From: an uncultured virus (IMG/VR IMGVR_UViG_3300037010_000217)
Taxonomy: Duplodnaviria; Heunggongvirae; Uroviricota; Caudoviricetes
Virus record (IMG/VR): IMGVR_UViG_3300037010_000217
DNA length: 20,000 bases
Strand: one strand, 5' to 3'
Shown: positions 1 through 20,000 of the stretch, one piece after another
Position numbering within the stretch: position 1 is the stretch's first letter
Layout of the letters: each line of letters begins with the position of its first letter
The notes under the pieces: generated by a model
What the model was told of the DNA's origin: nothing
Databases searched by the model: none
What the model saw: the letters and a program-made list of their open reading frames with translations, nothing else
Translations under genes and position numbers: made by a program

Positions 1-376
1 CAAATACAATAGATCCCTCTGGTAACTTATAAGCACCAATCTGTTTATTCAACAATAGGCGTGTAAATAGCAAACGAGTAGTAGCATTAGACTTACTTAA
101 CTCATCTAACATAATTACTTTAGGACGAGGATCATTGACTCCCCAGCTAGAGTTGGTAGCAAAATAAGATACACCGTCTTCTACATAAGGTAACTGTACA
201 TCAGGAACATCGTTCACTGGACAATCAATATAAATAAATTGATGATTAGATAATTCTGGAGCTTCTTGCAAGTAGTCTAAAATAGAACTCTTACCTACAC
301 CTGGTTCACCTACTACTAAGTAAGTGATATCTGTACCAGTGTTTAGGATAGCATTAGCAATTTGTTGGATGTTCAT
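1..376 (-). CDS. AAA+ ATPase, N4 gp24-like (truncated by window edge)
   Basis: Not in ORF track. Manual translation from ATG at 376: MNIQQIANAILNTGTDITYLVVGEPGVGKSSIL...KVIMLDELSK..., with Walker A GEPGVGKS and Walker B IMLDE. AAGGT RBS upstream. Middle-region position fits N4 gp24. Confidence 0.85.
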   Translation of the reverse strand, partial: MNIQQIANAILNTGTDITYLVVGEPGVGKSSILDYLQEAPELSNHQFIYIDCPVNDVPDVQLPYVEDGVSYFATNSSWGVNDPRPKVIMLDELSKSNATTRLLFTRLLLNKQIGAYKLPEGSIVF

Positions 377-427
377 GGTTCATACCTTTTTAATGATTAA
401 TTGATTTATGATTAGAAGAATTCGGTA

Positions 428-456
428 GCACCTATACAGACTTAGCTGTATAGGGC
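428..456 (-). terminator. Stem-loop downstream of the 469..822 gene (terminator or processing site)
   Basis: CCTATACAG-ACTTAG-CTGTATAGG inverted repeat in intergenic space; no clear U-tract. Confidence 0.45.
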
Positions 457-468
457 ATTAATATAAAC

Positions 469-822
469 TTATTGAAGTTCTGTAAACTTACTGTGCATTG
501 CACTCAAGAAAACATTTTTGAATTTCTTTCTAAAGCATCCACCAGGAATTGCATTTAGAGACTCTAAACGAATACCTTCAGAATCGTGCTTTTCAATTTC
601 TACAAGTATAGGAAGTTTATTGCAAACCTTACCTTCATACACAAACATAGTAGTATTGTCTTCAGTACGTACTTGCTGAATTAAGGAAAGTGTTAGACAC
701 TCATCAGAAAATGGAGTATCTGTAGTATTTGTACTATCTTTAGCAGTATTAGCAGCGTTGCTAGCTTTCTCTGTAAGTTCTTCGATAATACCTAAAATTT
801 CTAGCATTTCTTGTTTAGTCAT
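469..822 (-). CDS. Hypothetical phage protein (117 aa)
   Basis: ORF with AAGGAG RBS, co-oriented in the minus-strand operon. Confidence 0.75.
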   Translation of the reverse strand: MTKQEMLEILGIIEELTEKASNAANTAKDSTNTTDTPFSDECLTLSLIQQVRTEDNTTMFVYEGKVCNKLPILVEIEKHDSEGIRLESLNAIPGGCFRKKFKNVFLSAMHSKFTELQ

Positions 823-878
823 TTAAGACTCCTTGGTTTAATTAAAATGATTAAAATGGATCCACAGAATAGTAAATA

Positions 879-1064
879 CTATCTGTCCTGTAAATTAAGC
901 AATCTCTTCACCTCTTTGGTTACCAATGAACTGAACTTCTGCCCAGCTTGTTGGTCTCTACCATCAGAGTATGCAATCCAATACAACTGTTCTAAGATAT
1001 TAGCTCTTAGATTTTCATCAGTCATCATACGATCAATAGTCTTGATCACTTCCTGTTTATTCAT
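879..1064 (-). CDS. Hypothetical phage protein (61 aa)
   Basis: AAGGA RBS, tight operon packing. Confidence 0.7.
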   Translation of the reverse strand: MNKQEVIKTIDRMMTDENLRANILEQLYWIAYSDGRDQQAGQKFSSLVTKEVKRLLNLQDR

Positions 1065-1076
1065 GATTAGATTCCT

Positions 1077-1307
1077 TTAGATTTCGAAGCATCCATCATT
1101 TACATAATATGCATCTTCAAATTCATCATACATATGCTGACCTTTGAACACTAATAGATACCATAAATTAGTATCTCCTAAAGGAAAGTATCTCCATGCA
1201 TCTGTACCAAAGATATCTTCATGATTAGGGTGTTGACCTACAGGCATTGTAGTAGTTACTAATAGCACATCACGTGTACTCTTTGGTTTACTCACTTCAA
1301 TTTCCAT
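1077..1307 (-). CDS. Hypothetical phage protein (76 aa)
   Basis: GAGGA RBS, abuts upstream gene stop. Confidence 0.7.
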   Translation of the reverse strand: MEIEVSKPKSTRDVLLVTTTMPVGQHPNHEDIFGTDAWRYFPLGDTNLWYLLVFKGQHMYDEFEDAYYVNDGCFEI

Positions 1308-1544
1308 TTAACTGTCCTCTCTACTATTTCTAAATGAATCAATATAAGCGTATGCCTCTGCTTCAAGAGCATCGTAGTAACACTGGTCAATTAAATTTGT
1401 AATACGTGCATCACCTACATAAATATTTAGGTAATCAATTTGATACTCTTCAGGAATGTTAGTATCCATAGAAGTCTTAGCTTCCACGAATAACGTTACA
1501 CCATGAAGCACTGTCTTAAACTCAAATGTCTCAGTGGTTGTCAT
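1308..1544 (-). CDS. Hypothetical acidic phage protein (78 aa)
   Basis: GAGGT RBS, operon packing. Confidence 0.75.
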   Translation of the reverse strand: MTTTETFEFKTVLHGVTLFVEAKTSMDTNIPEEYQIDYLNIYVGDARITNLIDQCYYDALEAEAYAYIDSFRNSREDS

Positions 1545-1552
1545 AGATACCT

Positions 1553-1963
1553 CTATAATAGTTTCTTGATAGCAGCTAGTTTAGACTCTAGTTGCTTGTT
1601 ACGTTCTTGTAGCTCTTTAACCTTACTAGAAAGAGCTTGGTTAGCTTTATCACAGCTAATTAATAGATTAGCGTCATTTACTGTTCTGGTAAGCCTAGAA
1701 GGGACTATATGGACTTTAAAACTACATCTAAGACCATCTACACGTGTGAAGCAAAGTAGTTTAGTATCATTCTCTAGATTAACAAATATGTCATATACAA
1801 AGCCTGTATCAATAGCCTCAGCTACTAAAACAAATTCATATACTTCATTCGTGTCTAATCTAATTGAAGATTTAACTAAAAAGTCTGAATGATACTTACA
1901 AGGTTTACGTTTACTTGCAAGTTTTCCTAATATATCCATCCAAAACATAGTGTCTTCTGTCAT
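1553..1963 (-). CDS. Hypothetical protein with C-terminal coiled coil (136 aa)
   Basis: AAGGA RBS; heptad-like LSSKVKELQERNKQLESKLAAIKKLL. Confidence 0.75.
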   Translation of the reverse strand: MTEDTMFWMDILGKLASKRKPCKYHSDFLVKSSIRLDTNEVYEFVLVAEAIDTGFVYDIFVNLENDTKLLCFTRVDGLRCSFKVHIVPSRLTRTVNDANLLISCDKANQALSSKVKELQERNKQLESKLAAIKKLL

Positions 1964-1985
1964 GATTAAGATTCCTTATCTATAT

Positions 1986-2276
1986 TTATTTGTCTTTGGA
2001 TACTTCTACTGCTTGGATTGTTATAATGTCTGCATTACATCTTACAAAGTTACCATGTTGTTCTAATGGTTCAGATCGTGGCATAAAATTACGATCTAAG
2101 TATTTCGTATATACGTCTACAACTATACCCTGTTGACATTCCAGCCAGTTTGTTGCACCTCCATGCTGGTCTCTAAGTGCTTGTAACTCTGGTGATATTG
2201 GAGTTATAGCTTCTTGTTTTGCACAGCCTGCTAGTAATGCTAAAGCACTAACAGTAAATAGCCATTTGTATTGCAT
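1986..2276 (-). CDS. Putative lipoprotein (96 aa)
   Basis: Signal peptide with lipobox MQYKWLFTVSALALLAG-C; two further Cys in the mature part; TAATG coupling to the upstream gene. Confidence 0.8.
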   Translation of the reverse strand: MQYKWLFTVSALALLAGCAKQEAITPISPELQALRDQHGGATNWLECQQGIVVDVYTKYLDRNFMPRSEPLEQHGNFVRCNADIITIQAVEVSKDK

Positions 2277-2593
2277 TACAGTTCTCCTACGTATTCAAGC
2301 AATGGCATCCAGTATATAACGTCGTACAATTGACGATTACATACGCTAAACCATTGGCAATATTCTGCATTATAAAAAGCTACATGTTGACCTTCTTTAG
2401 CATCTATCACCAGTACATTAGTAAAGGTGGTTGGTAATTCACCATCAATATCAAACTTAGTCCATGCAGCTTGCATTGCAGCTTCTAAGGCTCTACGCAT
2501 ATCTCTAAGATTACCGCTAGGTATATCATAGTCATGGTTCAGTCCTAGATATTCACATGCTGCAACATGTACCATTTTGTCTGTTATACTCAT
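2276..2593 (-). CDS. DUF551-like phage protein (105 aa)
   Basis: W..(e)LP....VLV...V.YWMPL signature typical of DUF551. Confidence 0.7.
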   Translation of the reverse strand: MSITDKMVHVAACEYLGLNHDYDIPSGNLRDMRRALEAAMQAAWTKFDIDGELPTTFTNVLVIDAKEGQHVAFYNAEYCQWFSVCNRQLYDVIYWMPLLEYVGEL

Positions 2594-2760
2594 TTAACCA
2601 ACTCACATTTATAGGTTTTATGTCCTATATAAAAACTTCCTAGTCGCTCACAATCTTTACCTATACTAGATTCAGCTATCATCCATGTAGTAGATAATAC
2701 AAACGCTACTATTGTTACAACTGTTACGCCTATGACTAGTGACAAAAAAGAATCGTTCAT
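2590..2760 (-). CDS. Small single-TM membrane protein (56 aa)
   Basis: Below ORF-track cutoff. MNDSFLSLVIGVTVVTIVAFVLSTTWMIAESSIGKDCERLGSFYIGHKTYKCELVK; GAGGT RBS; ATGA overlap with next gene. Confidence 0.75.
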   Translation of the reverse strand: MNDSFLSLVIGVTVVTIVAFVLSTTWMIAESSIGKDCERLGSFYIGHKTYKCELVK

Positions 2761-2774
2761 ATTTTTACCTCAAA

Positions 2775-3017
2775 TTATTCTTCATTAGAGACTTTTACTG
2801 TTAAATTTGGATCTGTCACAATAATTACTTTAGTTTCAATCTTATTTATTGCATCAATACTAAAAGAGATACCAAAGAAAAATAGTGCTACAGTAACTAA
2901 GTACAAAGCACCAGATTCATCATTTGTAGAAAAGTAAGTGTATATAGCAAATATACTTAGTATGTATGCAATTACATCAGCCGAGTTAATATTTAATGTG
3001 AATTCTCGAATATTCAT
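2775..3017 (-). CDS. Small two-TM membrane protein (80 aa), holin-like topology
   Basis: Two hydrophobic segments (VIAYILSIFAIYTYF; ALYLVTVALFFFGISFSI); AAGGGA RBS. Confidence 0.7.
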   Translation of the reverse strand: MNIREFTLNINSADVIAYILSIFAIYTYFSTNDESGALYLVTVALFFFGISFSIDAINKIETKVIIVTDPNLTVKVSNEE

Positions 3018-3046
3018 TAGATTGTCCCTTATATTTATTTAGTGAT

Positions 3047-3685
3047 TCATGCTTTTTTAGATTTGTTTGTTGGTTTAGCTTTTGGTTCATTAATAGGTTT
3101 AATGCCTTTAGCTTTTACGTATGTTGGCTTATCCATGAAAGTATGTTTACCAACTTTAGCAACTGGAGTGTACTGTTTAACCCATACATGCTTCTTAGTG
3201 TCTACTTTAGACACATTAGCATAATATCTAGCACCATTAGCTAGATCAGGTAATTTACCTTTCAGCTCTAGATCAGCAATATGTAAAGCTTCTTTCCATT
3301 TATCTTCTTCAGCAATTTCAATAGCATCTTTATTTATAGTCCATGAGAATTGTTTAGGTTGATAAATTACTTCATAGTAAGTCTTAGGGAATTCAGGATC
3401 CTGTAATCTATGTCTTACTGTATTAGTAACAGCAATCATACCCTCTTTACCTTCACCTCTAGCTTCTTGATAGGCATTAAGAGCTATAGCTTCTTTCTGA
3501 TCAGGAAGAATAGGAGCTAATCTATTAGGTTTAGTTAATTGACCGACTTCTACTCCATATACTTCTGGATTAGACTCTAAGTCTTTCTGTACTTTATCAT
3601 AATGATAAAGCATTCCAAATGCAGGAGTAATTATTACTAGTAACCATACTAGATTAGTTAACTTATTTTTTAAGTAATTATTCAT
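3047..3685 (-). CDS. Cell wall hydrolase, SleB/Hydrolase_2 family, with N-terminal TM anchor
   Basis: ALNAYQEARGE (catalytic Glu), VIYQPKQFSW, GARYY and VGKHTF motifs. GAGGTG RBS favours ATG at 3685 over GTG at 3694. Confidence 0.9.
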   Translation of the reverse strand: MNNYLKNKLTNLVWLLVIITPAFGMLYHYDKVQKDLESNPEVYGVEVGQLTKPNRLAPILPDQKEAIALNAYQEARGEGKEGMIAVTNTVRHRLQDPEFPKTYYEVIYQPKQFSWTINKDAIEIAEEDKWKEALHIADLELKGKLPDLANGARYYANVSKVDTKKHVWVKQYTPVAKVGKHTFMDKPTYVKAKGIKPINEPKAKPTNKSKKA

Positions 3686-3790
3686 GAGATTCACCTCTTA
3701 TTAGGTTAAGGATACCTTATACCTAAATTAAATAATTTAAGTTATTTAGTATTTAGGCTTATAAACGAAGGGTTATATTTAGACTATCTT

Positions 3791-3817
3791 TAGATATTAT
3801 ATATATATATATATCTA
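3791..3817. repeat. (TA)n tract within an AT-rich near-palindrome
   Basis: TAGATAT-TATATATATATAT-ATATCTA; 17-nt alternating TA run at 3798-3814. Confidence 0.85.
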
Positions 3818-3886
3818 TATTATATTTAATATATAAATATAAACAGAAGAAGAGAAAAACCAGGTAAAAAGAGAAGAAGAGTCCGC

Positions 3887-3915
3887 AGTATAGTAAGCAT
3901 CCGATGACGTGTCAA
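3887..3915 (-). promoter_or_regulatory. Sigma70-type promoter
   Basis: Minus strand TTGACA (3915-3910), 17-bp spacer, TATACT (3892-3887), in the intergenic gap upstream of the hydrolase gene. Confidence 0.8.
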
Positions 3916-3970
3916 ATCAAAGTTTCTTATGAAAAGCAGACTATCTATAGCTAAGTATCTATGGTTCTAC

Positions 3971-4213
3971 CTAAAAAGGTAACTCATCTGGATCAGTTAC
4001 ATACTTACCAGCAAGCAAGTACCAGTTCTTAAACTCAACTATGTGATCATCTACAGATCCTTCACAAGTCCTAAATATTTTCTTTAAGGTTTCTTCATTA
4101 ATCACATACGTACTGTCCCATTGCATGAGTAAATGCTTAGTATTCCATCCACATGTACAGCATTGATTAACAAAAGCCTCTACATGGTAAGACATATATT
4201 TAATATCATTCAT
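3971..4213 (-). CDS. Hypothetical protein (80 aa) with CxxC-like CCTC motif
   Basis: ORF overlapping the upstream gene stop; co-oriented. Confidence 0.65.
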   Translation of the reverse strand: MNDIKYMSYHVEAFVNQCCTCGWNTKHLLMQWDSTYVINEETLKKIFRTCEGSVDDHIVEFKNWYLLAGKYVTDPDELPF

Positions 4214-4487
4214 AACCTACCATCCGTTTCCAATTACGGGCTTGTATTAGGTTATAACGCTTTCCTACAGCCTCATCTTCATTTACACTATAATCAAGAT
4301 AGTACCAAGATATAAACTCATCTACATTACCAATGAGCTTAGGATTCTTAGCAAATAGTAGTGCAATATCTTCTTCAGTTAGTGCATCTGGATTCATTGG
4401 TTTGAATGTTAAAGAGATTAATTGCTTTACAATCTCTTCACCAATACACAGATATCCGCCTAACTCTTTAGCTTCAAATGTACTCAT
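4206..4487 (-). CDS. Hypothetical protein (93 aa)
   Basis: GGAG RBS, ATGA overlap with upstream gene. Confidence 0.7.
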   Translation of the reverse strand: MSTFEAKELGGYLCIGEEIVKQLISLTFKPMNPDALTEEDIALLFAKNPKLIGNVDEFISWYYLDYSVNEDEAVGKRYNLIQARNWKRMVGYE

Positions 4488-4594
4488 TTAATCATCTCCA
4501 CAATGAGATACATACCTACAATGATACCAATTGTTAATATACTAACAGTCTTATAGTAATGATTATCAGCTAACCAATCAGTAAACTTACGCAT
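4484..4594 (-). CDS. Small membrane protein (36 aa; start revised from 4666)
   Basis: GGAG at 4604-4601 precedes ATG 4594: MRKFTDWLADNHYYKTVSILTIGIIVGMYLIVEMIK. Confidence 0.65.
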   Translation of the reverse strand: MRKFTDWLADNHYYKTVSILTIGIIVGMYLIVEMIK

Positions 4595-4694
4595 AGCACT
4601 CTCCATTAAATATATAAAACAATTCCACAACATAAAAAGAACCCGAACACAACGGCAAATATACATACTATCTATAAACTATCTAGCAGTATTT

Positions 4695-4726
4695 AAAAAA
4701 AAAGCCTACCCTATTAAGGGTAGACT
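4695..4726 (-). terminator. Rho-independent terminator
   Basis: Minus strand GTCTACCCT-TAAT-AGGGTAGGC followed by T9, just after the 4735..5124 stop. Confidence 0.9.
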
Positions 4727-4734
4727 GTTGATTA

Positions 4735-5124
4735 CTATGAGATTTGCATTTTATTTCCTAGGAAGCTTAACATTTCTACATAGTACTCAAAGAAGCACTT
4801 ATTAGGCTTGATATTACAAGCTACCATTCTATTATGGATATTAAGTGCTTCATTGTATGTACTTGAGTACCTTTCCAGATACCCTATAAGTTTGGTTAGT
4901 CTTTTTTCTGTATTTGGGTTATTTAGGTCTTTGACCCAAGTTAAGTCCAATACTACTTTAGGATTCAATCCTAATTCAGCTAAAATATTAGAGCAGAATT
5001 CTGTGACATGCACTTCATCAAATGCTCCTAGTTGATCTGCGTAGTATTGGTCATGGTCTCCTTGAATAATGTTATTGCTGATGTAATATGTTAAAGTATC
5101 TGCAGTGAAAACTTCGTATTTCAT
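4735..5124 (-). CDS. Hypothetical protein (129 aa)
   Basis: Strong AGGAGG RBS, directly downstream of the RNAP gene. Confidence 0.8.
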   Translation of the reverse strand: MKYEVFTADTLTYYISNNIIQGDHDQYYADQLGAFDEVHVTEFCSNILAELGLNPKVVLDLTWVKDLNNPNTEKRLTKLIGYLERYSSTYNEALNIHNRMVACNIKPNKCFFEYYVEMLSFLGNKMQIS

Positions 5125-5170
5125 ATAACCTCCTAGGTTATTTAGTTGATTGATTCAATATTGAAACTGT

Positions 5171-6907
5171 TTACGATAGAATGTATTTAGCAGATTGCAT
5201 CTTAACGTCAAGATCATCACATAGTTTCTCAATCTTAATATCTTCACCAGATATTTGAGATAAGATACTAGACAGGTAATCTTTTTTAGCTAAGTCGATC
5301 ATGATATCTTTAAAGATACCACGCATTTTCTTAGCATTGTTTGGGTGACACACGAATGAGTCATGGATATGAACTACTTCAAATGGACAACGTCTAATGA
5401 GTTCTCTTGCTACCATAGCATCAAAGCTATGAGTTAGATTAGCCATTAGGTGTGTATACGATCCTGAAGCACCTAATACACTTTTAGTATATTCAAAGGT
5501 TACATCATCTTCTAATGTTACCATCAAGGTTTCATTGTAAGAGTGACGTAATACTACTTCAAAGCCATCAGGCATAGTCCATCTATGCTCAGCTGTATCT
5601 TTCCATATAGAAGGAATAGCTTCTAATAGCTCACTTGGGCCAGTAAAACCTTTACTAATTGCCTTATAGAATGCCTTTAACTGATTCTCATTAAATGCTT
5701 TCTTAGGTGTAGCAACAGAGTTATACCAATGAGTCATGAAAGGCTTCTTAGCTTTATTACGATCTACAGCATCAGTTGCTGATAATTCGCTATTCATAAG
5801 ATTTACCACATATGAATACACATCTTCACGTTTACCTGTATCTATTAAATTTACTTTAGCAGCTGTGGTTTCGCATCCAGTCAGTGCAGCTAAGATCTGC
5901 AGACCAGAAGCTGTACAGTCCCACATTACAGGTAGACCAATAGGCATACCATCTAATGCATCTAAATATGCCATTACAGCCTTTGTGAATAGAATTGGTT
6001 CTGCTATATCATCTAAGTCTATGGTTACTTCACCATCCACTACAGATACTTTAGAAGCTACTAGTTCATATCCTTTAGCTAAGCGATCTGTCCAAGATAG
6101 TTTATCGTAGCCTGCTGTGTTAGCAATCCACATAACTATTTCTTCTAGACCTTCCTCAGTGCATACTTCTGCTTTAGCAAAGTTAAGTGTAGCTTTGTGG
6201 TACTCACTGGATTGTAGATTTAACTCATACCCTTTTGAATACATACGACCACGCTTGTCATACTGCCACATAAAGTAGAATTTTCTATCTCCTATATCAT
6301 CTACTACGTCCTTAACCTTCTTCTTATCATAAGAAGTTACATCTTTAAACGTATCAGTAATATAACGATCTAGTTTAAACCCTACAGACTGTAGCTTGTT
6401 TAGTACTGGTAGACAGATCTCACCATCATGGTGATTCTTACTACCTAGTAGAGCACTGTGCTTAATGGTGTAATAACCTCCGTTATTATTAGAGGTCCAG
6501 CTTTTAGGCTCTACTAATAGTGGTGGTAGAACTGTTGTCTGAGCTAGTTCTTGCTCTTGAGCATGTGGTAGAAATATATTGTTCTTAATATATAAACTAC
6601 CTTCATTAGATTGGATAATGGTATAAATACCGCTTTTAGCACCTACCATAAGGTAATCTTTCTTGATTACCTCCTCTGGTTCAACGCATAACAAACTAGC
6701 TAATCTAGCTATAAGCCCTTGAATAGGCTTATTCTTACTATTCTCTAGTACAGCTAGTAGTAAAGCTGCTGCTACTTCCTCAGTCATACCTAACTGAGTT
6801 AGTACTAATGTGTCTGTGCTATCAATTAGATCATAAATTCTAGAGGTAGCTAACCTCTTAGAGTATTTGTTCTCTAATTGGATTTGTAATTCATATAAGT
6901 TTTGCAT
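5171..6907 (-). CDS. T7-family single-subunit DNA-directed RNA polymerase, N4 RNAPII-like (gp15+gp16 equivalents in one ORF)
   Basis: DKRGRMY (DxRGR), motif A WDCTASGLQ, motif B RNKAKKPFMTHWY, W(T)MPDGF, ANLTHSFDA, motif C IHDSF; C-terminal YILS resembles the N4 gp16 end as I recall it; GAGGA RBS. Confidence 0.93.
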   Translation of the reverse strand: MQNLYELQIQLENKYSKRLATSRIYDLIDSTDTLVLTQLGMTEEVAAALLLAVLENSKNKPIQGLIARLASLLCVEPEEVIKKDYLMVGAKSGIYTIIQSNEGSLYIKNNIFLPHAQEQELAQTTVLPPLLVEPKSWTSNNNGGYYTIKHSALLGSKNHHDGEICLPVLNKLQSVGFKLDRYITDTFKDVTSYDKKKVKDVVDDIGDRKFYFMWQYDKRGRMYSKGYELNLQSSEYHKATLNFAKAEVCTEEGLEEIVMWIANTAGYDKLSWTDRLAKGYELVASKVSVVDGEVTIDLDDIAEPILFTKAVMAYLDALDGMPIGLPVMWDCTASGLQILAALTGCETTAAKVNLIDTGKREDVYSYVVNLMNSELSATDAVDRNKAKKPFMTHWYNSVATPKKAFNENQLKAFYKAISKGFTGPSELLEAIPSIWKDTAEHRWTMPDGFEVVLRHSYNETLMVTLEDDVTFEYTKSVLGASGSYTHLMANLTHSFDAMVARELIRRCPFEVVHIHDSFVCHPNNAKKMRGIFKDIMIDLAKKDYLSSILSQISGEDIKIEKLCDDLDVKMQSAKYILS

Positions 6908-6964
6908 ATCTATTCCTCGTCAGGTTGATATCAGTTACTATCTAATATAAATACTAATAAATAT

Positions 6965-6992
6965 GCCCTATACCTATTACTAGGTATAAGGC
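6965..6992 (-). terminator. Stem-loop between the early 89-aa gene and the RNAP gene
   Basis: Minus strand GCCTTATACCTA-GTAA-TAGGTATAGGGC (GNRA loop), weak U-tract. Confidence 0.65.
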
Positions 6993-6998
6993 TTAAGA

Positions 6999-7268
6999 TT
7001 ATTTCTTGAGAATATCCATGATACTTTTCTTCTCATGTACTTTTTCTTCAAGTACCTCTAAGACTAAGCTACCATCTGCGATAGCTTGAATTACATCCAT
7101 AAGTTCTACCTCATACCCTTGAAGGGTTAATTTACCCTTGTTAGTTAGATTCAAGAGTAGACCATATACACTATTTTCACCATTTGGTGTACGAACAGCG
7201 TAAGTTACACGGTTAGCGTTGTTGCTAGTATTGTTAGTTGATGCATTTGCTTTTACGATTAAAGCCAT
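6999..7268 (-). CDS. Early protein (89 aa)
   Basis: GGAG RBS; preceded by a 23-bp promoter motif copy and followed by a hairpin. Confidence 0.8.
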   Translation of the reverse strand: MALIVKANASTNNTSNNANRVTYAVRTPNGENSVYGLLLNLTNKGKLTLQGYEVELMDVIQAIADGSLVLEVLEEKVHEKKSIMDILKK

Positions 7269-7314
7269 TTGAATTCTCCAATGATTAATGATTAATTGAT
7301 GCTGATTTAAATAG

Positions 7315-7337
7315 ATTCCACAACTCAGAGACCCTAA
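7315..7337 (-). promoter_or_regulatory. Putative phage-RNAP early promoter, copy at 7315
   Basis: ATTCCACAACTCAGAGACCCTAA; repeated upstream of three consecutive early genes. Confidence 0.75.
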
Positions 7338-7391
7338 AAAATAGGTATCCCTTCCTCTTGTAATACTATCTTAGATAATTTTATTGGTTTA

Positions 7392-7421
7392 TTACTCCCT
7401 AAGCCTAAGCCTAGAGAGTAA
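7392..7421 (-). terminator. Stem-loop after the 75-aa early gene
   Basis: Minus strand TTACTCTCTAGGC-TTAG-GCTTAGGGAGTAA, 13-bp stem whose two mismatches are G-U pairs only on the minus-strand RNA; no U-tract. Confidence 0.65.
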
Positions 7422-7431
7422 GAATTTGTTG

Positions 7432-7659
7432 TTATGGTGTTTGTGTAGTTGTGTCATTACTACGCATTGCTTGCACTCCGTATGCAAGTGCTGATAATAC
7501 TGCAACACCGCCTAATGCTAAGACAGCTACGTATCCTTTAGTGCCCTCACTTACTACGTCTAGCATAGATGCAGTCATTACTGCGTCCATACTTTCCTCT
7601 ACTGATGTAGCCTGTAAGAACTTACCTGTTGTACTCTTAGCGAATTGTTTACGTGCCAT
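7432..7659 (-). CDS. Early membrane-anchored protein (75 aa)
   Basis: AAGGA RBS; C-proximal TM YVAVLALGGVAVLSALAYGV. Confidence 0.8.
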   Translation of the reverse strand: MARKQFAKSTTGKFLQATSVEESMDAVMTASMLDVVSEGTKGYVAVLALGGVAVLSALAYGVQAMRSNDTTTQTP

Positions 7660-7690
7660 GATGATATTCCTTATTCAAATATTAGATTAA

Positions 7691-7713
7691 ATTCCACAAC
7701 TCCGAGACCCTAA
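7691..7713 (-). promoter_or_regulatory. Putative phage-RNAP early promoter, copy at 7691
   Basis: ATTCCACAACTCCGAGACCCTAA, 22/23 identical to the 7315 copy. Confidence 0.75.
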
Positions 7714-7736
7714 GAGACTATTTGATAAGTGTATTT

Positions 7737-7886
7737 ATGTGTGCATTAAACATGTGTGCAAATAGATGGTATAGATTATTGTCTATGGTGTGTGCATAAG
7801 GTATAGAGTATTGATTATGTATGTGTGCTGTATTTAGGAATGAATGATAATGATGTGTGTGATAGGACTAAGGATATATTTAGGAA
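7737..7886. repeat. Dispersed short direct repeats in a C-poor non-coding tract
   Basis: TGTGTGC at 7738, 7753, 7789, 7822 (TGTGTGT at 7854); GGTATAGA at 7768 and 7800; TATTTAGGAA at 7831 and 7877. Confidence 0.7.
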
Positions 7887-7932
7887 AAATATTCTTATAA
7901 ACTATGTTAGTTTTAACAATAGTTAAAAATTT

Positions 7933-7965
7933 AAGAAAAAATAAACCTACCCAATAAAGGGTAGG
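7933..7965 (-). terminator. Rho-independent terminator after the first early gene
   Basis: CCTACCC-loop-GGGTAGG stem (7946-7965) followed on the minus strand by TTTATTTTTTCTT. Confidence 0.8.
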
Positions 7966-7972
7966 AATAAGC

Positions 7973-8170
7973 TTATTTACGTAAGCTTGCTAACAGGCTA
8001 TTAGACTGCTTAGCTTGGGTCTCTTCGAGGCCCCATTTACTCTCTTCTAACAGAGAGAGTAATGCTTTTGTATCAATGTCTTTAGGGACATTTACAAAGA
8101 TAGGAAGGTACTCGATAGTACCGTCTTGATTTACAACGTAAATTTTATGTCCAACGTATGTTGTGTTCAT
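7973..8170 (-). CDS. First early protein (65 aa; start revised from 8272)
   Basis: GAGGT RBS before ATG 8170 (MNTTYVGHKIY...); the longer ORF would run through the promoter copy and hairpins. Confidence 0.75.
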   Translation of the reverse strand: MNTTYVGHKIYVVNQDGTIEYLPIFVNVPKDIDTKALLSLLEESKWGLEETQAKQSNSLLASLRK

Positions 8171-8204
8171 AATAATAAATACCTCAATTAAGATTAAATA
8201 ATAA

Positions 8205-8227
8205 ATACCATAACTCAGAGACTGTAA
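8205..8227 (-). promoter_or_regulatory. Putative phage-RNAP early promoter, copy at 8205
   Basis: ATACCATAACTCAGAGACTGTAA, 19/23 identical to the 7315 copy. Confidence 0.7.
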
Positions 8228-8231
8228 AAGG

Positions 8232-8330
8232 TTAAGCGTGAGCTTAAGTTTGTACTTCTTTATGAAGTACAACTAGGGGGGGGTATACCCTCCTCACTGT
8301 GTATACAGTGGTAAGTAATACACTTATACC
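8232..8330. repeat. Cluster of five abutting inverted repeats at the early/late divergence point
   Basis: TTAAGC-GTGA-GCTTAA; TTGTACTTC-TTTAT-GAAGTACAA; G8-TATA-CCCTCCT; CACTGT-GTAT-ACAGTG; TAAGT-AATAC-ACTTA. Confidence 0.8.
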
Positions 8331-8395
8331 AAAATTATAAAATTCCAAAAAAGTTTTCATACCAAAAATAAAAAATTTCTAAAAACCTGAAAAAG

Positions 8396-8425
8396 TTGAC
8401 TATAACCTATCCTTAATGCTATCTT
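8396..8425 (+). promoter_or_regulatory. Sigma70-type late promoter with extended -10
   Basis: TTGACT (8396-8401), 18-bp spacer, TGc-TATCTT (8417-8425), with upstream A-tracts; N4 late genes are transcribed by host sigma70 RNAP. Confidence 0.65.
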
Positions 8426-8452
8426 ATAAACACTAGGTATAGAGGAACATTT

Positions 8453-9178
8453 ATGGAACAAGAAGTATTAGATTCGCAGGTAGTTACTCCTACTATCAGT
8501 GATGATCTACTCAAGAACAGTTTACCTAAACATCTAAGAGGGTTAGTCACTGACTCCTTGGTTTCTACTGTTAACAGTATTGCTAATACAGATGGAGTGA
8601 TGAGAGAAAGCTTTAGAGATAATCTCATTGGTTACATGCATGTATTGCAAGATGGTAAGTATAAGATTCAAGATTACATTAGTGCTGTAAGATACTGTAG
8701 CTATAGACTAATGGGTAGAGGTATTAGTGATAGTTATCGCAGTACATTCCCAGATAGATATGCTAGACTAATTCAAGAAGGTGCTAGTGCTAATCATATC
8801 AGTGGTTTTGCTAGTGCTTATAATAAGAATAAACTAGTTAACCTCATTATGGAACAGAGTTTAATACCTACTTATGTATTGAACCAAGACATCTATCAAG
8901 AAGCTATTAATGTACAAGCAGAACTAATGAGAACAGCTAATAGTGAGAAGGTTAGAAGTGATGCTGCTAACAGTTTACTGACTCATCTAAAACAACCTGA
9001 GACTCGGAAGATTGAGATTGAAATGGGTGTTAAAGAGAGTAAGAGTATTGATGAATTAAGAGAAGCTACTAGAGCATTAGCTCAAGCTCAATTAACTGCT
9101 ATTAGTACAGGTGCTATGAGTGTAATTGATGTAGCTCATAGTAAAATTATCCAAGGTACATGTGAGGAACAAGAGTGA
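8453..9178 (+). CDS. N4 gp69-like conserved protein (putative terminase small subunit)
   Basis: SEKVRSDAANSLLTHLKQPE and YISAVRYCSY segments, size and position upstream of terL match the N4-like gp69 family as recalled; GAGGA RBS. Confidence 0.75.
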   Translation: MEQEVLDSQVVTPTISDDLLKNSLPKHLRGLVTDSLVSTVNSIANTDGVMRESFRDNLIGYMHVLQDGKYKIQDYISAVRYCSYRLMGRGISDSYRSTFPDRYARLIQEGASANHISGFASAYNKNKLVNLIMEQSLIPTYVLNQDIYQEAINVQAELMRTANSEKVRSDAANSLLTHLKQPETRKIEIEMGVKESKSIDELREATRALAQAQLTAISTGAMSVIDVAHSKIIQGTCEEQE

Positions 9179-9528
9179 TGTTAAAGCATAAAGCTGTTAG
9201 TTTATTTCTAGAGAAGTTTAGAAATACTGGTGAGATTAGAGATATAGGCTCTAAGAAGAGTAAAGCTATCTTTGAGAAGATCACACTAGAGAATCTAGAA
9301 GATATTACTAAGATCATGAGATATAACGCTAATGGCTCAGTGTATATGCCTATCGTAGAAGAGATTGATTTAGAAGGTAAAATTGCTAGATGCGATATGA
9401 TACTAGTAAACTATAAGGAAGATCTTATTGGTTTGTATCTAGGTATTGGATACTTTGATGTACCAGAAGAAGGTACAATATTAATAATCAATAAAGAAAA
9501 CCTAGATCTATTGTATCCCTTGGTTTAG
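9178..9528 (+). CDS. Hypothetical protein (~116 aa)
   Basis: TGATG coupling to the upstream gene (alternative GTG start at 9175). Confidence 0.7.
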   Translation: MLKHKAVSLFLEKFRNTGEIRDIGSKKSKAIFEKITLENLEDITKIMRYNANGSVYMPIVEEIDLEGKIARCDMILVNYKEDLIGLYLGIGYFDVPEEGTILIINKENLDLLYPLV

Positions 9529-9554
9529 TTGTTAATGTTTATAGGAATGATGTG

Positions 9555-10103
9555 ATGAAGATTGATAGTACAGTGTTGAAGTTAATGCAGAAACAGATTA
9601 GCGTAGAAAATGCTAATCATTTAGTTTATATTGAATTAGCTAATTGGTGTTCATTTAATGGGTATGATAATGCCGCTGAGTTATTTACTAAACAAGCTGA
9701 AGGTGAGTTAACTCACAGAGACAGATTCAGAAGTTACTTGCTGGATCTTGGCTATATGCCTGATGCATTTACTTTGAATAAGTTTGATTATGGTGTTATT
9801 GAAAACTTAGAAGATACTGTATTTGCTGCATTAGCTTTAGAGCAGAATACTACTAAACAGATTCTAGCTATTAAAGAAGCTGCTAATGAATCTGATGACT
9901 ATGTAAGTTCAGAAGAGTCTAATTGGTTCTTGGCTGAACAGAGAGAAGAAGAAAGTCTGTTTATTGGTTTAGTAGATAAGATCAATCAAATGAAGTTATC
10001 AGATAGTTCTACTCCTGAGTGGTTCAAAGGTTCTTTACGAATTGAGTTAGATGAGTATATGGATCCTGATGATTCTGACGATTCTGAAGAGACTGATGAC
10101 TAA
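9555..10103 (+). CDS. ftn: Ferritin (FtnA-type, non-haem)
   Basis: Ferroxidase-centre pattern: QISVE..HLVY (E17/Y24), QAEGELTH (E50/H53), ALALEQ (E94), WFLAEQREEE (E126/Q127/E130), E. coli FtnA numbering; AGGA RBS; alternative GTG start at 9552. Confidence 0.88.
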   Translation: MKIDSTVLKLMQKQISVENANHLVYIELANWCSFNGYDNAAELFTKQAEGELTHRDRFRSYLLDLGYMPDAFTLNKFDYGVIENLEDTVFAALALEQNTTKQILAIKEAANESDDYVSSEESNWFLAEQREEESLFIGLVDKINQMKLSDSSTPEWFKGSLRIELDEYMDPDDSDDSEETDD

Positions 10104-11686
10104 TGAGTAAACCTATAAAGCAATCTGTAGAGCATTGGCTTAATGCTGTTGACTACGGGAATGATATTAACTATGTCCCTAGTGAGTTCTCACTAGAGTT
10201 TGTTAACTTTATTAAGTTGGTTAATGGCAATGAAGGAGAAGAGAACTTAACCCCTATTATCCATTATAAGATGTTGGATCAGATTGCTGGAGGTAAGTCT
10301 AATACACTTAATATGTTATTCCGTGGTTCAGGTAAGACTACTGTATTTGGTGAGTATATGTTTTTATATCTTGCTACTTATGGGGAATTACCTGACTTTG
10401 GTAGAATTGATCTAGCTATCTATGTAAGTGATAGTATAGAGAACGGTGTAAAAAATATGAGGAAAAACTTAGAATTTAGATGGGAGAATAGTGAGTTTTT
10501 ACAGCAATACGTCCCTGAAGCTAAGTTTACTGATATTAGGTGGGAGTTTACTAATAAAGATGGGAAGAAGCTCATCATCAAAGGGTATGGTGCATTAACT
10601 GGTGTTCGTGGTAGTAAAGAGATGGGTAAGAGACCTAACTTTGCACTACTAGATGACTTGGTTTCTGATGATGGTGCTAGAAGTCCCACAATTACAGCCA
10701 GTATTGAAGATACTGTATATAAGGCTATTGATTATGCATTACATCCTACAAGACGTAAAATTATTTGGAACGGTACTCCGTTCAATAGTAATGACCCTTT
10801 ATACAAAGCTGCTGAATCAGGTGCATGGTATGTCAACGTGTTTCCTGTGTGTAATACTTTTCCGTGCAGTCCAGAAGAGTTTAGAGGAGCGTGGGAAGAT
10901 CGATTTACATATCAGTATGTTAAAGATCAATACGATAAAGCAGTCCTTGCAGGAAAGGTAGATAGCTTCATGCAAGAGTTGATGTTAAGAATTATTAGTG
11001 ATGATGATAGGTTAGTCTTTGATCATGACTTAGTGTGGTACGATTCTAAGAGAGTTCAGCAGAATAAAGAAAGGTTTAACTTCTATATTACTACTGACTT
11101 TGCTACTAGTGAAGGTAAGGCTAGTGACTTTAGTGTTATAAGTGTATGGGCTTATAATAATAATGGTGATTGGTTACTGGTAGATGGAATTTGTGCTAGA
11201 CAGTTAATGGATAAGAACATTGATGATCTATTTAGATTAGCTCAGATGTATAGACCTCAACAGGTAGGTATTGAGGTATCTGGTCAACAAGGAGGTTTTA
11301 TCTCTTGGATCTATGATCAGATGACTACTAGAAATATCTACTTTACTCTGGCTAGTGAAAACAATAACGGTAGAGCTGGTATTAGACCCGCTACTAATAA
11401 GATGGAAAGATTCAACGTAGTACTTCCCTGGTTTAAGACTAAGAAAATTTGGTTACCAGAAGATATGCGTGATCATCCTCTAGTGTTAGAACTATTAGAA
11501 GAGTTGAGATACGCTTCACCTAAAGGTTTTAAAAGTAAGCATGATGATGCTATTGATACAGTGTCTATGTTAGCTAAACTAAGCCCCTGGAAGCCTACAG
11601 AAGAGACTGTAAATACAAAGACAGGTGATATGTTTGAAGATGAGCCTGAATTGACTGGCGGAGCTTATAGCTCGTATATTGTATAG
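10103..11686 (+). CDS. terL: Terminase large subunit, N4 gp68-like
   Basis: Walker A FRGSGKTT, Walker B ALLDD, GTP motif, nuclease TTDFA and HDDAID; 527 aa. Confidence 0.95.
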   Translation: MSKPIKQSVEHWLNAVDYGNDINYVPSEFSLEFVNFIKLVNGNEGEENLTPIIHYKMLDQIAGGKSNTLNMLFRGSGKTTVFGEYMFLYLATYGELPDFGRIDLAIYVSDSIENGVKNMRKNLEFRWENSEFLQQYVPEAKFTDIRWEFTNKDGKKLIIKGYGALTGVRGSKEMGKRPNFALLDDLVSDDGARSPTITASIEDTVYKAIDYALHPTRRKIIWNGTPFNSNDPLYKAAESGAWYVNVFPVCNTFPCSPEEFRGAWEDRFTYQYVKDQYDKAVLAGKVDSFMQELMLRIISDDDRLVFDHDLVWYDSKRVQQNKERFNFYITTDFATSEGKASDFSVISVWAYNNNGDWLLVDGICARQLMDKNIDDLFRLAQMYRPQQVGIEVSGQQGGFISWIYDQMTTRNIYFTLASENNNGRAGIRPATNKMERFNVVLPWFKTKKIWLPEDMRDHPLVLELLEELRYASPKGFKSKHDDAIDTVSMLAKLSPWKPTEETVNTKTGDMFEDEPELTGGAYSSYIV

Positions 11687-11704
11687 GTAAGGATTATATA
11701 TATT

Positions 11705-11998
11705 ATGGGTAATGTTTATTACATAAAACTTGATGCACAAAATATGGTAGTAAAAAGTATAGTGTATCCTAATACTACATCAGATGCTATTGAACACCCT
11801 CCTGCAGATATGATTGATGTAACAGAACAAATGAAAGATAAAGACCCAAAATCCTTCTCAAGGAAGATAACAAAAATTACTAGTAAGCCTAATAAAATGC
11901 TATATTTTATTAATGGAGAGTTCCATGTTATTGATAGATACTCATTTAATGATGCTATGAAATTAGAGAAGTTATTAGAAAATGATAGTGTAGATTGA
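11705..11998 (+). CDS. Hypothetical protein (97 aa)
   Basis: AAGGA RBS; N-terminus YYIKLDAQNMVVKSIV resembles small tail-fibre-associated phage proteins (weak). Confidence 0.7.
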   Translation: MGNVYYIKLDAQNMVVKSIVYPNTTSDAIEHPPADMIDVTEQMKDKDPKSFSRKITKITSKPNKMLYFINGEFHVIDRYSFNDAMKLEKLLENDSVD

Positions 11999-12010
11999 AG
12001 GTACTAAGTT

Positions 12011-12616
12011 ATGTTTAAAATTATAAAAGTACCTTCAGGAGATTCTGCTATAATCCAATCAAGTAGCTATGATTTGTATACCTATACTGTGTATGTAGGT
12101 AAGCATGAAATAGATATTCCTTTAGGTGATTCTCTATGGCTAGTTAATGATACTCAAGCTAGTGTATGTAGAGGTGGTACTAAAGTTAAAAGTGATTCTT
12201 TAGCTGTACTGCTTAGGGGTTATCAATGTGAAAGCAAGTCATCTAATTATGAAAGTATTGTTAATTTACCTTATATTAATGGTTGTAGCTCACAACAAAT
12301 ATTTCCTCCTGTAAGACCTGGTGATCCTACATTACAATTACTATACTTACCTAAAGGTACTTCAGAACAAGCTCATCATATACATTCAACTGTTAGAGTA
12401 GTTAAAGTTATTAGTGGAAGTGGTTATAGTGTTCAAGGTATGACAGATGAAGTAAAAGTACCACTAAATCCTGGTGATGTTCTAGTACTGGATAAAATGA
12501 CACCACACCATTTTGTTACTGAAGATGACTATTTACTTGTAGCACCTATACATGTTTATAGTTCTACAGCATTAGAAAAAAATCACCCAATGCGTAATGG
12601 TACGTTTGAAATTTGA
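12011..12616 (+). CDS. Cupin-domain metal-binding protein
   Basis: Cupin motif 1 QAHHIHSTVRVVKVISGSG and motif 2 LNPGDVLVLDKMTPHHF. Confidence 0.85.
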   Translation: MFKIIKVPSGDSAIIQSSSYDLYTYTVYVGKHEIDIPLGDSLWLVNDTQASVCRGGTKVKSDSLAVLLRGYQCESKSSNYESIVNLPYINGCSSQQIFPPVRPGDPTLQLLYLPKGTSEQAHHIHSTVRVVKVISGSGYSVQGMTDEVKVPLNPGDVLVLDKMTPHHFVTEDDYLLVAPIHVYSSTALEKNHPMRNGTFEI

Positions 12617-12629
12617 TAGGAGTATTCGT

Positions 12630-13520
12630 ATGTTAGGTCTTGAAAATTCACCAGATTCTAGAAGATTTTTTAAGTTTTTTGGTGTAATACCTTGTGATAG
12701 AACAGGTACTTTAGAAGGTCTAGTTAATACTGTAAACACTATCCCTACCAACGAAGATAGAATTACATATGCAAACATTACTTTTCAAGAATGTATTGAT
12801 ATGCAAATTGAAAAAATTAAAGCACATCCAATTAAAGATAAAGTACTTCTTTGGAGTGGTGGTATAGATTCTACTTTAGTATTTTATGCTTTAGTTGCTG
12901 CTGGTATTGAGTTTAGTATAGGTATGTCTGTATCATCTGTTAAAGAGTATCCGATGCTTGCTGAACAAATACAAGACGATGTTACAGCAGCACCAGAAGA
13001 TAAAAGGTTTCCTACACTCTTAGGTTACGAATTTATTAAAGAAATGCCTGAAAAATTCTTAGACAATAAACTAGTAATTACTGGTGAAATTGGAGATCAG
13101 CTGATAGGTAGTATACTGATGTTGAACTATACTGATCAACAAAGATGTATGCCTTACGATGAAGTATTAGATGTCAATGAATATGGTTTATTCGATGACG
13201 TTATAAAAACATTAGTCAATACTGATAGCCTAACATTAGGTGAATTTTTATGGGGTATGAATTTTATATTTAAGTATCAGGATGTGTTGGATAGGATTCC
13301 TAATAAACCTTTCTTTGGTATTGGTAGTGTTGCTTTTAACTTTTTTGATAGCATACCTTTTCAAGTATGGAGTATGAATAATTATAAACAAAATGCTAAT
13401 TTTAGTAAGCAAACTGATTACAAAAAAGTATATAAGCAGTACATCTACGATAATAACAATGATGAATTGTACTTAAAGTATAAGCGTAAAGTAGGATCTT
13501 TAGTGCAAATTAATAAATAA
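12630..13520 (+). CDS. Asparagine-synthetase-like ATP pyrophosphatase (synthetase domain only)
   Basis: PP-loop LLWSGGIDST and VITGEIGDQLIG (cf. AsnB SGEGxDExFGG); no N-terminal Cys glutaminase domain. AGGAG RBS favours ATG 12630 over 12597. Confidence 0.8.
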   Translation: MLGLENSPDSRRFFKFFGVIPCDRTGTLEGLVNTVNTIPTNEDRITYANITFQECIDMQIEKIKAHPIKDKVLLWSGGIDSTLVFYALVAAGIEFSIGMSVSSVKEYPMLAEQIQDDVTAAPEDKRFPTLLGYEFIKEMPEKFLDNKLVITGEIGDQLIGSILMLNYTDQQRCMPYDEVLDVNEYGLFDDVIKTLVNTDSLTLGEFLWGMNFIFKYQDVLDRIPNKPFFGIGSVAFNFFDSIPFQVWSMNNYKQNANFSKQTDYKKVYKQYIYDNNNDELYLKYKRKVGSLVQINK

Positions 13521-13535
13521 TGTAAGTAACATGTA

Positions 13536-13546
13536 TGTGATATAAT
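13536..13546 (+). promoter_or_regulatory. Extended -10 sigma70 promoter
   Basis: TGTGaTATAAT, a consensus TRTGn extended -10, in the 13521-13619 gap. Confidence 0.7.
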
Positions 13547-13619
13547 TTGAATATCTGTTTAGAGATACGTCTGAATTAGTTGGTGTAGCTTATAGTTAAT
13601 ATAAAGTGTGGGAATTGTG

Positions 13620-14276
13620 ATGAAAGTAACTGATATTATCGATTATGCTGTAACAGGTGAGCTTAGACAGATATCCCTTTGTGAGATTGGTGATACATCT
13701 GCCAGAACTCCTGAACAGCAGAAGAATTTAAATACTTTAGTGTCTTATGTCAATCAAGCTATGATTGAATTGAGTACTAGGTTTCCTTTGTTTATCTCTG
13801 TAGAAGAATTAGATGCTGATCCAGGCGATACAGATCCTATCCCATTCCCTGATAATGCTACCACTCTACTTAAGGTTGAGAGTTTACTTGGTGAAGTAAT
13901 TCCAATTAATGAACCTAAGTGGGATGATCCAATGTATAAAGATACAGATCAGTGGTTTATTAAGACCCCTTCTGTTAATACACTAGTCATTGATAATAAT
14001 AAACCAGTCAAATCTACTACATTACTAGCTACATTTGTATTGAGTGCTCCTAAGTACGTCTATACTAGTGATATTGCTGTACCTAATAACTATTTAGAAG
14101 CAATCTTAGATTACGTAGCTTATAAGGCTAATACAGCTATGAAACCTTTACCTAATCAAGAAGGTAATGTTTACTACATGAAGTTTGAAGCTGACTGTGC
14201 TAGATTGAAATCTACTTTTGATAATAACTATGAAAGTGTTGAAGGTAGTAAATTCTTTAATAGAGGTTTTAGGTAA
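13620..14276 (+). CDS. N4 gp67-like virion (neck/adaptor) protein
   Basis: GEL near N-terminus, YVNQAMIELSTRF, YLEAILDYVAYK, YYMKFEADC, C-terminal KFFNRGF; position after terL. ATG 13620 preferred over GTG 13608. Confidence 0.75.
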   Translation: MKVTDIIDYAVTGELRQISLCEIGDTSARTPEQQKNLNTLVSYVNQAMIELSTRFPLFISVEELDADPGDTDPIPFPDNATTLLKVESLLGEVIPINEPKWDDPMYKDTDQWFIKTPSVNTLVIDNNKPVKSTTLLATFVLSAPKYVYTSDIAVPNNYLEAILDYVAYKANTAMKPLPNQEGNVYYMKFEADCARLKSTFDNNYESVEGSKFFNRGFR

Positions 14277-17257
14277 TGGATATTGATAGTGATTTGTATG
14301 TCGTAGTAAGAAACTATGTAAGAACAATTGCTGGTAATGATCAAAGTCCTGTAACAGAAGAACAGTTATATGCTGAAGTTCGTAAGTATATTATAGATAC
14401 ATATTCACTTAGCGGTGGTAGTATCACAGAAGCTGAGTTAACTTTAAGAATTCGTACCTTAGTTTCTACATTAGTTTCAGAAGAGTTAGCTGCAGGTAAT
14501 ATTAGTCAATGGGTTAATACTACAGATCTTTTTAATAAGATTGATGCCCTAATTCAAGCATCTGTTGTCACACCTTTTAGTATTCCTGCAATAACTGTTA
14601 ATAACTATGTTACTAATGGTACTGTATGGGATGATACTAAAATTCGTGACATCATTGAGGATATGTTAGATGGTAAACTCGATAATATCGTAGATGGTTT
14701 AGATCAGTATGGTAACTATGTTGAGTATGCTTTTAAGAATGCTCCAACACAACCTATGACTCCTGTAGGAGGTTCTTACGATGGTACTACATTTACATAT
14801 CCTACTGGTTGGTCAGATGATCCTGTAAGTACATCTAATAGTACAGATAGGGTGTGGGTAAGCTATTCTAAATGGAAGAAAGTAAATAATGTATATGTAT
14901 CTATAACTGGTTGGAGTACTCCTATACCTGTATCTGGTTCTGATGGTTCTGATGGTACAGGGGGTCAAGATGGTATAGGTGCTGATGGCAATTGGCATGA
15001 GTTTATCTATAGAATTTCTGACTCTACAACACCCTCAACACCTGTAGGTGGTTACTTAGATAGTGACAAAAATATCCATCCTCCTACTGGTTGGGATGAT
15101 GATCCTATACCTACTACGAGTACTAAACCTTACCTGTATATGAGTAAAGGTGTATTTGTAAAGCAAGGTAGTTCTTGGGTGCAGCTAGGTAGTTGGACAG
15201 CTCCCGTAAGAACTACAGGTGATTCAGGTACAGATGGTATAGCGGGTACTCCAGGATCTCCTGGTGTAGATGGTTTTGATGCTACATCTGTAACATTATT
15301 GGCAAGTACCCAAGGTATTGGATACAATACTGATGGTACAAATCCAAGCGCTAGTGCTATCACCTTTACTACACAAGTAGCTAACTACAATCCAGGTGAT
15401 ATACTAAAATATACTTTCTCTTTAGATGGTACAGTTGTACAGGGACCTAATACAACCAGCAGTTATACGTATACTGTACCTAGTAATATTAGCAGTTTTC
15501 CAGCACCTAAAAAGTTTTCAGTTAAAGTAGATTCTACTTTATATCCTGCCGATATATCTGAAGATTATGTAAGCGTCTATGCAGCTAAGTCAGGTAGTGA
15601 TGCACTGACTGTAATTCTTAGCAATGAAAATCACACTATCCCTGTCAGTAATGTAAATGGTACATTAACTTATAATTATTCTGGATCAGGTACTAAGATT
15701 ACAGTGTACAGAGGTACTGAGCTTATTAAAGTTGGTTCAGGCAACAATCAGTTTACTGTTTCAGCTCAAGGTAGTAACATTACCGTAGGCAATAGCGTAA
15801 ATAATGCAGATGGTACAGTAACTTACTCTGATAGTAGTAATATTATGGCTACAACAGCTACAATTACATTTACTATTACGTATAAGAATGCAGCTGGCAG
15901 TACTGTAACTATTACTAGACAGCAGAGTATTAATAAAACTGCTGATGGGGCTAATGGTGCTAAAGTAGCTACAGGATATGTATATTGGTCTAATACAAGT
16001 TCTGCTCCTAGTACAAATCCTACAGCAAGTTCTTACTCATTCACTAGTGATAGTTTTACTGGATTATCTTCTGGTTGGCAGAGAACTCCACCTACATTAA
16101 GTCAAGGTACTACAACTTCTGCTATGTATTACGCAACATTCTCTGCTATAGAAACTGCAGCAAATAGTAATATAGCTACAAGTATTACATTTGGTCAGTA
16201 TACAAAAGGTACAGAATTTCAAGGTTTAGTATTATTTACAGAAGCCCAAGCTGATGCAAAGATAAGTACAGCTAAATCTGATGTCACAAATGCAATTAAA
16301 ACAGGTTTAGGATCTACAAATTACACTTTGATTAATGGTGGTAATATTGCAACAGGAACTTTAACTGCCGATAAAATTGTGTCTAGCAGCTACTTAACCT
16401 CTGGAGTACGATTTGGATTAGGTACAACAACTTCAATTAAGGATTCTCTTGGAAGAGCTATTAATGCTGGTGTCATTGGTGAGAGTACAAATGATATTGT
16501 TGGAGTGTTAGGACATTCTTCTAGTGGTTCTGGAGTTGTAGGTGGATCATATAGTGGCGGTGCAGGTTCTTTTTTCTGCGCACCTTCAGGCAGTTACTCC
16601 GTAGTCACAACTGCATCTTATCATGCACAGTCAGGTGTAAGTTCTACTCATCATAGATATTCATCTGGAACCACTATTAAAGAAGTGCATACTTGTACAG
16701 TAGATTATTCAGTATTAGCCACTAAAGGTAAGGTTTATTCTACCGAGGGCTACGCACCATTTACAGGAAGTCACGTAGCTTTAGTAGATAAAACTGAAAA
16801 AATTACACAAGGTGATATTCTTTGCGATTTGGATGTAGTTGTTAGAGGTGACATTAGTAATACTCTAATGCTCGTTACATTGAGTACTAAATATACAGAG
16901 AAAAATATAGTGGGTGTGTATGTTGAAGATATTAGAATGGAAGCTATTGATTGTATATCAGAACAGCTTGATCCATTAAATGCGGAGCGTAATATAATCC
17001 CTATTTACAGGGGTCTTGTATCTGATAATAAGGCAATATCTATCAATGCTGTAGGTGAAGGTAAGGTCAATGTTTGTGGTTTAGGTGGTAACTTAGAACC
17101 AGGTGATCTTATTACTAGTTCTCGTATTGCAGGTAAAGGTATGAAACAAGATGATAATTTAGTACGTAACTATACTGTAGCTAAGTGTAGAGAATACGTA
17201 GAATTCGATTATCCTGAACAAGTTAAAATGGTAGCTTGTATTTATATGTGTGGATAG
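14276..17257 (+). CDS. Tail fibre / receptor-binding protein (993 aa)
   Basis: S/T/G-rich; two internal ~90-aa repeats with collagen-like G-X-Y linkers; C-terminal FTGSH...GEG.V.V...GDLITSS...G.GMKQDD...YTVAK domain seen in phage fibres. Confidence 0.85.
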   Translation: MDIDSDLYVVVRNYVRTIAGNDQSPVTEEQLYAEVRKYIIDTYSLSGGSITEAELTLRIRTLVSTLVSEELAAGNISQWVNTTDLFNKIDALIQASVVTPFSIPAITVNNYVTNGTVWDDTKIRDIIEDMLDGKLDNIVDGLDQYGNYVEYAFKNAPTQPMTPVGGSYDGTTFTYPTGWSDDPVSTSNSTDRVWVSYSKWKKVNNVYVSITGWSTPIPVSGSDGSDGTGGQDGIGADGNWHEFIYRISDSTTPSTPVGGYLDSDKNIHPPTGWDDDPIPTTSTKPYLYMSKGVFVKQGSSWVQLGSWTAPVRTTGDSGTDGIAGTPGSPGVDGFDATSVTLLASTQGIGYNTDGTNPSASAITFTTQVANYNPGDILKYTFSLDGTVVQGPNTTSSYTYTVPSNISSFPAPKKFSVKVDSTLYPADISEDYVSVYAAKSGSDALTVILSNENHTIPVSNVNGTLTYNYSGSGTKITVYRGTELIKVGSGNNQFTVSAQGSNITVGNSVNNADGTVTYSDSSNIMATTATITFTITYKNAAGSTVTITRQQSINKTADGANGAKVATGYVYWSNTSSAPSTNPTASSYSFTSDSFTGLSSGWQRTPPTLSQGTTTSAMYYATFSAIETAANSNIATSITFGQYTKGTEFQGLVLFTEAQADAKISTAKSDVTNAIKTGLGSTNYTLINGGNIATGTLTADKIVSSSYLTSGVRFGLGTTTSIKDSLGRAINAGVIGESTNDIVGVLGHSSSGSGVVGGSYSGGAGSFFCAPSGSYSVVTTASYHAQSGVSSTHHRYSSGTTIKEVHTCTVDYSVLATKGKVYSTEGYAPFTGSHVALVDKTEKITQGDILCDLDVVVRGDISNTLMLVTLSTKYTEKNIVGVYVEDIRMEAIDCISEQLDPLNAERNIIPIYRGLVSDNKAISINAVGEGKVNVCGLGGNLEPGDLITSSRIAGKGMKQDDNLVRNYTVAKCREYVEFDYPEQVKMVACIYMCG

Positions 17258-17293
17258 GTAAAATATGACAACTCTTTTTTATGAGCATTTACT

Positions 17294-18832
17294 ATGAATT
17301 ATGGTGCATTTAACTCATTTGGTTGTGACTCTGCTGCACAGTCAGGTGATAACACAATGTTATCTAATGGTTTAGGTAGCGTATCTAATATAGTAGGTGC
17401 TATCGCTATATCTGCAATGTTAGCTTCTGGTATCAGTACAGCTTCTACTAAACTCAGTCCTAAACAAGCTTATGATTATCCTTTTATAGGTGGTATATCT
17501 AGTGATACCAATTCTTATGGTAATGTAGCTGGCGTATTCTCTGGAGGTGTGCATACTACTAATACTGCCATAAATGGTAATATTGGTATTAAACAGGGTG
17601 GAGGATTTTGGTCAGATTCCTATGCAGATGCATCTCCTATTAAGTTCTCTGTAACTGGTGGTCTTAGTTCTACATCTAAAGTAGAAAGTAAATGGTTTTT
17701 ACCAGTAACACTGTACTCAGGTATTACTAGTGGAGAATCTACTGGTGGACTATTATATTGGCGAGCAGGTATGTATGGTGGTGCAGAAGGAGTATCTTTT
17801 ATAGATGCTACACTAATATCCAGTACTGCAATGAACTACGGTTTAACTTCTGAAAATTCTATAGACTCTACCATTCAAGCTGTATCTAAGCTATATTCAG
17901 GTGTACACTCTGAAGATCTTGTTATCTCTGCTGTAATGGGTAGTACATATCTATTAGGTACTCCAATCACTTCTAACGACTTTTGTAATGCACCTGATAT
18001 GAAGACAGGCAGATTTATACGTGGAGGTGCGGACTCTACATCATCTGTAAATAGCTATACTATAGTTGATTGTGTATTAACAGACCTTGGTGTACTTTCT
18101 ATTAGTGATGTAGATTATAACTTACAAACTAATAATAAATTATCTAATGGTGTAGTTTCAGTAGGTGAGCCTGATTGTAATTTGATTCTTTCAGCTGAAT
18201 TAGATGGGGGCATCAATGATTCCAGCAGCACTAATTCAGAACTTATCTCTTCTGCAAGTCTTATAGGTGATGCTAGTAGTAGCGATTGTTCCGTATCAGC
18301 TGATTATAATTGTTGGGCTACACTGTCTGAAGGTGTATCTTCTAATTCTATCGTTGAGTCTATGCCACTACGCTCTAACATTTTCTTGGCAGGTAATAGT
18401 GAATCTACTACAGAATTAGATGGTATAATTCAAATAGATGCAGTATTATTTGGTGGGTATTCACAAGCATCTAGAATAGATGCAGGACGCATTATTAGTA
18501 GTAACCTTAATAATGGTAACTCTAGTAACAATATTGCAGAAGCTAAATTGTTTGCATCAGCTATCTTAGATAGTGGTGTAAATTCTAATACAGTTGCTGA
18601 AGCGTCCTCAGTTATACAGAATATCTTTGCTGGTGGTGTGAAATCTACTGCATTTATGTGGACTCAGTTGTTAGTCTCTCAAACACTTAAAGGTGGTTTG
18701 GCAGAATCTTACTCGTTCAATGATGCTGAAATTGCTAGCTACTACGGAGATATGTTGCATAATAATGGTAAGTTAGAGATTAGTTCTGCTACCATATTAC
18801 TTGAAATAGAAACGCCTGAAGGAGATTCATAA
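17294..18832 (+). CDS. Ser/Gly-rich repeat structural protein (512 aa, ~23 x 20-aa repeats)
   Basis: Periodic L-x-[GSN]-G-[VI]-x-S motif every 18-21 aa; lies within the tail module. Confidence 0.75.
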   Translation: MNYGAFNSFGCDSAAQSGDNTMLSNGLGSVSNIVGAIAISAMLASGISTASTKLSPKQAYDYPFIGGISSDTNSYGNVAGVFSGGVHTTNTAINGNIGIKQGGGFWSDSYADASPIKFSVTGGLSSTSKVESKWFLPVTLYSGITSGESTGGLLYWRAGMYGGAEGVSFIDATLISSTAMNYGLTSENSIDSTIQAVSKLYSGVHSEDLVISAVMGSTYLLGTPITSNDFCNAPDMKTGRFIRGGADSTSSVNSYTIVDCVLTDLGVLSISDVDYNLQTNNKLSNGVVSVGEPDCNLILSAELDGGINDSSSTNSELISSASLIGDASSSDCSVSADYNCWATLSEGVSSNSIVESMPLRSNIFLAGNSESTTELDGIIQIDAVLFGGYSQASRIDAGRIISSNLNNGNSSNNIAEAKLFASAILDSGVNSNTVAEASSVIQNIFAGGVKSTAFMWTQLLVSQTLKGGLAESYSFNDAEIASYYGDMLHNNGKLEISSATILLEIETPEGDS

Positions 18833-19254
18833 TGGCAAATTTAGTATCAACAGAGTTCCGTAGTGCCTTACTAGGTTCTTATTTTGCAGCAGGTGCTGCT
18901 CCAGTACAATTGTACTTACGTTTGTATCGTGATGAAGCTAACATTACTGAAGCAACTGTATTGTCTGATATCGCTGCGTTAGAACAGACTGGTTCAGGTT
19001 ATGCAGCTAAAGTATTAGCTCCAGCTGATTGGACTGTAGAAGAAGGTGTAGGTGGTATTCGTGCTCGTCTTACTGATAAGACTTGGACTACTACAGCAGA
19101 TAACTGGAATACATTACGTTGGGCAGTTATCGCTACAACATCTGATAGTAAAGGTGTTATTTTAGTAGCCAAAGACTACGGTACTGGTAAAACAGTAACA
19201 GGTGTTGGCGCTAACGTAACAGTAGATGATTTCTACTACCAGATCAATGACTAA
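18832..19254 (+). CDS. Small virion structural (tail/fibre) protein (140 aa)
   Basis: LYLRLY...EQTGSGYAAK...W...W.TLRWAVI pattern of a widespread minor-tail family; GAAGGAG RBS; TAATG coupling. Confidence 0.7.
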   Translation: MANLVSTEFRSALLGSYFAAGAAPVQLYLRLYRDEANITEATVLSDIAALEQTGSGYAAKVLAPADWTVEEGVGGIRARLTDKTWTTTADNWNTLRWAVIATTSDSKGVILVAKDYGTGKTVTGVGANVTVDDFYYQIND

Positions 19255-19259
19255 TCATT

Positions 19260-19559
19260 ATGATAGTTGAAACGATCTACGCAGGTCGAGACAATACATT
19301 TTCTCTCCGTCTCATTAGAGGCGGAGTACCAGAGAACTTAATGGCAGTAAACAAGTATTTACTATTTATTAGTGATACTATTCAGTTTACTGATAGAAAG
19401 TACTTTATAGAAAAAGAAGATGGTGTTGTTGAGATCGATATTGCTCCAGATCTTACACCAGAAATGGTAGGTTCATACAAAGCACATTTACTTACATATG
19501 ATCCAGTCAATGTAAACGGTGTTCGTTGGCCTGACTTTAAACTTAAGATAAAGGCATAA
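19260..19559 (+). CDS. Small tail protein, BppU N-terminal-like adaptor (99 aa)
   Basis: IYAGRDNTFSLRL...GVVEIDI...GSYKAHL beta-sandwich pattern (by eye). Confidence 0.55.
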   Translation: MIVETIYAGRDNTFSLRLIRGGVPENLMAVNKYLLFISDTIQFTDRKYFIEKEDGVVEIDIAPDLTPEMVGSYKAHLLTYDPVNVNGVRWPDFKLKIKA

Positions 19560-19563
19560 GTAT

Positions 19564-19923
19564 ATGGCTAATTGGAGACCAGTATTCTTAAATAACTACA
19601 GTTCCCTACTCAGTAATGATATGGGTGTAGGTACTACTGAAATGGTTGTCATGGATCCATTACCGCCTTTACGTGTTAACGAATGTTACTATCTAACCAT
19701 ATATGATAAATCTGGATTCCAGGAATCTAATTGGGAAGTGGTAAGAGTTACTTATGTAAGCGTATCTGGTAAAGATTTGACTGTTGAACGCGGTGTTGAG
19801 GGTATGTCGCAGAAAGAGTATCAGAAAGGAGATCGCGTTGAAATGCGATTAACAGCGGGTGCCATGAATGAGCTATACTGTAGAACACGTAAGCTGAAAG
19901 CAGCGCAATTCCTAGATTTGTAA
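19564..19923 (+). CDS. Stand-alone tail-fibre N-terminal anchor-like domain (119 aa)
   Basis: FLNN..S.L...EVVRVT...LTVERGVEG...GDRVEMRLTAG motif usually seen at the N-termini of phage fibres. Confidence 0.7.
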   Translation: MANWRPVFLNNYSSLLSNDMGVGTTEMVVMDPLPPLRVNECYYLTIYDKSGFQESNWEVVRVTYVSVSGKDLTVERGVEGMSQKEYQKGDRVEMRLTAGAMNELYCRTRKLKAAQFLDL

Positions 19924-19934
19924 GGAGAATATAA

Positions 19935-20000
19935 ATGTCTAGTTTATCACTAGCGATTCAAGCGGTTAAGGATAAGATTTCCTTATCAGCAGGGACAGCC
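19935..20000 (+). CDS. Start of next tail-module gene (truncated by window edge)
   Basis: TAAGGAG RBS, ATG at 19935, MSSLSLAIQAVKDKISLSAGTA open to the end of the window. Confidence 0.7.
   Translation, partial: MSSLSLAIQAVKDKISLSAGTA

Follow-up and report, generated by a model that had tools for sequence, protein, structure and literature searches.

Organization of the Polymerase Locus

Positions 5171–6907 of the window, by which we mean the whole 20-kb stretch of DNA analyzed, form one 578-aa reading frame that runs without interruption on the minus strand (ORF list and translation). Its product resembles RNA polymerase II (RNAPII) of phage N4, and counterparts of both N4 subunits, gp15 (RNAP1) and gp16 (RNAP2), are contained in this one chain. 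The locus comprises the following features.

5171..6907, minus strand: gene of a single-chain RNA polymerase of the N4-RNAPII type, with 578 codons and the stop codon at 5171–5173 (ORF translation, Pfam, PHROG and PDB matches, fold)
6161..6907, minus strand: gp15 (RNAP1)-like half, residues 1–249, comprising a reduced N-terminal domain and the thumb (phmmer, Pfam, structure alignment)
6245–6259, minus strand: DX2GR motif D217–R221 in the gp15-like half (translation)
6122..6178, minus strand: continuous junction, residues 244–262, spanning the RNAP1 end and RNAP2 start of N4-like phages (ungapped against T7, length, contigs)
5174..6160, minus strand: gp16 (RNAP2)-like half, residues 250–578, comprising palm and fingers (6dt7_B match, fold)
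5918–5920, minus strand: motif A, D330 (aligned with T7 D537)
5723–5761, minus strand: motif B, R383..K387..Y395 (translation)
5384..5389, minus strand: C507/P508, the site of an insertion of ~65 residues in N4 gp16 and most cultured RNAP2 sequences, with none in the window
5360–5365, minus strand: motif C, H515–D516 (D516 aligned with T7 D812)
6914..6918, minus strand: GAGGA ribosome-binding site, 6 nt 5' of the ATG (read from the sequence)
6962..6995, minus strand: putative hairpin with 15-nt arms and a 4-nt loop (inverted repeat I8), between the upstream ORF 6999–7268 and the polymerase gene

A search of the 20-kb window for tRNA genes found none. A motif that occurs twice, at 7305–7337 and 7681–7713, is a candidate promoter element.

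Family Assignment and Predicted Structure

The protein matches the Pfam profile PF00940 with 85.7 bits (cutoff 22; E 4e-24), which assigns it to the T7-like single-subunit RNA polymerase family; a match to RPOL_N at residues 119–151 scores 22.1 bits, below the 30.1-bit Pfam cutoff. Three PHROGs (2051, 414, and 2166) are matched by the ORF, and PHROG 2166 extends across the junction. Among PDB entries searched with phmmer, the large subunit of N4 RNAPII (6dt7_B) is matched at E 4e-43 over query residues 257–515 and 491–576. A further match, with E 4e-14, is to the small subunit (6dt7_A), residues 126–248 of the query corresponding to gp15 122–267 of 269. The matches to both subunits indicate that one chain crosses the N4 split point, located at query residues ~249–256 (window ~6140–6163). 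The match to T7 RNAP is much weaker (phmmer E 5e-8). A preliminary description, made from the sequence alone, had proposed an unsplit N4-RNAPII-type polymerase of 578 aa, and the single ORF, the matches to both N4 subunits and the presence in the translation of all motifs that it quoted bear this out; the minus strand is a detail that it did not give.

The residues D217–R221, D330, R383/K387/Y395, H493, and H515–D516 are all present in the translation, and they form invariant columns in the family alignments. In the alignment with T7 RNAP, D330 corresponds to D537, H493 to H784 and D516 to D812. The motif names used here (DX2GR, motifs A, B, and C, and the His before motif C) follow the literature. 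By BLASTP, residues 208–382 align with T7 RNAP 412–588 and the junction segment is ungapped, in agreement with the by-eye alignment to a continuous T7 segment in the preliminary description. Residues 267–331 of N4 gp16 are unmatched in the query, and T7 has only 8 residues at this place; the lack of a counterpart upholds the earlier statement that the long gp16 insertion is missing.

Structure prediction, which had been suggested as a check, yielded an AlphaFold model with pLDDT 88.4 and pTM 0.86. Residues 1–578 of the model superpose on T7 RNAP 29–883 (Z 35–37.5, 487–567 residues aligned; Foldseek E 1e-21), and the predicted structure is that of a right-hand polymerase, includes an N-terminal domain and is colinear with T7 RNAP. 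Superposition of model residues 251–578 on 6dt7_B gives Z 30.4 and an rmsd of 3.2 Å at 35% identity, vs. 18–21% identity with T7. A specificity-loop hairpin is predicted at residues 456–478 (strands 456–466 and 469–478), in which five residues are acidic and one is basic; an acidic specificity loop is described for N4 RNAPII in a passage of the LUZ7 paper (PMC7145618).

Overall, the predicted fold is a complete T7-type one, all catalytic motifs are intact and N4 RNAPII is the closest solved relative. The phmmer scores, the identities and the tree all ally the protein with N4 gp15/gp16 in preference to T7-type polymerases, the N4-type family forming a clade separate from seven T7-like sequences with support 99.8/100. 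One trait of the N4 RNAPII subfamily, a heterodimer encoded by two genes with the split lying between the DX2GR block and motif A, is not found here, the polymerase being one uninterrupted ORF.

Continuity of the Reading Frame

The preliminary description had pointed to an assembly error at the junction as a possible source of the single frame. Contigs of sequencing runs X1 and X2, which may be the source samples, cover 5111/5115–7100 with 0 differences, and unitigs of X3, a run of a separate study, match the window exactly over 6075–6569, which includes the junction. None of the nine runs listed is an RNA data set, a result that bears neither way on expression. No joints or indels inside 5171–6853 are reported in the contigs and unitigs of the three runs. 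A variant contig has seven listed substitutions over 6044–6176, all of them at the third base of a codon when read in the minus-strand frame (codons 251–278). The same single frame occurs at 20 of 21 independent IMG/VR loci of relatives, and also in proteins from several sources with 36–92% identity. That two real genes were merged by a missed stop or a frameshift at the junction is therefore scarcely credible: nothing was found in its favor apart from the metagenomic origin of the assembly and the possibility that X1 and X2 are its own source, and it is contradicted by the indel-free coverage, the third-position substitutions and the single-frame relatives. The single chain is not an assembly error.

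Genomic Context and Host Phage

The large terminase subunit TerL encoded in the window is 62–65% identical to those of cultured Schitoviridae over 94–99% of its length, and PHROGs 2109, 38, and 2125 are also found in the window. Its early and late arms diverge as they do in N4 and in a related contig, G001, and the polymerase gene lies in the minus-strand arm, which corresponds to the N4 early/middle region. Judged by its structural and packaging genes and their layout, the phage is N4-like (Schitoviridae-type).

The G001 contig has a collinear gene order and a TerL 97% identical to that of the window, and encodes a 3300-aa ORF matching the virion RNAP phrog_2206 (E 2.9e-223). In contigs G002 and G003 and a Campylobacter assembly, too, a virion RNAP accompanies a single-chain RNAPII. 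No virion RNAP is present within the 20-kb window itself; a contig of 72,302 bp is on record as carrying the window protein.

The polymerases of the window and G001 are only 49% identical, although neighboring genes are 75–98% identical, so the gene tree need not follow the phage tree. One neighboring gene has also moved between the two. Such a low polymerase identity at 97% TerL identity, together with the moved neighbor, indicates that allele exchange at this locus is real. It lends some plausibility to the idea that a horizontally acquired T7-like (Autographiviridae-type) polymerase replaced a split pair and is not an RNAPII orthologue. However, the exchanged G001 allele falls within the same single-chain clade, the window protein falls among the N4-type sequences and not among the T7-likes, its best solved relative both by structure and by phmmer is N4 RNAP2, and its reduced N-terminal region and small size are shared with N4 RNAPII. 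Replacement of this kind is thus highly improbable. The ORF is probably the phage's own RNAPII, a T7-family single-subunit polymerase orthologous to N4 gp15:gp16 and encoded as one 578-residue chain, its unsplit state being inherited and not the product of a secondary fusion.

Proposed Role

It is characteristic of the N4 RNAPII subfamily that duplex DNA alone does not serve as a template and that a single-stranded DNA (ssDNA)-binding cofactor (N4 gp2/gp1, LUZ7 Drc) brings the enzyme to AT-rich middle promoters. If the gene behaves like its homologues in N4 and LUZ7, it would be transcribed early by an injected virion RNAP, and its product would then transcribe the middle (replication) genes. 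The acidic character of the predicted specificity-loop hairpin, as described for N4 RNAPII, suggests that this polymerase, too, probably needs an ssDNA-binding cofactor rather than reading duplex promoters itself. Among the small early ORFs of the window (6999–8272), no PHROG or Pfam match to a gp1-, gp2- or Drc-like cofactor was found; according to a passage of the LUZ7 paper, such cofactors are non-homologous between genera (PMC7145618).

Distribution of Single-Chain and Split Forms

The window protein belongs to a large metagenomic family of single chains of 541–690 aa, and the proteins of its own clade have 571–578 aa. Single-chain forms are common in metagenomes, accounting for about 80 of the 178 full-length family members collected. 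They are absent among the best matches listed in searches of 50,697 deposited phage genomes, and megablast of the polymerase gene against the same 50,697 phages gave no match. Related single-chain forms are already present in RefSeq under a generic name only. A search of the literature found no description of an unsplit N4-type RNAPII. The preliminary description had left it open whether such forms were already reported: none is described in the literature searched, but they are not rare, given the large metagenomic family, the RefSeq entries and the PHROG that extends across the junction.

Querying viral contigs with a single protein found no loci, whereas an alignment query did find loci. 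A metagenome scan with the protein P0012 found nothing and a scan with alignment A3 gave 10 loci, only one of which, L043, bears on an interrupted form. Positions 2700–3171 of this interrupted relative have no match to a group I intron in Rfam, and the ORF that follows them has no significant Pfam family.

Several apparent exceptions were rejected. ORF_27 of Vibrio phage PhiImVa-1 (429 aa), a candidate for a different split site, is an ordinary RNAP1 extended by a long C-terminal tail of unrelated sequence, with ORF_28 beginning at query residue 254. Delftia phage RG-2014 and Enterobacter phage SABI appeared to be single-piece only because tblastn had read through an in-frame stop. The protein P0105 was discarded as a single chain, its 117-residue N-terminus being unrelated, and P0067 and P0042, considered as split forms, are N-truncated continuous ones. 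Two ambiguous proteins (P0061 and P0057) were coded as unknown. The "split" calls for metagenomic proteins derive from predicted proteins without contigs, and at least two of them were N-truncated continuous forms.

Junction Anatomy

The distance from D217 to D268 is 51 residues in the window protein, 50–52 in the seven T7-likes and 49–51 in 68 of 79 single-chain relatives. In six single chains nested among split forms (P0092, P0050, P0073, P0038, P0058, and P0148) it is 56–67; these have 5–16 extra junction residues and a vestigial internal RNAP2-type leader, and are evidently re-fusions. Measured from DxxGR to G.DK, the spacing is 47–50 in continuous forms, and the halves of cultured split pairs sum to 52–157 (7 of 8 pairs measurable). 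A T-x-E-G motif occurs in the window protein, the T7-likes and the deep-branching single chains and is missing from split forms.

Cultured pairs may be adjacent, with gaps of 10 nt in CB1, 12 nt in SABI, and 24 nt in Delftia RG-2014, and the SABI and RG-2014 pairs are in frame, each being read through as one piece by tblastn. These short gaps and the two in-frame read-throughs indicate that fusion is mechanically easy.

Phylogeny and Ancestral State

Two trees rooted on the T7-likes were built with IQ-TREE, one under PMSF with 168 rows and one under LG+F+G4 with 104 rows. The deepest branches are continuous single chains on both. The window clade, with 13 sampled members, all continuous (support 94.9/88), lies outside a crown of 40 rows (96.7/80) to which all 12 cultured RNAP2 sequences belong, and the lineages branching between the root and this clade are all continuous, barring nested or tip split forms. 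Under an Mk2 model, the marginal probability of the continuous state at every node from the root to the window is at least 0.92 on the 104-row tree and at least 0.977 on the 168-row tree.

The backbone between the window clade and the crown has moderate support (UFBoot 67–80, 104-row tree), and monophyly of the larger group that includes the window is weak (46, 168-row tree). A tree constrained to unite the window clade and the crown in one clade is not rejected at the 5% level by the AU test (delta lnL 42.3, p-AU 0.065), and the constrained topology makes the window clade the sister group of the crown instead of placing it inside. The split/unsplit state is labile, with 11–12 changes by parsimony, and the fitted Mk2 reversal rate exceeds the fission rate. 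Metagenomic proteins called split that are nested among continuous forms are P0064, P0057, P0061, and P0135, and continuous forms lying among split ones are P0043, P0044, P0066, and P0068.

The preliminary description had called the gene an ancestral pre-split form and not a re-fusion. Under the contrary reading, a two-gene ancestor lost the RNAP1 stop and a short spacer, and the junction acquired its continuous look through subsequent trimming. Such an origin is consistent with the six fusions in the family, the closely adjoining cultured pairs, the high reversal rate and the AU result, which is compatible with a close relationship to the split crown; moreover, on the measure applied to the split pairs, a fused N4-type pair would give a spacing of 52 vs. 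48–50 in continuous forms, so that a fusion from which a few residues were later deleted could pass for a continuous form. On the other hand, the junction has exactly T7-like length and keeps the T-x-E-G motif that split forms lack, all 13 sampled clade members and the side lineages toward the root are continuous apart from the nested or tip split forms, the continuous state is strongly favored at every ancestor, and the window clade remains sister to the crown even under the constraint. Taken together, re-fusion appears unlikely. The ancestral origin is the better-supported reading of the sequence comparisons and this part of the earlier proposal is retained, with the qualification that exclusion of the window clade from the crown is not formally significant.

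As suggested by the junction anatomy and the trees, the unsplit state would have been inherited from an unsplit ancestor that this polymerase has in common with the T7-like ones. The split would have arisen later, in the lineage or lineages leading to cultured Schitoviridae, and the gp16 insertion later still. We lean toward the broader view that the window lineage never split and represents a living pre-fission RNAPII of N4-like phages, its clade comprising the smallest natural single-chain T7-family polymerases in this analysis. The two-gene form would then be derived and dispensable, having arisen at a single permissive site on the surface, possibly on several occasions, with re-fusion in at least six lineages and alleles swapped between near-identical phages.

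Implications for N4-Type Transcription

Passages of the literature on N4-type RNAPII treat the heterodimer as its defining form, and a 2026 paper on N4, in a passage of its text, still calls the enzyme heterodimeric (PMC13434306). The LUZ7 paper includes the speculation that splitting drove cofactor acquisition (2019, NAR; PMC7145618). Phages with a virion RNAP and an unsplit RNAPII are numerous, both among environmental contigs and within genome assemblies of Campylobacter, so the split is not required for the three-polymerase program. If the window lineage never split, the textbook two-gene hallmark of N4 middle transcription is a derived and dispensable state. The long-open question of why N4 RNAPII is a heterodimer would then become directly testable with natural orthologues, since unsplit, split, and re-fused enzymes form a natural series open to comparison. 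At ~100 residues below the "minimal" N4 enzyme, a T7-family polymerase of 571–578 aa is also of interest for minimal-RNAP structure-function work, while its immediate use as a tool is limited, since the enzyme probably requires a cofactor and a single-stranded template. No mechanism is overturned, and the sequences are already public.

Comparison with Known Systems

With N4 RNAPII (gp15 RNAP1 plus gp16 RNAP2, PDB 6DT7) the window polymerase shares a subfamily within the T7-like polymerases, the reduced N-terminal region and the acidic specificity-loop hairpin. Its gene has the same type of neighborhood, being located in the early/middle arm of an N4-like genome in which TerL and the structural genes run divergently, and the role of its product as middle-gene transcriptase is presumably the same. 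Unlike in N4 and cultured Schitoviridae, it is one polypeptide instead of the product of two genes, which in cultured phages are sometimes 1–9 ORFs apart; there is no start, stop or extra residue at the split point, and the insertion of ~65 residues that N4 gp16 carries between the helix of H493 and motif C is absent. The protein is only 31–34% identical to any cultured pair. Its 578 aa compare with 269 + 404 = 673 aa in N4 and 883 aa in T7, in keeping with the earlier characterization of an unusually small T7-family RNAP.

Like T7 RNAP and the polymerases of Autographiviridae, the enzyme is a single chain, colinear over its whole length, with identical junction spacing and no gp16-type insertion, and it has equivalents of the catalytic T7 residues D537, D812, and H784. 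It differs from T7 RNAP in being 305 residues shorter, at the low identity noted above, and falls outside the T7-like group. Counted between alignment end-points, ~175 residues fewer are present in the N-terminal domain and thumb (query 1–207 vs. T7 29–411) and ~78 fewer in the fingers (query 383–442 vs. T7 589–726). Unlike the T7-likes, it comes from an N4-like phage of 70 kb, and relatives of this phage have a giant virion RNAP as well.

The closest parallel in organization is found in N4-like elements of Campylobacter (WP_169777771.1 of C. curvus; L053/L054 of C. concisus CCUG 19995), whose polymerases (P0054 clade) are likewise unsplit with a junction of T7 length. These elements have the same divergent synteny with phrog_2109 and TerL, and the C. 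concisus assembly contains a 3434-aa virion-RNAP frame alongside the single-chain RNAPII. Unlike the window protein, the Campylobacter polymerases have 641–671 aa, are ~29% identical to it and belong to a deeper-branching clade; they reside inside cultured bacterial genome assemblies with generic annotation only, whereas the window's form comes from environmental phage contigs.

Single-chain RNA polymerase of an N4-like phage

The window comprises a minus-strand arm of small ORFs, including the polymerase gene, and a divergent plus-strand arm:

5171-6907, minus strand: RNA polymerase, single ORF of 578 codons
Divergent arm, plus strand: phrog_2109; large terminase TerL (phrog_38); virion structural protein (phrog_2125)

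The uninterrupted ORF proposed in the preliminary description is confirmed at 5171-6907, with the addition of the minus strand, which that description did not give, and every motif quoted there is present in the translation. The product matches PF00940 (85.7 bits, Pfam cutoff 22) and PHROGs 2051, 414 and 2166, annotated as RNA polymerase or N4-like RNA polymerase (E-values from 1e-57 to 1e-84). Its top solved chains are both subunits of coliphage N4 RNAPII: gp16 (6dt7_B; E 4e-43) aligns with residues 257-576, and residues 126-248 align with residues 122-267 of the 269 of gp15 (6dt7_A; E 4e-14). Since both subunits are matched by one chain, the window polymerase crosses the N4 gene-split point. 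BLASTP pairs T7 RNAP residues 412-588 with residues 208-382, and the junction segment, earlier aligned with T7 by eye, is gap-free there; D330, H493 and D516 correspond to T7 D537, H784 and D812. The lack of the gp16 insertion had also been correctly noted: N4 gp16 residues 267-331 are unmatched in the window polymerase, and T7 has just eight residues at this site.

The window TerL is 62-65% identical to those of cultured Schitoviridae over 94-99% of its length. The related IMG/VR contig G001 (73,858 bases, CheckV 100%) shares the gene order of the window, with identities of 97% for TerL, 95% for a 241-aa protein and 97.6% for an ATPase fragment. It carries the polymerase in a 578-codon open frame, together with a 3300-aa ORF matching the virion RNAP family phrog_2206 (E 2.9e-223). 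No virion RNAP gene lies within the 20-kb window; the exact window polymerase sequence is also recorded on a 72,302-base contig. The window and G001 polymerases are only 49% identical, against 75-98% for most neighbouring genes (window 4735-6907, G001 29800-32693), and a 129-aa ORF flanks the polymerase gene on one side in the window and on the other in G001. The sequences suggest replacement of the allele or a local rearrangement at the locus.

Several other elements were found in the minus-strand arm. The early/middle arm encodes a 215-aa protein (3047-3694, minus strand) that is 80% identical to its G001 homologue; it has a cell-wall hydrolase domain (Hydrolase_2, Pfam E 2e-20) and matches PHROG endolysin families. 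A 22-33-nt motif occurs in three copies (7305-7337, 7681-7713 and 8195-8227), two of which differ by 1 mismatch in 22 bases, with a chance expectation of 0. Copies precede two early minus-strand ORFs (6999-7268 and 7432-7659) by about 25-45 nt, and the motif may serve as an early promoter or operator. Between the polymerase gene and the upstream ORF lies an inverted repeat (6962-6995; arms of 15 nt, loop of 4 nt) followed by an A+T-rich stretch; the repeat could be terminator-like or promoter-hairpin-like.

Integrity of the reading frame

The gene is present in three public sequencing runs. Contigs from X1 (3300 bases, covering 5111-7100) and X2 (2219 bases, covering 5115-7100) show 0 differences from the window, and these runs may represent its source samples. 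Overlapping unitigs from X3, a separate study, are identical to the window, including 6075-6569 over the junction. Neither a joint nor an indel was reported within 5171-6853. Between 6044 and 6176 a variant contig shows substitutions but no other differences; in the minus-strand frame the seven listed sites (within codons 251-278) are all third positions, as expected for a translated junction. NCBI, ENA, JGI and Logan assemblies contain relatives with 36-92% identity and lengths of 571-593 aa, and a single uninterrupted frame spans both halves in 20 of 21 IMG/VR loci encoding relatives, the remaining one (L021) having matches in several frames. The window phage thus encodes an intact single-chain T7-family polymerase of the N4 RNAPII type, and its unsplit state is a real feature.

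P0002, a relative with 92% identity, is annotated at NCBI as a hypothetical protein and assigned to an archaeal MAG (Ignisphaera sp.); its 3,072-base contig is most likely phage DNA binned into the wrong genome.

An AlphaFold2 model built on 11 single-chain relatives (pLDDT 88.4, pTM 0.86) superposes over residues 1-578 on T7 RNAP 29-883 (Z 35-37.5), on yeast mitochondrial RNAP (Z 37.6, rmsd 3.2 Å, 565 residues) and, with residues 251-578, on 6dt7_B (Z 30.4, rmsd 3.2 Å, 35% identity). According to the alignment end-points, the 305 residues fewer than in T7 would be missing mainly from two regions, the N-terminal domain and thumb (1-207 versus T7 29-411) and the fingers (383-442 versus T7 589-726).

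Distribution of single-chain forms

A profile of 11 single-chain proteins, run against 1.84 billion cluster representatives, yielded 8247 matches at E ≤ 1e-3 and 1092 at E ≤ 1e-30. The best 150 were pooled with earlier matches, 16 named phage proteins and 14 IMG/VR ORFs (196 in all), and the 178 with a complete C-terminal domain were retained, leaving out 18 fragments. The N-terminal half is on the same chain in 80, 91 are split-type and seven T7-like, with single chains over-represented because the pool was ranked by single-chain-profile score. All 91 split-type proteins start 5-17 residues ahead of the conserved I-A-N block, the N4 split point. On recoding, P0105 no longer counted as a single chain, P0067 and P0042 changed from split to continuous, and P0061 and P0057 became unknown.

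Among 50,697 deposited phage genomes, the window polymerase matches 1204 records, all below 60% identity; the best 60 are all two-gene forms (2-4 tblastn pieces with separate RNAP1/RNAP2 annotations), as are the best 12 rows obtained with three other single-chain representatives. In its top-ranked rows, the junction-spanning tblastn query gave no genuine single-piece match in ~70-kb phages: for RG-2014 and SABI the alignment read through an in-frame stop, and for PhiImVa-1 it ran along an unrelated RNAP1 tail.

Single-chain forms extend beyond environmental contigs, as evidenced by Campylobacter. The RefSeq protein WP_169777771.1, "DNA-directed RNA polymerase [Campylobacter curvus]", belongs to the 90% cluster of P0054. 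The assembly of C. concisus CCUG 19995 encodes a 643-aa single-chain RNAPII twice (L053/L054; L054:9989-11920), within N4-like gene sets on contigs of 565,635 and 63,229 bases. RNAPII adjoins phrog_2109, TerL and phrog_2125, tail fibre genes are present, and the contigs also carry a 3434-aa virion-RNAP frame. The set may belong to an N4-like phage that is integrated in, or carried by, a member of Campylobacterota; the literature search turned up no paper linking Campylobacter and N4-like phages. Single-chain RNAPII and virion RNAP occur together in at least three clades (G001; the viral contigs G002/G003; Campylobacter).

Within motif B, three proteins closely related to the single-chain clade stop at V-K-K-P, and separate 188-189-aa proteins start at the profile position right after it (L043:1670-3171; P0011-P0013, P0151, P0172). 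By sequence, this is a second interruption site, at a position other than that of the N4 split. The stop in L043 is followed after 143 nt by the start of a Cys-rich ORF, where the contig ends; no Rfam intron or Pfam family was matched at this interruption.

Origin of the single chain

D217 (DX2GR) and D268 lie 51 residues apart in the window polymerase in an HMM-anchored alignment; the same spacing is 50-52 in the seven T7-like proteins and 49-51 in 68 of 79 single chains aligning through the junction. Measured from DxxGR to G.DK, continuous forms span 47-50 residues and the summed halves of cultured split pairs 52 (N4, Axy13), 61, 63, 70, 70 and 157, seven of eight pairs being measurable (the Delftia motif was not found). 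Six chains (P0092, P0050, P0073, P0038, P0058 and P0148) have junctions of 56-67 residues, 5-16 longer, with an RNAP2-N-terminus-type leader inside, which in P0058 includes Met. The trees place these six among split forms, and they resemble split pairs that have naturally re-fused; P0097, with a junction of 55, is ambiguous. The window junction has zero extra residues and retains a T-x-E-G element common to T7-likes and deep-branching single chains, which argues against the origin of the window polymerase by rejoining of a split pair.

Trees of the C-terminal region (245-578), built after exclusion of the 18 fragments and 10 near-duplicates, comprised 168 rows (FastTree; IQ-TREE LG+C20 PMSF quick search) or a hand-picked subsample of 104 rows without the long branches P0093 and P0100 (IQ-TREE LG+F+G4, SH-aLRT/UFBoot). 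N4-type proteins separate from T7-likes with support of 99.8/100. Continuous single chains branch off first (P0090, the P0052 group, P0136 and a Campylobacter-type clade), and all 13 rows of the window clade are continuous (94.9/88). A crown clade of 40 rows (96.7/80) or, in the larger tree, 90 rows (SH-aLRT 96) contains every form with the insertion and each of the 12 cultured RNAP2 sequences. Under a two-state Markov model with re-fused forms coded as split, the probability of the continuous state at every root-to-window node is at least 0.92 (104 rows) or 0.977 (168 rows), again contrary to rejoining.

In favour of rejoining, uniting the window clade with the crown costs 42.3 lnL and is not rejected at 5% (p-AU 0.065), although the window clade is then sister to the entire crown rather than nested inside, and intermediate backbone nodes have UFBoot of just 67-80. 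The state is also labile: parsimony requires at least 11-12 changes (20-32 with reversal forbidden), and the fitted reversal rate exceeds that of fission. Continuous-junction forms even occur inside the crown (P0043, P0044, P0066, P0068, P0051, P0139, P0140, P0088), which would need several same-site fissions, recombination or tree error. Recombination is plausible because of the divergence of the polymerase relative to its neighbours and the side-swapped ORF in G001. Overall, the ancestral state claimed in the preliminary description is upheld by junction anatomy and trees and weakened by this lability and the moderate backbone: the window lineage probably never split, and re-fusion is unlikely.

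In cultured Schitoviridae, 0 to 9 small ORFs separate the RNAPII genes (L036, L038, L039, L035). The 338-aa RNAP2 of the cultured Alteromonas phage PT15-A5 (L036) is split yet lacks the gp16 insertion, indicating that the split is older than the insertion.

Predicted role and comparison with known polymerases

By analogy with N4 and LUZ7, as described in PMC4496689 and PMC7145618, the window polymerase would be made early and then transcribe middle genes. Its predicted specificity-loop hairpin (strands 456-466 and 469-478) contains E459, E466, D467, D468 and E472 versus one Lys. The N4 RNAPII loop is reported as negatively charged (quoted in PMC7145618), and this resemblance makes a cofactor-dependent mode on a single-strand template likely. 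PHROG and Pfam searches recognised no cofactor homologue among the small ORFs of the window, which is uninformative since such cofactors vary between genera.

The sequences are not new, being public under generic annotation, and the junction is already covered by PHROG 2166. In literature that covers subscription journals thinly, no account of a virion-RNAP phage with an unsplit RNAPII was found, and an earlier mention is possible. According to a 2015 review, the heterodimer occurs in all but two such phages, and its origin and advantage are called unclear.

The window polymerase belongs to the same subfamily as N4 RNAPII by sequence, fold and phylogeny, and is predicted to work in the same way, but the two-gene heterodimer, the defining feature of that enzyme in print, is absent. 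As a single chain it is ordinary by the standard of T7-type enzymes, from which it differs in its much smaller size and its position in a separate clade.

Follow-up and report, generated by a model that had tools for sequence, protein, structure and literature searches.

The virion RNA polymerase (vRNAP) of phage N4 is the textbook example of a polymerase that reads a DNA structure, a hairpin extruded by supercoiling, and not a duplex sequence. It recognises -11A/G, -10G, -8G and +1C on a hairpin that arises from gyrase-driven supercoiling and is kept by SSB, and its promoters show a left-end-only pattern (PMC4496689). Most of the early promoters of LUZ7 mapped by ONT-cappable-seq have a stem of at least 4 bp, a 3-nt loop and a G start 13-14 nt downstream (PMC9163698), and three hairpin promoters have been predicted in LUZ7, LIT1 and PEV2 (PMC3715699). 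Early promoters of N4-like phages, whether mapped or predicted, are described as hairpins in the main texts of these sources (PMC3715699, PMC4496689, PMC9163698); for the roseophages RPP1/RLP1, the main text of PMC4193335 reports that a promoter consensus could not be found. The main texts of the literature searched yielded no description of intergenic hairpin-less early promoters in Schitoviridae. Duplex promoters of the T7/SP6 group are 23 bp long and extend from -17 to +6 (PMC4496689).

Here we describe a phage group that probably switches on its early genes via a start signal that works without the hairpin regarded as typical of the family. The window, i.e., the whole stretch of DNA that was analysed, comprises 20,000 nucleotides from an uncultured virus (IMG/VR IMGVR_UViG_3300037010_000217).

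Gene content of the window

All genes in the segment 1-8272 are encoded on the minus strand, and the ORFs from 8453 onward on the plus strand; the latter include a TerS-like gene, TerL, an SU10-type adaptor and tail genes. Judging from protein similarity, the window belongs to a divergent N4-like (Schitoviridae) phage, as the preliminary description had proposed. A 578-aa ORF (5171..6907, minus strand) matches phrog_2051/2166, including 'N4-like RNA polymerase', and Pfam PF00940, and in tblastn its product extends across both of the neighbouring genes that encode RNAPII in many Schitoviridae (30-34% identity). The AlphaFold model of this protein (pLDDT 88.4) matches T7 and mitochondrial RNAPs, the T7 RNAP promoter and elongation complexes being hit with E values of 1e-20 to 1e-21. 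Among structures of low rmsd, the large subunit of N4 RNAPII ranks first (6dt7_B, 28% identity, rmsd 3.7). Because of the PHROG and Pfam matches, the tblastn span and the structural match to 6dt7_B, this protein is identified as an unsplit (fused) single-subunit RNA polymerase of the N4 RNAPII type, which again agrees with the earlier claim. A long beta-hairpin in the model (residues 456-478), following a PDGF segment, may lie at the place of the T7 RNAP specificity loop. No close relatives were found among GenBank phages, and neither a query of IMG/VR with the single RNAP sequence nor a query of genome contigs with the RNAP alignment gave a match.

Three 23-bp motifs and their units

The pattern ATWCCAYAACTCMGAGACYSTAA occurs as exact matches at 7315-7337, 7691-7713 and 8205-8227 on the plus strand, just where the preliminary description had placed it. 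A scan of the window with up to 3 mismatches recovers the same three sites only, and no match of any kind appears in 200 dinucleotide-preserving shuffles (0/200). Given that all genes in 1-8272 are on the minus strand, the motif represents the template strand of leftward genes and is to be read in the gene direction, e.g., as TTAGGGTCTCTGAGTTGTGGAAT. In transcription order, copy 3 (8205..8227, minus strand, reading TTACAGTCTCTGAGTTATGGTAT, predicted +1 at 8209) comes first, followed by copy 2 (7691..7713, minus strand, reading TTAGGGTCTCGGAGTTGTGGAAT, predicted +1 at 7695) and copy 1 (7315..7337, minus strand, reading TTAGGGTCTCTGAGTTGTGGAAT, predicted +1 at 7319), the last before the RNAP gene. 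The three copies span 913 bp beside the poly-C junction and upstream of RNAPII. A repeat search extends the motif family to 33 nt, and comparison of the copies within the window reveals no conservation beyond these 23-33 nt.

Each copy heads a minus-strand unit in which the motif is followed by a leader of 36-51 nt and a small ORF, with a strong stem-loop at the end. The distances from the end of the motif to the ATG are 46 nt (ATG at 7268), 31 nt (7659) and 34 nt (8170), in keeping with the 30-50 bp estimated previously. The early region starts with a poly-C element, GGTATACCCCCCCC (8276..8289, minus strand), of which there is one per phage in relatives. It is followed by copy 3; a gene for a 65-aa protein (7973..8170, minus strand) without family match; an intrinsic-terminator-like stem-loop (7946..7965, minus strand; terminator scoring and RNA fold); a CA-rich tract without ORF that extends from this first terminator to copy 2 (7714..7945, minus strand), the same slot being CA-rich in L060 and in the nearest complete relative, G001 (locus L059); and copy 2. 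Then come a gene for a 75-aa protein with a hydrophobic C-terminal part (7432..7659, minus strand), also without family match; a 13-bp stem-loop (7392..7421, minus strand; -18.8 kcal/mol as RNA) without a clear T run; copy 1; a gene for an 89-aa protein (6999..7268, minus strand); and, directly before the RNAPII gene, a terminator-like stem-loop (6965..6992, minus strand; terminator scoring and RNA fold). The 89-aa protein is weakly similar (24-25%) to the proteins encoded first in the early regions of L003 and L059 and has no match among PDB sequences. Each small gene has its own downstream stem-loop, as had been noted: these fold as RNA with -13.8 to -19.1 kcal/mol (z -4.3 to -6.0), and three stem-loops that follow small genes were scored as intrinsic-terminator-like.

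The partial copy reported at 4622 is real and corresponds to GTTGTGGAAT at 4631-4622 (minus strand), just after a terminator (4726-4703) and 32 nt before a likely ATG (4594). This degenerate fourth copy (4622..4644, minus strand) is identical to the others from -5 to +5 and its upstream part is a poor match: upstream of the GTTGTGGAAT 10-mer, 3 of the 13 remaining positions equal those of copy 1 in an ungapped comparison (8/18 over the whole upstream part). Among the sequencing runs listed as containing the stretch, one DNA run covers 98% of it, and none is an RNA run. When contigs of four DNA runs are placed on 4400-8600, the depth peaks at 7220-7360 and above 8348 are stretches common to other strains.

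The best explanation of the 23-bp motifs, with a probability of about one half, appears to be that they are early promoters of the virion RNAP from which the hairpin has been lost. The promoter role of the three copies, which we infer, is well supported by their position; the start sites and the polymerase are likewise predicted. According to this scheme, the three motifs, and probably also the weak fourth one (4622-4644), would be early promoters read by the injected virion RNA polymerase, which would start, opposite template CC, at the GG of GGAAT/GGTAT (positions 8209, 7695 and 7319). A short unit of leader, small ORF and stem-loop would be transcribed from each promoter, and polymerases that pass the last stem-loop would continue into the gene for the fused RNAPII. 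What is recognised would be a linear sequence, present as duplex or, in AT-rich surroundings, as the melted template strand, and not a hairpin extruded as a cruciform. There is no motif copy between the fused RNAPII gene and the terminator upstream of it, and no promoter proper to this gene was found; the gene sits behind the third unit, and therefore a polymerase that is present earlier is needed.

The sequence downstream of each copy is AT-rich and contains -10-like hexamers, which favours reading of the motifs by host RNAP that carries an alternative or otherwise unusual sigma factor, or else a role as regulator operators beside weak AT-rich host promoters. Canonical sigma-70-like sites do occur elsewhere in the window (3915-3887 on the minus strand, 8396-8425 and 11651-11680 on the plus strand), that at 3915-3887 being near-consensus (TTGACA-17-TATACT). 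However, none of the 12 sigma-70-like sites (-35/-10, 16-18 bp spacing) in 4400-9300 overlaps a copy, such sites are rarer than in shuffles (12 vs 21.5), and the hexamers read from the sequence at the -35 position (TTAGGG, TTACAG) match TTGACA at 2/6. Moreover, the motif is wholly different between phages in which ~50 nt of a late, host-type promoter region are identical. A host-based reading in either of these forms is thus highly improbable.

Folding of the motif copies

The motif copies of the window have no hairpin. Folded as single-stranded DNA on either strand, the three copies yield 0 to -1.6 kcal/mol with z about -1.2 or higher, i.e., they fold no better than shuffles, and a template-strand hairpin with a stem of at least 4 bp and a 3-4 nt loop centred near -11 is absent in 3/3 copies. 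When +1 is assumed at CC, -11 is G in all three copies, and -10 and -8 are A. In the N4 register (CC, 4-nt spacer, 5-nt arm, AGA loop), copy 3 pairs over 3 bp and copies 1 and 2 over 1 bp, the lone pair in the latter two being, as read from the sequence, -9:-13. No hairpin within 66 nt upstream is common to all copies. Copy 3 alone is preceded by two hairpins of 6 bp and 9 bp (8232-8247 and 8250-8272), which occupy the minus-strand interval 8232..8272 between the poly-C element and this copy and are absent at copies 1 and 2. The preliminary description had spoken of essentially no hairpin, of 3 bp of pairing at 8205 and 1 bp at the other two sites, and of a spacing that puts G at -11; all these statements hold, the last with +1 at the C next to ACAA on the template, and an alternative hairpin shared by all copies, which it had named as contrary evidence, does not exist within those 66 nt.

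The two hairpins and the poly-C element that precede copy 3, together with the 230-nt ORF-less tract before copy 2, which could hide a start site, are the features that fit a different role of the motif, namely that of a conserved leader or RNA-level element (involved in processing, stability or anti-termination) in transcripts that start further upstream. Such a role is improbable: the stem-loop that precedes copy 1 is only ~55 nt away, and the interval contains no further shared element; conservation among the copies is confined to the 23-33 nt; and the motif itself does not fold. In addition, the hairpin that immediately precedes the poly-C element folds well in the window, with -5.0 kcal/mol, and not in G001 (-0.8 kcal/mol, z +0.25). 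This same hairpin, which is absent in L060, was also considered as a single N4-type promoter and rejected.

Hairpins and motifs among relatives

An alignment of the fused RNAPII proteins retrieved 55 metagenome and 21 IMG/VR loci, and repeats were sought upstream of the RNAP gene in the 26 loci with enough sequence. Ten of the 26, representing 8 distinct phages, contain an inverted repeat in more than one copy, with GG located 3-6 nt behind it. In 12/26 loci, many of which include little upstream DNA, no repeat family reached the threshold; the repeats of L066 and L067 are ambiguous, and those of L003 and L059 have no inverted repeat. The outgroup used for folding was selected as the 8 distinct loci with an evident repeated inverted repeat (L060, L076, L013, L019, L011, L007, L010 and L015), and within this selection all copies (18/18) fold on the template strand, with a 4-7 bp stem and a 3-4 nt loop located 3-6 nt from 5' CC. 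The energies range from -2.6 to -7.4 kcal/mol, and 0-80 of 200 shuffles fold equally well, so that some of these hairpin copies are weak on their own. The hairpin of L060 reproduces the geometry of N4 exactly, with a stem of 5 bp, a GAA loop and a spacer of 4 nt. By inspection, L012 and L069 have one such hairpin each, and the hairpin word of G003 has 2 occurrences, both in the early region. At the N4 position, 0/9 copies from the window, L003 and L059 fold (0 to -1.5 kcal/mol).

In L003, a motif of 23-25 nt precedes the first small genes and is present in three copies; the RNAPII gene, the product of which is 47% identical to that of the window, lies within the operon of the third copy. RNAPII identity is 45-52% among the window, L003 and L058/L059, 34-41% between these and the hairpin group, and 43-92% within the hairpin group; the hairpin-less phages are therefore deep but related lineages. 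The core pattern of the window motif is absent from the 76 relative loci. A scan of IMG/VR with ATWCCAYAACTCMGAGACYSTAA gave 2 single matches in GC-rich coding DNA, and a scan with the L003 motif at least 105 single matches and no multi-copy locus; all were taken as chance and discarded.

The early regions of these phages show positional homology. An element of the form GGTA(N0-2)C7+ is found once per phage, on the early strand and 35-70 nt upstream of the first early promoter, in L011, L012, L015/L073, L060-L065, L069, L059 and the window (8289-8276). In L060, it is followed by a hairpin, a leader, a 76-aa gene, a terminator, a CA-rich tract, a second hairpin and the next gene. This is the order of the window, and accordingly the 23-mer fills the slots of the hairpin promoters of its relatives. 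The copies thus lie at the first-transcribed end and upstream of the RNAPII gene, in the slots of N4-type hairpins. The start context, GG followed by A/T-rich sequence, is also common to the outgroup and the window clade. It is because the 23-mer occupies hairpin slots with the same start context that the copies are called promoters here and that the virion RNAP, which must act first, is the preferred reader. Since a promoter of this kind has no inverted repeat, unlike those of N4, LUZ7 and the distant relatives, its recognition must rest on linear sequence. It is quite possible, if still tentative, that throughout a deep Schitoviridae subclade (the window, L003 and L058/L059) an injected giant RNAP recognises a linear 23-bp sequence without a hairpin.

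In an ungapped alignment of the window and L003 motifs over 23 positions, TTAGG (-18 to -14) and TG.G.T.TG..AT (-8 to +5) are largely kept, and the block at -13 to -9 differs between the phages; the T7-like layout that emerges is defined by 6 copies from 2 phages. Promoters of the T7 group diverge in a similar manner, with the outer parts kept and an inner block differing, and the TTAGG of the window motif presumably resembles SP6/K11 promoters. The motif family thus looks like a sequence-read promoter with a specificity block, which has no bearing on the identity of the enzyme that reads it. As for the likeness to T7/SP6 promoters that the preliminary description had seen, it is an analogy of layout only, to which the alignment with L003 lends some weight.

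The nearest complete relative and the candidate polymerases

G001 is an IMG/VR genome of 73,858 nt, rated 100% complete; a scan with the junction sequence recovered only this genome and a near-identical 4.5-kb contig. It shares 84-90% nucleotide identity with the window over 1-4600 and 8276-13548, i.e., the replication and terminase parts (TerS 95%, TerL 97%), whereas the early module between them (4600-8275) diverges, with 49% amino acid identity of RNAPII and unrelated small genes. This module therefore appears to be swapped between flanks that are 84-97% alike. Beyond 13548, the window is unrelated to the virion module of G001: the adaptors are 28% identical, and the tail proteins have no match.

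A 3302-aa ORF of G001 matches phrog_2206, 'virion RNA polymerase', with E 1e-193 for the C-terminal half and 6e-27 for the N-terminal half. Its alignment to the N4 mini-vRNAP covers motifs A, B and C only (25% identity), the residues involved in -11 recognition (K114, R119 and W129) being outside. The G001 motif is T-rich, ends in TTGG and is present in three copies, only in the first 1.3 kb of the early region; no repeated motif was seen before the middle genes of G001. When longer segments are folded, larger hairpins (-4.2/-4.4 kcal/mol, z about -1.3) appear 10-11 nt upstream of the GG at copies a and c and none at copy b, so that the label 'hairpin-less' is less clean in G001.

Several of these observations argue for reading by the vRNAP: the motif is non-random and one-stranded, the G001 copies are confined to the left end like the vRNAP promoters of N4, this nearest complete relative encodes a vRNAP, and the context is that of an N4-like early region. 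Other observations point the other way, namely that the -10G and -8G contacted by the N4 vRNAP are both A in the window, counted from the predicted start, that a vRNAP gene of this phage would lie outside the window and the virion module beyond 13548 is unrelated to that of G001, and that the type of motif and RNAPII change together between the window and G001 in the swapped module 4600-8275. The latter co-variation is also compatible with a co-inherited vRNAP because the virion module of the window differs from that of G001 as well.

The co-variation of motif type and RNAPII, against replication and terminase genes that are 84-97% alike, is at the same time an argument for the main rival explanation, in which the fused 578-aa RNAPII, a product of this very module, reads the motifs as duplex promoters in the style of T7. 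Another polymerase would then provide a first trickle of RNAPII mRNA, followed by a positive loop acting on the early units and on the RNAPII gene itself. The conserved length of 23 bp, the 18+5 layout, and the divergence of the -13 to -9 block between outer parts kept in L003 would all suit such an enzyme, as would the beta-hairpin predicted at residues 456-478, at the place of the T7 specificity loop, and the matches of the model to T7 RNAP complexes (1e-20 to 1e-21). However, this arrangement poses a chicken-and-egg problem, as the RNAPII gene sits behind these very units without another promoter. The copies number no more than 3-4, are confined to the extreme left end and do not precede the replication genes; the enzyme is ~300 residues shorter than T7 RNAP (883 aa); and hairpins occupy these slots in outgroup phages that encode the same fused enzyme. 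Furthermore, the RNAPII of N4 depends on gp1/gp2 and single-stranded DNA, and that of LUZ7 works from hairpin promoters (PMC4496689, PMC9163698). Reading by the fused RNAPII is accordingly regarded as unlikely, and the virion RNAP is preferred.

Comparison with known systems

If early promoters read as linear sequence by the vRNAP are indeed what the window contains, the hairpin/cruciform mechanism, held as a hallmark of the family, would not be universal, and a vRNAP could read sequence much as T7 RNAP does, by way of a specificity block (-13 to -9) that can be exchanged. As living intermediates, these phages would stand between the duplex and the hairpin mode of promoter recognition known from single-subunit RNAPs. 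With genome plan, start context and -11 purine retained and the stem gone, such a clade would show how these enzymes can shift between recognition of structure and of sequence. It would also be questionable whether gyrase and SSB play their assumed part in the opening of early promoters and in drawing the genome into the cell. On the practical side, phages from uncultured mat, sediment and vent communities would supply short orthogonal promoter/polymerase pairs.

The closest described counterparts are the N4 promoters P1-P3, read by gp50, which resemble the window in their number (about three copies), in their location at the first-injected end upstream of the RNAPII genes, in their span of about -17 to +1, in the short units, ending in stem-loops, that they serve and, if the start predicted for the window holds, in a template that has CC at +1/+2, a spacer of 4 nt and a purine at -11 (PMC4496689). 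They differ in that the N4 stem has 5-7 bp (PMC4496689), against the single pair of copies 1 and 2 and the three pairs of copy 3 in that register. In the window, A also replaces G at -8 and -10, counted from the predicted start, and the GC-rich heptamer is missing. Because there is no such heptamer, supercoil-driven cruciform extrusion cannot open the window promoters.

LUZ7 shares with the window the G start, which is predicted in the latter, and early units at the left end, and it has a few early starts without a hairpin (PMC9163698). In LUZ7, however, such starts are a minority located inside genes behind a hairpin promoter (PMC9163698), whereas the motif copies of the window are all intergenic and none has a hairpin. 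The hairpin-bearing relatives with a fused RNAPII are alike in the polymerase family (34-41% identity), the poly-C element, the slots and the start at GG plus A/T-rich sequence; their repeats fold, with 4-7 bp stems and 3-4 nt loops, and the copies of the window, L003 and L059 do not. The T7/SP6 group, finally, is similar in promoter length and in the G start predicted for the window; it also has a conserved block upstream and, near -9 to -13, a block that varies between related phages. The window motif differs from it by having no TATA-like consensus at -4 to -1, and the candidate enzymes are a giant vRNAP or a 578-aa RNAPII, compared to the 880-aa enzyme of the T7 type.

The early region

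Schitoviruses that encode the fused single-subunit RNA polymerase (RNAPII) carry a single copy of the element GGTA(N0-2)C7-9 each, where the early region begins. It lies at 8276-8289 (-) in the window, at 8061-8073 in L059, the early locus of the nearest complete relative (G001, an IMG/VR contig of 73,858 nt), and at 6729-6740, 4266-4276, 7748-7758, 8397-8407 and 7934-7946 in the loci L060, L011, L012, L015 and L069 of other relatives, respectively. The RNAPII identity among the phages sharing this element is only 34-52%. The element may mark the physical left end or the border of a terminal repeat, or may represent an injection or packaging signal. Terminator-like hairpins are located between this element and the first promoter in the window (8232-8272, minus strand) and G001 (8085-8110 in L059) alike, with no gene upstream to be terminated.

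A tract rich in CA/ACAC repeats and lacking an ORF follows the first early terminator in 3 of 3 phages (window, 7714-7945; L059, 8420-8690; L060, 7110-7165). Possible roles are those of a spacer, an array of protein-binding sites or a source of a small RNA. The early proteins encoded just upstream of RNAPII (window, 6999-7268 (-); L059, 9397-9723; L003, from another close lineage, 320-565) show a similar pattern at 24-25% identity and have no match among Pfam, PHROG and PDB sequences. These proteins may constitute a conserved family of early cofactors.

Host-type and late promoter candidates

A near-consensus (11/12) sigma-70 promoter candidate, TTGACA-17-TATACT, is found at 3887-3915 (-), in the 276-nt gap preceding a cell-wall hydrolase gene (3047-3694). 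G001 has this site conserved. The finding suggests that part of the 'middle' strand is read by the host RNAP.

The element G(T/G)AGCT(T/C)ATAG, an imperfect palindrome (AGCT-YAT-AGCT), is repeated before late genes on the plus strand (9131-9141, 11660-11670, 13585-13595 and 14115-14125). By itself, this short word is within chance expectation (18 of 200 shuffles). The 60-nt segments 11628-11687 and 13553-13612 (+), however, are 70% alike. The copy at 11660-11670 falls between the two hexamers of a sigma-70-like site (11651-11680), TTGACT-18-TATATT. The element is a putative late-promoter or activator site.

Cargo genes and mosaicism

Three genes between the packaging and virion genes, encoding a ferritin-like protein (PF00210), a cupin and a weakly QueC-like protein (9552-10103, 12011-12616 and 12597-13520, all plus strand), are unusual cargo at such a position.

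Comparison of the window (1-20000) with G001 reveals mosaicism with sharp borders. In the replication genes and in TerS/TerL, the two phages are 84-97% alike; a swap has affected the early module (4600-8275), with RNAPII identity of 49% and a 129-aa gene on opposite sides of the RNAP; beyond 13548, there is no relatedness throughout (adaptor, 28%). At the junction, about 52 nt (around 8385-8436) are identical. Breaks in contigs from other samples, at window positions 8348, 8356 and 8386, suggest a recombination hot spot.

Follow-up and report, generated by a model that had tools for sequence, protein, structure and literature searches.

What a phage would do with a ferritin, and why the gene should lie directly in front of the gene for the large terminase subunit, are the questions raised by the locus described here. 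The window analysed is a 20,000-nucleotide stretch of DNA from an uncultured virus (IMG/VR record IMGVR_UViG_3300037010_000217). As judged from its sequence, the phage represents a lineage of N4-like (Schitoviridae-type) viruses that is new; its TerL is 61–65% identical to TerL of Schitoviridae and matched 544 GenBank phage records.

Organisation of the packaging block

The N4-like terminase large subunit gene (terL, 10103..11686, on the + strand like all features given here; phrog_38, E 1.2e-94) belongs to a packaging block which opens with a gene for a 241 aa N4 gp69-like or small-terminase-like protein (8453..9178; phrog_2109, E 6.3e-89), the product of which also has a weak match to the phrog_2538 'terminase small subunit' family (E 6e-4). 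In the reference Schitoviridae XC38 and PT15-A5 the terS-like gene is followed by terL with nothing between, the gene directly 5' of terL being annotated as terminase small subunit in PT15-A5 and as a hypothetical protein in XC38. In the window this place is taken by orf117 (9175..9528) and, downstream of it, the ferritin gene. The orf117 product is 75% identical in the one IMG/VR relative which shares the gene order around ferritin (L001; dN/dS 0.12), and gave no Pfam, PHROG or NCBIfam match, with unnamed clusters only in the atlas, at 0.90 or below. Ahead of the first ORF of the block, a consensus scan placed a σ70-like promoter match (TTGACT-18-TATCTT with TG before the -10, 9/12 matches) at 8396..8425, for which the evidence is weak since promoter-like sites are rarer in the region than in shuffles (19 versus a shuffle mean of 34.7), while no convincing terminator was found by consensus scan between 8453 and 11686.

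Read from a GTG, the ferritin ORF spans 9552..10103 and would encode 183 aa; an in-frame ATG at 9555 is preceded by a Shine-Dalgarno-like AGGA (9543..9546, 8 nt 5' of the ATG). L001 has the same AGGA-ATG spacing and carries GTA at the GTG position, which leaves the ATG as its only start, and hence we take the product to be 182 aa, encoded by 9555..10103. The earlier note had described the gene as coupled to terL by overlapping stop and start codons, and this is what the sequence contains: the ferritin TAA (10101-10103) shares one base with the terL ATG (10103-10105), giving a TAATG at 10101..10105 which is kept in L001. A Shine-Dalgarno-like element for terL, GAAGAGA (10086..10092), lies within the last codons of ferritin, and L001 has AAGGA at this position.

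Family, fold and di-iron centre

The protein matched the Pfam ferritin profile PF00210 over practically the whole domain (residues 9-146 aligned to positions 2-142 of a profile of length 142; E 6.8e-19, with 68.6 bits where the curated cut-off is 24.5), and the best PDB sequence matches were to non-heme ferritins of bacteria (E 1.6e-19 to 5.2e-18 for 9bye, 4xgs and 1eum), the nearest solved structures being FtnA of E. coli and Vibrio. Ferroxidase ligands were mapped through the 1eum alignment with the ligand list in the available text of PMC7762939: E17, Y24, E50, H53 and E94 of E. coli FtnA (EcFtnA) correspond to E18, Y25, E51, H54 and E96 of the phage protein, and E126, Q127, E129 and E130 to E128, Q129, E131 and E132. 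The intrasubunit di-iron set (E18, E51, H54, E96 and E132, plus Y25 and Q129) is complete, so that profile and alignment agree with the earlier description of an FtnA-like protein with intact site A and B ligands.

The AlphaFold2 model (pLDDT 92) has helices at residues 5-34, 38-64, 85-112, 116-145 and 155-168, and contains the four-helix bundle, the long BC loop and the short fifth helix E. In Foldseek searches the top matches were all Ftn, those of V. cholerae and E. coli giving TMt 0.85-0.92 over 167-175 aligned columns, and the 50 PDB fold matches listed were Ftn or Bfr throughout. Ferritin cages are built from antiparallel two-fold dimers, and for the phage protein a homodimer of the canonical two-fold kind was predicted with ipSAE 0.67, versus 0.00 for the best of three controls, the mark used being reached by 20/30 solved one-chain pairs and 1/23 single chains; the score is read as likeness only, because ferritin dimers are already among the solved structures. 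The runs agreed in at least 90% of contacts with a partner pLDDT of at least 89, and the predicted interface comprises residues 19-34 and 59-76, which belong to helix A, to the last part of helix B and to the BC loop.

Two other members of the superfamily were considered and rejected. Bacterioferritins are marked by the haem-ligand Met52 and a symmetric E/H di-iron site; here position 52 is Leu, position 132 is Glu and not His, and TIGR00754 scored 18.6 bits versus 125.55. Dps mini-ferritins form 12-mers from subunits lacking helix E, with the ferroxidase site at the dimer interface; here helix E is present, the intrasubunit ligands are complete and the PDB fold matches listed are Ftn or Bfr. 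On fold and ligands the gene is a genuine Ftn-type ferritin, and it would encode a working one with predicted ferroxidase activity. The NCBIfam FtnA equivalog NF007638 scored 72.7 bits, under its cut-off of 178, and thus by equivalog rules no function is transferred.

Site C and the acidic tail

The prokaryotic site C is incomplete, with E128, E131 and E132 kept and the position of EcFtnA E49 occupied by G50 (motif QAEGELTH), a replacement which the earlier note had read correctly. It is not peculiar to this phage: Glu49 is replaced in 26/40 viral or metagenome rows of the alignment versus 0/33 cellular rows, and all A and B ligands are retained in 38/40 of the viral or metagenome rows, so on these alignments viral ferritins have often lost Glu49. 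Two clade members (P0015 and P0017) lack B-site ligands, which indicates that the clade tolerates inactive forms.

Site C sets bacterial Ftn apart from H-chain ferritin and Bfr according to the available text of PMC4653698, and a complete site C is unnecessary for membership of the ferritin family. The same text reports that EcFtnA variants at Glu-49 or Glu-130 oxidise iron more slowly, with an Fe:O2 ratio down to about 2:1 and faster regeneration, and that site-C substitutions abolish oxidation in P. furiosus Ftn, while the available text of PMC7762939 describes some Ftns with higher flux without site C. Given the P. furiosus result, the missing ligand could mean that activity is impaired rather than tuned.

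The C-terminal extension noticed earlier was also borne out. The acidic tail DPDDSDDSEETDD comprises residues 170-182 (codons 10062..10100), and the last 9-13 residues of the protein are disordered in the model, with pLDDT below 50 for residues 174-182. Length among homologues varies with the tail (173-197 aa), which is absent or short in the clade members P0004, P0008 and P0009 and also varies in natural populations, as metagenome contigs contain a joint from 10061 to 10080 and loose ends at 10061. Helix E is conserved in the clade, with P154, K158, R162 and L165 invariant and W156 nearly so. In ferritin cages this helix has its end at the four-fold axis, turned towards the cavity, and therefore a disordered tail following it would add carboxylates there, possibly for cation binding or core nucleation.

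Relatives, selection and presence/absence

The ferritin gene is under purifying selection, with a dN/dS of 0.19 at dS 0.61 in comparison with L001 (terL 0.08). Together with E-values far under threshold and the independent synteny in L001, this places the ORF beyond chance. As proposed before, ferritin lies outside the N4 core: none of the 544 TerL-matching phage records was among the ferritin tblastn matches (two records, both Staphylococcus), and XC38 and PT15-A5 lack the insertion.

At least 14 sequencing runs from nine studies match the region in DNA metagenome contigs from mat, sediment and vent (five with a share of at least 0.31), a habitat reading which reflects contigs of few studies and in which the best-matching run may be the source of the window itself; no RNA run was among the matches listed for 8453-11686. 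The ferritin bins were covered in all four runs examined (sediment, mat and vent), and this coverage and the L001 synteny led us to reject an assembly chimera. One contig each in two runs (X2 and X3) carries a ferritin-less joint from 9527 to 10089, with 561 nt skipped and 16 other letters between; these two contigs, both short (side 49) and with a likeness of 85%, are the whole basis of the variant. It keeps orf117 as well as the window sequence from 10089 onwards, a position within the Shine-Dalgarno-like element of terL. This clean absence from one contig of each run shows that ferritin is an accessory insertion and not essential.

Comparison with cellular ferritins, called for by the earlier note, gave a clade made up of viral or metagenome contigs only, with at most 37% identity to any cellular ferritin sampled. 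The genome scan contained no close cellular relative (at most 37%), and the 80 loci of the metagenome scan were all at or below 36% identity; eight loci from the two scans had ORFs listed, of which L026 looks phage-like and the other seven look cellular by their ORFs alone. Recent transfer from a host was rejected, since GC is flat at 0.33-0.35 throughout the region with no compositional anomaly at ferritin, and a near cellular homologue was absent from the sequences sampled. Fused ferritin forms were not found either, which by that search is weak evidence.

A proposed role in virion production

Our preferred reading is that the gene probably supplies a late, highly expressed ferroxidase cage which scavenges Fe(II) while virions are produced. 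Subunits would pair via the canonical two-fold interface, and homology predicts that 24 of them form a cage, in which the di-iron centre would oxidise Fe(II) and the mineral would be stored in the cavity. Gly at Glu49 would remove one of the four site-C ligands, and by analogy with the EcFtnA variants might favour chemistry at about 2:1 Fe:O2 and a faster turnover of the ferroxidase centre. The gene appears to belong to a late packaging operon with its translation coupled to that of terL, from which we infer that ferritin is made in bulk during DNA replication and packaging. It may thereby keep both labile Fe(II) and Fenton damage down in hosts of iron-rich, low-oxygen habitats (mat, sediment and vent); the available text of 10.1101/670067 likewise counts ferritin among the ROS-preventing genes of freshwater phages.

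The same cage could act as an iron reservoir and not as a detoxifier, feeding late iron-dependent enzymes of phage or host or keeping virocell iron available, as proposed for virion production with a giant-virus ferritin (PMC7136201, available text). A candidate client is encoded nearby, in a second lineage-specific cassette 3' of terL (11705..13520), which consists of orf97, a cupin with His-rich metal motifs 1.9 kb downstream of ferritin (12011-12616; Cupin_2 E 7.4e-7) and a PP-loop/QueC-like ATPase (12597-13520; phrog_1550 QueC-like, E 1.5e-4), and to which tblastn matched none of 50,697 phage records. However, homologues of the cupin, the PP-loop protein, orf117 and orf97 were found in L001 only, 1 of the 31-32 ferritin-bearing viral or metagenome loci within the available flanks, and the suggestion that ferritin serves the neighbouring cupin accordingly fails as a general rule. 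Neither a reductase nor a Bfd-like partner for iron release was seen (orf117 contains a single Cys and matched no family), and the listed habitats are not obviously iron-poor. We regard a reservoir as rather unlikely.

Ferritin genes in phage head modules

Ferritin genes recur near head genes. Among the 31 IMG/VR contigs examined, 14 have ferritin no more than two ORFs away from terL, portal or MCP, and these represent at least seven gene orders and six portal or terL PHROG families (N4-like, Crassvirales-like and others). The slot is before terL or before portal in N4-like contigs and after portal in Crassvirales-like contigs, with at least three other gene orders; the post-portal slot is kept in the latter though their portals are just 29-35% identical. 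In the L181-type contigs (13/31) the ORFs flanking ferritin carry no Pfam or PHROG head annotation, and in contigs longer than 65 kb with annotated flanks ferritin was in the head module in 2/6, which matters because IMG/VR contigs are recognised by hallmark genes and short ones are therefore biased towards head modules. With this bias in mind, gene order indicates that a head-module location recurs in unrelated phages. The earlier note had raised neither this adjacency nor the frequent Glu49 replacement in viral ferritins, the two points which are new here, nor the restriction of the clade to viral or metagenome contigs. In the literature available we found no ferritin in an N4-like phage and none beside terminase or portal, although supplementary tables, for instance Table S5 of 10.1101/670067, may list such genes.

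A broader claim would be that ferritins are recurrent and long-retained in phage head and packaging modules, many of them a virus-restricted lineage without Glu49, and have their place in capsid assembly or DNA packaging itself, either as iron-oxidising cargo which is encapsidated or attached to the procapsid, much as ferritin is loaded into encapsulins, or as a dedicated guard of the DNA being packaged; in both forms they would differ from a generic metabolic helper. We give this claim a low probability. If head-module association and virus-typical Glu49 loss were to hold in an unbiased sample, they would indicate that genome packaging specifically requires rapid oxidation of iron, and would connect the biology of phage capsids with that of ferritin-loaded encapsulins, which have the same capsid fold.

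For the phage studied here, association with the capsid could mean procapsid cargo or a transient assembly partner, comparable to the ferritin-like cargo of HK97-fold encapsulins, or alternatively contact with terminase or portal via the acidic tail. The proximity to head genes, the conserved Crassvirales-like slot and, as a lead only, weak structural matches in BFVD to long proteins which are named 'Dps' and 'Prohead protease' and come from uncultured phages (E 7e-3 to 8e-2) are in its favour. Yet the lineages have no common capsid-targeting motif, fused forms were not found, and the tail is missing or short in three clade members and variable within populations; high late expression alone could explain the position, and the hallmark-gene bias applies here too. 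Capsid association is accordingly quite improbable.

Anti-defence genes can occupy such slots, as in one contig (L179) an Acb2/Tad1 hairpin domain (PF24729, E 1.8e-8) is encoded by the ORF that separates ferritin from portal, and a presence/absence polymorphism like that of ferritin would also suit a gene which disables iron-dependent immunity or stress signalling through iron sequestration or altered peroxide output. This is nonetheless very improbable, as nothing ties ferritin directly to a defence system, the co-location is one example among 31 contigs, and late timing by position is more in keeping with protecting progeny than with early counter-defence. That ferritin is a passenger, neutral or in decay, which plays no part in infection, as its dispensability in natural relatives and the two clade members without B-site ligands might suggest, is extremely unlikely in view of the low dN/dS, the near-universal A and B ligands, the fully ameliorated GC and the long-kept Crassvirales-like position.

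Comparison with known ferritins

E. coli FtnA (1EUM, 4XGS and 9BYE) and V. cholerae ferritin (3QZ3) have the same fold (TMt 0.85-0.92), the same A and B ligands, Tyr24, Gln127, three of four site-C ligands and, as far as the dimer prediction goes, a like two-fold interface. The phage ferritin is only 24-26% identical to them in structural alignment, and differs in having Gly for Glu49, another helix E sequence and an added acidic tail of 9-13 residues, and in being phage-encoded. SynFtn of marine picocyanobacteria is similar as a prokaryote-type ferritin with site C altered or absent, and is suggested to serve stress response and not storage; going by its description in the available text of PMC7762939, it lacks any site-C side chain, whereas the phage protein lacks Glu49 only. 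M. tuberculosis BfrB also has a C-terminal extension, which affects its ferroxidase activity (PMC3072985, available text), but BfrB is cellular and its extension is unrelated in sequence as far as seen (PDB E 1.1e-4).

Virus ferritins have been reported from freshwater phages (10.1101/670067), myxophage MV-2 (10.64898/2026.09.14.751636) and giant viruses (PMC7136201), and are likewise read as auxiliary genes for iron homeostasis or ROS control. As described in the available parts of these sources, none is biochemically characterised or N4-like, head-module position and site-C loss go unmentioned, and phage-borne ferritins figure as items in auxiliary-gene lists. Dps-like proteins of Lactobacillus phages and 'Gratiaviridae' are of the same superfamily and are proposed to limit oxidative damage, and the available texts place these mini-ferritins near replication genes (PMC6669764, PMC8008677), unlike the present maxi-ferritin with its intrasubunit di-iron site, E helix and packaging operon. 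In BFVD the model also matched a UniProt 'Putative bacterial non-heme ferritin [uncultured marine phage]' (TMt 0.87), the viral ferritin matches having 19-20% identity. The locus thus offers a clean test case, a compact and apparently active ferritin tied to a terminase gene with ferritin-less relatives sampled alongside, and the small predicted cage with its built-in acidic tail may also interest protein engineers.

A divergent bacterial-type ferritin overlapping terL

The ferritin gene occupies the open reading frame 9552/9555-10103 on the plus strand, with the ATG at 9555 as the likeliest start and an AGGA 8 nt upstream; in L001, a syntenic relative from IMG/VR, the preceding GTG of the window is GTA, and thus only the ATG can serve as start there. 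The 182 aa product matches the Pfam Ferritin family PF00210 across the full profile (E 6.8e-19, 68.6 bits, cut-off 24.5) and the function-less family PHROG 16594 (E 3.7e-17), and in a search of all PDB chains its best matches were FtnA-type bacterial non-heme ferritins (9bye, 4xgs, 1eum, 4reu and 3qz3, E 1.6e-19 to 1.9e-16), bearing out the FtnA-like assignment of the earlier note and the Pfam comparison proposed there. The extra acidic tail and the overlap with terL described in that note are likewise present: the C-terminus DPDDSDDSEETDD forms residues 170-182, and the final A of the TAA stop codon (10101-10103) is the first base of the terL ATG (10103-10105; phrog_38, E 1.2e-94). Tail length is variable (homologous proteins have 173-197 aa), and the terminal residues are DD in 9/11 close homologues and KD in the other two, the window and L001 being counted among the 11. 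Since the last ferritin codons also hold a Shine-Dalgarno-like element for terL (GAAGAGA in the window, AAGGA in L001), part of this conservation may stem from the terL initiation region.

The AlphaFold2 model (17-row alignment, mean pLDDT 92, pTM 0.86) has helices at residues 5-34, 38-64, 85-112, 116-145 and 155-168, a long loop at 65-84, and a tail with pLDDT below 50 at residues 174-182. Foldseek placed Vibrio cholerae and Escherichia coli Ftn on top of its PDB matches (target-normalised TM 0.85-0.92 over 167-175 aligned columns), and all 50 among the matches listed were ferritins or bacterioferritins. Prediction with two copies gave an ipSAE of 0.67 (0.66, 0.70 and 0.67 in three runs) versus 0.00 for the best of three controls, passing a mark reached by 20/30 proteins solved as one-chain pairs and 1/23 solved as single chains, with at least 90% contact agreement between runs and a partner pLDDT of at least 89. 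The predicted contacts (19-34 and 59-76) comprise helix A, the end of helix B and the BC loop, which we take to be the classical ferritin two-fold interface; as ferritin dimers have been solved many times, this predicted pairing is a sign of likeness to them, not of binding. A bacterioferritin was ruled out by Leu at the haem-Met position, Glu instead of His at 132 and a TIGR00754 score of 18.6 vs 125.55 bits, and Dps was also rejected. The score for the NCBIfam FtnA equivalog is 72.7 bits, below its cut-off of 178, and the protein is a divergent Ftn.

Iron ligands were mapped by alignment to 1eum, with definitions taken from passages of PMC7762939. All ferroxidase ligands of E. coli FtnA (EcFtnA) have their counterparts, as the earlier note had read from the sequence: Glu17, Glu50 and His53 of site A correspond to E18, E51 and H54, and Glu94 and Glu130 of site B to E96 and E132, while second-shell Tyr24 and Gln127 are Y25 and Q129. 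In the third iron site, site C, Glu126, Glu129 and Glu130 are retained as E128, E131 and E132, and the replacement of Glu49 by Gly noted earlier was confirmed as G50 (QAEGELTH).

An insertion into the packaging block of an N4-like phage

On its minus strand the window encodes an N4-like RNA polymerase (5171-6907; phrog_2166 and related), and its TerL is 61-65% identical to TerL of Schitoviridae infecting Erwinia, Acinetobacter, Pseudoalteromonas and Pseudomonas, with 544 phage records matched. No gene separates terL from the preceding terS-like gene in Acinetobacter phage XC38 and Alteromonas phage PT15-A5; in the window orf117 and the ferritin gene intervene. The ferritin was not found by tblastn in any of the 544 TerL-matching records, in agreement with the earlier statement that it lies outside the N4 core set, and a tblastn search of 50,697 phage records gave only two matches, both labelled Staphylococcus (32% identity). 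The GC content is flat at 0.33-0.35 across the ferritin gene and its neighbours, which rules out a recent import. In consensus scans, a σ70-like match was found at 8396-8425 and no convincing terminator between 8453 and 11686. The RNA polymerase (578 aa; phrog_2051 E 2.6e-84, phrog_2166 E 6e-57) is encoded on the other strand from the packaging block, with the point of divergence at about 7700-8450, where terminator-like hairpins are clustered. A second, lineage-specific cassette follows terL at 11705-13520; beside orf97 it encodes a His-rich cupin of 201 aa and, overlapping this, a PP-loop/QueC-like ATPase of 307 aa with an SGGIDS motif. The cupin and the ATPase had zero matches in the 50,697 phage records, and the cassette may represent a modification pathway.

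Selection and natural variation

A collection of 5.8 billion proteins contained nine close homologues of the ferritin (72-95% identity), all from metagenomes. L001, with a ferritin 83% identical, shares with the window the order terS-like gene, orf116, ferritin, terL (also with TAATG), orf95, cupin and PP-loop gene. Between the two, dN/dS is 0.19 for ferritin (dS 0.61), 0.08 for terL, 0.17 for the cupin and 0.18 for the PP-loop gene. The region occurs in public runs as DNA contigs from metagenomes of microbial mats, sediments and hydrothermal vents (14 listed runs, nine studies), with shares of 0.86, 0.68, 0.57, 0.31, 0.31 and at most 0.15 for the rest, the top run possibly being the source of the window. 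Four of these runs (X2-X5) were compared with the window at 85% likeness, and the ferritin bins were covered in all four. In X2 and X3, one contig each joins 9527 to 10089 with an identical 16 other letters between (depth 7.0 and 7.8, side 49), and hence comes from a relative without the ferritin ORF that has kept orf117 and the bases just ahead of terL. The ferritin tail (10061-10100) is length-polymorphic in natural populations, with an 18-nt deletion in X2 and, in both X2 and X3, loose ends that read a longer, L001-type tail, and the vent runs have a different upstream neighbour. Coverage, selection and the ferritin-less variant together make the ferritin a real and selected but dispensable module.

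A ferritin clade confined to viral and metagenomic sequences

An exhaustive phmmer search of 1.84 billion representatives gave 758 matches at E ≤0.001 and only three at ≤1e-30. Five representatives (P0010-P0014, 39-50% identity) span the full length including helix E. They have a conserved C-terminal helix in common, with P154, K158, R162 and L165 invariant and W156 nearly so. All ten representatives looked up came from metagenome assemblies, on contigs of at most 10.6 kb, and none from isolate genomes, while among 185,579 species, each represented by one genome, no ferritin match exceeded 37% identity. The phylogenetic comparison with cellular ferritins suggested in the earlier note, a quick IQ-TREE of 65 rows without eight near-duplicates (P0001, P0003, P0005, P0006, P0007, P0009, P0012 and L193), placed the window protein in a 14-row group of viral and metagenome rows with none of the 33 cellular rows (SH-aLRT 88, not starred; 93 for the inner 13 rows; 98 for the N4-like subgroup).

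The same clade includes the ferritins of contigs L003-L005 (48-51% identical to that of the window), which are directly upstream of a portal gene. The encoded portal shares 68% identity with the 'N4 gp59-like' portal of Alteromonas phage AD45-P1, and 743 records, mostly N4-like, match it; in AD45-P1 this slot holds an unrelated 110-aa gene. Two packaging-gene junctions are thus used in N4-like phages, before terL and before portal. The portal gene beside the L003 ferritin (5536-8652) encodes 1038 aa vs 674 aa in L005, and its insert of about 360 aa (residues 413-772) matches 'terminase large subunit' PHROGs 19299, 36964 and 15, and is probably an intein or other self-splicing element.

Ferritins beside head genes in other phages

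In IMG/VR, two scans yielded 31 distinct ferritin contigs (11 from the first, 20 new from the second). Flanks were PHROG-scanned for L003, L005, L006, L007, L008, L012, L178-L182, L185, L186, L193, L196 and L197, and for metagenome contig L026, whereas L004, L009-L011, L183, L184, L187-L192, L194 and L195 were assigned to look-alikes on ORF architecture alone. The ferritin lies within two ORFs of a terL, portal or major capsid gene in 14/31 contigs, although hallmark genes are used for contig recognition in IMG/VR and short contigs are therefore biased toward head modules; in contigs above 65 kb with annotated flanks the association holds in 2/6 (L007 and L197). The ferritin gene precedes terL in L001, and the portal gene in L003-L005 (phrog_1216) and L007 (phrog_2662). 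The order is terL-portal-ferritin in L006, L008 and L009 (phrog_6547) and in L180 (phrog_2739), terL-99 aa-ferritin-118 aa-portal in L179, terL-89 aa-ferritin-portal (phrog_156) in L182, and portal-214 aa-ferritin-387 aa-MCP in L197, while L010 and L011 are cut by the contig start and have the same ORFs downstream of ferritin as L008. The L026 gene order is also that of L008. The portal of the L008 type is 32-35% identical to those of crAss-like phages and Cellulophaga phage phi14:2; portals within this group are only 29-35% identical to each other with the ferritin slot kept, which argues for its long retention.

The ferritin is in other contexts in L012, L178, L185 and L196 (all >95 kb), and 13 contigs of one lineage (L181, L183, L184 and L186-L195; 21-254 kb) have flanks without Pfam or PHROG head annotation. 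In this L181 type the ferritin has kept Glu49 and is on the strand opposite its neighbours, among large ORFs (about 360, 520 and 650-690 aa) and a phrog_4191 peptidase. The 118-aa ORF of L179 (5041-5397) contains an Acb2/Tad1 hairpin domain (PF24729, E 1.8e-8; phrog_2428) and is likely an anti-CBASS/Thoeris sponge in the terL-portal gap. Several long uncultured-Caudovirales proteins in BFVD match the ferritin model weakly by structure (E 7e-3 to 0.19), annotated as 'DNA-binding protein Dps' (290-622 aa), 'Ferritin/DPS domain containing protein' (679 aa) and 'Prohead protease' (333-763 aa); these may represent fusions of a ferritin-like domain to head-maturation proteins, or no more than helical scaffold domains.

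Replacement of Glu49 in viral ferritins

In a MAFFT alignment of 73 rows, several of which are close relatives and thus not independent events, the A/B ligands, Tyr and Gln are retained in all rows except P0015 and P0017. At the Glu49 position, all 33 cellular rows, which are the best matches of a pattern-based scan and not a random sample, have Glu, as do the three L181-type rows. The 12 head-module viral rows have seven Gly, one Asp and four Glu, the four other viral rows one Gly and three Glu, and the 21 metagenome rows of unknown context 12 Gly, four Asp, one Thr and four Glu. Judged from this alignment, viral rows have typically lost Glu49. On the free quick tree, four state changes are required at this position; a single clade of all 21 Glu49-replaced rows, chosen post hoc and with long branches, was not rejected by the AU test (p-AU 0.79), and the constrained tree was ahead of the quick free search by 14.5 log-likelihood units. 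Portal family and slot are common to L006 (Gly) and L008 (Glu), which suggests that the change may have occurred more than once.

Possible roles of the phage ferritin

The presence of a ferritin gene is in itself unsurprising to a specialist in ferritins or auxiliary metabolic genes. Virus ferritins are already listed in reports on freshwater phages (10.1101/670067), a myxophage (10.64898/2026.09.14.751636) and giant viruses (PMC7136201), Dps-like proteins in those on Lactobacillus phages and 'Gratiaviridae' (PMC6669764, PMC8008677), and UniProt has an entry 'Putative bacterial non-heme ferritin [uncultured marine phage]'. Neither a ferritin in an N4-like phage nor one adjoining terminase or portal genes turned up in our literature search, although preprint supplements may list such genes, and the search likewise gave no account of Glu49 loss in viral ferritins and no biochemical study of a phage ferritin. 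What is new lies within an ordinary family: in a subgroup restricted to viruses, the third iron site is altered, helix E is distinct, an acidic tail is present, and the genomic position is unusual and recurrent; the head-module placement and the virus-typical site C change are unexpected and directly testable.

Passages of PMC7762939 and PMC4653698 describe how Fe(II) is oxidised at the A/B centre of Ftn cages and kept there as a stored ferric mineral in the cage, how replacement of Glu-49 or Glu-130 in EcFtnA gives slower oxidation, an Fe:O2 ratio of about 2:1 and faster regeneration of the centre, and how flux from the centre is greater in some Ftns without site C, whereas site C substitutions abolish oxidation in P. 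furiosus Ftn. The window ferritin would form a cage with ferroxidase activity, in which the weakening of site C favours turnover. Given the orientation of helix E in ferritin cages, the acidic tail that follows it would project into the cavity, and could bind cations or seed the core. As the gene is in a structural/packaging operon and coupled to terL, the protein would be made late and in quantity, and a need for stoichiometric, high-level expression would alone explain why ferritins settle in head modules. In iron-rich, low-oxygen habitats this would be of benefit by lowering labile Fe(II) and sparing DNA under replication and packaging some Fenton damage, consistent with the suggestion in an earlier report that phage ferritin prevents ROS formation (10.1101/670067). 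We consider such a late-made cage, lowering Fe(II) and Fenton damage during replication and packaging, the probable role, with moderate confidence.

It is rather unlikely that the ferritin is instead an iron reservoir for phage enzymes, and the service to the neighbouring cupin proposed in the earlier note does not hold as a general link, since the cupin is absent from the flanks searched at 30/31 other ferritin loci. A capsid- or packaging-associated role of the protein itself appears less likely still. Counter-defence, for which the Acb2/Tad1-like ORF adjoining ferritin in L179 would speak, we regard as improbable, and a neutral passenger, the least credible of these, is contradicted by the selection on the gene.
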